IMG/VR virus record: IMGVR_UViG_3300023235_000012
Location: 32,001-96,000 of that record
DNA from: a virus
Length of the DNA: 64,000 nucleotides
Direction: 5' to 3' (one strand)
This document shows positions 1-64,000 of the stretch, in pieces (position 1 is the stretch's first letter; every line of letters starts with the position of its first letter). A program made the translations under genes and the position numbers. The notes beneath the pieces are model-generated. The model did no database searches. It had not been told where the DNA came from and worked only from the letters and a program-made list of their open reading frames with translations.

Positions 1-43
1 CACGTTCTTATTGATGTGTATTAATTTCTTCATTGTTTTCCTC

Positions 44-304
44 TTAAAAACACGGATCGCCACAGTTTTCGCACCATCCGCTCATGTTTCGTTTTTCATT
101 CGCGCAGCAAGGATACTTTCCCTTGGCGTGTCCGAGTTTCTTAATATGAGCCCATAACCATTCTGGTCTTTTTTCATTTCTACATTCAAGATCAAGTGCA
201 AAAGAATGAACTAATTTTGAATATTCAGCATGTGTCAATGTAAATGTGACGTCATCGATTAAAACATCAAGGTTAGTCGTCCAATCGTTTGAATATTCAA
301 CCAT
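44..304 (-). CDS. hypothetical protein with C-terminal Cys-rich (zinc-ribbon-like) motif
   Basis: ORF coupled to the upstream gene; ends YPCC...WCENCGDPC. Confidence 0.6.
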   Translation of the reverse strand: MVEYSNDWTTNLDVLIDDVTFTLTHAEYSKLVHSFALDLECRNEKRPEWLWAHIKKLGHAKGKYPCCANEKRNMSGWCENCGDPCF

Positions 305-731
305 TCATCTTTTCCTTAACAAATGTTCCAGCGAGCTTCATGTCGATGGAAGAGCCATGCTCTTTCTTTAAATAGCCCATCACCTTGCCCATATCTTTAA
401 TAGATGAGGGGTTGGTCGCTTTGATAGCTTGCTCTACTATCTTAAAGGTTTCTTTCTCATCCATCTGCTTTGGCAGGAAACCCTCGAGAACGCTGATTTC
501 AAAATCAGGCTCATCTGTCGACCGACCGGCCTGATCCAAGAGATCACGGTTTCCAAGAGCTCCTTTCATGAACTTTTCTGCGAGCTTATGGACGTCTTCA
601 TCTGTCGCTTCTCGGTTATTGTCGTCTTTTGCTTTGGTCTTGACTTCAGAAAGCAAGGTGCTAAGAAGAATTGCTTCTCTACTCTTGTTCTTCCTTGCTT
701 GGATACTTCTTTTCTTTAGTTCTTCAAACAT
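297..731 (-). CDS. GatB/YqeY domain protein
   Basis: FLPKQM...KDMGKVMG YqeY signature; start placed at MFEELKK, overlapping the upstream stop. Confidence 0.85.
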   Translation of the reverse strand: MFEELKKRSIQARKNKSREAILLSTLLSEVKTKAKDDNNREATDEDVHKLAEKFMKGALGNRDLLDQAGRSTDEPDFEISVLEGFLPKQMDEKETFKIVEQAIKATNPSSIKDMGKVMGYLKKEHGSSIDMKLAGTFVKEKMNG

Positions 732-1023
732 CTTTTCTTTCTCCATCAACCCAGACACCATCGTCTGTTACTTTTATTCTTTGTCCTTGGTGCTTCATCC
801 CGTTTATTGTTGTGGAAGCTTTTCCATCGTTTGAGTTCTGCTCGACACTGAACAGATCAAACTTGTGGTCATGAAAGACCGCGTTTTTTACTGTCGGCGG
901 CAAATCCGGGTGCCAAACATTGAGTCGAAGGTTCTTGGTAAGATAGAGCTGAACGAAACCAACACCATGGAACCGAGGTTTGTGTTCTCGTGTCCGCAAA
1001 AAATTATAATCGGCTTGTGTCAT
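724..1023 (-). CDS. hypothetical protein, apparently chimeric (cupin-like N-terminus fused to an unrelated C-terminus)
   Basis: RLNVWHP...FHDHKFDLFS is followed abruptly by INGMKHQGQRIKVTDDGVWVDG. Confidence 0.5.
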   Translation of the reverse strand: MTQADYNFLRTREHKPRFHGVGFVQLYLTKNLRLNVWHPDLPPTVKNAVFHDHKFDLFSVEQNSNDGKASTTINGMKHQGQRIKVTDDGVWVDGERKDV

Positions 1024-2204
1024 TAGGCGAGCTCCGTCCCTCCTTTTCTCAACAAATATTTCGGACTGACGAATTTCAATTGAACTCGGCCGATAGTGTC
1101 ATCTTGACGCTCTTCTTTAGGGCGGATGACGATACCTTCACGAATGTTCGAACCACTAAAATCTTTTCCATCTCGGATTTCTGTCATCTTCTCCATAGAA
1201 AATGGTCCGCTATACAGAATAGGAACTGTCTCAATTTTCAAGCTATTAGCAAGGAAATGTAAATCAATTGGATCTAGATAACGTCCTTGGCCCGGCTTTC
1301 CAACATAAACATCAAACAATCTAAATTCAGGCATTGAGGTTCCGTAAACTAAATCCTGAACACCTCTACCGAAAACTTCTCCGAGCAGATAGATCGGCTC
1401 CGCTCGATCTGAAAGGTTAATCAGACGTTCAAGAAGATCGAAACCTTGTTCATCTCTTGAACGTTCAAGAACCTGAAGGTAAAGATTCTTTGTCATGTTT
1501 TCTTCATCCATTTCGAACGCTAAACCGCGAGCCGATAGTCCTTTACTGGAAACCACCTTGACTGCACTTGAATCTTCGTTCGGATAGAAACCATAACAGC
1601 ACCAGGTTCCGTGAAGCTTTTCTGTTACACTGACACATTCATCTTCTTTGAAGACATTGGGATAACGTTGAATGTTTTCAATGTCATATTTCAACGTCTT
1701 TCCAGATGCATTCCAAACCTTCCCAGACATTGAGGCAGGGATTGGAGGCTCATATTTGGTGACACCAAGCAAGTCAGAAACATCAACTCCAATTGCTTCT
1801 TCAAAGGCATTTTTCCCCTCAGCAATAATATATCTCTGATCAGATCCCTGAACCGTAACAAAATGATAATCATCTTCTGTTTCAATGATTACAGGCATCA
1901 AAATTCCCTGTGAAAATATTCCCCTTAATTTGATGGCCTTTACCCGATCACCTCTGGATCCAGCGAGACCACCTTTGCCTTTTTCTTCGTCCCAGAAACC
2001 CATTTTTTTCAAGAGCCATTCAGGTACTAGAGCCTGTTCTGGAATATAAACGACCAGATCATCTTTCTGATAGCGCCATGATCCATCTTCTTTCTTATTG
2101 GCGATACAATTATACCCACCAATCTTGACAATGGTCAAGCGATCTGCATCGGGATGTTCAACGACATCATCGATCCGAACCACATTAACTTCAAATTCAG
2201 CCAT
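1023..2204 (-). CDS. RNA ligase, DRB0094/Rnl2-like, with N-terminal OB-fold (tRNA-binding-like) domain
   Basis: HPDADRL N-domain; nucleotidyltransferase motifs EKLHG, GEVFG, FDV, EGIVIR and terminal K. Confidence 0.9.
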   Translation of the reverse strand: MAEFEVNVVRIDDVVEHPDADRLTIVKIGGYNCIANKKEDGSWRYQKDDLVVYIPEQALVPEWLLKKMGFWDEEKGKGGLAGSRGDRVKAIKLRGIFSQGILMPVIIETEDDYHFVTVQGSDQRYIIAEGKNAFEEAIGVDVSDLLGVTKYEPPIPASMSGKVWNASGKTLKYDIENIQRYPNVFKEDECVSVTEKLHGTWCCYGFYPNEDSSAVKVVSSKGLSARGLAFEMDEENMTKNLYLQVLERSRDEQGFDLLERLINLSDRAEPIYLLGEVFGRGVQDLVYGTSMPEFRLFDVYVGKPGQGRYLDPIDLHFLANSLKIETVPILYSGPFSMEKMTEIRDGKDFSGSNIREGIVIRPKEERQDDTIGRVQLKFVSPKYLLRKGGTELA

Positions 2205-2409
2205 TTTCTTTATCCCTCATTTCATTGATTTGGATTGCTTTTGTCAAAAAACCTGATGGATCATTGCATGGGCAAAAAGAAATGCTTCCCGAAGTAGAAT
2301 CTCTCAAAAAGAATCCAGTTTCGGTTGCTAGAAAATGAGTGTAGTCATCAAACCAATTCCATTTCTTTGCCCAGAATTGTCCTTTTTTTGTCACGTCGCG
2401 ATCAACCAT
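2197..2409 (-). CDS. hypothetical protein
   Basis: ORF overlapping both neighbours in operon fashion. Confidence 0.55.
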   Translation of the reverse strand: MVDRDVTKKGQFWAKKWNWFDDYTHFLATETGFFLRDSTSGSISFCPCNDPSGFLTKAIQINEMRDKENG

Positions 2410-2855
2410 TATTTTTCTTCTTTCAAATTTCGAACAGTCAGTTCTTTTCCAATCATTTCAGCTAAGTCTTTCAGCTTTTTCATATTGGAATGATTGAACT
2501 CATAACCTTCAGCTTCTATCCCATCAACCCACATTCCAAGCCTGAGCCATCCTTGTTCATAAGCTTTCAGTGTGATTCCTCGGCGTGCTTCATCTCTTGC
2601 CGGCTCATGATAGATTTCAAAAATGTGCCACGCTGGATGTTCGTCTGGCGTATCTTCATTCCAATGATCGTACTCATAGTCAACCCTATCAATCTCACTT
2701 AGAAGATCGCCAACGCCATCCAGAAATTCTGACACTGTATCACAATGTTCGTAAATTTCACACGAGATTAGCTGCCCTTTGGGACTCAGCCATCCGCCTC
2801 CTTTTTCGTTAAACTCTTTGATCTCTTTTTCAAGAATGTCCATCTCAAAATCCAA
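2409..2855 (-). CDS. hypothetical protein (GWLSPxG...H motif)
   Basis: ORF downstream of a sigma70-like promoter at about 2874-2902. Confidence 0.65.
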   Translation of the reverse strand: MDFEMDILEKEIKEFNEKGGGWLSPKGQLISCEIYEHCDTVSEFLDGVGDLLSEIDRVDYEYDHWNEDTPDEHPAWHIFEIYHEPARDEARRGITLKAYEQGWLRLGMWVDGIEAEGYEFNHSNMKKLKDLAEMIGKELTVRNLKEEK

Positions 2856-2991
2856 TCTTCTTAATTCTTAATTACTTTAACACGCTTACTATCACATGTC
2901 AAGAAAAATCATTAAGTCTTTCCAGCTTCTAGAAAAACAACCGAAGGGATCAAATTTTTGACTTCATCGTTTAGTTCTGTTTTAAATTTCA

Positions 2992-3320
2992 TCATGATTT
3001 TTCTTTCTGATGTTTTGTACATAAGGCTTGATAGAATCCATTTTTTGCGTAGATCTTACCGTGATCACCACAGATTTCACATGTTCTCCTTGATAGATCT
3101 CCAATAACAGTGATGTATTCGCCGAGTTTTCCTTTATTCATAAAACCCTCGTCAGTTAGCGGTTCGGGATGATGAACATAGAATCTAAGTGATCCAAACT
3201 TTTCCTTTACCTGGCGAACATTCAAGAGAGCTATGTCCAAATCTCCGCTTAAACTAAATCCAATCTTCCGATTACTGCAATCATTCCTGCGAGAGTACCG
3301 GTCAAAATAACGTTCTTCAT
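2992..3320 (-). pseudogene. QVKEKFG-family phage protein, probably frameshifted near its 5' end
   Basis: QVKEKFGSLRFY and CEIC...LC..H in the 2992-3240 frame; coupled ATG at 3320 lies one frame off, and one extra T near 3252 would join them. Confidence 0.45.
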
Positions 3321-3322
3321 TT

Positions 3323-4198
3323 TCACATCTTCTTTACAATTTTTTGATCAACAGCTGACCAAAACTTTTCAACAAAATCGTCTTCATACATGAATAATAT
3401 TTCATCGTAATTTTCCCAGGCGAAATTCCGAAACCATCCCGATGTGATGCTAGTGCAGACCTTTTTCAATGCAATCTCAAAGCTCTTTTTCGGAGGAATC
3501 TTTTCTCCATATGGAATCTGAGATCGTTCAAGGGCTAGAACGTACGACTCTTCAAGAACTCCACGGAGCCTCATGTAGTTTGAAAGATCAAAAAAGAGTT
3601 CTTCACTGCTTTGAACTTCAGCACCAGGTTTCATATAATAATGATAGGCTGGTTTATCAAAGACCTTCATTGCTTCATGAATGCTATCATGATCATATAC
3701 ATATTCTATGGTGTCCGTGAAGAAATCCTTCTTGGATTTCTTCAGATTAGGATGTTCGTAGTAATACGTTTCTTTCTTGCGTCGTTGATACCATGCTTGA
3801 TATTCAGTATGGATGGTTATACCTAATGAGCGCATTAGATGAATATCTTTCATCGTTTTAAGAAAAGCTGGGCTGTTTCTCAAAAAACGATGACTCATCT
3901 TTAGAGCATAGAGACCATTGAGACTTGCGTATTTACTGTTTCCAAAATTTCTTTTTTCAAGTTGTATGAACTCCTCGGCTGTCGAACCTTCCCAAGCTAT
4001 TTCAGCCTCGAAAATAGTTGTCCCTTTGAAAGCAACGATCTTCTTACCTTCATTAATGGGATAGCATTTATACAACTCTCCAGGAGACGATTTGATGAAA
4101 TCCATGCATTCATCGTAAGTCCCCATGATATCAATATCACGAGGAGTACGATTAATATCGCAGTAATTTCGAAGTGCATCAGATCCGACAATAAGCAC
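3323..4198 (-). CDS. putative nucleotidyltransferase with helical C-terminal domain
   Basis: N-terminal hhhGS..L....PRDIDI (GS plus DxD); YDHDSIHE motif; GTG start with SD AAGGA. Confidence 0.7.
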   Translation of the reverse strand: MLIVGSDALRNYCDINRTPRDIDIMGTYDECMDFIKSSPGELYKCYPINEGKKIVAFKGTTIFEAEIAWEGSTAEEFIQLEKRNFGNSKYASLNGLYALKMSHRFLRNSPAFLKTMKDIHLMRSLGITIHTEYQAWYQRRKKETYYYEHPNLKKSKKDFFTDTIEYVYDHDSIHEAMKVFDKPAYHYYMKPGAEVQSSEELFFDLSNYMRLRGVLEESYVLALERSQIPYGEKIPPKKSFEIALKKVCTSITSGWFRNFAWENYDEILFMYEDDFVEKFWSAVDQKIVKKM

Positions 4199-4212
4199 GA
4201 TTTATTCCTTTC

Positions 4213-4464
4213 TTAGGAAGTACAGCCTGAATCGTCCCAGTCACTGGTTTCCCAGTCTGCTTCTTCATCATCGTCTTCATCGATCGAACAAACCGAATCA
4301 TTCCAATTGTTAACTCTAGCTGTTCTACTTTCTTTGAAGCTTTTAGGCACTTCAAAGATAAATGGAATGTTTTCTTCTTGGGCGAGTTTTGTCGCTTTGT
4401 TCAATGCTTCCGTGGCAATCCTTGAAAGTTCTTCAATCTTTGCCAAATCTTCACGCGATGCCAT
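4213..4464 (-). CDS. small acidic protein with repeated W-x-x-S(-x-C) C-terminal motifs
   Basis: WNDSVC, WETSD, WDDSGC; helical N-terminus similar to 4840-5082. Confidence 0.7.
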   Translation of the reverse strand: MASREDLAKIEELSRIATEALNKATKLAQEENIPFIFEVPKSFKESRTARVNNWNDSVCSIDEDDDEEADWETSDWDDSGCTS

Positions 4465-4514
4465 TTCTAATTCTTTCTCTATAAATCATTCTTAGTATGA
4501 TGATCAATATCACC

Positions 4515-4676
4515 TTAAAGTTCTAATTCTGCGGCGTTCCATCCTTCGATCCAAGGATAGAATTGTGGGTGATCTTCTGGGTAAGGACAGTAATCTTTGT
4601 TGAGTCCCTCACAGAAAGCAGTACGACCTTCCCAAAAAGCGTTGTCATCTTCGACTTCTACATAACCGCTCGACAT
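4515..4676 (-). CDS. Rmf/CrpP-like small protein (53 aa, below the ORF-track cutoff)
   Basis: Hand translation MSSGYVEVEDDNAFWEGRTAFCEGLNKDYCPYPEDHPQFYPWIEGWNAAELEL; G..A...G.....CPY...W..GW pattern; SD and own sigma70-like promoter. Confidence 0.65.
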   Translation of the reverse strand: MSSGYVEVEDDNAFWEGRTAFCEGLNKDYCPYPEDHPQFYPWIEGWNAAELEL

Positions 4677-4839
4677 AACAAATCCTTTCCTTTATTATCC
4701 TTTATTTTAACACCTATTTAGACAGAAGTCAAGTTCTTTTTGGTTTTATTCGACGTAACAAGATATTCCGTGCTTTTATTGAAAAGCAGTCAAAATTTCT
4801 TCCTATAGAATCATTTATATTCCACTAATTCTTCAAGAC

Positions 4840-5082
4840 TTAACAACCCTGTGAAGAAGGATTCCAGAAACCTTGGCCGTCTTCGGCATCTGTATAGTCT
4901 TCATCGAATATTTCGTCACGTTCTGGATGATTGGCGCCAATATAATAGCCACCCATTCCATAAGCCGGATAAAATGAGAATTCGAGCCCATTTTCATCGG
5001 CGAAATTTTCAGCCTTTTTCAGGGCGGTGGATGCTGCTTTTACCAGTGCACTCAATTCTGCTACTTTTTCTTTGTCAGTCAT
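4840..5082 (-). CDS. small acidic protein ending W-x-x-S-S-x-x-C, paralogue of 4213-4464
   Basis: ELS.....A..AL.KA...A.E....F.F shared with 4213-4464; ends WNPSSQGC. Confidence 0.7.
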   Translation of the reverse strand: MTDKEKVAELSALVKAASTALKKAENFADENGLEFSFYPAYGMGGYYIGANHPERDEIFDEDYTDAEDGQGFWNPSSQGC

Positions 5083-5398
5083 TTGTTTCTTCCTTGTCTG
5101 TTAATTTGATTTGAAGTTCCTTCACTTCTCTTTCTAATCTTTCTGTCTTCTTCTTAGCCTTTTCGAGCTCTTCTTCTAGCAACTCGGTGTGGCTAACGGC
5201 ACCGGCTTTAACAATCTTGAGTTCAATCAATAATTCTCGAAACTTTCCTTTCCATTTTCGAAGATCTTCAAGCATTTCATTATTTGCTTCAATCAATTCT
5301 TTTGCTCTTTGTGAACTTAATTTCTTCACGGAAGCTAATTCTTCAGAAGGAGTCAATAAATGTTCCACTTTTTGTTCTTCTTTCTTCTTACCAAACAT
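5075..5398 (-). CDS. coiled-coil hypothetical protein
   Basis: Heptad-rich ORF. Confidence 0.6.
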   Translation of the reverse strand: MFGKKKEEQKVEHLLTPSEELASVKKLSSQRAKELIEANNEMLEDLRKWKGKFRELLIELKIVKAGAVSHTELLEEELEKAKKKTERLEREVKELQIKLTDKEETND

Positions 5399-5435
5399 CT
5401 TTTCTTGTCCTGTTCTATTTCTTGTTCAGAAATAT

Positions 5436-5666
5436 TTATTTAGCACAATCTGAACGGATTCCTAATGACTCTAAAGTACATTCATTAGGAACCGTTAGAA
5501 TTTCATAATGGAATCCATCTCCATCAACACCAAGCGCGAATTCATAATCAAGTTGATCGTTATCGTGTTTTTCTGTTTGAGATTTGATCCATTCAGCGTT
5601 GAACGTGTACCTAGTAAAATAAGAACCATCACCGCCATCGGCTACTAAAACAAATAAATTTTTCAT
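5436..5666 (-). CDS. hypothetical protein (DGGDGS motif)
   Basis: ORF with SD GAGGA. Confidence 0.65.
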   Translation of the reverse strand: MKNLFVLVADGGDGSYFTRYTFNAEWIKSQTEKHDNDQLDYEFALGVDGDGFHYEILTVPNECTLESLGIRSDCAK

Positions 5667-5708
5667 TTTTTCTATTCCTCAAATTCACGAACGATGCTTT
5701 CTCAGATA

Positions 5709-6011
5709 TTATCCGTTCCGGTTGCACCGATCCCTATCACTATTCTTTCGTTGTTTAGCTTTTATCATTCGCTCTTTCTTTCGTTCTAGTGTGTTCAGAA
5801 TATGCGGTCGCAGTGCAAGTTCTTCGTATAATTGGCTTTGAGTGATTTCTTCATTATTATTCTTACTCCAAGTTTTGGGAAAATCCCATTCTCCCATTTC
5901 TTGATTCCATTCCATACGAAAGAAATAGGACCGAAGATCTAAAAGCTGTTGGGTTGAAATTTCTTTAATCGTCTTCTTTTTTGTCTTTTCCATAATCTTC
6001 ACCTGTGACAT
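5709..6011 (-). CDS. hypothetical protein
   Basis: ORF coupled to the upstream gene. Confidence 0.55.
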   Translation of the reverse strand: MSQVKIMEKTKKKTIKEISTQQLLDLRSYFFRMEWNQEMGEWDFPKTWSKNNNEEITQSQLYEELALRPHILNTLERKKERMIKAKQRKNSDRDRCNRNG

Positions 6012-6889
6012 TTGATAATTTCTTCAAGTTCTCGAACCAATCGGCCGTGCTTATCTTCTTCGCTAACCGCGGCACTCAGACTTCCGTAATGAATTTCCAA
6101 ACATTCCAATAGCAAGGTTTTAATCTTCTCTTCGTCAGGTTTGATCGGCAGAGTGCTATTGGCGAACAAAGTCTCCAAGCTCTTTTCCTTCTCATCTGCC
6201 CACGTATTGAGTTTTTCGAGACTCCATTCGCCTCTCCGAATAGCTCGATAAACTTCACCATCACGGTCGAGAACCAAATCACCAGTGCTCAGGATCTGCT
6301 CTGCTTCTAGCAGCAGCCGTACGACATGGTATCCGAATTTCAGATCCCAGCCATGCTCGTCAATGCTTGCCTGGCGTTTAGGGTTAGCTCTGTTGCTGCC
6401 CTTATTGATCTTGCTCATCTGTGAAAAGCTATATCCTCGAAATTTATGATACGCCCCTTTGTGAAGGAACATCTTCCTCTTTTCACGAATCCGTTCATAG
6501 ATTTCCGTACTATGAAGCACACAGCGTCGAGGCAGGAACAGGTTGTCCACCATGTTTGGGTTGTTTTCCATTACAAGATTAAAGAACTTAACGATGCTGA
6601 AAATCGTCAGATCGTATTCTTTCCGTTCTTCAGGAACCTTAATATGATGCTGCTGATATTGATAAAATCGTTTGATCTGTCGACCAAAGCCTGGAATTTC
6701 ACCCGCAAGATGGGGGAAAACTAGGCCCTTAGGCGGCATACAAAAACCAACGATATCAACATCACTGTTATCAGTGCTTGCACCATAAGCAACACTCCCG
6801 GTCCAACCTTCAAACATCGTGTTGTTAGGCAACCAAGCCGGAGCGTTGATCAAATTCTTGTTAGACAGTTTGGCTAGTACGCTTGCCAT
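5999..6889 (-). CDS. Pol-beta-superfamily nucleotidyltransferase (RlaP/NrdC.11-like)
   Basis: GSVAYG...SDVDIVG, NPNMVD.LF, K...H.VRLL, IRRGEW motifs. Confidence 0.85.
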   Translation of the reverse strand: MASVLAKLSNKNLINAPAWLPNNTMFEGWTGSVAYGASTDNSDVDIVGFCMPPKGLVFPHLAGEIPGFGRQIKRFYQYQQHHIKVPEERKEYDLTIFSIVKFFNLVMENNPNMVDNLFLPRRCVLHSTEIYERIREKRKMFLHKGAYHKFRGYSFSQMSKINKGSNRANPKRQASIDEHGWDLKFGYHVVRLLLEAEQILSTGDLVLDRDGEVYRAIRRGEWSLEKLNTWADEKEKSLETLFANSTLPIKPDEEKIKTLLLECLEIHYGSLSAAVSEEDKHGRLVRELEEIIKCHR

Positions 6890-7075
6890 TTTAATCTTTT
6901 CTCGCTGCAATCATATGTTTGAAATCAAACTTTGGAATTAAATCTGGATTCTCAAATCAAGGGTTACAAACCGATAATCGTCATCGTCTTCGCAACAGAC
7001 AGTAAGTGCCTTGCCAAAGTCTTCGTACATTGCTTCGATTAAATTGGTCATTGACTTTCTCCTTCATCTTATTCA

Positions 7076-7105
7076 TTATAGTAACACAACCAGGAGATTT
7101 GTCAA
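7076..7105 (-). promoter_or_regulatory. sigma70-like early promoter (representative; similar sites near 2890, 4720, 9520, 24455, 28680, 30060, 33645, 34950, 35965, 39610, 58345, 62935)
   Basis: TTGACA-N16-TACTAT with TGTG extended -10; TTGAC(A/T)-N16-18-TAnnnT recurs in minus-strand intergenic gaps. Confidence 0.75.
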
Positions 7106-7128
7106 GCGTTATTTTCGATTATTTTCGA

Positions 7129-7410
7129 TTATTTTCGTTCTTCTGGCTCACCACAGATCAGACATTCATCATTAAGTGGATCTTGAATATAATCATATAC
7201 GCATGTTCCACTTGGACTTTCTTCACACTTCCAATGACCAATCATTAATCTTTTATGATTTTCATGCATGCCGAGATTGGACGCAATTTCTTGACGAAGA
7301 TTCTTATTATGATATTCAATCACTTCGATTAGAGGAGCTATCTGTTCGACTTCGATCTTGCGGAGAGCTTTTTCCGCAATGTTAATCTGCTCTTGTGAAT
7401 TACTGATCAT
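7129..7410 (-). CDS. hypothetical zinc-finger protein
   Basis: WKCEESPSGTCVY...CLICGEPEERK. Confidence 0.7.
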   Translation of the reverse strand: MISNSQEQINIAEKALRKIEVEQIAPLIEVIEYHNKNLRQEIASNLGMHENHKRLMIGHWKCEESPSGTCVYDYIQDPLNDECLICGEPEERK

Positions 7411-7432
7411 TTCTTTTCCTTATTTGGATTAG

Positions 7433-7609
7433 TCATTTTTTCGGTTGCTCTGCTAGGGCGACTCTTTTCCCTTCTTCAAAAGATTGTCTAAGTAAATCAA
7501 CAATCATATCTTCAACTGTTAGCATAGTGTCATGAACAATTGCGATGCGGGCTAGATTACTCACAAATCTAGCTTTTTCTTCTGGTGTCTTCTTTGCCAA
7601 ATTAGGCAT
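7433..7609 (-). CDS. small hypothetical protein (58 aa)
   Basis: Hand translation MPNLAKKTPEEKARFV...EQPKK fills the gap. Confidence 0.5.
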   Translation of the reverse strand: MPNLAKKTPEEKARFVSNLARIAIVHDTMLTVEDMIVDLLRQSFEEGKRVALAEQPKK

Positions 7610-7683
7610 AAACTTTCTTTCTTTTGTTTTAATTACATCTAATCTTGAAACATTTCAAGCATAATTCTCCACCTGAAACCGTA

Positions 7684-7947
7684 CTATTTTGTTGCATCCA
7701 CCCAATTATGATTACATTCGTTTGAACAATCTTCAATCATTCTGCGATAGATATTATTTATGGTTTTGGGTTTATTGAAAAGATCACACCCTAATTTTGT
7801 ACGTTGAGATTCTACTCCTGCCTCGATGCCATTTTGCAACATCTCCTCAGTCGGTTCAAGCGGAACAATTACAAAACCCTGTCGATGAAGTTCATCGACA
7901 TCAATATCCAATGCTTTTATCAATTCTTCTTTATTGAACATCGTCAT
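7684..7947 (-). CDS. hypothetical protein; C-terminal zinc ribbon apparently cut by a +1 frameshift
   Basis: VPLEPTEEM motif; ends CNHNWVDATK, while NSTVSGGELCLKC continues in another frame. Confidence 0.55.
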   Translation of the reverse strand: MTMFNKEELIKALDIDVDELHRQGFVIVPLEPTEEMLQNGIEAGVESQRTKLGCDLFNKPKTINNIYRRMIEDCSNECNHNWVDATK

Positions 7948-7998
7948 AAAATATCTTCTCCTCAGTTTCCAAGTTAATGAATCAGTTGGTAATGAATA

Positions 7999-8580
7999 TT
8001 AATCTTGTTTTGATTCCGGCACGTCGACATATTCTCTTTTCGGAATATATGGAAAAGCAATGTTTACTCGACTATCTCGATTGGTGAAACACATACCGTC
8101 TGGTTCACGGAATACTCTTCCATCAATGTCATATGCTTGATCGTTTTCTTTGAATACGTGACTGCATCTTTTATTTTGGAAAATGCCTTCGCCGCACTCA
8201 ATCCATTCGTCATCACCACCGGTAAGTGGAGTTAATGGTTCGAACATGGCCAAATCTTTGAATAAGTTTACTGCGATACCAGCGCTCATACCTGAATGAC
8301 CTTCATCACTAAATTGACGTATCATCGATAAAACTGCATTGGGCATCATATCTCCGTACATTGCATCATCATCAAACCAGCCCGCGCGTTGCAGCTCTTC
8401 ACGAGCATAAATCTCTGAATTACCAGGTTTATAACCAATCCATTTTAGACGTTCGCATGCATTGCGCATGTTATGTACCATACCGTCCCGAATGTCAAAT
8501 AACATCCGTTGAATTTTTGACGAAATAGTTTCTTTATATTCACATCTTTCGGCTGAAGCTGCAATTTGGTTTGACATCAT
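7999..8580 (-). CDS. conserved phage hypothetical protein
   Basis: FSDEGHSGMSA...PLTPLTG.DDEW...QNKRCS motifs; start uncertain. Confidence 0.7.
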   Translation of the reverse strand: MMSNQIAASAERCEYKETISSKIQRMLFDIRDGMVHNMRNACERLKWIGYKPGNSEIYAREELQRAGWFDDDAMYGDMMPNAVLSMIRQFSDEGHSGMSAGIAVNLFKDLAMFEPLTPLTGGDDEWIECGEGIFQNKRCSHVFKENDQAYDIDGRVFREPDGMCFTNRDSRVNIAFPYIPKREYVDVPESKQD

Positions 8581-8653
8581 TTCTCCATCTGATGTTTAAC
8601 TATATTTTCTTTTAAAGGTTAACACAGAACAAGATAGATATCAAAATATCATT

Positions 8654-9307
8654 TTATGTCCAAAGTGAATGGAAGTATTTCCCGAACAAAAGGAAACCAT
8701 TGGCCATCCGTTCTTGATGAGCTCTGATTCCTTTTTCGTCGTGTTTACCTTCTTCAATCCAACGAACAGGTTTAGATTTTTTGCCTTCATCTTCAGGATA
8801 CTTCTTGTCGTCTAATTCTGGGTATTTTTCCCAGAATTGATCTTCCCAGTCAATAGTGTTCTGTTCGAAGGCCCAGATCATTTCGTCCAAAATCCATTCC
8901 CATCGTTTGAAAAAATTATCATCTGTATCCCATTTGTTTTTTAATGCTGAAGTATTAGTTGAACGAAGCTCTTCAGGAACGTCTTCATCGTTGACGAATG
9001 GAGCACCGACCTTCCTTTCTTTCAACTGCTTAAGCAGTGGGAGGATGATAATGGAAAGTGTGTGGTCCATTGACCAGATGTCATATGGATCAATTCGGAT
9101 TTTGATTTTTCGTTCTCGTCTTTCGTGAATCCAATTGCACCAATCACCTAGCCGACTATCAGCAAGTTTTTCACCGAAAGCATGGACCCAATCTGGCTTT
9201 TCCAAAATTCCGAGCTCATCTTTCTGCAATGGTACCCAAAAACAGAGCAGATCAGCTATTTGATAAGGTCCCCAATATTTTAAAAACGGGCCTATTCTGA
9301 CTTTCAT
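8654..9307 (-). CDS. conserved T4-like phage hypothetical protein
   Basis: DIWSMDHTL, W..ILDEMIWAF, LFGKYF..LW. Confidence 0.75.
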   Translation of the reverse strand: MKVRIGPFLKYWGPYQIADLLCFWVPLQKDELGILEKPDWVHAFGEKLADSRLGDWCNWIHERRERKIKIRIDPYDIWSMDHTLSIIILPLLKQLKERKVGAPFVNDEDVPEELRSTNTSALKNKWDTDDNFFKRWEWILDEMIWAFEQNTIDWEDQFWEKYPELDDKKYPEDEGKKSKPVRWIEEGKHDEKGIRAHQERMANGFLLFGKYFHSLWT

Positions 9308-9486
9308 GTTCCTATTTCTTCTTTCTCAAAGTTCATAATTGCTAGTTTCATCTGAAGAGTGTCTTCGACGCCATCGTCATCAACTTCAAGTGACCATTTT
9401 TCGATGATTTCGAGTGGATCCCATCCTCGCTTTTTTAGCAGGCGCATCGCTTGAATCGTTTTATAATAGCTCTGATTTTCTGCCAT
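9304..9486 (-). CDS. hypothetical protein
   Basis: SD AGGAG and upstream promoter. Confidence 0.6.
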   Translation of the reverse strand: MAENQSYYKTIQAMRLLKKRGWDPLEIIEKWSLEVDDDGVEDTLQMKLAIMNFEKEEIGT

Positions 9487-9537
9487 TTCTATTCTCCTTA
9501 ACTTATAATATAAAGTAGAACAAGGAGATTGTCAATA

Positions 9538-10008
9538 TTATTGAACAAGCCCCATCAAATAGCCTTCACCTTTAACTAACGAGATAGATTCTTTTCTGTT
9601 GATTTTGGGAGAGACATAAGAGCAATGAACCCATCCTGCGGTTGGGACTCCTCGTTGCGCAAATTCAAGGATGAGCTGATCGAAGTCTAAATAGTTTTCT
9701 ATAAAACTAGCAAGATCAAAATTTGAAATCCCTGGGATTTCAAAATCTACTGCCTCACCCTTGGCGTGTTGACTAGTATCTTTTGAACCAATTTTTCTGT
9801 TAAGTTCTAAACAACGGAAACCAGAATTAGGCGAGAATGGAATCCCAAAATGATCCCGACATGGCTGAAGAATATTAATAGCAATTAATTTGAGTTTTTG
9901 GATGATGAGTTTATCAGTTGGCCAGTTGTCAATTCCGTGACGATCAGCGGTGCTTGACTTAACCATTTCGGCTAGAGTAAAATTAGAAGATAGGCGAATA
10001 TTTTCCAT
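9538..10008 (-). CDS. peptidase M15A (D-Ala-D-Ala carboxypeptidase-like), candidate endolysin
   Basis: SGFRC..LN...G....SQH..GEAVD...WVHCS. Confidence 0.85.
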   Translation of the reverse strand: MENIRLSSNFTLAEMVKSSTADRHGIDNWPTDKLIIQKLKLIAINILQPCRDHFGIPFSPNSGFRCLELNRKIGSKDTSQHAKGEAVDFEIPGISNFDLASFIENYLDFDQLILEFAQRGVPTAGWVHCSYVSPKINRKESISLVKGEGYLMGLVQ

Positions 10009-10023
10009 TGTATCCTCGTTTGG

Positions 10024-12498
10024 TTATTTTGCTAAAGCAGAGACTCTGCTAAGAATAGGTAAATCATTGTGGTTGTTCTGGCTTACCGTTACATCTGATT
10101 CAGTTTTTAATGCAATATCGGCCATCGCCAAGAAGATATAATCACCACCATTGCGGTTTATCTGATCATCAGCTGTTCTAATTTTGAAACCATTGAAGAG
10201 AAAATCTATTTCTTCACTTCCAGTAGTCTCAGCGGTGTTGATTTCAGCTAGTAGCTGATCGTCCATCTCGTTAAATGTACTTCTAGATGTATCATACATG
10301 AACCAAGATCCAATCACATCCAATCTTTTGATAAGAACAAATCTTGATTTGAAACCCGTATGAGCGTAAGCGCCGTCGACCAAACCATTACCAGTATAGC
10401 TTCCTACTTTGCAAACTCCATCAACTGATCGAAAAGCATAGCAGATTATAGGATCCGGTGACCCGTTGGATCTATTATGGGTTCCTAAGGTGATAACACT
10501 GGCATCTGCATCAATATCATTGAAAAGCTGTGAACTTACATTCGTAATGGCGCTAGTGGTAGGAGTCAAATAATTAGTTCCGCCATAAATCAAGGTTTCT
10601 TGTGCAGTCCAATCTTCTACATCACTTAAATTCTTGAACATCATAAATTGTGGTACACCCTGAAGACCATGACCTATAGTCGCACCGCCTGTTCCATTAC
10701 CCGTATAACTGATAATACTGAAATGACCAGGTTCAGCTACGCTAACGGTGCTAGTGATAGAGCCCGAAGAGTTGGTAACTCCTGTTCCGCCACCTGCTAA
10801 CCAATTCCAAGAAACATAATCTTCTAAATTAGTGTTTACTTTGACATCGGCACCTAAAGAAAAACCATCACTGTCAAATGACGTGATCGTATCAGCGTCT
10901 GTTGCTTCGGCTATCGTGGTATCGATACTGATTATTTCTCCGGCTCCTCTTATAGAATCGGTTAGAACATGACTGTCGGCGGCTGTGCGATTTTTGATCC
11001 AAATCAAATCGGGTTGAAAACCCAAACCAGTGATGCTTTTTGTTGAACCGTTTCCTTCATAAGTGCTAGCTTGAAAATAATCATTAGCAAGATATGCTGC
11101 TTTCGGAATACTTGAGATTTTTAAAATTTTCTCATTACTTGGAGCAGTTGCACCAAAATCCCAATCTTGAATTGAAGATCCACTACCATCAGCATATCCA
11201 CTTGCAAAGGTTACCGCCACCGTATTATCAAAGCTAATAGGTCCCTGGCTACTGCCATTCTTCCAGAAGGTCACTTCACCATTATCAGTATCTATTTTAA
11301 TACCGATAAGAGTAAGTGTTCCATAGCTTTCACCATATGTTGTACCAGTCCCATTAATATATTTTTTTCCATTTAAGGAATATCCGATAGAAACTAAACC
11401 TGTCGCTGCATCTCCTGGATAACGAGTGATGGTGCTTCTATAATAGAAACCTTCTCCAACGATTCCAACCATTGCTCCAGATACATTAGTCGTCATTGTT
11501 ACTTCGGCATAATAACTTCCAGAATTTGGAGGAGCAAAAATTGAAGCTTGAGCACATCCTTGCCGTGAACTGCGCCATCGCAATGCACCGTCCGAAATCG
11601 TACCGTCATTAGTCAATATATTGAGAACTGTTTTTTGATTTGACGGAGTGTCGTCTGTTCCATTAGTAGCATGATCCATTATGGTTGGAGTAAATCCATT
11701 CCCATTTCCACTTGCATCAGTTCCGTCACCTATTCCATCTGTCAAACAGAACGCATTGCCACCTAAAGAAGTAGCTAAGGCCGTTATTTCTTCATCTGAC
11801 CGTGGAGTCCATTCTTGTCTTCCGGAGCCTACTGTTCTAAAAATTCCGAAATCAGTCACAGCGTGATCACTATTCTGAATTGACACCTGCGGTAATCCTA
11901 AAACCTGAGAGATGTATATCGCTCCAAAAGCTGAAGCACTATCTTTTCCGATGCGGATTTTATTGACTGTATTGAACCAAGATGGGTTCGCTGTAATCGC
12001 TACGTCTGTTCCCCAAGTTATTTCTAAACCATTAACATAAACAGAAAGATCAGGAGATCCACCTTGTTCTACACTTACAACGAAATGATACCAACCAGTA
12101 TCTCTAAAGACTTGATCACTGACATGGGCATTATTATTTAGATTGACTCGTAGCTTATCATCGGCATCAAATCTAATAATTTCTTCATTGCCACTGACAT
12201 CAGTGCAGATAATTGGAGAAGTTCCTGCAGCCGAAATTTCTGTTCTTTTTACCCAAAATGAAAGGATAAATCTGACGCTTTCTTCATCGACGCCAAAAAG
12301 ACTAGTCTGCTCTAACATCTCATCAGTTCCGTTAAACCAGGCCGATTGATTAATCTCACCCTGGTTTAACGTATTCCATACTCCAGCTTCTTGATATTGC
12401 TGAACCCTGGACAAACCCCAAGGTCTTGCGAAATTTCCACTAACTTGATCCTGGAGTTCTTTAGCCTGAGAAGCTGTCAATACTGTCTTTTGTGTCAT
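10024..12498 (-). CDS. tail fibre/receptor-binding protein (LamG-like, SPRY-like and FQPDLIWIKNR-type beta domains)
   Basis: SFWVKR/WYHFVV LamG, YYAEV/GIKIDTD SPRY, GFQPDLIWIKNR; paralogue of 15196-18615. Confidence 0.75.
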   Translation of the reverse strand: MTQKTVLTASQAKELQDQVSGNFARPWGLSRVQQYQEAGVWNTLNQGEINQSAWFNGTDEMLEQTSLFGVDEESVRFILSFWVKRTEISAAGTSPIICTDVSGNEEIIRFDADDKLRVNLNNNAHVSDQVFRDTGWYHFVVSVEQGGSPDLSVYVNGLEITWGTDVAITANPSWFNTVNKIRIGKDSASAFGAIYISQVLGLPQVSIQNSDHAVTDFGIFRTVGSGRQEWTPRSDEEITALATSLGGNAFCLTDGIGDGTDASGNGNGFTPTIMDHATNGTDDTPSNQKTVLNILTNDGTISDGALRWRSSRQGCAQASIFAPPNSGSYYAEVTMTTNVSGAMVGIVGEGFYYRSTITRYPGDAATGLVSIGYSLNGKKYINGTGTTYGESYGTLTLIGIKIDTDNGEVTFWKNGSSQGPISFDNTVAVTFASGYADGSGSSIQDWDFGATAPSNEKILKISSIPKAAYLANDYFQASTYEGNGSTKSITGLGFQPDLIWIKNRTAADSHVLTDSIRGAGEIISIDTTIAEATDADTITSFDSDGFSLGADVKVNTNLEDYVSWNWLAGGGTGVTNSSGSITSTVSVAEPGHFSIISYTGNGTGGATIGHGLQGVPQFMMFKNLSDVEDWTAQETLIYGGTNYLTPTTSAITNVSSQLFNDIDADASVITLGTHNRSNGSPDPIICYAFRSVDGVCKVGSYTGNGLVDGAYAHTGFKSRFVLIKRLDVIGSWFMYDTSRSTFNEMDDQLLAEINTAETTGSEEIDFLFNGFKIRTADDQINRNGGDYIFLAMADIALKTESDVTVSQNNHNDLPILSRVSALAK

Positions 12499-12506
12499 TT
12501 TCTTCC

Positions 12507-13202
12507 TTACTTATTTCGGCCGGAAAGGATTGCGTCTAATCTGTTTGCGTCGCCTGCTTGAACCTGAACAGTATCTCCTGACAGAATTGCCTTCGGCTTT
12601 TCTAGGATTTCAATAGAGCTGTTTGCAGGGATGATCAGAGTTTTGACCCAATCGATTAAAGTTGCGGCAGAGTTGGTTGTCCATGTAACCGTTCCGGTCG
12701 TATCAGAACCAGAATCGTTCACCAATATCAATGATTCTAACATCTGACCGGTCCCAGTTCCAGTGAATAAAGTGGTCAAGGTGGTGTTCGCCAGGCTTAA
12801 GCTGGCATTAAAATGTTCAGTGTCTGCCGCCAATTCAATACCTGAAACAGAAATATCAATGACGCTTGTAACAGAACCTAGTGCTCTGATTTTATCACTG
12901 GTTTCTAGAACCTTTGGTTTTACCAAAAGCTCAATCGTTTCTCCTGCAGCAAGTGGCATTTCATGTGCTAGTTTGTATTCAACCGGTCCAGCACTATTGT
13001 CAGAAAGGGTTACCGTAAAAGTCCTGGAAATAGTGTCAGTGTTCGTGACCTGGATACTATAAACAAGAGTACGAGTAGAAGCTGGTGTGGTATAAACATC
13101 AGCGTTTGATCCCGTAAGAGTAGCCTCTCCTAAATCAGAAACATTCGTATTAAAGTGATCGACTTGGACATCAACCATTGAATTGTGGATTCTTTCTAGC
13201 AT
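12507..13202 (-). CDS. virion structural protein with internal duplication
   Basis: Two copies of I..N...T.T.T...IEL/IL.KPK.L...D; late promoter upstream. Confidence 0.65.
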   Translation of the reverse strand: MLERIHNSMVDVQVDHFNTNVSDLGEATLTGSNADVYTTPASTRTLVYSIQVTNTDTISRTFTVTLSDNSAGPVEYKLAHEMPLAAGETIELLVKPKVLETSDKIRALGSVTSVIDISVSGIELAADTEHFNASLSLANTTLTTLFTGTGTGQMLESLILVNDSGSDTTGTVTWTTNSAATLIDWVKTLIIPANSSIEILEKPKAILSGDTVQVQAGDANRLDAILSGRNK

Positions 13203-13280
13203 TTTCTTCCCTCTTGGAGTTAGACACCATTCGTATTAATAGTTCATGTGGTTTCATTCTGTTTTGAAACCTTCTAACCT

Positions 13281-13302
13281 TATTTAGTCGATACAATAAA
13301 TA
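13281..13302. promoter_or_regulatory. back-to-back T4-late-like TAAATA promoters
   Basis: CTAAATA on the minus strand and ATAAATA on the plus strand between divergent structural genes; similar pairs at about 25752-25778 and 54224-54240. Confidence 0.6.
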
Positions 13303-13330
13303 CAGTTAGAATCAAATAATAGGGGACACT

Positions 13331-14290
13331 ATGTCTTATATTGGGATAGCAAAAGAATCATCTTTACATCTTGGAAGAACTGATTTTGGCAGAGATCGGA
13401 CCAGTAATATGGTCATCGATCGCTTCACTTCAGATGGAACAATTGGACCCTACGTCCTATCAGAATTCGTCCCTTTAGGTGATTTCAATTCTACCACGAA
13501 AGAAGATGGGGTCGATGTTTGGGTTGGCGGTGCTTTTCAAGCATCTGACGGTTATTCCATTGACGGATTGAGCCTAACTTTTGATAACGTACCATCGTTT
13601 GGGCTCGATATTGTTGTCAAACATCGATTTGTAAAATTAGCTGAAGGCTCTGTCGCCAAAAGATCAGTAAGTGACGATTCGATTGCCGACGATGCACTGA
13701 CACTCGTAAAGATGAAGAATCAAACGAGCGATGGTCTGTTGGGTTGGGGAGCTGATGGAACGGCCGCATTGATTAATCTTCCAGGAACTACGGACCAGAA
13801 CAAAACAAATATAGCATTGAATAAATTTCGTACCATCAGAAACAACGGACTGACGGTTCAAGGAATGATCGACGGTATCGCAGATGAATTCAATGATGAA
13901 ACCGGCATTGACACTACAACATCAACCAACGAAACTTTCGTGACTGGTTATTACATCAACTCTTCTGGTATTGTTATGAATCTAGCTTCAATCCTCTTTA
14001 CGGCAAATAATCAACCCGAAGAAGCTTATGTTGTCGTCTCACATGAATTTATTGATTCAGGAAACATCAATTCTGACTTTGTCATTGAAGCTTCTAGAGA
14101 CAATGGAACAACTTGGACAACGGCAATTTTAACCGATACTTCGCTTGATGTTGATGGGACTGGGATAAAAACACTGTCTAGTTTTATCGATCTCTCATCT
14201 CAACCAGTCGGAACTTACATGAAGTACCGGATAAAGACGGCGAATAGCGTCGAACAGAAATTTCACGGCGTCAGCCTTCAGTGGAGATAA
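13331..14290 (+). CDS. virion tail-associated structural protein (paralogue 1)
   Basis: DVWVGG..Q N-domain; SRDNG.T.T and HGVSLQWR C-domain. Confidence 0.7.
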   Translation: MSYIGIAKESSLHLGRTDFGRDRTSNMVIDRFTSDGTIGPYVLSEFVPLGDFNSTTKEDGVDVWVGGAFQASDGYSIDGLSLTFDNVPSFGLDIVVKHRFVKLAEGSVAKRSVSDDSIADDALTLVKMKNQTSDGLLGWGADGTAALINLPGTTDQNKTNIALNKFRTIRNNGLTVQGMIDGIADEFNDETGIDTTTSTNETFVTGYYINSSGIVMNLASILFTANNQPEEAYVVVSHEFIDSGNINSDFVIEASRDNGTTWTTAILTDTSLDVDGTGIKTLSSFIDLSSQPVGTYMKYRIKTANSVEQKFHGVSLQWR

Positions 14291-14293
14291 TAT

Positions 14294-15190
14294 ATGCCTT
14301 TAATGGGAAGACAACCAATCAGGAAAAAATTAGACCATGGTGTCACGGTGGTAACTGGTTCTGGCAGTACCGGGCCTTTTACCACACCAAAAACAGGATC
14401 AGATGAATCGTTTGATGTTTGGGTTGGTGGAGCATGGCAATCGCCAGCGGCTTATAGTGTGACTGGTACCAACTTGACAATGTCTGAAGCTGTTCCTACT
14501 GGTATGTCGATAGTTATCAAGACCAGAGAAGGTCGTCAAGGGACTGCTGTACCGAACGTTGGTATGGTTTCTACTTCAATGATACAGGATGGCGCTTTTG
14601 ATCTTTCCAATTTGGCAGATGGCACGGCAGGTTTCGTTGTTCAGTTTGTTGGTGGAAATCCAACCGGCGTTGACCCAATTGCAGAATCTAGAGAAGATCA
14701 ACGACGAATCATGATAAATTCTATGCGGATTGCAGAGAACAGCGGGCAAGCCATCTATGGAATGAAAGACGGTATATCGGATGTTTTCAACGACGCTACT
14801 GGGTATGATGCCGCTGGCTCGACTAATGAGACTTTTTTTGGTTCAGGGATTACAAACACCTCTCTTGCAATGGTCTTACTATCTGAAGTGTTCACTGCTT
14901 CTGTACAACCAGACGAAGCTTACGTCGTCGTTCAACATAAGGCTTTGGCTGCGACCACCATAAATACTGACATCATAGTGGCTGTTTCAAGGGACAATGG
15001 AGTGACTTTCACAAACGCTACGCTAGTAGATGACGGAACGCTAAGCACTGAAGAATCCGACGGGACTCACAAGATTTTTTCAGCCACTGTTGATATTAGT
15101 GGCCAACCAGCCGGAACGTCAATGCTTTACAGAATTACAACCACCACAGTAGATCAAGAGATTCACGGTGTTGGTCTACAATGGAGATAA
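14294..15190 (+). CDS. virion tail-associated structural protein (paralogue 2)
   Basis: Same N- and C-domains, ends HGVGLQWR. Confidence 0.7.
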   Translation: MPLMGRQPIRKKLDHGVTVVTGSGSTGPFTTPKTGSDESFDVWVGGAWQSPAAYSVTGTNLTMSEAVPTGMSIVIKTREGRQGTAVPNVGMVSTSMIQDGAFDLSNLADGTAGFVVQFVGGNPTGVDPIAESREDQRRIMINSMRIAENSGQAIYGMKDGISDVFNDATGYDAAGSTNETFFGSGITNTSLAMVLLSEVFTASVQPDEAYVVVQHKALAATTINTDIIVAVSRDNGVTFTNATLVDDGTLSTEESDGTHKIFSATVDISGQPAGTSMLYRITTTTVDQEIHGVGLQWR

Positions 15191-15195
15191 CATAG

Positions 15196-18100
15196 ATGAC
15201 TTACGTCGGAAACTCAAAGACAGCAGGCTTGGATTTTGGTCAGCTAACATTCTCGGCGACGGGTAATGGGATCTTAGTCGATTTTACGCTTCCAGAAAGC
15301 CCTGGAGCTGATGGAGCAATTGACGTCTGGGTGGGTAACGTCTTCCAGTCTTACGATGCTTATTATACCAACGGGACCATGCTTACCTTCACTGAAGCAC
15401 CAGCAGATGGTGCTCCTATCTATGTAAAATATCGAGGGAAGGGTTTTGGAATTGATGTCAGTTCAGATGTTATCTCCGATGGTGATTTTAAGAAAGGAAT
15501 AACACTCGATAAATTAGCGTCAGGGACAGCTGGCAACGTCATTAGGTATGTTAATGGTGTAGCAACATCGCGACCTGAAGAAGAATTAGCTGATCCAAAC
15601 GATAGAAAAGAAATTTTCTTGAACAGCAAGATGATAGCCGAGAACGCCGGTTTCGCTGTCCATCAAACTGTAGATGGCATTACAGATTCATACACCTTCT
15701 CAGATGGTGTTGTAAATTTAGAGAATTGGGTTTCCTCTGATTATGATAGAGTAAGCCAGTCGGCTTGGTTAGACGGTACGGCTGATAATCGAACGAAAAC
15801 TTACGGTGGTGCTGGTGATCAGACGAAATGGATCATGAGTGCATGGATTCAACGAACTGAATTTAGTATAGATTCTTATTTTTTAACTGCAGACACTACT
15901 AGCCGTTCTATTATTGGTTTTGACAGCAGCAACAGGTTGCATTTTAATAACCATACAGGCGCGGCGGACAGACTTCGTGTTTCTTCTCGAGTGTTTCGAG
16001 ACACCGAATGGCTTCACGTTTTAATCTCTTGGGATACAGACGCCGCCTACGTAGGAGACGCCAAGCTAGAAATTTATGTTAATAATGAAGCTATTACAGC
16101 TTTTGACACTTCAACTGGAGTAATAGGTGATGCCGATACCGGAAAGATTCTAGGTACTGCAATACATCATCTAGGTGGAAATTCTACAGAAACTTTTGCT
16201 GGGTTTATTTCTCAATTCAGTATAATGGATGGAGTATCTTTACAAGCAGGTGATTATTCTACTACTGATTTCGGAGAATCAATCATCGTCGGAAGCAAAA
16301 CGATAGAATGGGTTCCGAAAACAGACGCCAGTGTCGTCGCTGTGGCGACTGCTGCCGGTGGTAATTCAGTCTGCATGACGTCAGCAATTGGAGATGGAAC
16401 TGACGCCAGTACCAATGCTAATAATTTCACTGCTGCTGGTGGAAGTATGGATCACGCAACCAATGGATCAGATAATTCACCGTCAAATACTCTGTCGATT
16501 TTTAATATTATTCATCCTACTGATTCAGGTTTTGCTTATGCAGATAAAATTCGCACAATTACCTCGTCGGGAACTGGAGGATTTGCAGTAACGACTATCC
16601 CGTTCGATGTTGAAAGAAATTTCTATTGTGAATTTGATTGTTCAACTATGAGCGGTTCAAGCGCTAACATGGGAGTTGGCATCATTTCGGTCGATGCGTA
16701 CAACATTGGCGATCTGCCTGCCGTATCAGCTAATGCTTATGGTTATAATACTGACGGAACACTTCGCAACAATAACAGTACTAGTGCTTATGGTAATAGT
16801 TGGATAGCAACTGATGTTATCGGTATTCATGTTTCAGGTGGTACATTGGTGTTCGAGAAGAATGGTGCCGGACAAGGAAATGCTGTCACTGGATTGACTG
16901 GAAAATGGTTCATTGTTCTTTGGGATGATTCAGCTAATACTCTTGCTGGAACGTTCTACTTTGATGTTGTTGAATGGACCCAGGCATCGCCTAGTGGAAC
17001 TTTACCAATTGATACAAAACATGCGACTTCATCTCCAGAAAACCAAGGATTTGGTTGGTTCAATACAGTAACCTATACTGGAACCGGGGCTTCACTTGCA
17101 AACTCTGATGTAGGATTTGAACCTGCATTGGTTTGGATAAAAAATCGAGAGACCGGTACAACAGATAGTCATCAAATTTATGATTTTATCAGAGGATCTC
17201 AACAATCTTTAAGTTCTGATGTTGATGCTATAGAAACAACGGTTGCACAAGGATTAACCAGTTTTGATGTTTCTGGATTCACCGTTGGAACCGATGTTGC
17301 TCACAATACAGTAAGTGAAAATTATGTAGCTTGGTGTTGGAAAGCTGGTGAAACCAGCGAAGCAAATACAGATGGCACAATCAATACGACAATAAGTGTT
17401 GCAAAACCAGGACATTTTAGTATTGTAAGAATGCTTTCGGCTGATGCTACAGGAGCGAACGCAACTCTGGGTCATGGTCTTGGTGGTACACCCGAATTGA
17501 TTATAGGTAAGAGGACTAGTTCTGCAACACAATCTTGGCCAGTCTATTCGGAATATCTTATCGCGGGAGATACACTCTATCTTGACACTAATGCATTAAC
17601 AACGACATCTGCTACTACCTGGAACAGCGGAAGCGGTATTAACAGCACCGTGTTTCCGGTTGGAAGTAGTAATGATACCAATAATTCTAGTTCTGATTAT
17701 GTTTTCTATTGCTTCCGATCTGTTGATGGAGTTTGTAAAGTAGGAAGCTATACTGGTAATGGTGCTGTTGACGGGCCATTTGTTCATCTTGGATTTAAGC
17801 CACGCTTTATATTAATCAAGCGAACAGACGTCGCTGGTTCTTGGTTCATGTATGATACAGCTAGGAGTATTTTCAACGAAATAGATGATCAGCTTTTAGC
17901 TGAAATCAACACTGCTGAGACCACTGGAAGTGAAGAATTAGATTTCCTTGGAACTGGTTTCAAAATCAGAGCAGTTGACGCTCAGATAAATGCTACTGGT
18001 GGTGATTATATCTATCTAGCAATGGCTGATTTTGCTGAACAGAAAGATAGACATTTGATCGAGTCTGGAAGTGAAATGACGTTGATTTCGATGGCTCAGA

Positions 18101-18615
18101 CAGCGTCGAGCCAACCAAACAAAGGGTGGATGGTTATTGAACATGAAGCGATTGATTCAGTGATTGTCAACACCGACGTCAAAGCTTGGATGACAAGAGA
18201 CGATGGACAGACGGTGACTACCAATTTCGCTGTGAACAGTAAATTTTCACTGTCTTCTCATCCTTTCGTTGCTGGTGATAGGGTCATCTTAACCAGCACC
18301 GGGAACCTTCCTGCTGGGTCGTCCGCAACGACCCTCTACTATATCGTCAACACCGCTGCAAACGATTTTGAACTTAGCTTGACATCGGGCGGTGCGACAA
18401 TCACGCTGACCGGAGATGGGACCGGGACACATGAAGTGGTTCAGTTCGAGCAAGGAACCTTAGAGGAAGCAAACAACGTTTACGATGATTTGAAAATTCT
18501 CTCGGCGTACGTCGATTTCAGTAACCTTCCAATCGGTACTTCTGTTCGTTATCTGGTCGAAACGTTGAATAATAAAGGACAAGCAATTTTATCGGCTTCT
18601 ATGCAATGGGGTTGA
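15196..18615 (+). CDS. tail fibre/receptor-binding protein (paralogue 3 with inserted LamG-SPRY module)
   Basis: Shared N-domain and SMQWG end; internal module homologous to 10024-12498; followed by a chaperone gene. Confidence 0.75.
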   Translation: MTYVGNSKTAGLDFGQLTFSATGNGILVDFTLPESPGADGAIDVWVGNVFQSYDAYYTNGTMLTFTEAPADGAPIYVKYRGKGFGIDVSSDVISDGDFKKGITLDKLASGTAGNVIRYVNGVATSRPEEELADPNDRKEIFLNSKMIAENAGFAVHQTVDGITDSYTFSDGVVNLENWVSSDYDRVSQSAWLDGTADNRTKTYGGAGDQTKWIMSAWIQRTEFSIDSYFLTADTTSRSIIGFDSSNRLHFNNHTGAADRLRVSSRVFRDTEWLHVLISWDTDAAYVGDAKLEIYVNNEAITAFDTSTGVIGDADTGKILGTAIHHLGGNSTETFAGFISQFSIMDGVSLQAGDYSTTDFGESIIVGSKTIEWVPKTDASVVAVATAAGGNSVCMTSAIGDGTDASTNANNFTAAGGSMDHATNGSDNSPSNTLSIFNIIHPTDSGFAYADKIRTITSSGTGGFAVTTIPFDVERNFYCEFDCSTMSGSSANMGVGIISVDAYNIGDLPAVSANAYGYNTDGTLRNNNSTSAYGNSWIATDVIGIHVSGGTLVFEKNGAGQGNAVTGLTGKWFIVLWDDSANTLAGTFYFDVVEWTQASPSGTLPIDTKHATSSPENQGFGWFNTVTYTGTGASLANSDVGFEPALVWIKNRETGTTDSHQIYDFIRGSQQSLSSDVDAIETTVAQGLTSFDVSGFTVGTDVAHNTVSENYVAWCWKAGETSEANTDGTINTTISVAKPGHFSIVRMLSADATGANATLGHGLGGTPELIIGKRTSSATQSWPVYSEYLIAGDTLYLDTNALTTTSATTWNSGSGINSTVFPVGSSNDTNNSSSDYVFYCFRSVDGVCKVGSYTGNGAVDGPFVHLGFKPRFILIKRTDVAGSWFMYDTARSIFNEIDDQLLAEINTAETTGSEELDFLGTGFKIRAVDAQINATGGDYIYLAMADFAEQKDRHLIESGSEMTLISMAQTASSQPNKGWMVIEHEAIDSVIVNTDVKAWMTRDDGQTVTTNFAVNSKFSLSSHPFVAGDRVILTSTGNLPAGSSATTLYYIVNTAANDFELSLTSGGATITLTGDGTGTHEVVQFEQGTLEEANNVYDDLKILSAYVDFSNLPIGTSVRYLVETLNNKGQAILSASMQWG

Positions 18616-18651
18616 TAACTAAATATACAAAAGAACTTGAGGAGAACAACC

Positions 18652-18903
18652 ATGGCAGTTACAAGACTTCGCCCTGTTGAAACACTGGCACAGAAGAAAG
18701 CGGAAAGAAACCGTCGTCTATTGGAATGCGACTGGACTCAGTTACCAGATTCTCCACTATTAAAGAAAGATCAGGACGCGTGGAAGAAGTACAGAAAAGA
18801 ACTTCGAGACATAAAATTTGATGGTACTTGGCCGGTAACCCCAGATCAGAAGAAGGCGTCTCCTCCTGCTAGAAAAAAACCTACTCGCAAAAAGAAAGAC
18901 TAA
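18652..18903 (+). CDS. tail fibre assembly chaperone
   Basis: RNRRLLECDWTQLPDSPL...W..YR..LRDI; SD GAGGAG before ATG 18652. Confidence 0.8.
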   Translation: MAVTRLRPVETLAQKKAERNRRLLECDWTQLPDSPLLKKDQDAWKKYRKELRDIKFDGTWPVTPDQKKASPPARKKPTRKKKD

Positions 18904-19154
18904 GCTTCCAATTCTTCAAAATAGCATTGTAAATGGACGCTGTCGAACTGAGCAAGATATATAAGCTCGGCTACTTTTTGTTCAGCAAATTGAAAAGGAA
19001 GGGTATCCAGCACTGAGAATCCGTTCTGTTTTAGCTGAATTGACATCAATTCAGCTTCCTTTATTTCTTTATGGAAGGCATTCACAAGAATAGCAGTGAC
19101 ATAATCAGCCGATAGATTGTCATGATTTTCTAAAATAACTTGATATAATTTCAT
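18900..19154 (-). CDS. divergent ClpS-like adaptor
   Basis: YQVILEN.D......V...L...F......A......G.......AE.K ClpS pattern; pocket motif altered. Confidence 0.6.
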   Translation of the reverse strand: MKLYQVILENHDNLSADYVTAILVNAFHKEIKEAELMSIQLKQNGFSVLDTLPFQFAEQKVAELIYLAQFDSVHLQCYFEELEA

Positions 19155-19170
19155 GTTCGCCCTCTCTCGA

Positions 19171-19204
19171 AAATAGAAGTGTCAGTTTCCCGACACTTCT
19201 ATTT
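19171..19204 (-). terminator. probable intrinsic terminator after hsp20
   Basis: AAATAGAAGTGTC-loop-GACACTTCTATTT inverted repeat. Confidence 0.65.
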
Positions 19205-19221
19205 ATCTTTTTTCGAAAAGT

Positions 19222-19638
19222 TTACTTGATTTGTAGGATCTTTGGTTTCTTTTCTTCCGGGATTTTCTTCTCAAGGAAGACAGTCAATAGACCATTTTCA
19301 AGAGAAACACCAGTTACTTCAACTAAAAGATCAAGTTTGAATTCGCGGTCGAAATCACGAGTGGCGATACCGAAATATACAAAATTAGTGGGATCATTTA
19401 CTTCTTCTTTGTGACCTTTAATTGTAAGCTTCCCTGGTTGTGCAGTCACCGTCAATTCATCTTTGGAAAATCCTGCCACTGCTAGAGTGATTTCAAAATT
19501 TTCATCGTTAAGCTTTGCGATATTATACGGTGGATAACTGTTTACTCTCGCGGAAGCTGCGCGATCCCAAAGATCGTCAAAGCCTACTGTCATGCGATTT
19601 AGTCCGGGAAGAAGTGATGATAATTGTCTGTTTGTCAT
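19222..19638 (-). CDS. small heat-shock protein Hsp20 (IbpA-like)
   Basis: YPPYNI, LAVAGF, GIATRDF.REF, L.NGLL, PEEKKP..L.I; SD AGGAGG before ATG 19638. Confidence 0.92.
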   Translation of the reverse strand: MTNRQLSSLLPGLNRMTVGFDDLWDRAASARVNSYPPYNIAKLNDENFEITLAVAGFSKDELTVTAQPGKLTIKGHKEEVNDPTNFVYFGIATRDFDREFKLDLLVEVTGVSLENGLLTVFLEKKIPEEKKPKILQIK

Positions 19639-19719
19639 AATTGACCTCCTAAGTTTAGCAAGGTAATGTTTTGGTCCTCGACATAGAGCGACCGGTAAAT
19701 GAACCCTTTTGGCGTTCAC
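19639..19719 (-). promoter_or_regulatory. ROSE-like RNA thermometer 5' UTR
   Basis: Three hairpins; the last pairs CUUGCU (bulged G) with the AGGAG SD. Confidence 0.65.
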
Positions 19720-19765
19720 TATTACATATAGTAATTCGAAAGGGTTTTGTCAAGGTTTTTTTGAA

Positions 19766-19795
19766 AAAATAGAGGGGAAATTTCCCCTCTATTTT
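19766..19795. terminator. palindromic, probably bidirectional terminator
   Basis: AAAATAGAGGGGAAATTTCCCCTCTATTTT perfect palindrome. Confidence 0.75.
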
Positions 19796-19803
19796 CGATT
19801 ATT

Positions 19804-20205
19804 TTAGTAATTTACCTGGTTATAATCCCCCAGGTAATGTGTTTCCCGATTGGGGATCAATTCTCCCCTCTTTTCGGCCATATGACTCACTTGAATCTTA
19901 CGATCCCGTTCGCGGCGAGCCTTTCGGGTTCGTCCCCTCTTAAGGGCTGAAAGATGATGGATTGTATCATGATCCAGTTCTTGCTCTTCTTCGCGTAGCA
20001 TCTTCTGTTGCCGTCGTCGGGCAGCAGCCGTTGCTTTTCTCGTCTTCTCACCTTTTCCAATAAACGCTTCTTTAGAGCGGATATCAGTAATCCAACGTTC
20101 TTGAACTAAGAGTCGTCGGAGACGAGAAAGGCCCTTATCTACTTCGTTGTTAAAGACTTTTACGGTGGTGGAAAAATCGCCCATTCCCTTGTGCTTGTTG
20201 CCCAT
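19804..20205 (-). CDS. rpsU: ribosomal protein bS21-like with C-terminal extension
   Basis: VKV.NN.VDKGL.RL.R...E....DIR.KE.F....EK.RK..AAARRR; about 60 extra residues. Confidence 0.7.
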   Translation of the reverse strand: MGNKHKGMGDFSTTVKVFNNEVDKGLSRLRRLLVQERWITDIRSKEAFIGKGEKTRKATAAARRRQQKMLREEEQELDHDTIHHLSALKRGRTRKARRERDRKIQVSHMAEKRGELIPNRETHYLGDYNQVNY

Positions 20206-20211
20206 TTTGAA

Positions 20212-20703
20212 TTATTCTCCCTTGGCAATGGTGGCACTCAACGCTCGACCTTCGAACGTCTTATTTTTAATATAACGTAAACCATCAATCATATCAATAA
20301 GTTTCTTGAATGTTTCTTCTCCTTGTGGTTTGTTTGCCAATTCTCTTCCACGAAAGCGCATTGTGATCTTAACTTGGTTTCCTTTTTTTAGAAATTCAGA
20401 AATACGCTTAGCTTTGATTTGAAGATCATGTTTGTCGGTTACTGGCCTGAGTCTGATTTCTTTGGTTTCAATCCGAGATTCCGCTTGTTTCTTCTTGCTC
20501 TCTTTCTCTTTTTTCTGAAGTTCGTATTTGTATTTTCCAATATCAGCTAATCTACAGACTGGTGGATCTGCTTTTTCTGTGATTAAAATTAAATCCAATC
20601 CTTCTCTAGCTGCTAAATTTTTAGCTTCGTTGATTGAAAGAATTCCATGATTACTTATTCGTACTTTTTCGAATCTGATTTGATCATTTATTATTATCTG
20701 CAA
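20212..20703 (-). CDS. infC: translation initiation factor IF-3
   Basis: INDQIR, GLDLI, PPVCRL.D.GKYKYE, KEIRLRP...HD, K.TMRFRGRE; TTG start. Confidence 0.95.
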   Translation of the reverse strand: MQIIINDQIRFEKVRISNHGILSINEAKNLAAREGLDLILITEKADPPVCRLADIGKYKYELQKKEKESKKKQAESRIETKEIRLRPVTDKHDLQIKAKRISEFLKKGNQVKITMRFRGRELANKPQGEETFKKLIDMIDGLRYIKNKTFEGRALSATIAKGE

Positions 20704-20715
20704 TTTTTGAGTCCT

Positions 20716-22143
20716 TTAAGTAGCAAGCCAACTTCCTTTTTTAGGTTTTTTGGGATTAATATCTTCTTGGGGTTTGATTACATCTTTTTTATCGAGGTAT
20801 TCATCTAGACGAGATCTCAAATCACCGTCTTGATCTAGAACATGCTGAATTTCGAGATTGTCTAACATTTTTGGATTATTGACAATCTGCTCTATCAATT
20901 CGTCATCTTTCAATACAGGCTCGGGTTCAGGCTCGGGCTCGACCGTTAAACTTTCTTCCACAAAAGAATCTTTTCTTCCATCTTCTAGGTTAAGAAGTTT
21001 TTCTTTGGATTCTTCTTTCTCGTCCTTATACCAATTGAAAGTGTATTGGCTCGCGATCAATAATACCACTGCCAACGGATCGAAGACAACAACGATCATT
21101 ACGATAAACCAAGTGACTGCTCTTTCAAGTAAATTGGAATCCGATTCTCCATAAATCGCTTCTGCGATGAATTTTATCGGCCCCACTTTAGCTTCTAGCT
21201 CTCTATTGACCGACTCCAGCTGAAATTTTTCCTGTGTCAACGAATCAAGATCGACATTGGCTTTTCGTATTTTTTCTTGTTGACTGTCAATAATTTTATC
21301 AAGATCATCTGTTTCACTGTGTCCCAGTTTAGCACGAAGACGATTGATCAATTCATTAGAGTCTTCGATTTGAGTCTTCGCCAAAGTAATTGCCAGGTTA
21401 CCTGTTCGAATTTTATCGATTTGTTCTTGGAGTTCCTGTCTTCTTTCTTGTTTCTGCGCTCTAAATGATTTTATTGCCGCGGCAGTAGCTGGACCATATT
21501 GACCATCCGGATTTGTTCCTACTATCTGTTGTGATTGTTTTATGTTCTGAGAATTAATAGAGGATTGCAATTGACCCAAAATAGATTCGATTTCGTTTAG
21601 TTCTTGCTGGAAAGGTTCGATACGAGCATTCTGAGATTGCTCTGCGTCCTTCAATCTTTGTAGAGAAACGTCTATTCTATTCTGTTCTTTATCAATTTGT
21701 GATTGAATGTTGACATCGGCACCAGAACCAACAGTCTGAGTTTGCTCTATTCGTTGTGTTGCTCGTTGGATGATTGATTCTTGTCTAGCGATCTCCGAAA
21801 TCACTCTTTCAATTTGAGCGATGCTTTCAGTTCCTGCTGCTTTCTGATCCGTGTGTGCCTTGGACAAGAAACCAAAGATTCCAGTCGATGTAATAATCAT
21901 CAAGATTACTACGCTCGAAACCAACCATATCTTGATCGGTTTAGAAGCTTTTCCCCAGAAATGATGAAGCCATAAAACGGCGGTTAGCTTTGAAAATTCA
22001 ATGATGCCACCCATGATAATAGCGGCGATTGGTGCGGCGGCAAAAATAGCAACGATTCCCGACACAGAATAATAAATGGCGACGGTGCTCAAAAGCAATG
22101 CCGTAATCAATGTCAGAAATGCAAAGAAAAACGTTTCGCGCAT
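20716..22143 (-). CDS. multi-TM coiled-coil membrane protein with peptidoglycan-binding-like motif
   Basis: Three N-terminal TM segments, long coiled coil containing PDGQYGPATAAAI, C-terminal TM (VVFDPLAV). Confidence 0.7.
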   Translation of the reverse strand: MRETFFFAFLTLITALLLSTVAIYYSVSGIVAIFAAAPIAAIIMGGIIEFSKLTAVLWLHHFWGKASKPIKIWLVSSVVILMIITSTGIFGFLSKAHTDQKAAGTESIAQIERVISEIARQESIIQRATQRIEQTQTVGSGADVNIQSQIDKEQNRIDVSLQRLKDAEQSQNARIEPFQQELNEIESILGQLQSSINSQNIKQSQQIVGTNPDGQYGPATAAAIKSFRAQKQERRQELQEQIDKIRTGNLAITLAKTQIEDSNELINRLRAKLGHSETDDLDKIIDSQQEKIRKANVDLDSLTQEKFQLESVNRELEAKVGPIKFIAEAIYGESDSNLLERAVTWFIVMIVVVFDPLAVVLLIASQYTFNWYKDEKEESKEKLLNLEDGRKDSFVEESLTVEPEPEPEPVLKDDELIEQIVNNPKMLDNLEIQHVLDQDGDLRSRLDEYLDKKDVIKPQEDINPKKPKKGSWLAT

Positions 22144-22195
22144 TTAAAGGTTCTTAGCTGTCATTTCGATATCAAATTCATATTTTATTTAGACG

Positions 22196-22795
22196 TTAAC
22201 CTACGTTGACGACTTGGGTAACCGTGACGTTAGTTTCTGCGTCTGTGATTCTTAATGTCAGCGTTCCACCTACAGCATCTGCGTCGACATCTTCCTCTGT
22301 GATAACCTGTCCGGCGTCTCTAGCATTAGATTTGGTTGGATCATACCAATAAAGATTGGTATTGTAATTGTAGCAGAAGACTCTAGCAGCCATTCGTCTC
22401 ACCGCATTGACCCCAGTCAATTGATCTCCAGGATTAAGCTCATCATCAGTGTGGATATCGGTCAATTCTTTATCATAACCAACGGTGAAATCAATACGAT
22501 CTGGCGGATTATCAATCGTTCCATTTGTTGACTGACTATCGTCAACGTTGCCAAAATAAGCCACGACCTGTCCATCTTGAAGATGGTTCTGCAGAAGCTT
22601 CCAACGATATGCGCCACGACCTTTTCTTTTGCCTGCTACATCATTAGTTGGTACTGCTGTGCCTGGCGTTCCTTCAGGAGCAAAACCTGATTCTTCCCAG
22701 ACGTGAGTGTTATCAATAAAGCCGTCAGCCGGTGCCGTGGTTGAAAAACCTGTATCAACAATGCTAACTCTGAAAAAGATTCTGTCAAAAGACAT
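22196..22795 (-). CDS. hypothetical, probable late/virion protein
   Basis: SD AGGAG, TAAATA upstream, structural-type composition. Confidence 0.6.
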   Translation of the reverse strand: MSFDRIFFRVSIVDTGFSTTAPADGFIDNTHVWEESGFAPEGTPGTAVPTNDVAGKRKGRGAYRWKLLQNHLQDGQVVAYFGNVDDSQSTNGTIDNPPDRIDFTVGYDKELTDIHTDDELNPGDQLTGVNAVRRMAARVFCYNYNTNLYWYDPTKSNARDAGQVITEEDVDADAVGGTLTLRITDAETNVTVTQVVNVG

Positions 22796-22844
22796 GTTAT
22801 TCTCCTATAGTGGATTTCCCTTTGTTTTATTTATTAGTTTCCAA

Positions 22845-23276
22845 TCAAACAAGAAGCATCTCTTCAAATCCACCATTAATATCCAGCGAATAGACTATTC
22901 TTTTCAATTTATAGTGCTTAATAGCACCCATGCAACCAGCACAAGGTTTCGCAAGACCCCAATCATCTTTCTTACCTTTCACCCTACCAATATAAATTGT
23001 GGCTTTTTTCAGATCTTCTGGGTTAATTCCTTTCAATGCTCGATGAATACATTGAGTTTCCGCATGAGAATAGATAGCTTCTTTATGTTTTGCGAACCGT
23101 GCACAAAAAGGATGAGTCTTGTCAGAATTAAAACCGATCGAAACCAGTTTATTGCGGATTGTAATTATCGCGCAAAGCTTTGCCTTCTTTTTTATTCCGT
23201 TGCCGGGTACATGATCTTTTGCAAGATCAGTAATCATTTTCATGAAATGCCGATCGTGAATCAATCGAGTGTCCAT
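22845..23276 (-). CDS. zinc-dependent cytidine/deoxycytidylate deaminase-family protein
   Basis: HAE and PCAGC motifs. Confidence 0.85.
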   Translation of the reverse strand: MDTRLIHDRHFMKMITDLAKDHVPGNGIKKKAKLCAIITIRNKLVSIGFNSDKTHPFCARFAKHKEAIYSHAETQCIHRALKGINPEDLKKATIYIGRVKGKKDDWGLAKPCAGCMGAIKHYKLKRIVYSLDINGGFEEMLLV

Positions 23277-23365
23277 GCTTTTTCTCCATTTTCATTCTTG
23301 AACTTACTAAATCATCTTTTGATAGTGATGATAATGATAATGAAAATATTGATTGTCGCATGTTC

Positions 23366-23638
23366 TTACTTCCGTCCAAATCTATTTTTAAATGACAAAT
23401 TTTGCTCAGCAAATTGTTCTTTTGTTGAGATTTCTGTTCTAGTTTCTGATAGTGTCTGTATGCCGAAATGCTTCCTTGGATTCCCACAACCACAACACGA
23501 ACAAGGTGTTCTTCTGCTATGCAATCTTAGAGCAGTTCTAGTCGTCTGCTCTTCATCAAAATTACAAAGCCGGATCCATTTCTTATATTCTGCTTTAATT
23601 CGCCTTTGCCGATGATGACGTCTTAATGCTCTTTTCAT
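23366..23638 (-). CDS. basic hypothetical protein (CSC..CGNPRK family)
   Basis: PCSCCGCGNPRK; SD AGGAG. Confidence 0.65.
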   Translation of the reverse strand: MKRALRRHHRQRRIKAEYKKWIRLCNFDEEQTTRTALRLHSRRTPCSCCGCGNPRKHFGIQTLSETRTEISTKEQFAEQNLSFKNRFGRK

Positions 23639-23709
23639 TTTCTTCTCCTAAAAGTACCGGCACCACCGGCGTGATTAAGTTAGGAGAATACGTTAAATGT
23701 TTCATGTTC

Positions 23710-24240
23710 TTATTTAATCACCATATAGATATGATCACCAAGACGATTTGTCCAGACTGCTCTCTTTGTCCAAGGAACATCATTGAAAATGTCATGTCGA
23801 ACATAATGAGTAGCACCATTGGTTGGATCGTCAAGGTCGAACCTATCGGCCCAGAAAACCATCAAAGCAACAAATTGGGCTTCAATCCACGCTTGGTCAT
23901 CTTTCGGAAAATCCGAACGGCCATCATTCGTCCAGCTAAATTGACTTGATTGCCAAATCACATCACAGATGGTTTTGGCGCCTCGATAAGCTTTGGTCAA
24001 TCTATTCATCGCAACAAAAGCTGTTCCAACCTTATCGATAAGAACAGATCCACGAGATTCGTGATAGACGTTCAACGCCAGGCATGCCAAGTCCTTTCTG
24101 ACATCTTCCGGTGCCTTCGTTAGGGGACTGATCATATCAGTCTCGGACCATATTCGATCCATTACTGTTTGATCGACGTCGGAACTAGCTATTGCAGGGC
24201 ATGCTAGCAGAACAAAAACTACTGTCAGAATTTTTCGCAA
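23710..24240 (-). CDS. cell wall hydrolase, SleB/Hydrolase_2 family
   Basis: Signal peptide; CLALNVYHESRG, ICDVI.Q..QFSW, DPTNGATHY, GDHIY. Confidence 0.9.
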   Translation of the reverse strand: MRKILTVVFVLLACPAIASSDVDQTVMDRIWSETDMISPLTKAPEDVRKDLACLALNVYHESRGSVLIDKVGTAFVAMNRLTKAYRGAKTICDVIWQSSQFSWTNDGRSDFPKDDQAWIEAQFVALMVFWADRFDLDDPTNGATHYVRHDIFNDVPWTKRAVWTNRLGDHIYMVIK

Positions 24241-24474
24241 AGGATCATCCTCTTTTTTAAATACCTTTTATCTTAACATTTTCGAAAGAGAAATGCAAAA
24301 TTTACGCGAAGCTATGTTCCCGACGGAGTTTGTCGGCCAATTGCTGTGCTTGCAACCACATCACCACGATTCACCAATTTATCTAATGATTCTTTTGTTA
24401 CTACTGTCTTCATTGAAAATCTCCTTCCTAATTACCCTTACAGTATAACATAGGAAGGAGATAAGTCAAGCGTT

Positions 24475-24780
24475 TTATCGTAATGAATAAGCTCTTGTGA
24501 TCGAATCATAAAAATCATCAATAAAACGTTCAAAGATGAAAACCGTATGCTTGATCTTTTCTTTTTTTGGTTTGATTTTTGATTCAATTTCGTTTCGAGT
24601 GATCCCGATGTCCTTCAATTCATAATCAGTCATGCTATTTAAGCTATTACGAGCTCTATTTAGTTCATTGTGTGCTTTAATTGGTGACATTATTCTATTA
24701 AACAGATTAATTATCATCTGTTTGATTGTTGCAGTTCGATTTGCCTTTGCGGCGATTAATCTTTTTTCGATTGTGTTCAT
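24475..24780 (-). CDS. DUF1127-domain protein
   Basis: R.R..L..MTDYELKDIGITR.EI. Confidence 0.8.
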   Translation of the reverse strand: MNTIEKRLIAAKANRTATIKQMIINLFNRIMSPIKAHNELNRARNSLNSMTDYELKDIGITRNEIESKIKPKKEKIKHTVFIFERFIDDFYDSITRAYSLR

Positions 24781-24938
24781 GTCCTAGTCCTTCTTTCAGT
24801 AAAAATAATTGAAACCTACGATTAGCATTTCAACACCTTTCTATGTTGCGGTGCCACATATATTTAACATCTTAAGGACTAAAATTTGTATATTATTTTT
24901 ACATGTCACCTATGTGATTTTCACATAAGTCTGAATGA

Positions 24939-25730
24939 TTAAACTCGATAAAGAACTTGATCGAATGTACCTAAGTTTGCGACATCAGGATCATAGGCGA
25001 ATCTAACCCATTGAGCGTTGACATTGAAGTCAAGATTTTGAATGTCTGACTCAGAGACGTAATCGATAAAATCAGTGGCTCCACCGACATTAACGTTAAA
25101 CCACTCAGAGTTTGCGGCAGGTGCAGTGTTATCCAGTGAGGCTTGAACCCAAAATCGACCAGTGAAATTCGTCAAATAAGCTACTAAGCTATGCAATCCA
25201 TCATGACGACCTTCTTGTGCGTCTCCTGGATAAGCACTAGAGTAATAAACTCCACTGCTCAAACTCCAAACTGTTGCGTCACTGATTGTTGCGGCTTTAA
25301 AGGAAGGCATTGCATTATCCAACAACCAAACTTCTGCGATAGCACTGTAATCGGTGTCACCATAAAGATTGTATTCATCTTGGTTTTCATCGAGGATCGT
25401 TACAACCATTCTGTAGGTTCCTGGTCTCCACTCTGCAGTTTCACCTTCTAGCATGGTGAGTTCCCATTGTCCTTTAGCTGCATCTATTTCATCGAGCTCT
25501 CTTTGAAGAACCAATTCTTCGGTTTCGTTTGAAACCAAGTAAGCAGTGAAAACTTTTCCGGCGGCGGGAATAACTTTTTTGTCACTGTTCTTTATCGTGA
25601 CATAGATTCTAGAAGCCACACCTTGATAGATCTTAAATTTTCGTTGTGTCATTGGTAGGTTCTCCAACAGTCCTGCCGTCGAATACAATAGTTCCAAGTT
25701 TTGTCTATATGAATAAAAATCAATCTTCAT
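24939..25730 (-). CDS. probable virion structural protein
   Basis: KIYQG...I...IKN.D.K N-domain, beta-rich; TAAATA upstream. Confidence 0.6.
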   Translation of the reverse strand: MKIDFYSYRQNLELLYSTAGLLENLPMTQRKFKIYQGVASRIYVTIKNSDKKVIPAAGKVFTAYLVSNETEELVLQRELDEIDAAKGQWELTMLEGETAEWRPGTYRMVVTILDENQDEYNLYGDTDYSAIAEVWLLDNAMPSFKAATISDATVWSLSSGVYYSSAYPGDAQEGRHDGLHSLVAYLTNFTGRFWVQASLDNTAPAANSEWFNVNVGGATDFIDYVSESDIQNLDFNVNAQWVRFAYDPDVANLGTFDQVLYRV

Positions 25731-25792
25731 TTGTACCCGTTTTTTCAGCATTAAATAACTTTGTACTTAATATTTATTAGAAAGAAAGAAAG

Positions 25793-26182
25793 ATGACAAA
25801 CGAATTTAACAAATTACATGATCGATTTCCGTTCCTCTCTTTAGGAGTTTTTAAGACCACCGACTATCATGTCGGTATCGTCTTAAATCAGACCCGACAG
25901 TTCATTGGTATGTATCTCTTAGAAGATTTGAAAACTACTGCTGAGAAAAAGCATTTCTTGGAACTTGGTGAAATATGGTGGTGGGAATCAAATCGAATGC
26001 TTCCAATCTCTATTTTCCTAAAACAAGAATTCAAACCGTTTAGATATGTTTTAAGGAATTTTGCAAATAAGGATTTCAAAATTCTTCAAGGGCCTGTCAC
26101 CAGTTTACAGAATGTAGTACAGAAGAGAATCAAACGAAGAACGATAAACCTTGAAGCAAAGAACAGGAAGAAAAGAATCTAA
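25793..26182 (+). CDS. conserved jumbo-phage hypothetical protein
   Basis: FPFLS...FLELGE.WWWESNR.LPI.IFL. Confidence 0.7.
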   Translation: MTNEFNKLHDRFPFLSLGVFKTTDYHVGIVLNQTRQFIGMYLLEDLKTTAEKKHFLELGEIWWWESNRMLPISIFLKQEFKPFRYVLRNFANKDFKILQGPVTSLQNVVQKRIKRRTINLEAKNRKKRI

Positions 26183-26432
26183 GAGATCATCGCTCTGATC
26201 GTCTTTATTTCTTCTTCGTTTCCCTGTTCTTTTGTGGCTTTATAAGCTGGATAATTTTCCTCAAGATTTTTCTCATATTCTTCCAGTGTCATATGAGAGT
26301 ATTGTGGTTAAGGTAAAAATCGATCCCACCACATTATTCATCGACTGAATATTTATAATTTCTATTGTTATTTCAGAAGACATCACTTTTCGAATTACAT
26401 CTTTTAATCCATCTTCAGAAAGAGTGTCGATG

Positions 26433-27014
26433 CTAGCCATTTAATTCTTCCATCAAAAGATTCAGCTGGACGATAATAACCAATGCGTACCCAAAACTAT
26501 GACTCATTTTAAACTGATACCGTTCTTCGCCAACATCCTTTTGCCAAATTTCTGCACGGATCTTCTCCCAAGATTCACCGATCAAGTGTTTCTTCGCTGG
26601 ACGAATTATCGCGATAGTCATCGCCAATTCGCTAAGAGAACAAGGTTTCATCTGCTTCACCACTTCATAATGATCATGTAATTGAAACAAGGTCTCAACT
26701 ACTTCTTTATGATCCAATAGACTCCAATCAGGATCCGTTTTGGTTAGACTACGTAGGTGATCGGGATCTCGGACGGCCTTGTAAACACCGTTATGAAGCA
26801 AGTCAACCTTGACGTAACCAAGCTGTTCTGATCTTTTATAGTCGAGTGAGCACCATCCAGTGATATGATCTTTTGGAACCTTCTGGAAATATACTCCTGA
26901 CTTGTGCTTTTCTATATTGGGTAATCTGTGTATTGACGCCGGTACATGAGGAAGCTTAGAAAGAACCTCTTCTCTGTTTTTTAAATCAATATCTACGTCA
27001 GGAATATCACGCAT
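26433..27014 (-). CDS. mini DNA polymerase III alpha (DnaE)-like palm protein
   Basis: PDVDID, H.SGVY, GYVKVDLL, A.IRP, F..SH...Y motifs in only 193 aa. Confidence 0.75.
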   Translation of the reverse strand: MRDIPDVDIDLKNREEVLSKLPHVPASIHRLPNIEKHKSGVYFQKVPKDHITGWCSLDYKRSEQLGYVKVDLLHNGVYKAVRDPDHLRSLTKTDPDWSLLDHKEVVETLFQLHDHYEVVKQMKPCSLSELAMTIAIIRPAKKHLIGESWEKIRAEIWQKDVGEERYQFKMSHSFGYALVIIVQLNLLMEELNG

Positions 27015-27327
27015 TATTAATCATGATTTGCTGTTGATACCTTTTCAATTTTTCTAGTTCGATTGATAATCGAGAAAACACTGAATGTAAGCGTTCAATT
27101 CGTCGACGCATTTCTTGATTTTCTTTTTCGAGTGCATTAACATGTTCAACTGATGGAACGTTAATTGTTTTTCCATCTACGTTGATTGCGACCGTCTTTT
27201 TGTTCGGAGATTGAACCTCAACTTTAGGGATAGATTCTGTTTTTTTTCTAGGCTTCTTACGAGAAGTAGAGTACATCGACAAATCTTCTTCTTTAATCTT
27301 CTTCTTAATTGCTAAGCCTTCGTTCAT
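27007..27327 (-). CDS. hypothetical coiled-coil protein
   Basis: SD GAGGA; coupled to the next gene. Confidence 0.6.
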   Translation of the reverse strand: MNEGLAIKKKIKEEDLSMYSTSRKKPRKKTESIPKVEVQSPNKKTVAINVDGKTINVPSVEHVNALEKENQEMRRRIERLHSVFSRLSIELEKLKRYQQQIMINNA

Positions 27328-27366
27328 ATTTCTATCCTCTGTTTACCTTATTTAAGCTGCTTAATG

Positions 27367-28032
27367 TTATATGCCAGCCTCTCTTAATTCTTTTTTCAAA
27401 TGCGGTACTTTCGGGTCGGATTTGACTCTCATTCTCCAATATAATGGATTGATAAGTTCTTTAATTGAATCCAATTCTTCTTGATCTAATTTTCCTAGAA
27501 GGTTTTCAGTTTGTGAGCACAAAATTACAAACCAAGGTGAAATTCTTCCTGTTCTAAGCCAAAGGCATAATCGATGTCCGGTTAGATTTAAACATACCTC
27601 TTGAAGTTCTAGTTCGTGCTCTATAGAATATTCTTGTAAGGTCTCTATAGATCTACTTACCGCAATATCAGAGTCCTCTGTCATTATTTTTTCATGAGCC
27701 CATTTGAAATAATGATTCTCGCTTGTCCATTTCCTAAACGGAGCGCCCGAACGCATCAAATAAGAAAAATATTCGTTTATATTCAATGGATTAATAGTCA
27801 TAAAAAACTTCGCTAGTGTCTCGTATGCTCTATATTGTTTTGATTCAAGAAACACGGTCTGAAGGTCTTTTTTGCTTCTTATTCGATGGAATTTTTTGAA
27901 TTCTGAGAACAATTCAAAGGCCATCATTCCTATCTGGTCGTGTCGTTGATTCCATCTTCTTTTCGGCTCACATATATGCTTTTCGAATGCTTCTTCTCTT
28001 TTGTATTCTTTCTTGCAGAAATCACACTTCAT
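27367..28032 (-). CDS. conserved hypothetical protein with N-terminal zinc finger
   Basis: CDFCKK.Y......KH.CE.KRR; G.ISPW. Confidence 0.7.
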   Translation of the reverse strand: MKCDFCKKEYKREEAFEKHICEPKRRWNQRHDQIGMMAFELFSEFKKFHRIRSKKDLQTVFLESKQYRAYETLAKFFMTINPLNINEYFSYLMRSGAPFRKWTSENHYFKWAHEKIMTEDSDIAVSRSIETLQEYSIEHELELQEVCLNLTGHRLCLWLRTGRISPWFVILCSQTENLLGKLDQEELDSIKELINPLYWRMRVKSDPKVPHLKKELREAGI

Positions 28033-28033
28033 A

Positions 28034-28183
28034 TCAATCTGCCGGCATCCGCATTACTTTGGGAAGATTAAAAGATGTTATTTTTCCCGTCTCATCACAT
28101 TTTGGACAATCTCTAATAGTTGCGCATGAACCGTTAGGATATGGACCTACCGTTCTTTCTCCTTTACACCTATCACACCTCAT
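28034..28183 (-). CDS. small DnaJ-type zinc-finger protein (49 aa)
   Basis: Hand translation MRCDRCKGE...CPKCDETG; coupled to both neighbours. Confidence 0.55.
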   Translation of the reverse strand: MRCDRCKGERTVGPYPNGSCATIRDCPKCDETGKITSFNLPKVMRMPAD

Positions 28184-28662
28184 TTGGTTTCCTTCTTGTA
28201 TTGTTTAACCAATTCTTTCTCTTCTTTTTCTGGCATGGCGTAATCAATCAACATCCTTCTAAATTGATCAGGTGTCATATTCTTCTTAATGATCCGAAGT
28301 TCAGTTTCATTCACTCCTTGAAAATATTCTTTCAAGACAGCGTCAATCTTTGATTTCACTCCACGAGAAGGTCCTTTGATCCATTTATGTTGTTGTCTCT
28401 TACCAACACCACAAGAAGCCATCAAACCCCAGATCAGTTCATCATGATCTTTTAGATCCCAAAGGTTTTTGTTTACTAACTCATTCGTCGTCTGAAGATA
28501 GAACGAATGCAGGCCTCCTTGATCTGGTGCTCCACTCATCCATCTCATAATTACGAAAGAAGCAAAAGCCTTCTTTTCATCATCATTTAATTCGGCATAG
28601 AAATCGTAGTTTCTATGATCAATATTGTCTAATGTTCTGAATATATCTAATTTAACTGCCAT
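28180..28662 (-). CDS. clamp-loader small subunit (gp62-like)
   Basis: EKKAF..FVIMRWMS...N...N......H..L.W.L...G.G....H.WI. Confidence 0.6.
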   Translation of the reverse strand: MAVKLDIFRTLDNIDHRNYDFYAELNDDEKKAFASFVIMRWMSGAPDQGGLHSFYLQTTNELVNKNLWDLKDHDELIWGLMASCGVGKRQQHKWIKGPSRGVKSKIDAVLKEYFQGVNETELRIIKKNMTPDQFRRMLIDYAMPEKEEKELVKQYKKETK

Positions 28663-28769
28663 GATGTTAATATAAATTATTCTAGGTTGTTTGTCAATTA
28701 TCTTTTGATAGACTAAATAAGAATAAGGCTTCGATGCCTTTAGTTATAAACTCTAATAGGAGAAAGACG

Positions 28770-29585
28770 ATGGGACGCCCTTTACATTCAAAATTAGGCG
28801 GGAACGTCACAGGAAGTGGAAATCAACTTCGTGTTATGGCACATCTTGATGCTGTAATTGGTCCAGAACCTTGCTGGATTAACAAACAAACGGGATCAAC
28901 TCGTTTCAATGTCAGTTCAGTAGCTGGTGGTGCAACGCCGACAAGAACCGGTACAATTTATCTTGTTGGCAATGATGAACCAGCTCTAAACGAAGGTTAC
29001 ATCAAAGTTCTACCGGTTGCAATTGACGACGGTGGTGGTGCATTGTTTACCGCCACAATGCTAGTAGTGGGTGCAACAATCGTTGATGGTGGAACCGGAT
29101 ATGCCGGAACCGATACCTTAACTGTTGTTGGTGGAACGGCTGGAACAGCCGCGACATTGACAGTTGATACGGTTAGCACTGGAGTAATTACTGTAATTAG
29201 TATAGCTGACGGACAGGATTATACTGTCCTTCCAACTAATCCGGTTTCTGTGACCGGTGGTACTGGAAATGATGACGCAACATTCAATTTGACATACGGC
29301 ATTGAAAGTGTAGCAGTTGATCAAGGTGGAGATGATTGGAGTACTGCACCAACTCTTCAAGTTATTGGTAACGGTTCATCGGGTGCAGTTTCTGCTACAT
29401 TAACAAGTGACGTGATCACTTCGGTTGCAGTTGATACTATCGGAACCGGCTACACTAGCATTCCTAGAATTGCTACAGCAGTTGCTGGAACGAGATTTGC
29501 TACGAAACTTCACGATAATATTGTGAAGACCACGGATGGAACAATTTACAGTTATCCGGGTGAAGCAGTATTTGATCAAGACTAA
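28770..29585 (+). CDS. probable virion structural protein (Gly/Thr-rich repeats)
   Basis: MGRPL start, I.KQ.GS..F, G.GY repeats; CTAAATA promoter at about 28713. Confidence 0.65.
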   Translation: MGRPLHSKLGGNVTGSGNQLRVMAHLDAVIGPEPCWINKQTGSTRFNVSSVAGGATPTRTGTIYLVGNDEPALNEGYIKVLPVAIDDGGGALFTATMLVVGATIVDGGTGYAGTDTLTVVGGTAGTAATLTVDTVSTGVITVISIADGQDYTVLPTNPVSVTGGTGNDDATFNLTYGIESVAVDQGGDDWSTAPTLQVIGNGSSGAVSATLTSDVITSVAVDTIGTGYTSIPRIATAVAGTRFATKLHDNIVKTTDGTIYSYPGEAVFDQD

Positions 29586-29613
29586 TATGATTGATGACTA
29601 AATTGATCGAAAT

Positions 29614-29644
29614 AAAAGGAGAGGATTAAATCCTCTCCTTTTTT
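29614..29644 (+). terminator. intrinsic terminator
   Basis: AAAAGGAGAGGAT-TAA-ATCCTCTCCTTTTTT. Confidence 0.8.
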
Positions 29645-29665
29645 CAAAAGCAGATATTAAATATC

Positions 29666-29944
29666 TTAAGAGTAAACGATAATAGCTTTCTTTGCTTTTT
29701 CTATTTGGGTTGCAAGCTGTAAACGAGCTTCCATCTCTGCGTCTTTGAGGTTGCTGAAAAAAACTTCTTCTCCTTCAACTTTAAAAACTTGACACATTCC
29801 CAATGGATGCGGCCGAATATTTTCAGAAAACCTTCGATTTCCAGTCTCTATTGTGATATCATGAAGGCCATAACGGATATTGACCTTTTTCTCCGAAAGG
29901 TTAGTCTGGATTACTCTAGCTTCTGGCGCTGTTCTTCGCTCCAA
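29666..29944 (-). CDS. hypothetical protein
   Basis: ORF fills the gap. Confidence 0.45.
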   Translation of the reverse strand: MERRTAPEARVIQTNLSEKKVNIRYGLHDITIETGNRRFSENIRPHPLGMCQVFKVEGEEVFFSNLKDAEMEARLQLATQIEKAKKAIIVYS

Positions 29945-30083
29945 AAGACATTACCCATCTTTTCACGAAACGACATAACGCGCTTCCTAAATTCTTCAAC
30001 TGAAATTTTCTCGGACACCGTATCTTCCTTTTCTTTATTACTCATAATAATAACACAGAAAAGGAAATTGTCAAGCGAAAAGT

Positions 30084-30632
30084 TTAAAAAACATCCATAA
30101 TATCCAGAACATCGTTCATCTTGTCTGAATCATCGACGAAATAAACGCATTCGGGATAGCTAGTTTCTTTTCCGGTTATCATATCTTTCCTGCTAACCCA
30201 TTCTGACGGGTTCCCTAATGGAACGGCAAGAAGCTGCTTCTTCTGGAGTCTAGGAGTAAACCAACTGGTGACGCTAGTATAGCTATTTGAAATCTGTACA
30301 GGCTGAAATTTTGGAACATAGCTCTTGAACGGATTGAGAACATATGCTTCATAATCAAAGTTTGGTAATTCTTCGATGTCGACTAGTTCCAATTCACCCT
30401 GAATAGCATCACCTGTCAAAATCCTCCAGTTCATCGGTACTTCGAGTTGATACTTTCCAATCGAAAGTTGAACAGCAGGATATTCATATTCGTTGAACAT
30501 CGTCAGGTTAACAAAATAATAGTCAATATCATCCGGATTGGATGCATCCAAAATTGCACATTTCTGCTTACTTATCCCGTCAACTATTTGAGTGATATCA
30601 AAAACGGTATTTTCTGGTGTTAAAATTCGGAT
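30084..30632 (-). CDS. conserved jumbo-phage hypothetical protein with probable AUC start
   Basis: Frame is open 27 codons above the TTG; GAGGAG-N6-ATC CGA ATT TTA ACA (xRILT). Confidence 0.7.
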   Translation of the reverse strand: MRILTPENTVFDITQIVDGISKQKCAILDASNPDDIDYYFVNLTMFNEYEYPAVQLSIGKYQLEVPMNWRILTGDAIQGELELVDIEELPNFDYEAYVLNPFKSYVPKFQPVQISNSYTSVTSWFTPRLQKKQLLAVPLGNPSEWVSRKDMITGKETSYPECVYFVDDSDKMNDVLDIMDVF

Positions 30633-30699
30633 AGTGATCTCCTCTAACTAAACACAAATAATAACGATAATAACAAAGAAGAGTGTCAATGTCAATAAA

Positions 30700-31269
30700 T
30701 CAATAGACTTCTTTGACTTCGTCACAGCATTTCAATTTCTTTGCTTGTTTAGCTGACAACCAGACATCGTGTGCAGGTAACAGATACTCTCTGATTTTCT
30801 TTTCTGTCATCCCATCGATGCATTTCATATAATGCTTTAAGATACGCTCACTTGTCAGTTCAAAACCTTTCTGTGAAGCGTAAAGGTCATGTTCTTTCCC
30901 ACTGCTTCCAGCAGAATATTGATGAGACAAAATACTGGTATTCGGCGTTAGGATCCGATGTCCTTTCTCACCAGCGATGAATGCAATAAAACCACAGCTA
31001 GCAATTTGACCTATAGCGACTGTTCGGATGGGGATTGCGCTTCCTTTCATTGTGTCTACCAATGCAAAGCAAGTCGATACCAATCCACCTGGAGAACAAA
31101 TCACTAAAGTTAGAAATTCTTTACGATCTGTTTTTCGAAGATTTTCAGTTATGATCCATCTGATTGCTTTCTCACAAGATTGATAATTGAAATTATCCAT
31201 AAAAAGATAATATCCATTATCTCGAATTGGATCGAAATCAGTCTCAGTTGATGGATTATTGCTGGTCAT
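30700..31269 (-). CDS. clpP: ClpP-family protease
   Basis: CSPGG, G..ASCG (catalytic Ser), SHQ (His), D.WLSA; SD AAGGAG before ATG 31269. Confidence 0.85.
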   Translation of the reverse strand: MTSNNPSTETDFDPIRDNGYYLFMDNFNYQSCEKAIRWIITENLRKTDRKEFLTLVICSPGGLVSTCFALVDTMKGSAIPIRTVAIGQIASCGFIAFIAGEKGHRILTPNTSILSHQYSAGSSGKEHDLYASQKGFELTSERILKHYMKCIDGMTEKKIREYLLPAHDVWLSAKQAKKLKCCDEVKEVY

Positions 31270-31286
31270 TTTTTCTCCTTTGGACT

Positions 31287-31541
31287 TTACTTGATTCTTT
31301 GATTGTCTATTAGGTTTGGGAGTTCCATCCAATGTGTTGGATTTCTGAGTAATCGTCCTCCGACCCATTTGTTTATTCTTCTATTATATGATCCTAACCC
31401 AATCCAAGCAACGTGTTTTTCTGATCTGTCAGAACTCATCCATGTTATAGGATTAAAAATTGATTTTTCTTGAATTGAAAGCACAATGACTTTTCTATTA
31501 GAATTAGGTATTTCTGATATTGGATATAGATCATTAAACAT
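31287..31541 (-). CDS. hypothetical protein (DUF551-like PTHWM..P tail)
   Basis: PISE.P...NPTHWMELP. Confidence 0.55.
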   Translation of the reverse strand: MFNDLYPISEIPNSNRKVIVLSIQEKSIFNPITWMSSDRSEKHVAWIGLGSYNRRINKWVGGRLLRNPTHWMELPNLIDNQRIK

Positions 31542-31568
31542 AAAAATATTTACTGATTTTATGAAATT

Positions 31569-33044
31569 CTAAGCATGAAGCCTCCAATCAGCAATCTTAT
31601 AAACCGTGTGTTTTTGGATTTTTTCACGATAATATTTACAGCGTTCATTCTTGTGCCTGTTCGAGTATTTGGTTGATGAGCAGATATCAAACACCTGAAC
31701 GTCTTCCTTATCAGATCCTTTTCTAAGTCCACGACCAAGAGACTGTATCACTCTCGTGAAGGCTCGTCCCGATTCAATCATCACTAAATTATGAATCCGC
31801 TGAATATCAATGCCTGTAGAGGCAACACCATATGTAGCAACAGTGACAGTATGATTTCCGGCCTGTACTTCAGCATATCGATCTTGACGATCTTTACTTT
31901 TCATTGCACCTCGGACGAACTCTGCGTCTAATCCTAGCGCTTTAAGTTCTTCGGTTAGCGCTTTTCCGGGATCAACCCTATCGATGAGTATCAAGGTGTT
32001 TCCGGTTGTTTCTGTTATCTCTTTCGTGAATTTTGCTATGTAGCTTATTCTCTCTTCATCTTTGAGGATAGCGTCTAGCTCTGCATGATAATCGATGAAC
32101 TCTCTCTTGTCTACCAGCTGCATGATGGTGATTTCAGAATCAGCTAAGAATCCTTTGTCTTGTAGTTCTTTGGTTTCCACTTGCAAGACACAGGGACCGA
32201 TAGCCAATTCCAGCTGGATAGCTTCAATCTTTTCCTTAGGGATCGTGCCAGTTAGCCCCCAACGAATAGGAATATTTTTGAATTGATTGGTGAACAGATC
32301 CTTCAACACTGCTCCTGACATGGTGTGCGCTTCGTCGGAAATGATCGCCTGCTGACCCTCTAGGACTTCTTCTATTTCTTTCGGTGTTAGCTGATCCATT
32401 CCTCTTGGTTTCTTATAGAAAGCATTGATGGATTGCCATGTACAGATGGTAGCTTGCTTGTTCAACTCTTTCGTCTTCCCATAGAACAGCCCAGTTTCGA
32501 TGCCCATATCCGTGAAAACCTTTGCAGTCTGAGTGACGAGGTCAGTTCGAGGTACCACAATTAGCATTCTACCGTAGTTCTTGACCTTTTTTGCTAACGC
32601 GGCGGCGATTGCTGTATTATGGTGAATTATGCCGGAACTGTCCACATATAGATGAGGAGAAGGCAATGAAACATCAAAGTATTTTTGATTGGGCAATGTC
32701 TCAATTTTTCTAACCTTCTTAAAACCTCGAACGGTGTCGATTTTCTGACCACTGCACAAATCTCTAGCATTTATCTCTTTTCTATTTGAAAACAAAATAT
32801 GACCAGACGAACATTCAATGTTTGAATTATCTTCAAAAAATATCTTAATTCCATCTGTGGATTTCATAATTAGATGCAATATCGGCTCATATGACTCAAT
32901 TGATCTAATATATATTCCACTTGATTTGATATCTTTTTCAATGTTTTCTTGAAATTTAGATTTAGAAAATTCTTCATAATACGAAAATAAATCCCCAATC
33001 TTAAGAGTGCAGCTTTTCAAAAATTTCTCCTTCAATATTTCCAT
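31569..33044 (-). CDS. split-intein C-fragment (143 aa) fused to UvsW-like SF2 helicase C-part
   Basis: CSSGH (block B), YFDVS, IIHHN/T; then DEAH, GLTGT, STGID, QSLGRGLR; own SD AGGAG. Confidence 0.9.
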   Translation of the reverse strand: MEILKEKFLKSCTLKIGDLFSYYEEFSKSKFQENIEKDIKSSGIYIRSIESYEPILHLIMKSTDGIKIFFEDNSNIECSSGHILFSNRKEINARDLCSGQKIDTVRGFKKVRKIETLPNQKYFDVSLPSPHLYVDSSGIIHHNTAIAAALAKKVKNYGRMLIVVPRTDLVTQTAKVFTDMGIETGLFYGKTKELNKQATICTWQSINAFYKKPRGMDQLTPKEIEEVLEGQQAIISDEAHTMSGAVLKDLFTNQFKNIPIRWGLTGTIPKEKIEAIQLELAIGPCVLQVETKELQDKGFLADSEITIMQLVDKREFIDYHAELDAILKDEERISYIAKFTKEITETTGNTLILIDRVDPGKALTEELKALGLDAEFVRGAMKSKDRQDRYAEVQAGNHTVTVATYGVASTGIDIQRIHNLVMIESGRAFTRVIQSLGRGLRKGSDKEDVQVFDICSSTKYSNRHKNERCKYYREKIQKHTVYKIADWRLHA

Positions 33045-33150
33045 TACTTTCTCCTGAACCGGTTATTCCTTCTATTTTATTCATAAGAAACTTACCAAAT
33101 TCAGTATTTTCATCAATTAATATGTCGATATTAGTATTGTATCCTAGACA
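32616..33150 (-). mobile_element. naturally split mini-intein with atypical (N-proximal) split site
   Basis: GAGK/CLGYNT...stop (49 aa) and M...HHN/TAIAA (143 aa) in different frames; no homing endonuclease. Confidence 0.85.
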
Positions 33151-33594
33151 TTTCCCTGCTCCGGTAGCTGCTTCGACTATTGCGTGTTGATTTTCAAGAA
33201 GAGCGTTGACTATTCTTACTTGATGTTCTTCCAAGACGACAGCTTCACCTTCGAGCCGGTGACCCTCGGGCCAATTGACGTCGTTCAAATAATTTTCATC
33301 GATTGGTTTGAAGCCTACTTCGAACTCAGCACGATGATCTTCGATTTCGATGTTATAGAGTCGCTCCTCAATGATTGGAAGGACGCGGTCAAGAAGATTG
33401 ATAAATGTTTCACCGTTTACCGCATTGAAAAAAGCTTTACGTCCATCCCATCTTCCCATCTTCACTGCATAGGTATGGCGGGCTTTGGGATCGTAAAACT
33501 TTAGAGCAGCTGAACAAAGACGCCGTGTTTCAGCGTCTAATCCTTTGAATGTAGCGTTTACTTCGTCTTTTAAAATTAACGTGCAGCTGCGCAT
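33001..33594 (-). CDS. UvsW-like helicase N-part fused to split-intein N-fragment
   Basis: GRWDG, Q motif, Walker A ATGAGK followed by CL. Confidence 0.9.
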   Translation of the reverse strand: MRSCTLILKDEVNATFKGLDAETRRLCSAALKFYDPKARHTYAVKMGRWDGRKAFFNAVNGETFINLLDRVLPIIEERLYNIEIEDHRAEFEVGFKPIDENYLNDVNWPEGHRLEGEAVVLEEHQVRIVNALLENQHAIVEAATGAGKCLGYNTNIDILIDENTEFGKFLMNKIEGITGSGESNGNIEGEIFEKLHS

Positions 33595-33664
33595 TTTTCT
33601 CCTTTGGAAATTAGACAGTACAATATTATCTTAATATAACAGTACAGCGAAAAAAAGTCAAAAA

Positions 33665-33694
33665 GATACCGTCTTCCGTTCTGGAAGACGGTAT
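33665..33694 (-). terminator. intrinsic terminator
   Basis: ATACCGTCTTCC-loop-GGAAGACGGTAT followed by a T tract on the minus strand. Confidence 0.75.
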
Positions 33695-33819
33695 GAAGAT
33701 TTAAAAGTTACCAGCTAAACGTTGCTACGGCCCAGACTGCAAAGATAATACCGAGGAAGAACCAATGCACCATCCCATAATCTTTTCGTTTCATCATCTT
33801 CTTTCCTTTCTATTAAAAT

Positions 33820-34905
33820 TCAAATACGCTTCAGCAGTGTATTTCTTGCTAAGTATTGCCAGTCATCTGGTTTCATCCGCATGAGATCGGCAAGATTGAG
33901 CACCGTGCGTAGAGTGATGCCATTCTTCAATTTACCAATGTTCTTTCGGATGAAATCGACGATCTCTTCGCGCTCTTCAGTTTTGAGATCATATTCGTCC
34001 AACATCCCCGACCCCAACGCCACACTCTTCACTCGCAGGAAACGATCCCGCGGTGTGTCAATGGTCAGGTCCAACGAAAGGACTCGATCAAACAGTGCCT
34101 GCACGTGCGCCTTGATTTTTTCGGATCTCGTCGTCTCTGGCTTAAGGTTTGTGATAAAGATCACCGAGCCCTTGAATTCGAAATGATTGGGGATGCCTTC
34201 AGCAGCAAGCAATCTACTATCAGAATTATAGCTGAGATATCGTCGTTTGCCAGTATCCAAGGCTGCTTTCAGCATATTCAGTGCATCACCGTCGAAGAAG
34301 ACACTGTCACAATCATCAAAAACCAAGATCTGGTCTGCGTTGCTGAATGCATAAAGCTTTATGAAAAGCATAATAGGAGTAATCGTACCCTTGACGATGT
34401 CAAACGTCGGCTTCTTATCGGCCATATAATTCATCACGTTGAGCTCTGTCAGGCACTTTTCAACTCCAAAGCTCTTACCTACGCCAGGAGCGCCCGAAAC
34501 GACCAAACCTCGAATGTGACCCCGACCAACGCCAAACGTCAATTCGTCAAGAACGCTAAATCGTTCATTAATCCGTTCGATGGCGTTCTTTTCTGTCTCA
34601 CCGTCGACATCGCCTTCCAATGTTACCTTGGTCCAATCAATTGCGCTGGTCTTAACACCTTCGGGAACTTCGAACACTGGAGCAGAAACTTCGATCTTTG
34701 AATCGACCTTTTCGTAATCATCCTCCGATGAGATCAGCACCCGAGCATTACTATTCGGATGTCCAAAAACTTCACCGTTGACTGTCACCTTCAGGATCGG
34801 CTTCCCTTTGTAGAAACCTTTTTTCGCAGGTTCAATCATCTCAGCAATCGTACCAGAAACATCGGTCTTCCGATATGTTCCTTTTTTAATCCGTATCTTC
34901 TGCAC
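33820..34905 (-). CDS. P-loop AAA-type ATPase
   Basis: GAPGVGKS, LVFDDCD, IFITN. Confidence 0.85.
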   Translation of the reverse strand: MQKIRIKKGTYRKTDVSGTIAEMIEPAKKGFYKGKPILKVTVNGEVFGHPNSNARVLISSEDDYEKVDSKIEVSAPVFEVPEGVKTSAIDWTKVTLEGDVDGETEKNAIERINERFSVLDELTFGVGRGHIRGLVVSGAPGVGKSFGVEKCLTELNVMNYMADKKPTFDIVKGTITPIMLFIKLYAFSNADQILVFDDCDSVFFDGDALNMLKAALDTGKRRYLSYNSDSRLLAAEGIPNHFEFKGSVIFITNLKPETTRSEKIKAHVQALFDRVLSLDLTIDTPRDRFLRVKSVALGSGMLDEYDLKTEEREEIVDFIRKNIGKLKNGITLRTVLNLADLMRMKPDDWQYLARNTLLKRI

Positions 34906-34991
34906 TTGCTTCTCCTTCTTCCTTAGTGTCTTTATAGTATAAACTTAAAAAAGATTTTGTCAAGTGTTTTCTTGGATTATTTTCGAAGAGT

Positions 34992-35020
34992 CGAAGGGTG
35001 ATCTTTTCGACCACCCTTCG
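34992..35020 (-). terminator. probable terminator after pncA
   Basis: CGAAGGGTG...CACCCTTCG inverted repeat. Confidence 0.6.
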
Positions 35021-35025
35021 TTAGA

Positions 35026-35601
35026 TTAGCCTAGAACTACCCTCTTATTCACCCATTCTTCAGAATAGACTTGCTCAATCTGCCGCTCTATTCCTTTGGT
35101 AAGGTCCTTCTTGACCTTCACTCGAAAGCCATTCTTCACAAGACCGTCGACCGCCCATTTCACACAAAAATCAGCCGCAAAACCTACAACCTCAAAGTCA
35201 AACAGTTCGTCTCGCTTGAGATGAGCGAAGAAAAACTCTCTCGAGCATTTGTGGCCTTCTGCGTCGGTGATGGTCACCTTCTCTTCTTGCCACATGTCAA
35301 AGACGCCTTTCTCCAGTTTATAGACCAAAGGCTCGATGTCAGTTGTGACGGCTAGTTCCCATCCCTCTGTTCCTTTAACACAATGAGGAGGAAAAATTTT
35401 ACCCTCTTCTGATTCTGCGTAAACCTCAGGAACATGAGTGTCGAAGGAATAAAGAACCAGGTGGGTGTCTTCCTTCGTAAGGCTCTTGAGGTAATCATTG
35501 ATCGGTTTGATCAATGGTTCAGCTCCAGGAACCGGTAGATTTGCGCCTTCTTTGATGAAATCTACCTGTGCGTCGACTACGATTACAACTTTCTTATTCA
35601 T
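35026..35601 (-). CDS. pncA: nicotinamidase
   Basis: VVDAQVDF...G.LPV, D.H, FPPHC..GT.G, KG, G.A.DFCV. Confidence 0.9.
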   Translation of the reverse strand: MNKKVVIVVDAQVDFIKEGANLPVPGAEPLIKPINDYLKSLTKEDTHLVLYSFDTHVPEVYAESEEGKIFPPHCVKGTEGWELAVTTDIEPLVYKLEKGVFDMWQEEKVTITDAEGHKCSREFFFAHLKRDELFDFEVVGFAADFCVKWAVDGLVKNGFRVKVKKDLTKGIERQIEQVYSEEWVNKRVVLG

Positions 35602-35665
35602 CTTACTCTCCTAATATTATAGATGAACTTTTCAAGTGACCAAAATGATCCTTAATTCGATCCTC

Positions 35666-35881
35666 TTATTGAGTGACCTTAATTTCTAACGACTTGGTTT
35701 TGAACATGAAATCCAGAATCGCTTTGACCGCAGCGCATTCTCGAGCGTTAAAGTTTTCTTGATCGATGATAACATTATTAGCATTAATTTCTCGCAAGAA
35801 CGACTGTAGTTCTTCGGTGAAAGCCCAGAGATCTATTTTATGCTCGGGCATCATCGTTTTTGCTTCACTAGCGTTTAACAT
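35666..35881 (-). CDS. hypothetical protein
   Basis: SD AGGAG; lies between NMNAT and pncA. Confidence 0.6.
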   Translation of the reverse strand: MLNASEAKTMMPEHKIDLWAFTEELQSFLREINANNVIIDQENFNARECAAVKAILDFMFKTKSLEIKVTQ

Positions 35882-35983
35882 TGCAACTCTCCTATGAGTT
35901 TGACGTCTTTTGGTTTATCCCAGGGCAACGTGGCATTCCCTTATTGTCCTTGTAGTTTAACACTTTTTTGATGAATTGTCAAG

Positions 35984-36580
35984 TCATTTTATTCTATAAA
36001 TTTCTGGGAATTTATCAAGCACCAGCTGATGATTAACCCGCGGGACCCATTCTTTCCAATCTGGTTGACCGAGTTCAAGAAAGGTTCTAAGATCTGTCGC
36101 AGGAGGAACATTGTTATGATCACGATTGATAATATGACATTCCCTTTTTTGATCTTTGATTTTGAATCTATTCTTCCATTGTTCTTGAATCATAAACGTA
36201 TTCCACTGGATTGGTGTTCCTTCCAAGAAAAATCGATCTGTATACCATCGAGAATCAGCTACACTTCCAGTAAAATAATCGGTTGGATCAGGAAGACCAA
36301 TCTTATAGATCTTTTCCAAGACATAATCAATCCAATCGTTATTGTCGTCTTGAGTGTCTAGATCAGCTAGTTGAATAATCTTCAGACGATCTCCAAAAAC
36401 ATTTTGAACCATCATTTTTCGATCTTCGAATGAATAAGGATTCCACTTATTATTGACATTGGTTGAACCAATCCCCAAGATCACCGTCTCACATGACTCG
36501 ATCATTTGATTGATGGTCTGTGTATGTCCTTTATGCAGCGGTTGGATTCGCATGCAGGCAAGTGCTGTCCTTCTAGTCAT
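35984..36580 (-). CDS. NadM-type NMN/NaMN adenylyltransferase
   Basis: R.QPLHKGH, GIGS, NPYSFE.R..M, ATDLR; SD AGGAGG before ATG 36580. Confidence 0.85.
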   Translation of the reverse strand: MTRRTALACMRIQPLHKGHTQTINQMIESCETVILGIGSTNVNNKWNPYSFEDRKMMVQNVFGDRLKIIQLADLDTQDDNNDWIDYVLEKIYKIGLPDPTDYFTGSVADSRWYTDRFFLEGTPIQWNTFMIQEQWKNRFKIKDQKRECHIINRDHNNVPPATDLRTFLELGQPDWKEWVPRVNHQLVLDKFPEIYRIK

Positions 36581-36581
36581 A

Positions 36582-37052
36582 TTAAATCCTCCTACGCTTT
36601 TTCTCTTCAAGAAACGACAAGGCATCTTTGACGATTTCGGTATGATTGAACGCCAACTTGATCTCTTCATTCACCACTGGATCAGTTGACACCCATGCAA
36701 TTGATGAAAGATCGTCACCAGCCCGGACTGATGGTGGATTAACCAGTATGACCAGATAGCAAACATTGACAACATGACAGCGAGGATCAATAATTGGATC
36801 GCTGTAAACTGCGAATAGATTCAATTTTGACAATGGGACTTCCAAGCCGGTCTCTTCTTTGATCTCCCTGATCATAGCTTGTTCTACCTGTTCACCTTCA
36901 TCAACGAAGCCTCCAGGAAGGCAAGAATAACCAGGGAAGGCGTCTGTCTTAGAAGTTCGACGACCAGTCAAAACCGTAGTTCGTCCATTAGAAGGACAAA
37001 TGATAACGGCGGTTGCAGTGACTGCTGGTCTTGGATATTCGTAGCTTATCAT
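36582..37052 (-). CDS. Nudix hydrolase (ADP-ribose pyrophosphatase-like)
   Basis: Intact Nudix box GGFVDEGEQVEQAMIREIKEETGL; DPR, AGDD, LAFNH. Confidence 0.9.
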   Translation of the reverse strand: MISYEYPRPAVTATAVIICPSNGRTTVLTGRRTSKTDAFPGYSCLPGGFVDEGEQVEQAMIREIKEETGLEVPLSKLNLFAVYSDPIIDPRCHVVNVCYLVILVNPPSVRAGDDLSSIAWVSTDPVVNEEIKLAFNHTEIVKDALSFLEEKKRRRI

Positions 37053-38353
37053 ACCCTTGTCTCCATTTCAGTTTTTCCATCATTGCCGAAAATCTTCAAG
37101 TATTTTGCAATTTCAGATTGGATACCTGTAGCCTTTTTCGGGTTGTTGCTCAGCTTAACTGCTGGTTTTCCATCTGCTTCGAGTACCTTGCACACCAGAC
37201 TGAAAGAACGAAAACGATCTTCTCCTGATGGATCACAGTTGATGAAATCGTTAGTTAAAGCTGTTCCCCATCCGAACGGTGTGATCATCTGCCCTTCGAA
37301 TTGTGTCTGAAGGTTGACAATATTTTCGTAATCCAAACCGTCCGAGAAAATACAAGCCTTCTCACGTGGATCAACATCATGATCACGCAACCAATAGAAG
37401 AACATATTAGCTTCAACTTCTGGGCTTCCAGAGTCCTGTCTGATTCCTCTCCAGTTGGTGGCGATCTCTTCCGCAAGGTTCCGAGGCATCCCTTTAAAGA
37501 ACTGCGTAGATCCATAGGTATCAGGTAGAACGATCCGAAGACCTTTACCAAACAATGTTCCCCATTCACGAACGATATCATACTGTGCTTTGGGTTTCAG
37601 TTCATCCGGATATAGTGCAGTCACCACCATTGGAAGCTCATGAGCGTTCGTACCAATTGGAACCTTATCCTGATTAAAAGCCAACCAAGTATTGCTAGTT
37701 CCGACGAACTGATCGCCCAGTACATCACTGGCCATCTCAATGGCGAATTTCTGCCAGAGGAAGCTGTGACGACGACGCTGTCCAAAATCCGTGATCTTCG
37801 CGTTTGGTGCGTTTTCTTTGATGAATTTCAGTTTGTTGTACAGCTTGCTGGTCGCGTTCGCGTAGAGGACCTTTCGATCCATCGATGTCATCTTCCGCAA
37901 TTTCTTCCGGTAATAAAGCTCCGACACGATCGCCAGGGCAATGGTTTCCCAAAAAGTTACCTGCTCCCAAGGTCCTTCGAACGTTAGGCTCAGTTCAGGG
38001 CCTTTCATCTCAAGGTGGTAATCAGGCAGACGAACAGTGGAAAGGAACTCGATGTATTCTTCGTCGAACATATTTTCACCGTAGACGTCCATTCCACGAA
38101 GGTAATAAAGGTCGGTTCTTCGAAAGCCCAAGGTGCGAACATGATCGAGCTGCTCTCGGAGCTCCTGTTCGTCAATCATAAATCCTAGTGGAACGTTTTG
38201 ATCACGGTTGATCAATCTAAACTTGACATTGACACCCCGATGTTTTTTGAAAATGTAATAACCCATCGTAAGTTTATAAAAATCGACGTCCATCAGAGAT
38301 CTAATGATGAAATCGGTTTCTTGCAAAGAACTTCGTTCTGCAAAATCAGTCAT
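37049..38353 (-). CDS. pncB: nicotinate phosphoribosyltransferase
   Basis: D.DFYKLTM, DFGQRRRHS, GTSN, GTNAHE, DTYG, RQDSG, FSDGL, FGWGT, KLSNNP.KA. Confidence 0.93.
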   Translation of the reverse strand: MTDFAERSSLQETDFIIRSLMDVDFYKLTMGYYIFKKHRGVNVKFRLINRDQNVPLGFMIDEQELREQLDHVRTLGFRRTDLYYLRGMDVYGENMFDEEYIEFLSTVRLPDYHLEMKGPELSLTFEGPWEQVTFWETIALAIVSELYYRKKLRKMTSMDRKVLYANATSKLYNKLKFIKENAPNAKITDFGQRRRHSFLWQKFAIEMASDVLGDQFVGTSNTWLAFNQDKVPIGTNAHELPMVVTALYPDELKPKAQYDIVREWGTLFGKGLRIVLPDTYGSTQFFKGMPRNLAEEIATNWRGIRQDSGSPEVEANMFFYWLRDHDVDPREKACIFSDGLDYENIVNLQTQFEGQMITPFGWGTALTNDFINCDPSGEDRFRSFSLVCKVLEADGKPAVKLSNNPKKATGIQSEIAKYLKIFGNDGKTEMETRV

Positions 38354-39287
38354 TGTTCTGTCCTTTCAAAACGCTTGGGGTCCAGATCGAATCAAGTTTT
38401 GCCAGGCTTTCAAATCGCCCAGGGACTGCTTCGAGATAGGCTGGATTGTATCGCTTAAAGGCTGTTCGAGACATCCTTTTTTCAACCTTATCATAAACAT
38501 CAGCTGATCTTCGATCACTTATCGCCGTATCTTTGTTCATGAACGACATCAACATGATATCCCATTCGAGATATGAACAGCCGAACTGTGCTTCGTCACC
38601 GTCATTAATCCCAAGACCGTCGGTTGGTTTAGCCGTATAAACTGACTCTGGAACACCCATCATCTTTGCGATGACTGGCACTTCCCATGACTTCCAAAGA
38701 GATTGGATTGGACTGAGATCACCAACGTCTCCGTGTAGAGTCCAGAAACCTGCAGCCAATTCACTAAAATTATCAGTTGATGCAACCAGGCCCCGTTCAG
38801 CATGTGCTACATTATATAGTGTGATCATTCGAAGTCGAGCTCTAATATTCCCGGTACGAATTTTTTCGTCGTCAGTCATTGGATTAATGTGCACCAATCG
38901 ATCAGACAAAAGCTGCGCTTCACTGGTCAAATCAATCGTTTCGAATGGAATCTCAAGAGCATCACAAACTTCAACACCACGTTCGGTTTCGACCGGATCT
39001 TGATTGATTGGAAGCAATAAACCCTTGACTTTCCATCCTGCTTCTTTAAACAGCGCGGCTACCAGAGCCGAATCAACACCACCAGAAACGCCAAGAACTG
39101 CAACGTCGATACCTGATTGTTTTCGATAATCAACCAGATCCTCGATCAATTTGATCGAGGTCAGTCTTAATTCTGTTTCTTGAATGAATCCACCACTTGC
39201 GATTAGCTTTTTCAATTGGCTATCGAACCACGGTGAAAGTTCTGCGATGGTATCTTGACGAGATACCTTAAGGATTGTATTTTTCAT
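38346..39287 (-). CDS. nadE: NH3-dependent NAD+ synthetase
   Basis: GVSGGVDS, NIRARLRM..LY, TDN.SE...GF.T..GD, PTDGL...DE. Confidence 0.92.
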   Translation of the reverse strand: MKNTILKVSRQDTIAELSPWFDSQLKKLIASGGFIQETELRLTSIKLIEDLVDYRKQSGIDVAVLGVSGGVDSALVAALFKEAGWKVKGLLLPINQDPVETERGVEVCDALEIPFETIDLTSEAQLLSDRLVHINPMTDDEKIRTGNIRARLRMITLYNVAHAERGLVASTDNFSELAAGFWTLHGDVGDLSPIQSLWKSWEVPVIAKMMGVPESVYTAKPTDGLGINDGDEAQFGCSYLEWDIMLMSFMNKDTAISDRRSADVYDKVEKRMSRTAFKRYNPAYLEAVPGRFESLAKLDSIWTPSVLKGQNND

Positions 39288-39386
39288 TGTATCACCTCAC
39301 TTTCATGGGTTTAAATACATTTGCTGTGACCAATCGATCCAACTTAAAGCAAAATGACTTTATGTCTATCTTGCCTTTTATTTATA

Positions 39387-39572
39387 CTAAATCTTCTCTT
39401 GATTGTCAATATTTTTCTTTGCATCTTCGTTGAGAAGCTTAGCAACCCGTTCTGCAGCTGGAATGTTGTATTCTGCGACCGCAGATACCACGCGCCCCAC
39501 GAAACCATTTGCGATTTCGAATTCGATCTTTTCATTTTCTTCGCCGTAAACTATCAACTTATCCATTTTCAT
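39387..39572 (-). CDS. hypothetical protein leading the NAD cluster
   Basis: ORF after promoter TTGACT-N16-TATAAT (about 39599-39626). Confidence 0.55.
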   Translation of the reverse strand: MKMDKLIVYGEENEKIEFEIANGFVGRVVSAVAEYNIPAAERVAKLLNEDAKKNIDNQEKI

Positions 39573-39629
39573 ACCTTCTTATTTCTTTATCATAATTAAT
39601 TATAACACGGTGCAAGAAAAAGTCAAGCA

Positions 39630-41177
39630 TTAAAAAGGAATGTCGTTAAATTCCCAGATATTTTCATCGTCACTGGAAAGGATGCTTTCGAATATATCCC
39701 GGACGTCTCCTACCTCATCGATGCTTTCAAGCATTATATCAAAGCCCCAGAGTCTACGTAGATGACGGATGGTTTCCTGAGCACTATCATTGTCTAATGG
39801 TATCTTGTCAATCATAGTATGTTCCAGAAATAGAGTCCTATCACCATCAATGGCGAAATCAGTAATCTGAATATCCGGGATGGAACGATTGATTTCATAT
39901 TGTTGAGAAAGATTCTTACGGATTTTAATGTAGCCGTCTTGATCTTGGATATTGGTTACCAGATAATTTTCATCTTCTTCATCTTTTAAGACGAAAAGTT
40001 TCAAATCTCTGATGACTTTGGGACTTAGATATTGTAGGACGAAGCTAGAATCTTTGAAGTTTTCCATTGCGTATTTTATTTCTGTAAGCCAATCTCCACC
40101 GGTGATATCAGGGAACCATTTTTTATCTTCGTCTGTTGGGTTATCACACATCCTCTTGATGTCCATAAAGATCGAAAATCCCAGGTAATATGGATTTAAT
40201 CCAGAATAACGTTGATCATCAAAATCTGGCTGGAATAGAACCGACGTATGACTATGCATAAATTCAAGCATATGTCCATCATCAAGAAAACCTTGTTCCC
40301 ATAATTCATTCATCAAAGTATAATGCCAGAAACTCGCCCATCCTTCGTTCATCACTTTTGTCTGCATTTGAGGATAAAAATATTGACTTGTCTTGCGGAC
40401 TATTCGGATAATTTCTCGCTGCCAATTCTTCAAAAGAGGAGCATTCTTTTCTAGAAAATAGAGGATATTTTCTTGTTTCTCTTCGAGGAAGGGTTTATAA
40501 ACCTTTCCGTTTGGGTCTTTGTTCTTCGATTGCGGCAATGTCTTCCAAAGATCATCAACTGATCGTTGTCTGTACTCTTCTCTTTCGTGAAGACGTTCGA
40601 GCTCTTTCTCTTTGGATTGTCTTTTTGGCTTATGATAGCGATCTACTCCAAAGAATTGCAAAGCATGGCAAGAATCAAGAACCTTTTCTACTGCTTCTAA
40701 ACCATACTTCTCTTCGCATTTTGTGATATATTTTTTAGCAAAAATCAGGTAGTCGATAATGGCCTCTGCGTCTGTCCACTCTTTGAATAGATAATTTCCC
40801 TTGAAGAAGCTATTGTGTCCGAAAGCTGCATGGGCAATAACCAAAGTCTGCATCACCATCGTATTCTCTTCCATCAGATAACTGATGCACGGGCTTGAGT
40901 TAATCACTATCTCATAGGCGAGGCCCATCCTACCACGACGGTAATTATTTTCTGTCTGGGTGAAATTTTTACCAAAAGACCAATGGAAATAGAACACTGG
41001 CATTCCATGACTAGTATAAGCATCCATCATCTGTTCAGAGGAAATAACCTCCAACTGATTTGGATAGCAGTCAAGTCCAAATTTTTCGACTGCTATTTTT
41101 TCGATGATGGTCGTCACTTCATTTAGCCGATCAAAATTCCAATCATTATCGTCCCAAAGTTTTTTGCTCTGTTTCAT
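39630..41177 (-). CDS. ycgB: SpoVR/YcgB family protein
   Basis: HWSFGK, GLAYEIVINS.PC, AHA.FGHNSFFK, YFYPQ.QTKVMNEGWA. Confidence 0.95.
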   Translation of the reverse strand: MKQSKKLWDDNDWNFDRLNEVTTIIEKIAVEKFGLDCYPNQLEVISSEQMMDAYTSHGMPVFYFHWSFGKNFTQTENNYRRGRMGLAYEIVINSSPCISYLMEENTMVMQTLVIAHAAFGHNSFFKGNYLFKEWTDAEAIIDYLIFAKKYITKCEEKYGLEAVEKVLDSCHALQFFGVDRYHKPKRQSKEKELERLHEREEYRQRSVDDLWKTLPQSKNKDPNGKVYKPFLEEKQENILYFLEKNAPLLKNWQREIIRIVRKTSQYFYPQMQTKVMNEGWASFWHYTLMNELWEQGFLDDGHMLEFMHSHTSVLFQPDFDDQRYSGLNPYYLGFSIFMDIKRMCDNPTDEDKKWFPDITGGDWLTEIKYAMENFKDSSFVLQYLSPKVIRDLKLFVLKDEEDENYLVTNIQDQDGYIKIRKNLSQQYEINRSIPDIQITDFAIDGDRTLFLEHTMIDKIPLDNDSAQETIRHLRRLWGFDIMLESIDEVGDVRDIFESILSSDDENIWEFNDIPF

Positions 41178-41211
41178 TTTTTACCTTTTGTGACTGCATA
41201 AGAAATTAAGT

Positions 41212-42465
41212 TCAAGAAAATAGTTCTCTGAAAACCGGATAGATTTCATTCGGTCCGTTAATTTTTTTCATCTTGAAATTTTTAAATCTTCCCATCATCT
41301 TTTCAAAGCTTTGCCAGAGCTCTTTTTCTCCAAAGGTACCAAACATAAATGAGTCATCATCTTGTTCTAATTGGATATAAGCATAATATTGGACAAGAGG
41401 CATAATAGTTTCAGATAGTAACTCTTCACATTGAGCCGAATCGTTTATCCAGTTATCTCCATCCGATGCTTGAGCAAAATACAAATTCCAATCTGATGAC
41501 GGGTAACGTTTTTGAATAATTTCATGAGCTAATTTCAATGCTGTACTGGCGACGGTACCGCCTGATTCTTTCGAATGGAAAAACTCCTGTTCATCTACTT
41601 CTTTAGCACTATGAGTGTGGCGAATGAAGACAATTTCGATCTTTTCGTATTTTCGCTGTAAGAAAAGGTATAGAAGAATAAAGAATCTCTTGGCGAGATC
41701 TTTTTCATATTCTCCCATTGAGGCACTGACGTCCATGATACAAAACATCGCAGCTTTTGTAGTTGGATCTGGTTTATTTTCAAAAGAATTGAAACGTAAA
41801 TCAACATCATCTATGAACGGTACCTTTTCTCTTAGATCTTTGAGTTCTTCTAATTTCTTTTTAAGTTCTTTAGAAGAAGGATCTTTTTTAATCAACAACT
41901 CGATTTTTTCAATTTCATCATCGAACGCTGCTTGTAAAGCGATCTTGCGAGCTAGCGCTTGCTTCATTGATCTCAAAACATTCAGATTAGATGGATTTCC
42001 TACTGGAGTAAAACCTGATCTCTTTAGTTTCTGGACTTCAATGTCTTTAAGTTGAGTTTTTATTAGATCGGGTAACTCAAGATCTTCGAAGAAGAATTCT
42101 AAGAATTCTTCTCTACTGATGTTGAAGACAAAATCATCTTCACCTTCTCCATCGGATGATCCTTCTCTTCCACCTGCACCACCACATGGTGGACGTTGGA
42201 TTTCATCTCCGACAATGTGTTTTTTGTTTCCGGGGAGGACGTGATCTTTCTTTCCTCCCTTACCGTTTTGGAAGCTAGGCTCTTTAATTCCTTTAGAAGG
42301 GATCTTGATTTTATCACCCGAACCGATATCTTTGATGCTTCGTTCAGAAACGATCTGATCGACTCTTTCTTTGATTACAGCTTTGGAACGTTTGATAAAG
42401 CGTTGTCGGTTGGAAGAACTTTTGTTCTTGCCGTTTTTACGTCGATCGATTATAATTGATGACAC
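41212..42465 (-). CDS. yeaH: YeaH/YhbH (UPF0229, vWA) protein
   Basis: IIDRR.N.KNKS..NRQRF, MDVSASM, ESGGT, QASDGDNW. Confidence 0.95.
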   Translation of the reverse strand: MSSIIIDRRKNGKNKSSSNRQRFIKRSKAVIKERVDQIVSERSIKDIGSGDKIKIPSKGIKEPSFQNGKGGKKDHVLPGNKKHIVGDEIQRPPCGGAGGREGSSDGEGEDDFVFNISREEFLEFFFEDLELPDLIKTQLKDIEVQKLKRSGFTPVGNPSNLNVLRSMKQALARKIALQAAFDDEIEKIELLIKKDPSSKELKKKLEELKDLREKVPFIDDVDLRFNSFENKPDPTTKAAMFCIMDVSASMGEYEKDLAKRFFILLYLFLQRKYEKIEIVFIRHTHSAKEVDEQEFFHSKESGGTVASTALKLAHEIIQKRYPSSDWNLYFAQASDGDNWINDSAQCEELLSETIMPLVQYYAYIQLEQDDDSFMFGTFGEKELWQSFEKMMGRFKNFKMKKINGPNEIYPVFRELFS

Positions 42466-42474
42466 GTTAGCTCC

Positions 42475-44415
42475 TTATGTCGATTTTTTCACGCGCATAT
42501 ACCATTCGACTAAGAGACGAGTCTGTCTCTCTGTATAACCCTTTTCCTTCATTCGTTCAACAAAATCTTTGTGCTTCTTTTCATCGTCTTCGCTTGACTT
42601 CGAACCAAAGCTAATCACTGGAAGAATGTTTTCAGTTGAACTAAACATCTTCTTCTCAATTACTTCGCGAAGCTTTTCATATGACGTCCATTTTGGATTC
42701 TTGCCTTTGTTTTTGGCGCGGAACCGTAGAGCGAAATTAACCACTTCGCCACGAAAGTCTTTTGGATTAGCGATTCCAGCAGATTTTTCAATTTTCTCTA
42801 GTTCGTCATTTAATGCAGAACGTTCAAACATTTCACCGGTATCATGATCCTTATAATCTTTATCATCAATCCAGTGATCAGCATAATCAATGTAACGATC
42901 AAACAAATTCTGTCCGTATTCTGAATAGCTTTCGAGATAAGCAATTTGAATTTCTTTACCGATATATTCTGCATATTTGTCTTTGAGATATTCGTTAAGG
43001 AAGCCGATGTATTGTTCTTCGGTTTCCGTCGAGAATTGTTCCTTGATTATACTTTCTTCTAAAACTCGCAAAAGATGTACTGGATTAGCACCAATCTCTT
43101 CTGGATCATAATTGAACACCTTTGACAAAATTTTGAACGCAAAGCGAGTTGACAATCCTGACATACCTTCATCAACACCACCTACGTCTCGGTATTCTGA
43201 GATTGACTTAGCTCGAGGATCAACGTCTTTCAAATTTTCACCATCATAAATTCTCATCTTCGAAAATAAACTGCTATTTTCTGGAATCTTGAGGCGGGAT
43301 AAAATGGCCATCTGTGCCATCATCTCTAATGTCTTTGGCGTGCAGGGAGCGTTCGCCAGAGAAGAGCTTGCCAACAGCTTTTCGTAGATCTCCTGCTCTT
43401 CAGTTGTCCGCAAGCAATAGGGAACCTTGACGATGTAAATACGGTCGAGAAAGGCTTCATTGTTTTTGTTGTTTCTAAACGTCGTCCATTCTGATTCATT
43501 CGAGTGGGCCAGGATCACACCATGAAAAGGAATAGCACCAATGTTTTCAGTTCCGATATAATTCCCTTCTTGTGTCGCCGTGAGTAACGGATGCAATACC
43601 TTGATCGGGGCTTTGAACATTTCCACGAATTCCAATACCCCTTGGTTTGCCCGGCATAGCCCACCATCATAAGAATAGCAATCCGGGTCATTCTGTGCGA
43701 ATTTGTTCAATTTTCTGATATCAACCTTACCAACCAAGGCACTGATATCCTGGTTATTCTCATCACCTGGTTCAGTCTTTGAGATTGCAATCTGATTAAG
43801 CTTAGATGGATTCAAACGAACCACCTTGAACTTGCTGATATCACCATCAAAATCTTCACGAAGCCTCTTGTTCGCCCATGGACTCATTAGTCCATTTAGG
43901 TATCGACTTGGAATATTATATTCTTTCTCGAGTCGATCGGTCCATTGTTCAGGATCGAATAGCCCTAGCGGACTTTCGAAAATGGGACTAGTGGAGTCGT
44001 CTGTCGCCAGAGCATAAATTGGAAAACTTTCAGCCAAAGATTTGATTCTTTCTGCGAGGCTTGATTTTCCTCCACCGACTGGCCCTAGGAGATAGAGGAT
44101 CTGCTTCTTTTCTTCGAGTCCTTGTGCTGCGTGCTTGAAATAACCGACGATCTGTTCAACAGTGTCTTCCATCCCGTAGAAATCTTTGAAGGAAGGATAA
44201 ACCTTAATGGTCCGATTATTAAAGACGCGACTAAATCGAGCGTCGTCGCTGGTGTCTACCATTTCTGGTTCACCAATAGCTTTCAACATTCTTTCTGCTG
44301 CTGTTGCGTAGGTTGATGGGTCTTCTTTGCACAGCTTTAAATATTCCTGTATTGTAAGTTCTTCTTGCTTCTTAGTATCATAGTGACTCTTGAAATCTTG
44401 AAAGATATTGGTCAT
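42475..44415 (-). CDS. yeaG: PrkA/YeaG AAA+ ATPase (annotated Ser kinase)
   Basis: LLGPVGGGKSS, EPGDENNQDIS.LVG, EFVEMFKAPIK.LHPLL, EAFLDRI. Confidence 0.96.
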   Translation of the reverse strand: MTNIFQDFKSHYDTKKQEELTIQEYLKLCKEDPSTYATAAERMLKAIGEPEMVDTSDDARFSRVFNNRTIKVYPSFKDFYGMEDTVEQIVGYFKHAAQGLEEKKQILYLLGPVGGGKSSLAERIKSLAESFPIYALATDDSTSPIFESPLGLFDPEQWTDRLEKEYNIPSRYLNGLMSPWANKRLREDFDGDISKFKVVRLNPSKLNQIAISKTEPGDENNQDISALVGKVDIRKLNKFAQNDPDCYSYDGGLCRANQGVLEFVEMFKAPIKVLHPLLTATQEGNYIGTENIGAIPFHGVILAHSNESEWTTFRNNKNNEAFLDRIYIVKVPYCLRTTEEQEIYEKLLASSSLANAPCTPKTLEMMAQMAILSRLKIPENSSLFSKMRIYDGENLKDVDPRAKSISEYRDVGGVDEGMSGLSTRFAFKILSKVFNYDPEEIGANPVHLLRVLEESIIKEQFSTETEEQYIGFLNEYLKDKYAEYIGKEIQIAYLESYSEYGQNLFDRYIDYADHWIDDKDYKDHDTGEMFERSALNDELEKIEKSAGIANPKDFRGEVVNFALRFRAKNKGKNPKWTSYEKLREVIEKKMFSSTENILPVISFGSKSSEDDEKKHKDFVERMKEKGYTERQTRLLVEWYMRVKKST

Positions 44416-44453
44416 CTTTTCTCCATTCGGTCTTTAAATTAATTCATTTCTAT

Positions 44454-45227
44454 TTAGTCGCCTAAGTCAGCGACCCGACGCTCAATTTCTTTTTCTATTG
44501 TAGAATAAAGATCCGGGTCGAATCTTTCATCTTTTGGATTTAATGAATCCATATTATCACACATCCAGACGAAATAACCGGTCGGAATGTCTTTCAACAG
44601 TTTTCCTTTATGTTTTCCAAAAGGAAATCGGGCGAATACATATCGCTGCCAACAGAGATCAATCAATTCTTCATCAGATAAATCTTCGTAGTCATTCTTA
44701 CGAAGTTGATTGAATAATCGCAAAGCCATCCATACATCAGCTTCTGCGCGGTGGACTGTATCTGCTTCTGGAACATCCAGATTGAAAAACTCAATAGCCG
44801 CTGGAAGATTCGTGTATTTTAGGCGAGGTTTGTGTCCGTGAGCCCGTCGCAACAGTCGATTGGTACAGAGCCAATTTTCTCTAGAAAGCCATTCGGTGTC
44901 TTTTTCGGTTAGGCCGGCGAAATCAAGGTTGTTTCGAATAACTGGCATGTCGTACGGTGCGTGATGAGCGACGTATATTGGGTTATCTCCTGGACGGAGA
45001 AGCTTAATCACATCTTCGATTTTTTCAAAGAAAGTAGGTTGATCTTTAACCATTTCCTCATCAATACCTGTCAATTTCTGTACGTTTTCTGGAATACCTT
45101 CAACCGGGCGAAGAAGAAACGATTCCATTGTCTCTGTCTCTACATCACAAACGGCGATCTCAATAATCTCAGCTGTCTTCACGTTAAGACCGGTCGTTTC
45201 GGTGTCTACTACCAGGATAGGTCGCAT
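44454..45227 (-). CDS. DEDDh 3'-5' exonuclease with FPFGKHKG tail (ExoX-like)
   Basis: DTETTG, AHH..YD, HRAEAD, FPFGKHKG. Confidence 0.88.
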   Translation of the reverse strand: MRPILVVDTETTGLNVKTAEIIEIAVCDVETETMESFLLRPVEGIPENVQKLTGIDEEMVKDQPTFFEKIEDVIKLLRPGDNPIYVAHHAPYDMPVIRNNLDFAGLTEKDTEWLSRENWLCTNRLLRRAHGHKPRLKYTNLPAAIEFFNLDVPEADTVHRAEADVWMALRLFNQLRKNDYEDLSDEELIDLCWQRYVFARFPFGKHKGKLLKDIPTGYFVWMCDNMDSLNPKDERFDPDLYSTIEKEIERRVADLGD

Positions 45228-45451
45228 CGTCGACTCCTTATTTTATCACGTCTTTTTGTATATAATGTTTCAATATTTCTAAAAAACACAAGAGTCCAAA
45301 GATGTTCTTGAAAAGATACAGACCAGATTCCGCCTATTTCTTTTCTATTTATCATCGCTATTCTTTCTTTGTAAGTTTTTTCATTGCAATATAAAAACCA
45401 AATTAAAAACAATATTAGGCTAGAAAGAACGACCACCCAAAAGAAAAACAT
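45209..45451 (-). CDS. small membrane protein
   Basis: N-terminal hydrophobic helix. Confidence 0.55.
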   Translation of the reverse strand: MFFFWVVVLSSLILFLIWFLYCNEKTYKERIAMINRKEIGGIWSVSFQEHLWTLVFFRNIETLYTKRRDKIRSRRCDLSW

Positions 45452-45619
45452 TCAACACTGCTCCTCGATTTCAGTTTCAAAACCAAGCTCTTCAAGAAGA
45501 GCTTGCAACGCTAAGGTCCCATTGTCTTCTTCATTATGATTCCACGAAAATCTTTTCTCATTTGGAAGTATGATTTCCCATCCATCATATTGTAATCCAA
45601 TCGTTATTTTTTCAGTCAT
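45452..45619 (-). CDS. small hypothetical protein (55 aa)
   Basis: Hand translation MTEKITIGLQYDGWE...EIEEQC; coupled to neighbours. Confidence 0.55.
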   Translation of the reverse strand: MTEKITIGLQYDGWEIILPNEKRFSWNHNEEDNGTLALQALLEELGFETEIEEQC

Positions 45620-46013
45620 TATTCAACACTCCTTTAATTATTTCTCTTGCTTGTTTTGGTTTGATAAGCTGACCATAAAGAGGAGCTGAAAGCTTCTTCG
45701 AAACAATCTTCAAGGCAGATTTTCGTTCGTGCCTGTTTCCATTTTCCATAAGCCATTTATATTCCGCTTGATGAGCTGGAATTTCTTCCTGGATTCTGAA
45801 GACCGGATCTTCGATGTATCGTGCCCACCAACCTTCTACGTCGGGTTTTTGTCGGGCACCATGAATTTCTTCATGGGAGATGAGCTCGGCGGGAATATGA
45901 ATCCTATTCGGATTATAAATTTTGTCTCCCCATGCGAAGATAACAGTTTTAGTAATCGGAAAAACCTTTATCAATTCATCAAAATTTGGAGGATAGTCTT
46001 CAATTATTTTCAT
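45612..46013 (-). CDS. zincin-like HExxH protein
   Basis: HEEIH..Q ... E..A. Confidence 0.65.
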   Translation of the reverse strand: MKIIEDYPPNFDELIKVFPITKTVIFAWGDKIYNPNRIHIPAELISHEEIHGARQKPDVEGWWARYIEDPVFRIQEEIPAHQAEYKWLMENGNRHERKSALKIVSKKLSAPLYGQLIKPKQAREIIKGVLNND

Positions 46014-46315
46014 TCTTCTACAACTTGTGCCGTCAAAGGAAATTCACTTTGCCGAGCTAACATGATCGTTTCTGCTGCTTTTGTTTCGGCAATTTCCAGT
46101 GAAAAAGTTCCGGCAATGCCTTTACCTTTCTCGTGAATTTCTCGTGTGATGTTGAACGCCTCTGAATCGGTTTTATGGAAAACAAATGATAACAGACCAA
46201 TCACAAATGCCATAGTGGTATAGTCATCATTTAAAAGAATAACATGATAATTCTTTGGTTTTTGAACCTTCGATTTTGTTTTAGTCTTCTTATCTATTAC
46301 TGTTTCATCAGTCAT
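46010..46315 (-). CDS. clpS: Clp protease adaptor ClpS
   Basis: YHVILLNDDYTTMAFV, IHEKG.GIAG, EIAETK, FPL. Confidence 0.93.
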   Translation of the reverse strand: MTDETVIDKKTKTKSKVQKPKNYHVILLNDDYTTMAFVIGLLSFVFHKTDSEAFNITREIHEKGKGIAGTFSLEIAETKAAETIMLARQSEFPLTAQVVEE

Positions 46316-46389
46316 ATTTTCTCACTTTCTCACTTTCTATAATAGATAGTAACACTTGATTAGAAGAAAATCAATTATTTTCGTTATAA

Positions 46390-46554
46390 TTAAAAATCAT
46401 GCCAATCAGTTGGATTAAGACCTTGAGGTGCGCGGCGCTGTCTGTGTGCACAACTTCTACAAAATCTCCAACGATATCCGTTTGTATAATTATCATCTTC
46501 ATCGTATGGATGAATACCAAAAAAACATTTGAGATCTTCCCATATTTTTTTCAT
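46390..46554 (-). CDS. small C/H zinc-binding protein (54 aa)
   Basis: Hand translation MKKIWEDLKCFFGIHPY...FCRSC...DWHDF. Confidence 0.55.
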   Translation of the reverse strand: MKKIWEDLKCFFGIHPYDEDDNYTNGYRWRFCRSCAHRQRRAPQGLNPTDWHDF

Positions 46555-46587
46555 CTTGGGTGTTTCCTTTCTATAAGCTTCTTCGAA

Positions 46588-46622
46588 TCTAGTGTCTAGT
46601 GTCTAGTGTCTAGTGTCTAGTG
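46588..46622. repeat. perfect heptamer tandem repeat (TCTAGTG)x5
   Basis: Read directly from the sequence. Confidence 0.95.
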
Positions 46623-46695
46623 TATCGCCCATATCACAAATCCTTCTCGATGTTTTATTGTAATAACACGAACATCTTAGAAATCAAGAAGAAAA

Positions 46696-47193
46696 TTAGT
46701 CGTCTTTTTTATATTCGGCTCTAAGATCTTCTTTGTACTCTCGAATTAATATTATCTCATTGTTAAACTCTGGAAGATCGTCCACCTTAATGTCTCCGGC
46801 ATCATAACTGAAAGTAAGATGAGGCTTGTAATCTGGAAAATCAGAAGTCGCTTCATGCTCAGTCATAAGTGTTTGATTTCTTTCTTTGATTTCTGGGCAA
46901 TCAATTTTCAAAACAAGACAATTTGGATTTCCTTCGATATGAGTACTAGTCCAGATGTCAAACCTATCGGATTTAGCAGTGATCGGATATATATCCCGTG
47001 CAGCTTTATAGTTTGGGCACGGCTTCTTAGAATAAAGAAGAGTGATGTGTAGCTTCTCTGAAGTTAGTGCATTCTGAATCTTATTTTTATCCATATATTC
47101 TTTGATATGATCCAATGTTTCTTCTGCAAGATGGATTCCGACGAAAGTTCCCGGTTGTTCTGTTTCCATAATCAATAATTCCTTAATCTTCAT
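46696..47193 (-). CDS. 2H phosphoesterase, Acb1/T4 gp57B-like anti-CBASS nuclease
   Basis: EKLHITLLYS, DFPDYKPHLTFSY, REYKEDL; matches the T4 Acb1 layout as recalled. Confidence 0.85.
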   Translation of the reverse strand: MKIKELLIMETEQPGTFVGIHLAEETLDHIKEYMDKNKIQNALTSEKLHITLLYSKKPCPNYKAARDIYPITAKSDRFDIWTSTHIEGNPNCLVLKIDCPEIKERNQTLMTEHEATSDFPDYKPHLTFSYDAGDIKVDDLPEFNNEIILIREYKEDLRAEYKKDD

Positions 47194-47205
47194 TATTTTT
47201 CCTCG

Positions 47206-47865
47206 TTAACTAACGATACCTAATTCTTCTATGGTCAAGCGATTTCCAAATACAGCACCAGTATCAATAAATCTAGAATTACCAAGTTGTTTGGTTGACT
47301 GTAGCGGGGTATGTCCATGATACGTCATGAAGATATTCTTGATGATAAAGCTGTCATTGTGACTAATTTTTGAACGCGACCATAGAACATCATGTTCATA
47401 GGCAAATGGTTCTTCATGCAATTTTGACCAATCATCTACTGCGGGATCTGCATGCGTAATTCCTATTAAACCAGATAAGGTCTCGACCTCAAAAACTAAT
47501 GGCAAATTCTTAGCATATTCAAAACATCTTCGTATTTTTTCTTGATCAATATTAAGCATCCATTCTCCACCATTATGAACATGATGCTGGATTTTTTGTC
47601 CATATGCAGTCTCATCAATAATAGCGTCCATCATCATTAATTCATGATTCCCCATCACCGAATGAAACCATTCATTTTCTAATAATAACAAACATTCAAA
47701 AGATTTTGGACCCCGATCGACTAAATCACCAACAGAAAACATTCTGTCGACGCTTGAATCAAACGAAATCTCTTGTAATTTTTCGTTGAATAAATCAAGT
47801 TCACCATGGATATCCCCGACGACGAAATCTCGGCCGTCGATGTTTTGTCGAAAACGTTTTATCAT
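47206..47865 (-). CDS. Ser/Thr protein phosphatase (PphA/NinI-like metallophosphoesterase)
   Basis: GDIHG, GDLVDRG, GNHE, HGHTP, IDTG. Confidence 0.92.
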   Translation of the reverse strand: MIKRFRQNIDGRDFVVGDIHGELDLFNEKLQEISFDSSVDRMFSVGDLVDRGPKSFECLLLLENEWFHSVMGNHELMMMDAIIDETAYGQKIQHHVHNGGEWMLNIDQEKIRRCFEYAKNLPLVFEVETLSGLIGITHADPAVDDWSKLHEEPFAYEHDVLWSRSKISHNDSFIIKNIFMTYHGHTPLQSTKQLGNSRFIDTGAVFGNRLTIEELGIVS

Positions 47866-48109
47866 AGAAGATTTTCCAAGATGAACTCTTTCAAATCTTC
47901 AATAGTGTGACAGTTCTCTAATCGATCGAGTAAAAGTTCGCACCTTACACAATACTTTTTCAGTCCACTCTATCTGGGATTCGCATTGGATATATTTTTC
48001 ATTCATGATTAATTCCAGTTAATACAACAATATAAAAATGACAGGCGAAACAGCGAGCATCAGCAACACACAGGTGATCTTCATATCAATATCCCACCAC
48101 GGGTTGTAG

Positions 48110-48289
48110 TTACTTCTTTTCATTCTTTGCTGCTTGAATTTCTTTACGACGAACGTCTGCTAGCTTCTTAATTTCCATCAAAGCTTTTCGTGCACGTGTT
48201 CCAGCAGCGCTGTTCTTTTTGTCTTCAAATTTCTCGTTTTCTGCTAGAAAGAGTTCAACTTGTTCTGCTAGTTGTGTCGTGGTTGTCAT
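48110..48289 (-). CDS. histone H1-like Hc1-family protein (59 aa, below cutoff)
   Basis: Hand translation ...ENEKFEDKKNSAAGTRARKALMEIKKLADVRRKEIQ; SD AGGAG. Confidence 0.75.
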   Translation of the reverse strand: MTTTTQLAEQVELFLAENEKFEDKKNSAAGTRARKALMEIKKLADVRRKEIQAAKNEKK

Positions 48290-48290
48290 G

Positions 48291-48689
48291 TTATCTCCTT
48301 TTGATTATTTGGACCTCAACTGGGCCTCTTGGTTTTCGTGAGATTTGAGGTTTCTTTCTGTTTCTTCTATTGTATTCGTTCCTAATTTTTCTCTCGTCAA
48401 TTTGACTTATCGGTAGAATAATCCCTATCGTTTTAAGATCATTCATCGCTTGTTCGTATGGTTGAAGTTTAAATAATGTTCTAACCCATCCTGTCACGTT
48501 CAAAAGATCTGTACGATTAACATTTAAAGTTAATGCATTATTCAATTTCTTTCTTTCGAAAAACTTAGCAATTATGATTATTTCACTTGTTAATAAACCT
48601 TCTCTGTTTTTCCTCTTTTCGATAGCTCCCAGATGATTTAGATACTTATTTTTCTTTTTTGCGTCTGGATCTAAAAATCTAATTTCCAT
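48291..48689 (-). CDS. basic hypothetical protein
   Basis: ORF with SD. Confidence 0.6.
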   Translation of the reverse strand: MEIRFLDPDAKKKNKYLNHLGAIEKRKNREGLLTSEIIIIAKFFERKKLNNALTLNVNRTDLLNVTGWVRTLFKLQPYEQAMNDLKTIGIILPISQIDERKIRNEYNRRNRKKPQISRKPRGPVEVQIIKRR

Positions 48690-48724
48690 TTTTCTTCCTA
48701 TTTTTATTCCTATTTCTACTCTAT

Positions 48725-49186
48725 TTATATGGAAGCATCTTCGATCCCAGCCGAGCGAAGACGAATAATATTATTCAATTGGAAACCTTTAGCTTCAAAT
48801 CCTTTGGTAAGAGCCAAGAATTTATTTCGGATCAAAGCTACCTCATTTAGTAATATCTGAAGTTCGACAATTTCTGCTTCGCCGTCGATATATTTGTCAA
48901 TATCTCTAGACGTCAATTGTCTTTTATAATTCTCTAAATATTTCTTATAAAGAGAAGATCTTTCTCTTCTGAGATCAATGTTTAAGAATTCGAGAACAGC
49001 TTCGATCTCTTGTAATTGACGATAGCGGTATTCAAATTCACCTGGCAATCTAGCTGAATTATCTTCAATACGTCCTTCAAGTTTTACTTCCTTGGTTGCA
49101 TCTTGATATTCTTTTTCAAAATACTCCACAAAGGGAAGAATATTATTGTAAGACTCCTGAATTTTATAAACCCAGCCTGACATCAA
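48725..49186 (-). CDS. uvsY: recombination mediator UvsY
   Basis: LQEIEAVL, Y.R.LTSRDIDKYIDGE, K.FQL.NI..LR.AG.ED; next to uvsX. Confidence 0.85.
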   Translation of the reverse strand: MMSGWVYKIQESYNNILPFVEYFEKEYQDATKEVKLEGRIEDNSARLPGEFEYRYRQLQEIEAVLEFLNIDLRRERSSLYKKYLENYKRQLTSRDIDKYIDGEAEIVELQILLNEVALIRNKFLALTKGFEAKGFQLNNIIRLRSAGIEDASI

Positions 49187-49410
49187 TAATCCACGTCATA
49201 TTCGTCATCGGGATCTTCTTCTATCTTCGTTTTTTCTTCTATGGCTTCATCTAGAAAGCTACAGCGTCCATGAACTTCTTCAAAACGACTCACATCAATT
49301 CCACAATCCTCAAATATTTCAACAAATCGAAAAGCAGCTTCTTCAAGCTCTTTATCGGTAGTATGTGCCATAAAAAGCTGCCAAAGATCAATAAACAATT
49401 CTTCTTGCAT
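49183..49410 (-). CDS. acidic hypothetical protein
   Basis: Coupled between uvsX and uvsY. Confidence 0.65.
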   Translation of the reverse strand: MQEELFIDLWQLFMAHTTDKELEEAAFRFVEIFEDCGIDVSRFEEVHGRCSFLDEAIEEKTKIEEDPDDEYDVDY

Positions 49411-50489
49411 TATTCCTCCAAAACTTCACCGGTTTCCGGATCGATTTCTTCTGTTTGTTTAACTTCTGGTTCATCATATCCAGCCATCATTTTGTCAAAA
49501 ATTTCAGGTCCATAATTCTTGCGGAAATCTTTAAATTCAGTACCATCTGGACTATTGTACTTATACCGATTTCCTTCTTTGATAATCAGACCTTTCTTCT
49601 CAAACAAATCGAACAAACCCGAATATGGATCCATTCCTGTTTCCCAAGGAATTCTGATTTCAATCTTCTCAAAGGGTTTCGCATAACGAGACTTTCTAAC
49701 TTGTGTCGATGCGCGGATACCAGTAACGTTTGTTACCTTGTTTCCATTTGCATCTTCCTTTAGCTTTAATTTTTCAAGTGCAACGATGATTGAACTTGCA
49801 AATTCAATAATCTTCCCACCAGTGATAACTGAATCAGGTCTGAACATGTCCTGTGAATCATATGTATGATTTGTGACCACCAATCCAATGTTCTCCGAGC
49901 CGATAAGAGCAGTGACATTCTTTACCAATGATCCAAGCTGTTTAGCTTTTCGACCCATATCACCTTTCATATCACCTTTCTGAAATTGATCCTGATCGGT
50001 CGGTGTTAATAGCATCCCAATAGAATCAACGACGAAGAGTAGCATTGGTCGATCTTCAAGTGGAAGATTGCCATATTCTCCCTTGTACTCTTTGATAAAA
50101 TCATTGATGAACTTGGCGACATCATCGATAAAACTAGCATTAATCTTCATGATTTTATCAGGACTAGTATCGACTCCTAGTTTTGTAAGCCATTCTTCAT
50201 CTAGAGCGTTTTCACTATCAATGATTACCGGGAAGATGCCTTTCTTTTGTGCATCTTTTACCAAATTTGCTGAGACGATATACGACTTTCCTGAACCCGA
50301 TGATCCGGCAAACATTGTCATCTTTCCTTCAAGAGGAACACCCCCATCCCATCTTCCAGAAATCAGAAAATTAAGGGCATAACTTCCGGTATCTAGCCAG
50401 GTTTTTGGATCATTAAAACCTTCACTAATTCCACCGATCCCCTTAGTTACTGACTTGCGAAATTTTGAAATATCAACTGGTTTTGTGAT
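49410..50489 (-). CDS. uvsX: RecA/UvsX recombinase with probable AUC start
   Basis: GSSGSGKS, IDSENA, VVDS, TNHTY, KSRY; frame open 56 codons above the first ATG (WLDTGSYALNFLISG...GGVP) up to AGGAGG-N5-ATC. Confidence 0.92.
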   Translation of the reverse strand: MTKPVDISKFRKSVTKGIGGISEGFNDPKTWLDTGSYALNFLISGRWDGGVPLEGKMTMFAGSSGSGKSYIVSANLVKDAQKKGIFPVIIDSENALDEEWLTKLGVDTSPDKIMKINASFIDDVAKFINDFIKEYKGEYGNLPLEDRPMLLFVVDSIGMLLTPTDQDQFQKGDMKGDMGRKAKQLGSLVKNVTALIGSENIGLVVTNHTYDSQDMFRPDSVITGGKIIEFASSIIVALEKLKLKEDANGNKVTNVTGIRASTQVRKSRYAKPFEKIEIRIPWETGMDPYSGLFDLFEKKGLIIKEGNRYKYNSPDGTEFKDFRKNYGPEIFDKMMAGYDEPEVKQTEEIDPETGEVLEE

Positions 50490-50561
50490 TATAACCTCCT
50501 TCTGTCTATTGTCAGACAGGTATTACGATAAAGAAAAGATCATTGATCTTTTCTTTTGAAA

Positions 50562-50591
50562 AGATGACAAGGGAATTAACCCCTGCCATCT
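50562..50591 (-). terminator. probable terminator after the SSB gene
   Basis: Imperfect AGATG.CA.GGG/CCC.TG.CATCT hairpin plus T tract on the minus strand. Confidence 0.55.
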
Positions 50592-50595
50592 GATT

Positions 50596-51717
50596 TTATT
50601 TAGATGATTGACGAGCCTTTAATTTCGCGATAAGATCTGCAGTGCTTGCCGATTGTTTTTCGGTCTTCACTTCTTCCTTTACCTCTTCCTTTACCTCTTC
50701 TTTAGGCTCTTCTTTAGGCTTTTCATCGACGTCGAATGGTGGTTCATCGTCGTCAGCTGCCTTTTCTTTTTTGAGCTTGCTTAGCAGATCCTTAGTCTTA
50801 GAATTTTCTGCTTCGGCCTCTGATTCCTGTTCCTTATCAGCGGATTTGTCGGCGCCGTTCGGCTGACTCGATTCGCTGAGATTAACACCAGTTGGCTTAA
50901 AATATTCACCCCAACGATCAGGATCATAAGGTAGGCCAGCAACTGATGCCTGAAACAATTCAATCATTGCTTCAACATGTGCATCATCTGGACGATTCGG
51001 AATAAAATCACTAAGATTAGACAAACCAAATTTCTCAATAGCTTCGAGCTCTTCGACTGTTAGAGCATCTTCTTCGAACGACCACTGACTAGCATCGTAA
51101 TTGTTATGCTCGCCTTTCTTACGCATATGGATTTCAAAGTCTCTACCATGCTCATAATCCGTAGGAGAGTATCTCATCTTTGGATTCATGATGATTGCTC
51201 TGATAGTTTCGTAAATACCAGGACTCATAATAAACCGACGAATTGGATTTTCTGGTGAAGTGGACTCTGCAATATTTCCTTTCTTATCAAGAAAACCTGG
51301 ATGCTTTCTAACTAATCCTTGATAAATATAAGAAATTCTTTTCTTGTAAGTTCGGTATTCTTCGAATCGGTTTTCTTCCCACCAAGGACCAATCTCTTTC
51401 TGGATCGGATCGATATTCTTATCAAAAACGTTCAAGTCAGGGACTACAACTTCAACTGTTGATCGATTACCAATATCAAATCCTTTCACTGCCGTGAATG
51501 GAAGTTTACGAATTGATCGTTCTTGCCAAAAGAATGGGTTTGATTCGTTACCATCTGGTAAAAACCTTAGGATAGCTTTGGAATCAATTGGGATCGCCCA
51601 ATGCGGATAAACTGGTCCATCACCCGGTAATTGGTTGTTAGAATTATTTCCACGATTTTGATTTTTTTCCTCTTCTTGAGCGAGAAGAGCGCGCATTTTT
51701 TCCATGTTTAGTGCCAT
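50596..51717 (-). CDS. single-stranded DNA-binding protein (gp32-like)
   Basis: YPHW, LRFLPDGN..N.FFW, PENPIRRF, PTDY..G.DF, acidic tail. Confidence 0.88.
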   Translation of the reverse strand: MALNMEKMRALLAQEEEKNQNRGNNSNNQLPGDGPVYPHWAIPIDSKAILRFLPDGNESNPFFWQERSIRKLPFTAVKGFDIGNRSTVEVVVPDLNVFDKNIDPIQKEIGPWWEENRFEEYRTYKKRISYIYQGLVRKHPGFLDKKGNIAESTSPENPIRRFIMSPGIYETIRAIIMNPKMRYSPTDYEHGRDFEIHMRKKGEHNNYDASQWSFEEDALTVEELEAIEKFGLSNLSDFIPNRPDDAHVEAMIELFQASVAGLPYDPDRWGEYFKPTGVNLSESSQPNGADKSADKEQESEAEAENSKTKDLLSKLKKEKAADDDEPPFDVDEKPKEEPKEEVKEEVKEEVKTEKQSASTADLIAKLKARQSSK

Positions 51718-51728
51718 AGTTACTCCTT

Positions 51729-51772
51729 TGTGCCTATAATTGCCTATAATTGCCTAATGTGCCTAAATGCCA
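51729..51772 (-). repeat. five (TA)GGCA repeats just upstream of the SSB SD
   Basis: tgcctataat tgcctataat tgcctaatg tgcctaaa tgcca on the plus strand. Confidence 0.85.
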
Positions 51773-51852
51773 TTGTGAAATTTAACTTCCACAATATTAT
51801 TTAGTCTTTATTCTCATTAGTCTATTCATATTACAATAAAGAGGAGATTTTT

Positions 51853-52134
51853 TCAAATATATTTTACTATATCTACCGAAATAAATTTAGTCTTTTGAAG
51901 GGGATCTGCATGTGCTATTTTGATTTCACTAATAGTCGCTTCGATGTTTTCTTTCCAAAAATCTAAGAATCTATATACTCTAGGAAAAGATGGAACATCA
52001 TCCATTGTCTGCCATATAAATTCTTGTAAAACGCTTGAATGATCTGGCAGCCAATAAAGGATGTCCAATAGGACTAAACGATGATTCGAACGTATCATCC
52101 GTTCAAAATCACTTTGCATTGCATTCATTATCAT
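51853..52134 (-). CDS. Usg-family protein
   Basis: ILYWLPDH...LQ.FIWQ..D..P.FP....FLDFW. Confidence 0.85.
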   Translation of the reverse strand: MIMNAMQSDFERMIRSNHRLVLLDILYWLPDHSSVLQEFIWQTMDDVPSFPRVYRFLDFWKENIEATISEIKIAHADPLQKTKFISVDIVKYI

Positions 52135-52148
52135 ACCCGGCCTCGCAT

Positions 52149-54194
52149 TTACCCTTCTGAGATGAAAGGCTTCATTGCTGTTTCAGTAATGTAAGTTTCT
52201 AATTCCAACAAAGAATCCTGTTCCATCGTCGTCTGTTCTTTGATGTTACCCAACACGCCATCTTTAATCATATTAGCAATAGCTAATTCATGCTTTGCTA
52301 CCTTATCATCGTGGACCAACTTATCGACGATTCTATTGAACAGTGTACTTAAGAAATCATCATTAATTGACATTGCGATCCTATCGATCTGATCTGAGAT
52401 CTTCCCTTGATGCTCTTTCCAAAGCTTACGAACACCGATACCGACCATATAAGCCATTTGTTTTTTATCTTCATTGCTCAAACTATTAGCTACTTTTTTA
52501 AGGACCAAAGCTTTAGCAAGGTCTTCGATTCCGGTTTCCTTTCTTCCAGATTCTCTGTCACCCTTAAGATGCGAAAGCACGTGAGCCACGTTCTTGATCA
52601 TAATAGCATTTTCTTGAACCATCATCTTTGCAAGATATTGAATTCCTTCATGCAAATCAGCGTCTTCATTTAGTCCGAGATCAGCGGCGATGTAAAGTGA
52701 CATTTCGTTGATTCTTTCTTTTCCTATTCTTTTCTGCTTGGTGAATGATTCTTTGAACGCATGATATCCTTTAGGACCAGTCATCTTACCACATTCTTCT
52801 CGCAAAGAACGGACTCGACTTTTTGCCATTTCCAGAAGATTAGCGGGACCATTTGATCGATATTCTTTAATGAAAGAACGGAGAGAACCCGCTTCTCTGC
52901 ATCTTTCCATAATTCTTTTTCCGGTTTTGTCCATAGCAGAGCCGCCTTCGTTGAGATGCCTACACATCGCTTTACCGCCCATCAAATAATTTTCTGGGAT
53001 ACGGAACCTCTCTCCCCTAGCTTCAACGTACATTTCTTTGATATTGCGAGAACGAGCTCCTCGTTTTTCTTCGTCGATCATCTTCTCGTGGACAACCACC
53101 AGACGAGCTTCTTCCAAGCTGTAATACGATCTCTTAGAATTTCCCGACATCGATTCCATTATTCCATCTTCCTCTTCGAAAAATTCAGGACCCCAAGCAT
53201 GTGATCCGATGTCGTTCTCTTCAATATCATCAGTCAATAAACCCATTGAATCGAGTCGATGGAAGATCCATTCTGCTGGGTCACCATCATCACCATTTGC
53301 GATACCATAAGGCATATCACCGCCGTGTACAAAATAAGCGTAGAGGTCTTGAAATACTTCAGTATCACTTTCAAGGTCTTGATCGTGTATCGTCTGCATT
53401 TGATGCTTATCAAGAATAGCTTTCACTTGGTCGTCTTGAAACATTGAATCAGTGCTGTCTTCATGGACATAATCTTCTCGACCGTATTCTTCATTATCGC
53501 TATTTTCTAACTCTTCATAATATTCTTTATCTGCCATACCATCCTCATCGACTTCAATATCACTGGCATGAAAATTACCAGTTTGACCATTTGCGAAACG
53601 AACAAATACCTGTTCAACTTCTCCTTGTCTATTTTTATGGAACCCAGTTACTTCAGCTGGTCTTCCACCATGAATCATTGCTTGAGAAATCCGAACAATT
53701 TCTCCTTCTTCTGGAACATAGTCTTCAGATTTTTCATCGTCCCAATTCTGGAAACCTTCTTCGTTATTTTCTTCTATTCCAGAAAGTTTTGCTAATCTTT
53801 CAATTGATTCATCCATTTGATCTTCCTCTATTTCTCTGGCAGTCATATCACTAAATTTTTTTTGCATTTCTGAACGAGCGAAATCCTTTACTGTAAGACC
53901 TACACCGAAAAGGTTGCAGACCTTTCTGATTCGTCCGATGATCTTAATCATCTTATCTTTATCGAGATCTTGATTTTTCCAGAAGAAAATTTCTTCATTC
54001 CGTACGCCATTCTTTGCTTCGCCCCGAACCGACAATCGAATGATGATATCATCTGGTTCAACGTAAATCCATTTGGCCCTTGTTGGAGTAGCTGTTGAAT
54101 TTCCTTCTTGGTCATATATCTTCAAGGTATAATCGTAAGATGGGGCCGCCAATATTTCGTAAATTTCAGAAGCTAGGCGGTTATATGAAATCAT
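52149..54194 (-). CDS. large conserved phage protein, possibly head-associated
   Basis: GARSRNI..MYVE..GERF motif; divergent from terL behind TAAATA; SD GGAG before ATG 54194. Confidence 0.65.
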   Translation of the reverse strand: MISYNRLASEIYEILAAPSYDYTLKIYDQEGNSTATPTRAKWIYVEPDDIIIRLSVRGEAKNGVRNEEIFFWKNQDLDKDKMIKIIGRIRKVCNLFGVGLTVKDFARSEMQKKFSDMTAREIEEDQMDESIERLAKLSGIEENNEEGFQNWDDEKSEDYVPEEGEIVRISQAMIHGGRPAEVTGFHKNRQGEVEQVFVRFANGQTGNFHASDIEVDEDGMADKEYYEELENSDNEEYGREDYVHEDSTDSMFQDDQVKAILDKHQMQTIHDQDLESDTEVFQDLYAYFVHGGDMPYGIANGDDGDPAEWIFHRLDSMGLLTDDIEENDIGSHAWGPEFFEEEDGIMESMSGNSKRSYYSLEEARLVVVHEKMIDEEKRGARSRNIKEMYVEARGERFRIPENYLMGGKAMCRHLNEGGSAMDKTGKRIMERCREAGSLRSFIKEYRSNGPANLLEMAKSRVRSLREECGKMTGPKGYHAFKESFTKQKRIGKERINEMSLYIAADLGLNEDADLHEGIQYLAKMMVQENAIMIKNVAHVLSHLKGDRESGRKETGIEDLAKALVLKKVANSLSNEDKKQMAYMVGIGVRKLWKEHQGKISDQIDRIAMSINDDFLSTLFNRIVDKLVHDDKVAKHELAIANMIKDGVLGNIKEQTTMEQDSLLELETYITETAMKPFISEG

Positions 54195-54244
54195 TTTTGA
54201 GCTCCAAGCATTGTTCTTTGTTTTATTTATTGATAAATAAGAGT

Positions 54245-55882
54245 ATGACAATTAAGAAACCGGGAATTCACTCAAAATATCTGAAGATACCTAATGGAGC
54301 GTATAAAAAATCGTCAATTAGGATTACATATAATGATGCGATGAAAATAGAACTCAAGAAATGCAAAAGCGATCCTGAGTATTTCCTTCGGAACTATTAT
54401 TACATTCAGACCATGGTTGGAAAGCAAGGCAAATCTTCCCGTGAACTTTTCCAACCATTTTCATATCAGATTGAGATGATTGCGAATTTTCTCAATTTCA
54501 ACGATAATATCGCCATGCTTGCTAGACAGATGGGAAAAACAACTGTTGTAGGTGGATTGATCCTCTGGTTTACTATGTTCCACAAAGATGAAACCGTCTT
54601 GATTTGTGCTAATAATCAATTGCAGGCTCTTGAAATTATGGAAAGAATTCAGTTTGGATATGAAAATTGCCCGGACTTTATTCGAGCCGCCGTTAGAACC
54701 GACGGATATGCTAAAGGTCATGTCCTCTTTACTAATGGATCACGGGTTGTTTCTCGTGCAACCGGACCTCATTCTGGTCGTGGTTTGTCTATTTCTCTTC
54801 TTTACGTTGATGAGTTCGCAGCCATCCACCCAAATATGCAAGCCGATTTCTGGGCGGCGATTTCACAGACATTGGCAACAGGTGGTCGATCGTTTATAAC
54901 TTCGACACCGTACACAGAATATGATACTTTCGCTAGTCTTTGGCGGGGATCTACACGATATACTGACGAGGACGGAAAACCGTTGGATCCAAAGGGACCT
55001 GGCTACAACGAATTCAAATCGATTAAGGCGACCTGGAAAGCTCATCCATTTAGAGATAAAGAATGGGAACGTCGACAACGTGCTAAAATGAATGATGACC
55101 AGAAATTCGAACGAGAGCAGCTATGTGAATTCGTTGGATATTCTGAAACCTTGATTGACGGGATGATCCTGAAAACGATCATGGAAGAGGTTGATCAGGT
55201 TCGTCCTCTTGAAGCTATGGGCGAGGTCACTTGGTGGAAGAAACCCAAAGGAGGAAATACTTACATTATTGGATATGATCCTTCTCTCGGGACTGGTGGT
55301 GATTTCGCCGCCATTCAGATTTTTGAGCTTCCCGGTATGGAACAAGTAGCTGAATGGCAGTCCAGAATTTTGGGGATTCCTGACCAGGTGCGCGTCATGA
55401 GACAGATCCTAACGATCATTGATCAAGAAATGAGAAAAGACGGTGACACTAATCCTGAGATTTATTGGTCTGTAGAGAACAATACGATAGGCGAAGCTGC
55501 GTTGGTAATCATCGACGAAATCGGAGAGGATAATTTTGACGGTTCTTTTTTGACTGAACCAAGAAAGACAAGAGGCAAGCGGATCCGGAAAGGTTTCAAC
55601 ACGACAAATAGAACAAAAGTCGGTGCTTGTTCTCGATTGAAGACGCTCTTAGAGAAAAGAGCAATGAAAATCAATTCAAAGGAATTAGCTCGTCAATTCA
55701 ACTTCTTTGTTGCCGCAGGAACAGGATTCAAAGCTAAGCTTGGAGAACATGATGATTTGGTTATGGCAGTGATTCTGATAATTCGGATGCTTGATCAAGT
55801 CATGTGGTATGATGAATCGAAAAGTAGTGACTTACGGGAAGTTGCAGAAGAACAAAATATTCCACCGATGGGGATTTTCTAA
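54245..55882 (+). CDS. terL: terminase large subunit (T4 gp17-like)
   Basis: ARQMGKT, LLYVDEFA, TSTP, GYDPSLG..GD, HDDLVMA; start placed at ATG after TAAATA. Confidence 0.95.
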   Translation: MTIKKPGIHSKYLKIPNGAYKKSSIRITYNDAMKIELKKCKSDPEYFLRNYYYIQTMVGKQGKSSRELFQPFSYQIEMIANFLNFNDNIAMLARQMGKTTVVGGLILWFTMFHKDETVLICANNQLQALEIMERIQFGYENCPDFIRAAVRTDGYAKGHVLFTNGSRVVSRATGPHSGRGLSISLLYVDEFAAIHPNMQADFWAAISQTLATGGRSFITSTPYTEYDTFASLWRGSTRYTDEDGKPLDPKGPGYNEFKSIKATWKAHPFRDKEWERRQRAKMNDDQKFEREQLCEFVGYSETLIDGMILKTIMEEVDQVRPLEAMGEVTWWKKPKGGNTYIIGYDPSLGTGGDFAAIQIFELPGMEQVAEWQSRILGIPDQVRVMRQILTIIDQEMRKDGDTNPEIYWSVENNTIGEAALVIIDEIGEDNFDGSFLTEPRKTRGKRIRKGFNTTNRTKVGACSRLKTLLEKRAMKINSKELARQFNFFVAAGTGFKAKLGEHDDLVMAVILIIRMLDQVMWYDESKSSDLREVAEEQNIPPMGIF

Positions 55883-55887
55883 TCTAC

Positions 55888-56091
55888 TTAACTCTTCGTA
55901 AATGCTCCTCCATCTATTCGATTTGAAGGATCAACCTTTTCTACTTCGATAGTCTTTAGCACTATCAACTTGCTGATTTCAATTGCGATAGACGTTGCTT
56001 CTTCGGTCGTTAATCTAAATTCCTTTGATTTAGTACCACGAGCTCTCTGAACCCTACTAATAAAATTTTCTAGAGATGGATAGGAACTCAT
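55888..56091 (-). CDS. conserved small hypothetical protein (ends DGG.F)
   Basis: FI.RV......SKE.RL...EA...IDGGAF. Confidence 0.65.
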   Translation of the reverse strand: MSSYPSLENFISRVQRARGTKSKEFRLTTEEATSIAIEISKLIVLKTIEVEKVDPSNRIDGGAFTKS

Positions 56092-56190
56092 GCTTTAGCT
56101 CTTTCAAACTCTTTAGTCAGAGTAGAAATTATTCTACCAAATTTCTCAAGTTCGTTTAAACAGTGGTCTAGATCAACAATTTTCTTTGTG

Positions 56191-56673
56191 TTAAATAGAT
56201 TCATCATCATCCCTAATTTGTTGGTTTTTGATTTTTACTGATGCCTCTGCTTCCATCTTAGTCTTAAAAGGACCGACAAAATCGTTCCCTTCTAATGAAC
56301 CCGGTTTGGGACAGAGGAAAGTAATAAATCCTCTAGTAAATCTGATTCCCCACCATCCTGCAATCCACCTAACTGATGAATTGGGACTAGCTTTGTAAGT
56401 GATCAACTCACCTTTTTCAATGTCAAATATTTCAACATGACGGCAAGGATACCCATTAATATCGATATCTGATTGACCTTTATTTTCTATGGGCTTAATA
56501 AAATGGATAGAACCGCCGAGAAGATCTTCCAGTGATTCTAAATTAGGAAATTCATTCTGTGTATCCGATGTGATTAATTCTACGCCTAGATCTTTCTTCA
56601 ATAACAACCCGAAACGATCTCCTGCATCGGTCATCAATATAAAAGAGGATTCAGTTAACGGTTTAGCTTGCAT
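56191..56673 (-). CDS. conserved hypothetical protein
   Basis: GYP...S....AGW...CPK...L......GPFKT; SD AGGAG before MQAKP. Confidence 0.7.
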   Translation of the reverse strand: MQAKPLTESSFILMTDAGDRFGLLLKKDLGVELITSDTQNEFPNLESLEDLLGGSIHFIKPIENKGQSDIDINGYPCRHVEIFDIEKGELITYKASPNSSVRWIAGWWGIRFTRGFITFLCPKPGSLEGNDFVGPFKTKMEAEASVKIKNQQIRDDDESI

Positions 56674-56799
56674 CAACACTCCTTTTCTCATTATTTACTC
56701 CATTAGAACTCTGATGTTTTATCTTCGACATTTTGGATTCTTGAAAATTAGAAAATAATTCAGTAATCGATTCTCAATAGTCTAATGAAGAACTAATGT

Positions 56800-57312
56800 T
56801 CATCTATGTAAAGTCAATAGAATATTGTAATGTTCCCATGCTGTCTGTAGGCTAGGATTATCTTCTCTAATCTTTTTCTCTTTTTCTCTTTTGTCTTCTT
56901 CTTCTTTCAAATGGTTATATTCTTCAATTTGATTTTTAACATTTTCATCGTTATTTACTATATGATTGATTAGATCGACACCTCTTTTACTAAGGATAAT
57001 AGCATATTCTTTTTGTTTTTTTATTTGTATTTCACATTCATCTTTGAATTCACTTTTTTTTCTGGTAGGTGTAAATATTGATTTCTGAAAATATTTTTCT
57101 CTGAAACCAATAAAAGAGAATTCAGCACAATCGAATCCCAATTCTTCTAATGGGCGTTGAATTGAAGTAAATCCATCTAAACAAACTCCTCGTCTTTTTT
57201 CAGCTAATCTAGTATTCACAAATGGCTCATCAATGTTTTTAATGTTGATCCATTCTTCTCTTTTATTAAGATATTCTTCGTAAGCTTGTTCTTTGCTATA
57301 AATTCCTAGCAT
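56800..57312 (-). CDS. hypothetical protein with C-terminal P-S-L-Q-x-A-W-x-x-Y motif
   Basis: Ends IREDNPSLQTAWEHYNILLTL. Confidence 0.6.
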   Translation of the reverse strand: MLGIYSKEQAYEEYLNKREEWINIKNIDEPFVNTRLAEKRRGVCLDGFTSIQRPLEELGFDCAEFSFIGFREKYFQKSIFTPTRKKSEFKDECEIQIKKQKEYAIILSKRGVDLINHIVNNDENVKNQIEEYNHLKEEEDKREKEKKIREDNPSLQTAWEHYNILLTLHR

Positions 57313-58327
57313 TCAGCATCTCCACAAAGTCATTTGGATTTTTTGTAATCTCAGCTAAATCATATTTTCCAGCAAAACGAAGGAAATGAAATCCAAGTTG
57401 CTTCACTGGTTCTTTCTCGTAATTCAATATATATTCATCAAATGCTTCCTTAACTTCGAAAGGCATTTTTTTAAGATCAATCAATGTCTCATTTGTCTCG
57501 AACAGATCACGGACGATGTGTTCTGTTCCGTTGTGATCTGTCCACCGCTGATTCATAAAATTGAACCACTCAAATCCTTGATCTTTCCTGTCTTCAAAAC
57601 ATTCGATAATTCCAGCTTTTTTAGATGAACCTTTCTGTCGTGTTCCGGGCTCACACGCCGTGAAAACATTATCGCCTTTGTCACCTCGAATGATCTTCGT
57701 GAATAAAGCATATTCGATCCAATCTGCGCGCTCTGGAAACGAATCGGTTTCTTTGATAATCTGCTTCCCTACTCTAACCTTTCCATCATTCTTCACGGAA
57801 AAATCCAAAGAACGGCCCTTATCATCAAAGACACCTGCTGGAGTGAAAGTCACATCACGAATTCCATTGTAGAGCGTGACCTTTTCATTTATTAGCTGAA
57901 CAAAATCACTGTCACTAGAACAGATGATATGATTGTCATCTGGATGTACTGCGATCCACCGAGCGATCATATCATCTGCTTCTGCTAATGAATGACGAAG
58001 AACAGTTACGTTTGTATGTTCTTCGAACATTTCTTTCATGTGAGTAAAGGCGCCGTACATTGCTTCCTGTTCTGCCTGTTCCTTCGGGTCCGTTATTTCT
58101 TCATGGACTCGATTGGCTTTGTACGCGGGATATACTTCTTTTCTCCACGAGTGGCCTTCTAAACACACGACGAGATGGCTAGCATTGAATTTTTTCCAAA
58201 CCTTGCGCAAACTCATCAAATTTATATGCAAGCACATTCCCGCTTTTTCTTCTGGGGTGTCGCCTCGAACGACATGTTTCGCCCGGAAATAAAGGTTTGC
58301 TAGATCTATTAAGATGAATGTTTTCAT
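57296..58327 (-). CDS. 5'-3' exonuclease / T4 RNase H-like
   Basis: LID, SWRK..Y..YKANR, EADD, SSDSDF.QL, RGD..DNV. Confidence 0.92.
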   Translation of the reverse strand: MKTFILIDLANLYFRAKHVVRGDTPEEKAGMCLHINLMSLRKVWKKFNASHLVVCLEGHSWRKEVYPAYKANRVHEEITDPKEQAEQEAMYGAFTHMKEMFEEHTNVTVLRHSLAEADDMIARWIAVHPDDNHIICSSDSDFVQLINEKVTLYNGIRDVTFTPAGVFDDKGRSLDFSVKNDGKVRVGKQIIKETDSFPERADWIEYALFTKIIRGDKGDNVFTACEPGTRQKGSSKKAGIIECFEDRKDQGFEWFNFMNQRWTDHNGTEHIVRDLFETNETLIDLKKMPFEVKEAFDEYILNYEKEPVKQLGFHFLRFAGKYDLAEITKNPNDFVEMLNARNL

Positions 58328-58366
58328 ATTTTTATTATAATACTTTTTCTCAGAATTTCAAAAATA

Positions 58367-58855
58367 TTATTGAGGCGCAGAATACAATCCTTCAATATTG
58401 GGATCAGGAATTAACATTGCATTGGTGATATGAATCGCTTCATCCAGCGTCGGGACGATAAAGCCAACGGACTCACGCACCATTGCATGCCAGTGTGGAT
58501 TTCCTTCTTGCATGACTGCAACGCATGGAACGTTGAAAGCCTTTGCCCATGCTATCTCTATTACGGTTCCAATACTGACTGCACGTGCACCGGCGAAATT
58601 AGCGATCACCATATCGGCACGTCGACAATCATTAAAGTCCCTTGCGGTAATACCTTTCGCACAAGAAAGAGCAATATCTTCATAGGTGTCCTGAATATTT
58701 TCAACCTGGCTCAAATATGTTTTCCCACGTAGAGGACTCATTCCAGCGATGCTCGGATCCAATTTCTCTTTTGCATATTCTCTCCAATCAGTAGCTGTTC
58801 CATATGACAGTCCGGTAATTGGTCCTGCTAAATACGCGATATATCGATAACTCAT
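58367..58855 (-). CDS. nucleoside 2-deoxyribosyltransferase / dNMP N-hydrolase family
   Basis: YLAGPI...WR...RD...C...D...SIGT..EI.WA. Confidence 0.85.
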   Translation of the reverse strand: MSYRYIAYLAGPITGLSYGTATDWREYAKEKLDPSIAGMSPLRGKTYLSQVENIQDTYEDIALSCAKGITARDFNDCRRADMVIANFAGARAVSIGTVIEIAWAKAFNVPCVAVMQEGNPHWHAMVRESVGFIVPTLDEAIHITNAMLIPDPNIEGLYSAPQ

Positions 58856-58870
58856 CTCTTCTCCTTATTT

Positions 58871-59116
58871 TCAATCAATCTCTTCATAATTTTTTAATGT
58901 GGCGTTAGTTAGATCCGGGTTTCGGAGGATAAAGACTACTTCTTTATCCTCATCATCCCACGCTATTCCTATAATTGGCTCATGGTAACGGTATTCGAAT
59001 GGCCCATCTTCTAATTCTCCAGTTCCATCATCCAAGAAACATAGCATGGTTTGAAGCTGTACATCGTAATCATCAGGTACATCAGTGAGTCTTTCTTTTA
59101 GAGATTTGACGTTCAT
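58871..59116 (-). CDS. hypothetical protein
   Basis: Coupled ORF. Confidence 0.6.
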   Translation of the reverse strand: MNVKSLKERLTDVPDDYDVQLQTMLCFLDDGTGELEDGPFEYRYHEPIIGIAWDDEDKEVVFILRNPDLTNATLKNYEEID

Positions 59117-59700
59117 AGATTGAATTCCTTACCTCTAAAAAATCCGATAGGTTTCCAAAGATCACCACTCCACCAACGCAGAATCGAAAGCCTTTGATCT
59201 GGAAAAGGAACCGTTGTACCAGACTTTCCTTTCAATGATCTCGCGTAAGGCGTTTTGAATAAATTTAAAGCCGCTGCATGACTGCTATCCCATTCTCCAC
59301 CAGTTATTCCTGACGCTTCATCGAATGCTGCTTGCCCTTCTTTGTGAACGATGACCTCAGTAATCCCCGTCTGTACAATAGCTCTAGCACCGTCTGAACA
59401 GGGTAGAAAATTAACATAAAGTCTACACCCATCCAACCCTCCTTCGTTTTTGGCGGCGGCGAAGATTGCATTCCGTTCAGAGTGTTCCATATAGAAATAT
59501 TTTTCTGGTCTAGTCTTTGGTATTTCTTCAATCTCCATACCTCGGATTGGACTATTATATCCTGAACTTACGATCGTGTTATCTGGTCTCACAATAATAG
59601 AGCCGGCATGAGTCGATTCATCTTTGCTTCGACTTGCGGCCAGATAAGCCATTGTCATAAAATATCTCGTCCAGTCGGGACGTTTTTCATCATTTACCAT
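59113..59700 (-). CDS. dCMP deaminase (second Zn-ligand Cys replaced by Gly)
   Basis: W..YFM..A...A.RSKD, GYN, HSERNAI, PCSDGARAI. Confidence 0.85.
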   Translation of the reverse strand: MVNDEKRPDWTRYFMTMAYLAASRSKDESTHAGSIIVRPDNTIVSSGYNSPIRGMEIEEIPKTRPEKYFYMEHSERNAIFAAAKNEGGLDGCRLYVNFLPCSDGARAIVQTGITEVIVHKEGQAAFDEASGITGGEWDSSHAAALNLFKTPYARSLKGKSGTTVPFPDQRLSILRWWSGDLWKPIGFFRGKEFNL

Positions 59701-59969
59701 GTGATCTCCTTTTTTTGATTACTTGCTACTGGTGGTTTTGGTCGGCTGATTAACAAATCCCAATCACTTCCTAGTCTTCGATATAGCATCCGATATTGAC
59801 CATTGCTTGCTGGCTCTTTTCGATACTCTAATCGTGAGAAACTTCTACTAAAATTAATTAGCTCATCTGATAACCAAGGTGCAGATGCATGTATTGTTTC
59901 AAGCGGTTTGGAAAAAATGAAGAACCCTTCTTTCTATTCTGTTCTTCTTCTATAATCAATGATTGTCAT
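59694..59969 (-). pseudogene. coupled 92-codon ORF with in-frame TAG at codon 12
   Basis: MTIIDYRRRTE*KEGFF...KEITW; overlaps both neighbours. Confidence 0.55.
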
Positions 59970-60199
59970 CGGGCTTCCTCTATTTCAATTTCTAATGTAC
60001 CGAGTCCATTGACATACGGATCAGATGTAGCTTTGAATTCATATTTTCCCTTATAACGGACAGGAGTGACTCGTCCATCAAAAAGTCTGAATGTATCTTC
60101 CTTCTTAAGATCTCTGAAATGGATTTCCTTCCATTTTCCGTCAACGCAAATTTCTGTCTTTCTATCTTTAATCGATTTAGTCATTCTCAACCTTTTCAA
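59966..60199 (-). CDS. hypothetical protein
   Basis: W.EI.F.DLKK.D.FRLFD. Confidence 0.6.
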   Translation of the reverse strand: MKRLRMTKSIKDRKTEICVDGKWKEIHFRDLKKEDTFRLFDGRVTPVRYKGKYEFKATSDPYVNGLGTLEIEIEEAR

Positions 60200-60456
60200 T
60201 ACTAAGTACGGTATGATTCCTATCCAGTGCTACACTAGACATCGCACATGGAGTATTTCTATTGGTAACATACGTGATAATACAAAGCTGCTCTCTGCCA
60301 GTATATTGGCCGACAGTCTGATCAAACTCTTGTAGCAAAAGATGATCACCTGCTTTGTAATCACGCTCGTTCATATTTCAAAAGTCATGCTTTTTTTCTG
60401 TCATCCAGAACAGCTTGAAAAAGATACGGCCATGATTTTACTTTATGAATTGTCAT
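60177..60456 (-). pseudogene. DUF3850/ASCH-like gene with frameshift and premature TGA
   Basis: MTIHKVKSWPYLFQAVLDDRK, extra A in an A7 run, then KHDF*NMNERDYKAGDHLLLQEFD...YTGRE. Confidence 0.75.
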
Positions 60457-60589
60457 TTGTTGGGTCCCTTTAAGGTTTAAATTCTTCAACTGATCCATTA
60501 CGGACAAATCTATTTCCATCTATACTGCCTCTTCGCTATAATCTAAAATATATCACCACATGATTCACGTGCAGAACATTCTATCTTCT

Positions 60590-61138
60590 TCATAGATATT
60601 CTATCTTTCCATCTTCTCTGGGTTTTGCTCTGATTTGTAATTCTTCAGGTTCCGGGGCTTGATCTTCGCCAGACAATTCATTCTCAAGGATCTGAGATCG
60701 ATATATATCAGCTAACCAGGAATCAAATATTTGCGGGTCGCCCGCTCCTTCATATCCCTGATCTTTTAAAAATTCAATAAATTCATAATTCCAATCGAAT
60801 TCCATCCAGAACCCACCTGGCCCTTGTTCCCAGTCAAACCCAGATTCTATCACTCTGACAAAAGGATTACCTTCAATCGTTGCTATCGCATTTTGATAAA
60901 AAGAATTGCTTATCTTATCGAAAGACAAATCAAGTTCCAATAATCCTCTTTGAAATTGAAGAGGAATTTCTTCTATTGACCCTTCTTCTTGTTCTTTGGT
61001 GACATCATAATCAATGCGAAGAAGAGTTCGGGCCAATTCATATGACCCCGCTGCCATTTCATATTCTGCTTTTGCTCTGGCTTTTGTCTTTCCTTTAAGA
61101 CCCCATGATCCAGGCATCCATTCGAATGGTATTCGCAT
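60590..61138 (-). CDS. conserved jumbo-phage hypothetical protein
   Basis: AT..G.P.V...EFDWN..FI..L...GY.G. Confidence 0.7.
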   Translation of the reverse strand: MRIPFEWMPGSWGLKGKTKARAKAEYEMAAGSYELARTLLRIDYDVTKEQEEGSIEEIPLQFQRGLLELDLSFDKISNSFYQNAIATIEGNPFVRVIESGFDWEQGPGGFWMEFDWNYEFIEFLKDQGYEGAGDPQIFDSWLADIYRSQILENELSGEDQAPEPEELQIRAKPREDGKIEYL

Positions 61139-61170
61139 TTTTCTCCTTGTTAATCTTACAGAAATAATCT

Positions 61171-61947
61171 TTAAAGATTGAACTCTTGTCCCCTAATCAC
61201 CCATCCTAAAAAACCATCTTTTTTACAATCCACTTTTTTACCTGGATGATAGTGATAGAGCCACATCTTAGCTTTAGTTTCTTCTGGAAGAGTTTTGAGT
61301 TCTTCATAGTGAGCATGAACACCAGAAGCAAAAGGACTCGTCTCACAATCATGAAAAATTACATCAGATTGATCGTAAAATTTTTTGATTTGGTTTGGAT
61401 TGAATTGTGTATCGGTAGTTAGAAATGCTTTGGTTCCATTAGGACCTGTCCACATCAAACCATAACTTGGAACGATGCTAAAGCCATCCATAAAATGAAC
61501 CACCTGAACGAGTTGGAAATCAATCTCTTCCCATTTAGCTACACCGTTCTCTGGAATTGAGACTACTTCAAAATAATCGTCAAGTTTCACTTTTTGCCCT
61601 TCGATGCTTCCGAGTCCACCACACAATGAGTCATCCCAGAGATCTTCAAGCAATCGATGATTTCCGAACATAAAAGGTTTCTTCATAGTCGGATTAAAAA
61701 ACGTCGAAAAGGCTAGATATTCCAGACCTCCAATATGATCAGCATGTTGATGACTAATGTAGATACCATCAATATCACCTATTGTTAAACCCGCTTTCGT
61801 CAATGAAAATCGTATGTCAGACCCACAATCTATCAAGAGGTTTTTTCCATTGAGTCTAACAATCATGTTCGACTGAAAATCACATTGATTCAAATCTCCT
61901 GATTCTGGCACAGTGAACGCGGATCCAGTTCCTAAAAATTTCAACAT
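61171..61947 (-). CDS. MBL-fold cyclic-nucleotide phosphodiesterase, Apyc1-like
   Basis: GTGSAF, LLIDCG, SHQHADHIGGLE, LW..SL.GGL, L.DYF, DT.F, FHDC, GVHA...EL, HY. Confidence 0.82.
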   Translation of the reverse strand: MLKFLGTGSAFTVPESGDLNQCDFQSNMIVRLNGKNLLIDCGSDIRFSLTKAGLTIGDIDGIYISHQHADHIGGLEYLAFSTFFNPTMKKPFMFGNHRLLEDLWDDSLCGGLGSIEGQKVKLDDYFEVVSIPENGVAKWEEIDFQLVQVVHFMDGFSIVPSYGLMWTGPNGTKAFLTTDTQFNPNQIKKFYDQSDVIFHDCETSPFASGVHAHYEELKTLPEETKAKMWLYHYHPGKKVDCKKDGFLGWVIRGQEFNL

Positions 61948-62913
61948 TTATTTTCCTATAGCGTTATTGAAGATCCATGAGTGAATGCGAGCACTGAAGT
62001 TGTATCCTCGTCGAACAGTTTCTTCACAAATTCTAGCTTGAATTTCTTCCTGTTGTTCTCCGGATGAACCTACCGGCATGATCCACACTGGCCATTCAAT
62101 ACCAACATCACGATACGTGTTAGTGGCTCTTTCTACTTCGTCCCATGATCTCTCTGAACCATCTACAACGTATTTCAATTGTCCATTGTCGGACGCATCA
62201 GCGTATGATCGTAACACGGCTGCTTTTATTGCCTTTTCCCAAGATTCACCTGATGCGTATAGCTTCGGTGAAACTGACCAAAACCATTCAACCGGTCCTT
62301 GCTCATCAGGAACCAATCCACCACATTCGCTTGCTGTTTTGAACGCATTAATCAACTCTTCTGCGTTTGGACGCAGTCGTTGTGTTCCATTTGTCTCTAC
62401 GGTCACAAATGATGGAACATTCGATCTCTTCACAAATTCACGAAAAATTTCACAGATAGCAGTTTGGTTCATCATCGGCTCTCCACCAGTGAACGCCATA
62501 TGAATCGATTGTTTAGAGCGTGGATGAATAAACTTCCCATCTGGGTTGGTTTCGTGTATCATTAATTTTTCAAGTTTATCCACCATTTCTCTGGGGGTTT
62601 CTTGGTGTACCAAGTGCTGGAATTTTTTCGCCCAGCTATAAGCCGAATCGCACCCAAATTTTAAGATTGGAACATCTTCCATACTTTTGATGTCAGTTAG
62701 ATCGAGATTTTCATACTCTGTTTCCCAGGTACTCGGATCTCCTGGATTTTTTTGCCCGAAGCCTTGGCAAGAAAAATTGCAACCCCAAAATCTAACCCAA
62801 ATAGTAGGAACTCCGGTATACTGTCCTTCTCCTTGGATGGTTTCACCGAAGATTTCAGAATAACGAAATTTCTTTTCTTTCATATTTTTTCCGCATTTAG
62901 AACAAATTTCCAT
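61948..62913 (-). CDS. queE: 7-carboxy-7-deazaguanine synthase (radical SAM)
   Basis: EIF..TIQGEG..G.P, GCN..C...CDS, FTGGEP, ETNGT, SVSPK. Confidence 0.88.
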   Translation of the reverse strand: MEICSKCGKNMKEKKFRYSEIFGETIQGEGQYTGVPTIWVRFWGCNFSCQGFGQKNPGDPSTWETEYENLDLTDIKSMEDVPILKFGCDSAYSWAKKFQHLVHQETPREMVDKLEKLMIHETNPDGKFIHPRSKQSIHMAFTGGEPMMNQTAICEIFREFVKRSNVPSFVTVETNGTQRLRPNAEELINAFKTASECGGLVPDEQGPVEWFWSVSPKLYASGESWEKAIKAAVLRSYADASDNGQLKYVVDGSERSWDEVERATNTYRDVGIEWPVWIMPVGSSGEQQEEIQARICEETVRRGYNFSARIHSWIFNNAIGK

Positions 62914-62950
62914 TGTTTAATATACACTCAAATGATAGGCATGGTCAATA

Positions 62951-63364
62951 TTATTCTACCATATTTAACACTACCTGATAATTATCCCATGCTGCTTGAA
63001 GTGATGGATCCTTCTTCCGAAGATTAGCCTCTTTTTCAAGGCGATTAGTAATTTCCAGAAGTTCGTCGTTTTGAGCCTCTATTTCACTAACTCGTTCATT
63101 TTGAATCCTGCCAAATTTTTCGGCGGTCAGCGCCTTCGCTTTCATCCTGCGAGCGTATTTTCCATTTTTTTCTAGAGAATCATCCCAGAACCAACTTTCA
63201 TAATCTTCTTTAATCCAATTAAGAGATTTTGATACGTTTATCAATTCTCTGTAATAGACGACCTCTTGTTCCGAAAGATAATCTTTGTTACACATCTCGT
63301 CTATCAATTTTTATAGGTTATTGATTTCAACCCTAATTTTGTCAACACCGAATTCTTTTTCCAT
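62951..63364 (-). pseudogene. hypothetical gene with premature TAA at codon 18 and C-terminal PSLQxAWxxY motif
   Basis: SD GGAG, MEKEFGVDKIRVEINNL*KLIDEM... in frame with 62951-63307. Confidence 0.55.
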
Positions 63365-63391
63365 CAATTGACTTCTCCAGAATCATTTAAT

Positions 63392-63733
63392 CTAGTCTTT
63401 CAGAACTGGTCCAAATGGCAGAGTCCGCAACAATTCGATCCGACGATTTGTGCACGTTCGAATAGCAGCCGAAGACCCCTTTCCTGCCAAACGATGGATT
63501 TCGAAGGCTCTTGCAAATTCTTCGTCTTGCATGCAATACTCTCTGATATCTTTCTTTGAAGGAATTACCTTCTTAGAATTGATTGGAGTCCTACTGTTCT
63601 TTGCTTTGGTGATATTTGCTTGTATTATAGATGATGCTGTTTTTCTTCGAGGAGCAGGTTGCTGATTAATAGCGTATTTCCCCGAGTTGCCAAGATAAGG
63701 AGCCTTTATCGAAGTCAATCCAAAACCTTGCAT
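63392..63733 (-). CDS. basic hypothetical protein
   Basis: Start placed at MQGFG, just after the upstream stop. Confidence 0.55.
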   Translation of the reverse strand: MQGFGLTSIKAPYLGNSGKYAINQQPAPRRKTASSIIQANITKAKNSRTPINSKKVIPSKKDIREYCMQDEEFARAFEIHRLAGKGSSAAIRTCTNRRIELLRTLPFGPVLKD

Positions 63734-63734
63734 A

Positions 63735-63965
63735 TTATGCGCTCCAATACCGTTCCGTGCTAGGATCACAAATACCACCGATCAGTTCAGCCCGAATCTG
63801 CACCGACTTATCATTCATCAAATTTTTGACCGTTACGAGCTTTTGAGATTCTTCGAACAAATGATCCATAATCTGCTTCTTCAAGCTAGTCATTGTTTCC
63901 GCTACGAACGAAGTACCGTCATGCATTAATGCACATAAAAGGCCGCCCTCGATTTTATCGACCAT
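63735..63965 (-). CDS. hypothetical protein (V.NLM...CDPSTERYWS family)
   Basis: C-terminal CDPSTERYWS. Confidence 0.65.
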   Translation of the reverse strand: MVDKIEGGLLCALMHDGTSFVAETMTSLKKQIMDHLFEESQKLVTVKNLMNDKSVQIRAELIGGICDPSTERYWSA

Positions 63966-64000
63966 CCCAACTTCTTTACGACCACGATATCCTTTGTCTT

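Follow-up and report, generated by a model that had tools for sequence, protein, structure and literature searches.

The minus strand of the window, the whole 64,000-nucleotide stretch analyzed here (positions 32,001 to 96,000 of the IMG/VR record IMGVR_UViG_3300023235_000012), carries genes for NadE, PncB, a Nudix hydrolase, a NadM-type adenylyltransferase, and PncA in an arrangement that is phage-specific and is not a copied host operon. We lean toward reading this module as a phage system for NAD+ re-synthesis and ADP-ribose clearance, whose main selected role would be protection against NAD+-depleting defenses. The record holding the window is 137 kb long and comes from a T4-like jumbo phage (approximately 37% complete). 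The features of the cluster are as follows.

39599..39626, minus strand: putative sigma-70-like promoter site (TTGACT, 16 nt, TATAAT, TG extension; 11/12)
39387..39572, minus strand: orf61, putative ORF of 61 aa, downstream of the strong promoter-like site and 5' of nadE
38346..39287, minus strand: nadE, single-domain (ammonia-type) NAD+ synthetase of 313 aa
37049..38353, minus strand: pncB, nicotinate phosphoribosyltransferase of 434 aa
36582..37052, minus strand: Nudix hydrolase of 156 aa, ADP-ribose pyrophosphatase type
35984..36580, minus strand: nadM-type nicotinamide/nicotinate mononucleotide adenylyltransferase of 198 aa
35954..35982, minus strand: putative internal sigma-70-like promoter site (TTGACA, 17 nt, TAAACT, TG; 10/12) before orf71 and pncA
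35666..35881, minus strand: orf71, orphan ORF of 71 aa with a GGAGA ribosome-binding-like site
35026..35601, minus strand: pncA, nicotinamidase of 191 aa with the isochorismatase fold
34992..35020, minus strand: RNA hairpin with a 12-bp stem and a 5-nt loop, 6 nt past the pncA stop

Gene order and transcription signals

The six ORFs from nadE to pncA lie on the same strand. The sequence-only reading had described nadE, pncB, the Nudix gene, and the NadM-type gene as overlapping or abutting, followed by a small ORF and pncA, and the junctions bear this out. The overlaps are 8 nt for nadE with pncB and 4 nt (ATGA) for pncB with the Nudix gene. The longest nadM ORF begins at 36670; the start is likely the ATG at 36580, which stands behind GGAGGA with a gap of 1 nt from the Nudix stop.

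The positions of the promoter-like sites should be noted. The region 34800-39800 contains 19 such sites, compared with 8.7 ± 2.5 in shuffled sequences. The best one on the minus strand within this region is the 39599..39626 site upstream of orf61 and nadE. The site immediately 5' of nadE reaches just 9/12. The transcription unit may therefore begin with orf61. It has no family in Pfam, NCBIfam, or PHROG, and a tblastn search over 55 related loci matched the window's own copy (locus L003) alone. orf71 likewise has no match in these three family collections and is absent from the 55 loci (tblastn); it is itself the sole near-length match among 5.8 billion clustered proteins, with no usable Atlas match.

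The hairpin after pncA has a folding energy of −22.8 kcal/mol (z −5.3), which none of 200 shuffles equals. The terminator scan does not call it because a T run is absent. The hairpin is possibly a terminator, or a 3'-end stabilizer, without a U tract.

Identities of the encoded enzymes

NadE matches PF02540 (E 4.7e-46) and scores 156.6 bits against TIGR00552 (cut-off 63.65). All of its 19 PDB matches are named NAD+ synthetase, the top three being 3p52, 2e18, and then 3fiu (E 2.9e-20), the last of which we take to be a Francisella protein. The PP-loop motif SGGVDS is present. No CN_hydrolase domain is found in this enzyme, unlike the 606-aa form at another surveyed locus (L020). PncB consists of PF04095 and PF17767 and exceeds the cut-off of NF003704 (384 bits against 379). 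Its six PDB matches are all nicotinate phosphoribosyltransferases, the best of which is 1ybe (E 8.4e-111), presumably from Agrobacterium, and its NCBIfam matches include no NadV/NAMPT model. The segment GTNAHELPM is unchanged in 30 of 30 aligned homologues.

The Nudix protein matches PF00293 (E 4.7e-20). Of the NCBIfam models it fits best to NF003791, a bifunctional NadM/Nudix model, over the Nudix half (E 1.5e-14). Its PDB matches include 2qjo (NadM-Nudix) and the chains 2yyh and 2fml. The Nudix box is perfect (G48-x5-E54-x7-R62-E63-I64-x-E66-E67-x-G69-L70), and the protein groups with Nudix domains of the ADP-ribose type, as found in NadM-Nudix and NrtR proteins. P86, a proline 16 residues past the box, fits what we take to be the ADP-ribose pyrophosphatase signature. 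The protein is an enzyme and not a repressor, because it is only 156 aa long, keeps the box intact, and aligns to positions 16-161 only of the 245-position NrtR-type model.

The NadM-type protein scores 27.2 bits against PF01467 (cut-off 21), matches NF002243 (E 2.1e-11), and lies above the cut-off of TIGR00125. Its best single-sequence PDB match is 2qjt (E 1.8e-9), again presumably a Francisella protein. With a profile built from 11 phage orthologues, all 11 PDB matches are NadM-type NMNATs, the best being archaeal. The HKGH and ATDLR motifs are present, and H16, G18, H19, and R165 are invariant across the 11 orthologues. PncA scores 36.6 bits against PF00857 (cut-off 27) and matches phrog_19305 (E 1.9e-31) and, under the cut-off, NF008623 (E 1.6e-11). 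Five of its best six PDB matches are named nicotinamidase/pyrazinamidase, and the other is 3r2j ("alpha/beta-hydrolase-like protein"). In alignments with 3pl1 and 1ilw (E 1e-14), D10/K98/C146 and D54/H56/H73 fall on the catalytic and metal residues, respectively, of 3pl1. The motif definitions for NadE, PncB, Nudix, NadM, and PncA are general knowledge of these families. By them and the alignments, the catalytic motifs are intact in all five enzymes, as had been claimed. NadM, PncA, and Nudix fall under the curated NCBIfam cut-offs, so that their substrates are assigned from best matches, motifs, and context.

A phage-specific arrangement

The conservation survey that the sequence-only reading had suggested covers 53 IMG/VR loci having a PncB relative, with activities counted within 7 kb of pncB. 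All five activities occur in 14 of the loci, 13 of which share the gene order of the window, and 13 further loci hold four. Sinorhizobium phage Phosso also has the five activities in the window's order, whereas in Atu_ph07 Nudix-NadM-PncA stands beside pncB and NadE is encoded elsewhere in the genome. With the same order found again in 13 IMG/VR loci and in Phosso, the clustering far exceeds what chance would produce. Phages of one clade, 400-580 kb in size, keep the order nadE-pncB-Nudix-nadM-pncA. In sister loci whose PncB, Nudix, NadM, and PncA are orthologous, a two-domain CN_hydrolase + NAD_synthase enzyme occupies the NadE slot. An alternative architecture in other phage loci consists of a fused NadM-Nudix of 374-417 aa adjoining pncB, then PncA and a long NadE.

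Among cellular pncB loci, the 80 closest never combine the five genes, and just one of them has a NadM match. This observation bears on the explanation that the segment is host DNA misassembled onto phage DNA, or a host operon captured passively and recently. The GC contents of the two 2-kb bins over the cluster (0.437 and 0.435) are near the top of the window range (0.351-0.440), and PncB shares 45-60% identity with cellular PncBs, as expected from such an origin. However, contigs of another sequencing run (X2) span 33668-35972 and 36516-41437, differing in no more than one letter, and tie the cluster to phage genes at both edges, so that misassembly, named earlier as a possible refutation, is excluded. 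The identical gene order in complete jumbo-phage genomes also speaks against a host origin, which we consider extremely improbable.

Predicted pathway and role in infection

For the module we infer substrates, step order, and expression timing from the enzyme families, to which the nicotinamide-to-nicotinate chemistry proposed earlier fits. PncA would convert nicotinamide to nicotinate and ammonia, PncB would combine nicotinate with PRPP to give NaMN, the NadM-type enzyme would adenylate NaMN to NaAD, and the single-domain NadE would amidate NaAD to NAD+, possibly re-using the ammonia from PncA. From ADP-ribose, the Nudix enzyme would yield AMP and ribose-5-phosphate. Translation of the first four genes is probably coupled, and host RNA polymerase probably transcribes them from the sigma-70-like promoters. 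The proposed recycling of both NAD+ cleavage products is not supported here, as it would require a PRPP synthetase. This enzyme is not found in the 137-kb record (approximately 37% of the genome), so the conversion of ribose-5-phosphate to PRPP would rely on the host. The further claim that NADases spare the deamidated intermediates finds no support here.

The Nudix enzyme may serve a purpose other than ADP-ribose recycling: it would either control the pool by trimming NAD+, NADH, or NaAD, or destroy immune signals derived from ADP-ribose. We judge this improbable, since its nearest families are ADP-ribose-type Nudix domains, P86 fits the presumed signature, and nothing here ties cleavage of signals to Nudix enzymes. 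Iyer et al. nevertheless state that phage NadM cleaves NAD+ with its Nudix domain, which regulates the NAD+ level (PMC9503650; PMC7824862), and phage enzymes degrading cyclic ADP-ribose signals are described (10.64898/2026.05.28.727677).

The final two steps could run in either order. In the Francisella route, NadE acts as an NMN synthetase converting NaMN to NMN, and NadM then converts NMN to NAD+, with no NaAD. The same module may work in this way, as 3fiu is among the top three matches of NadE and 2qjt is the best single-sequence match of NadM. As described in PMC3376133, the NadM family uses NMN well and can pair with either NAD synthetase or NMN synthetase, which loosens the step order of the sequence-only reading. 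We nevertheless think the NMN order rather unlikely, 3fiu ranking third after 3p52 and 2e18. The two-domain, glutamine-type NadE in the same slot of the sister loci favors an NaAD intermediate, because all members of this type known to us act on NaAD. Moreover, the archaeal NMNATs best matched by the NadM profile are described as accepting both NMN and NaMN (PMC3376133).

The sequence-only reading had put the system forward as a candidate new one, a claim that published work overtakes. Preiss-Handler clusters (pncB-nadD-nadE) of "NAD-jumbo phages" were described in 2024 (PMC11662467), and a 2026 phage paper suggests pncB, nadM, nadD, and nadE as possible answers to NAD+ depletion (PMC13384950). 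The Kuafu_71-type clusters (Microbiome 2024, PMC11662467) resemble the present one as jumbo-phage nicotinate-route clusters with pncB and nadE, deduced from sequence alone. They contain NadD, whereas the window has a NadM-type enzyme and adds pncA and a separate ADP-ribose-type Nudix gene. In the passages compared, that paper does not name the unit nadE-pncB-Nudix-nadM-pncA.

NARP2 (KVP40 Nampt/NadV and Nmnat/NatV; Osterman et al., 10.1101/2024.02.11.579819) likewise uses nicotinamide, PRPP, and ATP to restore NAD+ by classical salvage enzymes and associates a NadM-type adenylyltransferase with a Nudix domain. The window has PncA, PncB, and NadE in place of NadV, making the predicted route four steps instead of two and more costly in ATP (PMC9316036). 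The two domains of NatV correspond to separate genes in the window, with Nudix first. In phages, NadM and Nudix normally form one fused protein (PMC9503650). In the bifunctional NadM-Nudix proteins of bacteria and phages (PDB 2qjt, 2qjo), one half is homologous to the window's nadM and the other to its Nudix gene, but the chain ranges place NadM N-terminal and Nudix C-terminal, the reverse of the gene order here. NARP1 (Adps and Namat) and NARP3 (PnuC and NadR) are also phage pathways restoring NAD+ under NADase attack, but their chemistry is entirely different, and a Prs-like Adps, Namat, PnuC, and NadR are not found in the 137-kb record. Cellular pncA-pncB-nadE salvage operons, including those regulated by NrtR, share these enzymes and their chemistry but, among the 80 nearest pncB loci of cells, not the five-gene set, and the Nudix protein of the window is no repressor like theirs.

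By keeping up NAD+ in the infected cell, the module may protect against NAD+-depleting defenses of the Thoeris, SIR2, DSR, and SEFIR types. The Acb1-like and Apyc1-like genes reported earlier in the window are confirmed (PF23474, E 3.8e-32; PF23023, 105.9 bits, cut-off 50), and the same phage encodes homologues of Tad3 (E 8.1e-40), NADAR, and Macro; Tad3 inhibits type I Thoeris. A genome so rich in such genes agrees with the proposed counter-defense role, whereas the role itself would follow by analogy to NARP2. Removal of nicotinamide could free sirtuin-type NADases from product inhibition, to the disadvantage of the phage, and a host without known NAD+-depleting defense counts against the role. 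In NARP2, Nampt and Nmnat are reported to abolish Thoeris and DSR2 defense (10.1101/2024.02.11.579819).

The genes may instead be auxiliary metabolic genes that supply more NAD+ to a large, slowly replicating phage, with no specific link to immunity. Ordinary phage metabolism needs NAD+, and a larger pool would serve redox reactions and the phage's own NAD+ consumers, one of which is an ART-PolyVal ADP-ribosyltransferase in the same record. Jumbo phage PA5oct, which lacks such genes, raises expression of its host's pncA-pncB1-nadE operon during infection (PMC7318152), and NARP2 is described as elevating NAD+ even without a defense system (10.1101/2024.02.11.579819). Such a supply role accounts for the genes equally well and is not exclusive of counter-defense. 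As the main role we find it somewhat unlikely, since the genome carries several counter-defense genes, the Thoeris inhibitor among them, and the arrangement is specific to phages.

Organization and phage context of the module

Families, motifs and junctions bear out the cluster proposed by the sequence-only reading, in which nadE, pncB, a Nudix gene and the gene of a NadM-type NMNAT are followed by a small ORF (orf71) and pncA. The five enzyme genes are as follows.

39287-38346, minus strand: nadE, 313 aa, NAD_synthase (E 4.7e-46), passing TIGR00552, without a glutaminase domain
38353-37049, minus strand: pncB, 434 aa, NF003704 at 384 bits against a cut-off of 379
37052-36582, minus strand: Nudix gene, 156 aa, with a perfect Nudix box; among NCBIfam models, it is most similar to the Nudix half of bifunctional NadM/Nudix enzymes
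Longest ORF from 36670, likely ATG at 36580, minus strand: nadM, 198 aa from this ATG, which is preceded by GGAGGA
35601-35026, minus strand: pncA, 191 aa, isochorismatase fold

The nadE and pncB genes overlap by 8 nt and pncB and the Nudix gene by 4 nt, and the likely start of nadM lies 1 nt past the Nudix stop. All six PDB matches of PncB are nicotinate phosphoribosyltransferases (best E 8.4e-111), and NadV models do not match the protein. In PncA, Asp10, Lys98 and Cys146, together with Asp54, His56 and His73, align with the corresponding residues of the solved nicotinamidase chain 3pl1, which we take to be the catalytic triad (Asp-Lys-Cys) and the metal site (Asp/His/His), respectively. The single-sequence support for NadM is modest (PF01467, 27.2 bits; PDB entry 2qjt, E 1.8e-9). 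When a profile of 11 phage NadM orthologues was compared with the PDB, all 11 matches were NadM-type NMNATs, with E values up to 0.001.

The position of the Nudix protein should be noted. Its PDB matches include 2qjo and NrtR-like Nudix domains. The intact box and the nearest matches, NadM-Nudix and NrtR-like domains, place it in the ADP-ribose pyrophosphatase subfamily by predicted substrate. An NrtR-type repressor was considered and ruled out, since the protein is only 156 aa long, retains the catalytic box and aligns with no more of the model than its Nudix part.

A near-consensus promoter-like site (39626-39599; 11/12, with TG) is located upstream of an orphan 61-aa ORF (orf61) that precedes nadE, and a second site (10/12) lies between nadM and orf71. 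Promoter-like sites number 19 in the region against 8.7 ± 2.5 in shuffles, in agreement with the sigma70-like promoters noticed before; early expression, the other part of that claim, is something we can only infer from these sites. A hairpin is predicted 3' of pncA (−22.8 kcal/mol, z −5.3). Neither small ORF belongs to a Pfam, NCBIfam or PHROG family. No relatives of orf61 were found in the related loci, and orf71 has no usable Atlas match and matched only itself in a near-length search of 5.8 billion proteins.

The virus record, of which the window makes up bases 32001-96000, contains 137,267 bases with an estimated completeness of 37% (CheckV), implying a genome of about 370 kb. Its TerL is 46-47% identical to that of the 350-kb 121Q/PBECO4-type phages; a genome size above 200 kb is an estimate from this partial record. 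T4-type core proteins (Gp23 capsid, Gp20 portal, a T4 baseplate protein and a prohead protease) are encoded in the record according to Pfam, and phage replication, structural and lysis genes flank the module on both sides in PHROG and Pfam scans. No close relative of the cluster was found by megablast among 50,697 phage records.

The stretch is present in sequencing runs labelled salt lake metagenome. Run X2 is distinct from the possible source run, and its contigs span 33668-35972 and 36516-41437, differing by no more than one letter; parts of the stretch are without cover in runs X4 and X5. The X2 contigs are an independent assembly that bridges both edges of the cluster, with pncA continuous with a phage AAA-ATPase gene, and nadE with the SpoVR/YeaH genes. 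Misassembled host DNA, which would have undone the sequence-only reading, is thereby excluded. The neighbours on the nadE side form a complete PrkA/DUF444 (YeaH)/SpoVR trio (39630-44415, minus strand) immediately upstream of the cluster, with very strong Pfam matches. These are bacterial stress-response genes, unusual in a phage.

Predicted route from nicotinamide to NAD+

Judging from the enzyme families, PncA would convert nicotinamide (Nam) to nicotinate (NA), PncB would combine NA with PRPP to give NaMN, NadM would convert NaMN to NaAD, and NadE would convert NaAD to NAD+. The Nudix protein would cleave ADP-ribose to AMP and ribose-5-P.

Two orders are conceivable for the last two biosynthetic steps. 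NadE may instead be an NMN synthetase variant that prefers NaMN, as in Francisella, with NadM then acting on NMN. Pairing of NadM with an NMN synthetase is possible, since NadM enzymes are described as partners of either NAD synthetase or NMN synthetase (PMC3376133), and the top three PDB matches of NadE include 3fiu; however, it is only the third-best. The NaAD route is the probable one on sequence grounds, because orthologous modules use a two-domain, glutamine-type NadE and because the NadM profile comes nearest to the NMNATs of archaea, which are described as bifunctional (PMC3376133). The module is a natural test of NadM-type enzymes for the NaAD versus the NMN branch.

Both products of NAD+ cleavage had been proposed to be recycled. 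The Nudix protein is of the ADP-ribose type by sequence and would be the one to cleave ADP-ribose. The return of ribose-5-P to PRPP, however, requires a PRPP synthetase, and none was seen by Pfam scans in the 137 kb of the record, approximately 37% of the genome.

Conservation and relation to known pathways

An alignment of 30 PncB homologues was used as the query to collect 53 IMG/VR loci, 16 of which are on contigs of at least 200 kb. Activities within 7 kb of pncB were counted by tblastn with the proteins of the window and a single long-form NadE. As many contigs stop within the flank, the numbers are minimum values.

Activities detected near pncB in IMG/VR loci (lower bounds)
Five activities: 14/53 loci, 13 in the order NadE-PncB-Nudix-NadM-PncA
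Four activities: 13/53 loci
Three activities: 8/53 loci
Two activities: 12/53 loci
One activity: 6/53 loci

The same gene order, so annotated, is found in Sinorhizobium phage Phosso (GenBank, 469 kb). In phage Atu_ph07, Nudix-NadM-PncA is on the opposite strand next to pncB, and NadE is encoded elsewhere in the genome. A NAD_synthase gene is present in all five complete jumbo genomes tested. The NadE slot is occupied either by the short form, as in the window, or by a 606-aa CN_hydrolase plus NAD_synthase form. Four loci have a second architecture, in which a fused NadM-Nudix protein (374-417 aa) is followed by PncB, PncA and the long NadE.

Among the best 80 of 461 cellular pncB loci, the full set of five activities is absent throughout; a single locus reaches four, and only one gives a NadM match of any kind. 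NadD and divergent cellular PncA and Nudix proteins would escape phage queries at E 1e-5, so this comparison shows, at the level of sequence matches among those best 80 of 461 loci, that this arrangement is specific to phages; it does not show that the pathway is missing from cells. The nearest cellular relatives of PncB in this set (45-55% identity; contigs L064-L082, L088 and L117 among the best 80 of 461) are in Saccharibacteria, Paceibacteria or Parcubacteria bins, where they are mostly beside a long-form NadE. Either jumbo phages and these small-genome bacteria have a lineage of PncB in common, or phage DNA assigned to the wrong bins accounts for some of the contigs.

NAD+ depletion is among the commonest anti-phage means of bacteria, and three phage pathways that reverse it, NARP1 to NARP3, have been proven. 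NARP1 and NARP2 are described in a preprint (10.1101/2024.02.11.579819, available part). Unlike NARP1 (Adps and Namat), the 74 + 107 ORFs of the record include no Prs-family or second NAPRTase-family protein by Pfam, and the only PRT-domain protein among them is a 155-aa type-I PRTase. The likeness to NARP2 (Nampt/NadV and Nmnat/NatV, from KVP40) is in the NadM-type Nmnat, though the associated Nudix is a separate gene in the window. The Nampt (NadV) homologue was not found: the only PF04095 protein of the window is PncB, and Pfam scans gave no second copy in the 137 kb of the record (~37% of the genome). As for NARP3 (PnuC and NadR), neither PnuC nor NadR was matched by Pfam scans in the record (37% of the genome).

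The surveys of Iyer et al. (PMC9503650, PMC7824862) mention, in the parts available, only NadV, NadM and NadR, and state that every phage with NadM has NadV; the module breaks this pattern within the 137 kb of the record. Closer to the module are the Preiss-Handler clusters (pncB-nadD-nadE) of jumbo phages described by Li et al. in 2024 (PMC11662467, available part). As in those clusters, pncB and nadE are together in the window, with their 8-nt overlap. In contrast, those clusters as described in that part contain NadD, whereas the only PF01467 protein in 137 kb here is NadM-type, and the module additionally holds pncA and a separate ADP-ribose-type Nudix gene within the unit, in a fixed, phage-specific order. 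The supplements of that paper may list clusters like the present one. For Xanthomonas phage X1, a paper of 2026 (PMC13384950) lists pncB, nadM, nadD and nadE and suggests that they may counter NAD+ depletion. In the Atu_ph07 genome paper, pncB figures solely as a PCR marker. The claim that the system is new does not survive these publications (PMC11662467 and PMC13384950, as far as available). In the literature searched, which lay outside subscription journals and supplements, we found no study that tests the nicotinate route of phages by experiment. The module adds a well-supported annotation to a known theme and does not amount to a discovery, and the sequence-only reading as a whole is partly supported.

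Possible roles in counter-defence or general supply, and accompanying genes

Homologues of Acb1 and Apyc1, both reported earlier for the window, were found there by Pfam. A Tad3 homologue, absent from that earlier list, was added.

7999-8580, minus strand: Tad3 homologue, 193 aa, PF25185 (E 8.1e-40, 135.7 bits)

Tad3 blocks ThsB of type I Thoeris (PMC13728456). Our analysis leans slightly towards counter-defence as the main selected role of the module, because the Tad3, Acb1 and Apyc1 homologues share the window and NADAR and Macro proteins are encoded in the record, because the arrangement of the module is phage-specific, and because the nearest proven system, NARP2, uses an Nmnat of the NadM type and abolishes defence by Thoeris and DSR2 (10.1101/2024.02.11.579819). 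General NAD+ supply is the other candidate role. It is in line with the many NAD+ consumers in jumbo phages (PMC11662467, available part), with an ART domain encoded in the same record, and with phage PA5oct, which turns on the host pncA-pncB1-nadE operon (PMC7318152). The two roles can coexist.

A stronger form of the counter-defence reading is offered tentatively, and we hold it to be somewhat less probable than its negation. The module may constitute a fourth, phage-specific and self-contained pathway of NAD+ reconstitution, in which five enzymes would lead from nicotinamide via nicotinate, NaMN and NaAD to NAD+, the ammonia released by PncA would serve the ammonia-type NadE, and the module's own pyrophosphatase would clear ADP-ribose. 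Defences of the aRES type leave modified ADP-ribose, and NARP1 is defeated by them. A pathway starting from nicotinamide and PRPP, not from ADP-ribose, would work against these defences as well. If the module does protect phages, it would be a widespread, jumbo-phage-specific pathway made of ordinary salvage enzymes and a ready cassette to arm laboratory phages against NADase defences, and the fixed gene order in a clade of 400-580-kb phages would be explained.

Several other genes of this phage and its relatives should be noted. Of 23 related loci that were compared, 8 have a PF15891 nucleoside 2-deoxyribosyltransferase-like gene after pncA, possibly linked to pyridine nucleoside or nucleotide metabolism; a ribosome recycling factor also adjoins the module in relatives (L021:11835-12338).

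L020:11100-11564: PF15891 gene after pncA in a related locus
L021:12338-12826: PF15891 gene after pncA in a related locus
L025:11250-11852: PF15891 gene after pncA in a related locus
58367-58855: PF05014/PF15891 protein of the window, 19 kb away

The window protein has no blastp similarity to the relatives' PF15891 gene at E 1e-3 and was excluded from the module as its counterpart.

Outside the window, the same record encodes NADAR and Macro proteins and an ART-PolyVal ADP-ribosyltransferase domain (L057:8132-8575, L059:14673-15113, L058:2038-3786), so that the phage combines proteins that write ADP-ribosylation with others that erase it. A QueE-like radical-SAM protein, GTP cyclohydrolase I and QueC (window 61948-62913; L059:4074-5745) point to phage synthesis of 7-deazaguanine for DNA modification. 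A PF20274 cyclic-phosphate-processing receiver domain adjoining a calcineurin-like phosphoesterase (L057:9123-10347) and three RNA ligase genes of the record (L057 and window 1023-2204) appear to form a set for RNA repair. Genes of translation and proteostasis are found at 18900-20703, 30700-31368 and 46010-46315 of the window; they encode IF3, a ribosomal protein S21 domain, two ClpS adaptors, a ClpP-like protease and Hsp20.

The helicase gene at 31569-33594 (minus strand) consists of two overlapping ORFs in different frames.

33594-33001, minus strand: ORF interrupted within the Walker A motif by an intein-like piece of about 40 aa that starts with Cys
33044-31569, minus strand: ORF opening with about 143 aa that end in His-Asn, followed by the helicase; Pfam Intein_splicing at residues 108-143 (E 5.5e-5)

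From these features, the gene appears either to be naturally split, with a split intein that is atypical in having a short N piece and a long C piece, or to hold a frameshifted intein.

What the first reader, a model, noticed from the sequence alone, without database searches (positions are those of the whole stretch)
50322..50520. recA/uvsX begins at AUC behind a perfect SD and a hairpin: non-canonical initiation in a phage carrying its own IF3
Seen: the first ATG falls just before Walker A and would delete 56 typical RecA/UvsX N-terminal residues (xTKPVDISKFRKSVTK...WLDTGSYALNFLISG...GGVP). That stretch has no in-frame ATG/GTG/TTG and begins at AGGAGG-TTATA-ATC (50489). A CTGTCT/AGACAG hairpin abuts the SD. 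Known: IF3 suppresses initiation at AUU/AUC, which is how infC autoregulates. Inference: with the second AUC gene (30632), this suggests an IF3-sensitive regulon in which phage IF3/bS21 tune or time expression. Caveat: small accessory genes here show decay, so mutation is possible, but two independent G-to-C changes at start codons of otherwise intact genes seem unlikely.
Basis: partly seen in the sequence, partly recalled or inferred. Interest (0 to 1): 0.8.

Follow-up and report, generated by a model that had tools for sequence, protein, structure and literature searches.

The report
Phage recombinase gene starting at AUC
A giant salt-lake phage has ATC exactly where all of its relatives have the ATG start of the recombinase gene uvsX, and the same in one other gene, so both most likely begin at a weak start codon, with nothing yet tying this to the phage's own initiation factor IF3.

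Summary
uvsX lies on the minus strand at 49410-50489. It has ATC (50489-50487) 5 nt behind AAGGAGGT, the only copy of that 8-mer in the window. There is no in-frame ATG/GTG/TTG for 56 codons. Relatives place their start Met at this codon or beside it: 79/79 viral loci, 79/79 metagenome loci and 5 cultured jumbo phages all have ATG there.

ATC is not a one-assembly error. Contigs from three runs cover it without a difference.

A second gene (30084-30632, phrog_11279) also has ATC where 7/7 homologues have Met. It sits behind GAGGAG and a sigma70-like promoter. The stretches upstream of the first canonical start show no relaxed constraint.

The phage does encode a complete IF3 and a bS21. The proposed "IF3-sensitive regulon" is not supported:
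- only 2 of about 177 genes are affected;
- the ATC is found only in this lineage;
- IF3-carrying relatives (Atu_ph07, Phosso) use ATG at uvsX;
- phage infC genes start at TTG/GTG/ATG, not AUU-type codons.

Best reading: real near-cognate AUC initiation propped up by strong SDs, which lowers expression (about 0.6). Very recent start-loss mutations remain possible (about 0.2).

This scan has noted similar ATC/ATT starts in other phages.

The parts
49410..50489 (-). uvsX/recA-like recombinase gene read from ATC to TAA (359 codons plus stop)
   Evidence: Translation. Pfam RecA 5e-16 and phrog_97 (UvsX-like) 5e-64. Full-length alignment to 17 homologues. PDB UvsX/RecA matches from residue 8-31 onward.
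50487..50489 (-). ATC codon at the start position defined by homologues
   Evidence: Contigs of X2, X3 and X4 cover it with 0 differences.
50494..50501 (-). Extended Shine-Dalgarno AAGGAGGT, 5 nt (TTATA, counted from the last G) before ATC
   Evidence: It is the only AAGGAGGT in the window. It was the longest SD match in my scan; only 1 of 177 canonical starts reaches 7 nt.
50502..50519 (-). 7-bp hairpin CUGUCUG-ACAA-UAGACAG directly 5' of the SD
   Evidence: Minimum-free-energy and centroid fold.
50530..50591 (-). Two 12-bp hairpins between the gp32 stop and uvsX. The first (50591-50562) is terminator-like with a U tract.
   Evidence: z = -5.5; 0 of 200 shuffles fold as well. Terminator-like site.
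50488..50515 (-). sigma70-like promoter match CTGACA-16-TATAAT (11 of 12). Its -10 box overlaps the SD-start spacer and the AT of ATC.
   Evidence: Function is unknown. A transcript from it would begin about 50481, downstream of ATC.
50319..50321 (-). First canonical in-frame start (ATG), 5 residues before Walker A. This is the start that gene callers chose.
   Evidence: P0001 is the 301-aa call held in public collections.
50596..51717 (-). gp32-like ssDNA-binding protein gene, the upstream neighbour
   Evidence: phrog_1192 at 2e-44. The gp32-uvsX order is the same in Vibrio phage 2.275.O, CBB and GAP32.
30084..30632 (-). Second gene (phrog_11279, function unknown) read from ATC 30632-30630. 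GAGGAG lies at 30644-30639 and the spacer is ATCACT.
   Evidence: The relative L085 has ATG AGA ATT CTA ACA CCA at the same codon. 7 of 7 homologues start with Met there.
30667..30695 (-). sigma70-like promoter TTGACA-17-TATTAT; 34 nt separate its -10 box from the second ATC
20212..20703 (-). Phage infC (IF3, N and C domains), probably starting at TTG
19804..20205 (-). Phage bS21 homologue with a C-terminal extension, directly downstream of infC

Best explanation
uvsX, and separately the phrog_11279 gene, are intact and functional, and their translation starts at the near-cognate codon AUC. Initiator fMet-tRNA is placed on AUC by a strong, well-spaced Shine-Dalgarno (AAGGAGGT + 5 nt; GAGGAG + 6 nt), so the protein starts with Met and has the normal full-length N-terminus. 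The ATG-to-ATC change is specific to this lineage. Its expected effect is a lower translation yield. Like every AUC/AUU start it would be sensitive to IF3 (host or phage), but no dedicated phage regulon is needed to explain it. Shown here: the position of ATC at the homologue start, its presence in three assemblies, the SD strength, and intact conserved N-terminal segments. Inferred: that ribosomes really initiate there, and at what level.
For: 1. Start position. 11 of 17 homologues have Met in the ATC column and 3 more start one codon later. Of 79 viral loci examined, 70 have ATG at the aligned codon and 9 at the adjacent codon (80 fetched, 1 at a contig edge). Of 79 metagenome loci examined, 75 and 4 (80 fetched, 1 at an edge; these partly repeat the viral contigs). 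Five cultured jumbo phages have ATG.
2. Not an error of one assembly. Logan contigs of X2 (possible source), X3 and X4 (other samples) cover 50489 with 0 differences.
3. A truncated product is implausible. RecA/UvsX structures align from residue 8-31, and the first ATG lies 5 residues before Walker A.
4. No relaxed constraint upstream of the first canonical start. In uvsX, 11/11 positions invariant in the other 17 are kept, 29/31 positions that are at least 80% conserved are kept, and identity to the closest homologue is 85.5% against 79.5% in the rest. In the second gene the figures are 6/6, 9/10, and 92.3% against 76.1%.
5. SD strength. AAGGAGGT is the only copy in the window. Only 1 of 177 canonical starts has a 7-nt SD match.
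6. The second gene has its own sigma70-like promoter, then SD, then ATC, and 7/7 homologues have Met there.
7. Literature, passages read. AUC initiates at 1-2% of AUG in E. coli and yields N-terminal Met (10.1101/063800). Natural AUU/AUA starts in S. aureus all sit behind extended SDs and give about 10% of AUG, up to 30% in one case (PMC13009471).
Against: There is no protein or RNA evidence; no RNA run was listed. The ATC is not conserved in any relative found, so selection for it cannot be shown. Only one strain was seen: the contigs in three runs are identical and are all salt-lake metagenomes from 2018, possibly one campaign, and contigs hide minor variants. A strong promoter-like match overlaps the start, and a transcript from it would lack the SD and the AUC. 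UvsX is needed in large amounts in T4 (recalled, not from a call), which fits poorly with a weak start. In the minimum-free-energy fold, part of the SD (GGUU) sits in a weak 4-bp helix.
Confidence: 0.6

Rival explanations
1. Recent start-loss mutations. ATG-to-ATC changes have knocked down or inactivated uvsX and the phrog_11279 gene in this strain, and the genes are at the first step of decay or survive as hypomorphs.
For: ATC is unique among all relatives examined. The closest relatives (P0002/P0131 at 81%, P0122/P0132 at 78%) start with Met. Only one strain is documented. AUC is a poor start in E. coli, at 1-2% of AUG.
Against: Two conserved genes would have had to take the same change independently. 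Both keep strong SDs. Neither has a frameshift or stop. Both have N-terminal segments more conserved than the rest of the protein, so any loss must be very recent. My rough inference, assuming saturated synonymous divergence on the branch to the closest relative, puts it within about the last tenth of that branch. The allele is the consensus in three samples.
Confidence: 0.2
2. The AUC starts form a small IF3-sensitive set whose translation is timed or tuned by the phage's own IF3 and bS21, for example shut-off of early genes as phage IF3 accumulates.
For: The phage encodes a complete two-domain IF3 and an adjacent bS21. The equivalents of E. coli R25, R66, Y75, R99 and R129/R131/R133 are present in the alignment to chain 8jsg_A. 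R25 and R66 matter for start-codon discrimination according to PMC9723500 (passages); the role of the other residues is recalled. IF3 represses AUU/AUC starts (PMC5499595, passages). The second gene sits behind an early-type sigma70-like promoter.
Against: Only 2 of about 177 genes in the 137 kb are affected. IF3-carrying relatives Atu_ph07 and Phosso have ATG at uvsX. Phage infC here (TTG) and in Atu_ph07, Turkey3 and Phosso (GTG, ATG, GTG) lacks the AUU-type start that marks IF3 feedback. No paper linking phage IF3 to start-codon choice turned up in searches. The huge-phage paper PMC7162821 mentions IF3 and S21 but not start codons.
Confidence: 0.1
4. A dedicated decoding device, such as a phage-encoded initiator tRNA that reads AUC, encoded in the missing part of the genome.
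For: The record is estimated to be 37% complete. Relatives of this size commonly carry tRNA sets (recalled, not from a call).
Against: Aragorn finds no tRNA at all in the 137 kb held. Nothing requires this device, because ordinary initiator tRNA reads AUC weakly.
Confidence: 0.02

Closest known systems
AUU/AUC start of bacterial infC and AUU start of E. coli pcnB (near-cognate initiation discriminated by IF3)
   Same: A third-position near-cognate start codon sits behind an SD and is expected to be read by initiator tRNA and disfavoured by IF3 (PMC5499595, passages; 10.1101/063800, passages).
   Different: In infC the odd codon is conserved across bacteria and serves a proven feedback loop. 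Here the ATC is found in one phage lineage only, and no feedback or regulator has been shown.
S. aureus cvfC1 (AUU), ccpN (AUA) and infC (AUA) behind extended SD motifs
   Same: A non-canonical start is paired with an unusually long, well-spaced SD that directs its selection. Yield is about 10% of AUG, up to 30% in one case (PMC13009471, passages). Here the 8-nt AAGGAGGT lies 5 nt before AUC.
   Different: Those starts were mapped by ribosome profiling and are conserved among relatives. This one is inferred from homology and is not conserved.
ATC/ATT/ATA starts of conserved phage genes noted earlier in this scan, some explained as scars of homing-endonuclease insertion (e1-5401937, e1-5596456, e1-5873328, e1-5884294)
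   Same: An intact core phage gene has ATC at the Met position of its homologues behind a strong SD, and gene finders truncate it (these are AI notes about other genomes).
   Different: I found no homing-endonuclease gene next to either start. The upstream neighbours are gp32 and ClpP, and the intergenic spacers are 106 and 67 nt.
IF3 and bS21 genes of huge and jumbo phages (Atu_ph07, Phosso, 350-kb enterobacterial phages)
   Same: There is a complete infC homologue (phrog_9787; 36-40% identity to IF3 of Atu_ph07, Phosso and the E. coli jumbo phages I fetched; up to 45% over shorter matches). Carriage of IF3 and S21 by huge phages is published (PMC7162821, passages).
   Different: In those phages uvsX starts at ATG. 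No link to start-codon usage has been reported in the searches I ran.

Membership tests
RecA/UvsX recombinase | RecA-fold ATPase core with a Walker A motif and a full-length match to UvsX-type proteins | tested here: met
   Pfam RecA 5e-16 and phrog_97 5e-64. Matches to PDB UvsX chains 9gbg, 7z3m and 3io5. 57-81% identity to 8000 homologues, several of them covering 100% of the query.
RecA/UvsX recombinase | N-terminal segment ahead of Walker A present and conserved | tested here: met
   All 11 N-terminal positions that are invariant in 17 homologues are kept. This holds only if translation starts at or near ATC.
Natural near-cognate (AUU/AUC/AUA) initiation codon | The non-canonical codon occupies the start position defined by homologues, with no canonical alternative nearby | tested here: met
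   for uvsX. for the second gene.
Natural near-cognate (AUU/AUC/AUA) initiation codon | A Shine-Dalgarno at working distance | tested here: met
   AAGGAGGT + 5 nt and GAGGAG + 6 nt.
Natural near-cognate (AUU/AUC/AUA) initiation codon | Protein N-terminus or initiating ribosome mapped at the codon | not testable with these tools
   The phage is uncultured and no RNA run was listed.
IF3-autoregulation-type control (infC model) | The odd start codon is conserved among relatives | tested here: not met
   No ATC among 79 viral loci, 79 metagenome loci and 5 cultured relatives. 7 of 7 homologues of the second gene start with Met.
IF3-autoregulation-type control (infC model) | Expression responds to the IF3 level | not testable with these tools
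   This needs reporter assays.
IF3-autoregulation-type control (infC model) | The phage infC itself carries an AUU/AUC/AUA start | tested here: inconclusive
   TTG at 20703 is the first canonical start, 4 codons after the stop of the upstream gene. Three ATA codons follow. Relatives use GTG, ATG and GTG.
Bacterial-type IF3 (phage infC) | IF3_N and IF3_C domains both present | tested here: met
   PF05198 at 2e-21 and PF00707 at 7e-24. Aligns to PDB IF3 chains over residues 3-157.
Homing-endonuclease scar at a gene start | A homing-endonuclease gene, or its remnant, abuts the altered start | tested here: not met
   The upstream neighbours are gp32 and ClpP. The spacers hold only hairpins and promoter-like motifs.

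The most novel reading that the evidence does not exclude
The two AUC starts are sensors for a phage-run switch. As phage IF3, perhaps together with the extended bS21, accumulates on host 30S subunits, AUC-initiated early mRNAs (uvsX and the phrog_11279 gene) are selectively turned down or retimed. This would be a virus using start-codon fidelity as a gene-expression clock.
Probability: 0.1. Interest if true: 0.8.

Novelty: new member of a known kind. Interest (0 to 1): 0.4.

Why it matters
Practical point: public gene calls for this phage cut UvsX to 301 aa and the second protein to 155 or 138 aa. Annotation pipelines lose the N-termini of core phage genes when the start is AUC.

Biological point: this is a clean natural pair of AUC starts in a phage that also encodes IF3 and bS21, the two factors that act on start-site selection. 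That gives a ready test system, namely two short leaders and one factor gene, for asking what phage IF3 actually does. The question has been open since IF3 genes were found in huge phages (PMC7162821).

If the codons are merely tolerated weak starts, the case adds to the growing list of such starts in phages and is otherwise ordinary.

Tried and rejected
- Alternative starts. ATA (50492-50490) lies only 1-2 nt from the SD. CTG (50519-50517) lies in the hairpin stem and has no SD. I rejected both in favour of ATC.
- Genome-wide scans of the 137-kb record, using my own crude gene caller (about 177 genes). I looked for open, coding-like extensions of at least 20 codons. I looked for an SD of at least 5 nt followed by ATT/ATC/ATA/CTG upstream of the first canonical start. 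I also checked coding-like gaps. Only the two genes stand out. Eight other rows place the odd codon 1-9 codons from a canonical start, or name ATA at uvsX, and were left as ambiguous.
- tRNA search: none in the 137 kb.
- Homing-endonuclease scar idea from earlier notes: no such gene beside either start.
- Near-identical strains.
No dN/dS could therefore be computed for the N-terminal segment.
- RNA evidence: no RNA holder was listed. X5 did not cover the start region, and X3 and X4 covered it only with short contigs.
- The promoter-like site over the start was considered as a source of a leaderless mRNA. I rejected this because no ATG lies at the expected transcript start.
- Literature: searches found no report linking phage IF3 to non-canonical starts, and none of an AUC-started uvsX. 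Supplements were closed and were not consulted; supplementary start-codon tables of the cited papers might bear on frequencies.

Full report
**What is there.** The window is bases 32001-96000 of a 137,267-base IMG/VR virus record that is estimated to be 37% complete. The closest cultured relatives are jumbo phages: Agrobacterium phage Atu_ph07, Sinorhizobium phage Phosso, Vibrio phage 2.275.O, Pectobacterium CBB and Cronobacter GAP32. Their UvsX is 58-62% identical to this one.

On the minus strand a gp32-like gene (51717-50596) is followed by a 106-nt spacer and then a RecA/UvsX gene. The UvsX assignment rests on Pfam RecA 5e-16 and phrog_97 5e-64.

The reading frame opens after TAA 50525-50523. 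It contains no ATG, GTG or TTG until ATG 50321. The sequence just upstream reads hairpin (50519-50502), then AAGGAGGT (50501-50494), then TATA, then ATC (50489-50487). The coordinates and description in the finding are correct.

**Is ATC the start position?** Yes.
- In an alignment with 17 homologues, 11 have their first Met in the ATC column, 3 start one codon later, 2 carry a 4-residue extension, and one (P0008) is called 24 residues shorter.
- I fetched 80 viral loci; one lies at a contig edge. Of the 79 examined, 70 have ATG at the aligned codon and 9 have it at the neighbouring codon. None has ATC.
- I fetched 80 metagenome loci, which partly repeat the viral contigs. Of the 79 examined, 75 have ATG at the aligned codon and 4 beside it.
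- Five cultured jumbo phages have ATG there.
- Solved RecA and UvsX structures align from residue 8-31 onward. A product made from ATG 50321, five residues before Walker A, would therefore lack conserved core and N-terminal parts.

**Is it a sequencing error?** This is unlikely. Logan contigs from three runs cover the codon with no difference. X2 may be the source sample; X3 and X4 are other samples and studies. All are salt-lake metagenomes of 2018 and all carry an identical strain. This shows a real consensus base, not independent evolution, and contigs cannot show minor alleles.

Public gene calls for this protein are truncated to 301 aa on two contigs. That fits the absence of a canonical start in those assemblies.

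**The second case.** The gene at 30084-30632 belongs to phrog_11279, of unknown function; profile positions 2-163 match residues 2-178. It has ATC at 30632-30630, behind GAGGAG and a 6-nt spacer.
- A relative 61% identical reads ATG AGA ATT CTA ACA CCA at the same place.
- 7 of 7 database homologues (180-182 aa) start with Met in that column.
- A sigma70-like promoter, TTGACA-17-TATTAT, ends 34 nt upstream of this ATC.

**How many such genes?** I used a simple caller of my own, which gave about 177 genes in the 137 kb. Only these two genes have a long, coding-like, unoccupied extension upstream of the first canonical start. They are also the only two where an SD of at least 5 nt precedes a non-canonical codon far from any canonical one. 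Coding-like gaps gave no further case. The uvsX SD is the longest seen: only 1 of 177 canonical starts reaches 7 nt, and AAGGAGGT occurs once in the window.

**Translated or decaying?** The segments that would go untranslated without the ATC start show no relaxed constraint.

| Measure | uvsX (55 residues) | Second gene (26 residues) |
|---|---|---|
| Positions invariant in the other homologues that are kept | 11 of 11 | 6 of 6 |
| Positions at least 80% conserved that are kept | 29 of 31 | 9 of 10 |
| Identity to closest homologue, this segment | 85.5% | 92.3% |
| Identity to closest homologue, rest of protein | 79.5% | 76.1% |

Either the segments are still translated or both mutations are very recent.

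**Mechanism.** Published work (passages read) shows three things.
- AUC starts translation in E. coli at 1-2% of AUG, with Met at the N-terminus (10.1101/063800).
- IF3 rejects such codons, and infC uses AUU or AUC for autoregulation (PMC5499595).
- Natural AUU/AUA starts in S. aureus all sit behind extended SDs and give about 10% of AUG, up to 30% in one case (PMC13009471).

The uvsX leader has exactly that architecture. The most economical reading is therefore weak but real AUC initiation supported by an extended SD.

**The IF3 idea.** The phage does carry a complete IF3 (IF3_N plus IF3_C) and an adjacent bS21. Aligned to E. coli IF3 chain 8jsg_A, the equivalents of R25, R66, Y75, R99 and R129/R131/R133 are present. 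PMC9723500 shows that R25 and R66 matter for start-codon discrimination; the role of the other residues is recalled. So it looks like an ordinary, competent IF3.

- IF3-carrying relatives Atu_ph07 and Phosso start uvsX with ATG.
- The ATC is found nowhere else.
- Only two genes are involved.
- Phage infC starts at TTG here, and at GTG, ATG and GTG in three relatives, so it does not use an AUU-type codon.
- IF3 and S21 in huge phages are already published, with no link to start codons (PMC7162821). My four literature searches found no such link.

The idea is not excluded, but nothing here favours it beyond the general biochemistry of IF3.

**Other explanations.**
- No tRNA gene lies in the 137 kb, so a special initiator tRNA has no support.
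- Earlier notes of this scan explain some ATC starts in other phages as scars of homing-endonuclease insertion. Here the upstream neighbours are gp32 and ClpP, and no such gene is present.
- One oddity remains. A strong sigma70-like match, CTGACA-16-TATAAT, overlaps the SD-start spacer. Such matches are enriched in this genome: 24 observed against 6.2 ± 2.2 in shuffles, with 20 on the coding strand. If this one is active, its transcript would begin near 50481 and lack the AUC. uvsX mRNA carrying the SD would then have to come from read-through past two hairpins downstream of gp32.

**Verdict.** It is a new example of a known kind: near-cognate initiation behind a strong SD. Similar cases have been noted in other phages by this scan. 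The regulatory story around phage IF3 remains an untested and so far unsupported hypothesis, but it could be tested cheaply with reporters.

Noticed in passing
G000:C1 whole record; examples at window 30695, 34963, 39626, 9535 (minus strand): There is a clear set of sigma70-like promoters (at least 11 of 12 matches): 24 observed against 6.2 ± 2.2 in shuffles. 20 lie on the minus strand and most sit just upstream of gene starts.
   Followed up: partly
window 58361-58325 and 28697-28660 (minus strand); also G000:C1 117986 (minus strand, beyond the window): Three genes have ATG only 5-6 nt after the -10 box with no SD. They are candidate leaderless mRNAs, which is of interest in a phage that encodes IF3, a factor known to disfavour leaderless initiation (PMC9723500 discussion).
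   Followed up: no
window 50488-50515 (minus strand): The promoter-like site CTGACA-16-TATAAT overlaps the uvsX SD-start spacer. Its -35 box lies in the hairpin. A transcript from it would start downstream of the AUC.
   Followed up: partly
window 50523-50543 (minus strand): A six-codon mini-ORF (ATG...TAA) lies inside the second hairpin. It is in the same frame as uvsX, and its stop codon is the in-frame stop 33 nt before the ATC. It has no SD.
   Followed up: no
protein P0008 (relative, 69% identical, on a 50-kb Logan contig): Its UvsX call lacks the first 24 residues and begins at a position where relatives have Val. This may be another uvsX without a canonical start. The DNA could not be fetched.
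   Followed up: no
window 20701-20718 (minus strand): Phage infC begins at TTG, 4 codons after the stop of the upstream membrane-protein gene, and three ATA codons follow. Relatives start infC at GTG, ATG and GTG.
   Followed up: partly
L091 (Pseudomonas phage PA5oct, MK797984.1 136457-137728): The RecA-like gene matches only from residue 63 of the query, has an unrelated N-terminal part and a second match elsewhere in the record. A Hef-like homing-endonuclease gene follows it.
   Followed up: no
window 31569-33062 and L085 909-1781: The helicase genes near the second ATC gene carry intein-like sequences, both here and in the relative. I saw this in the ORF translations; earlier notes on this genome note it too.
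   Followed up: no
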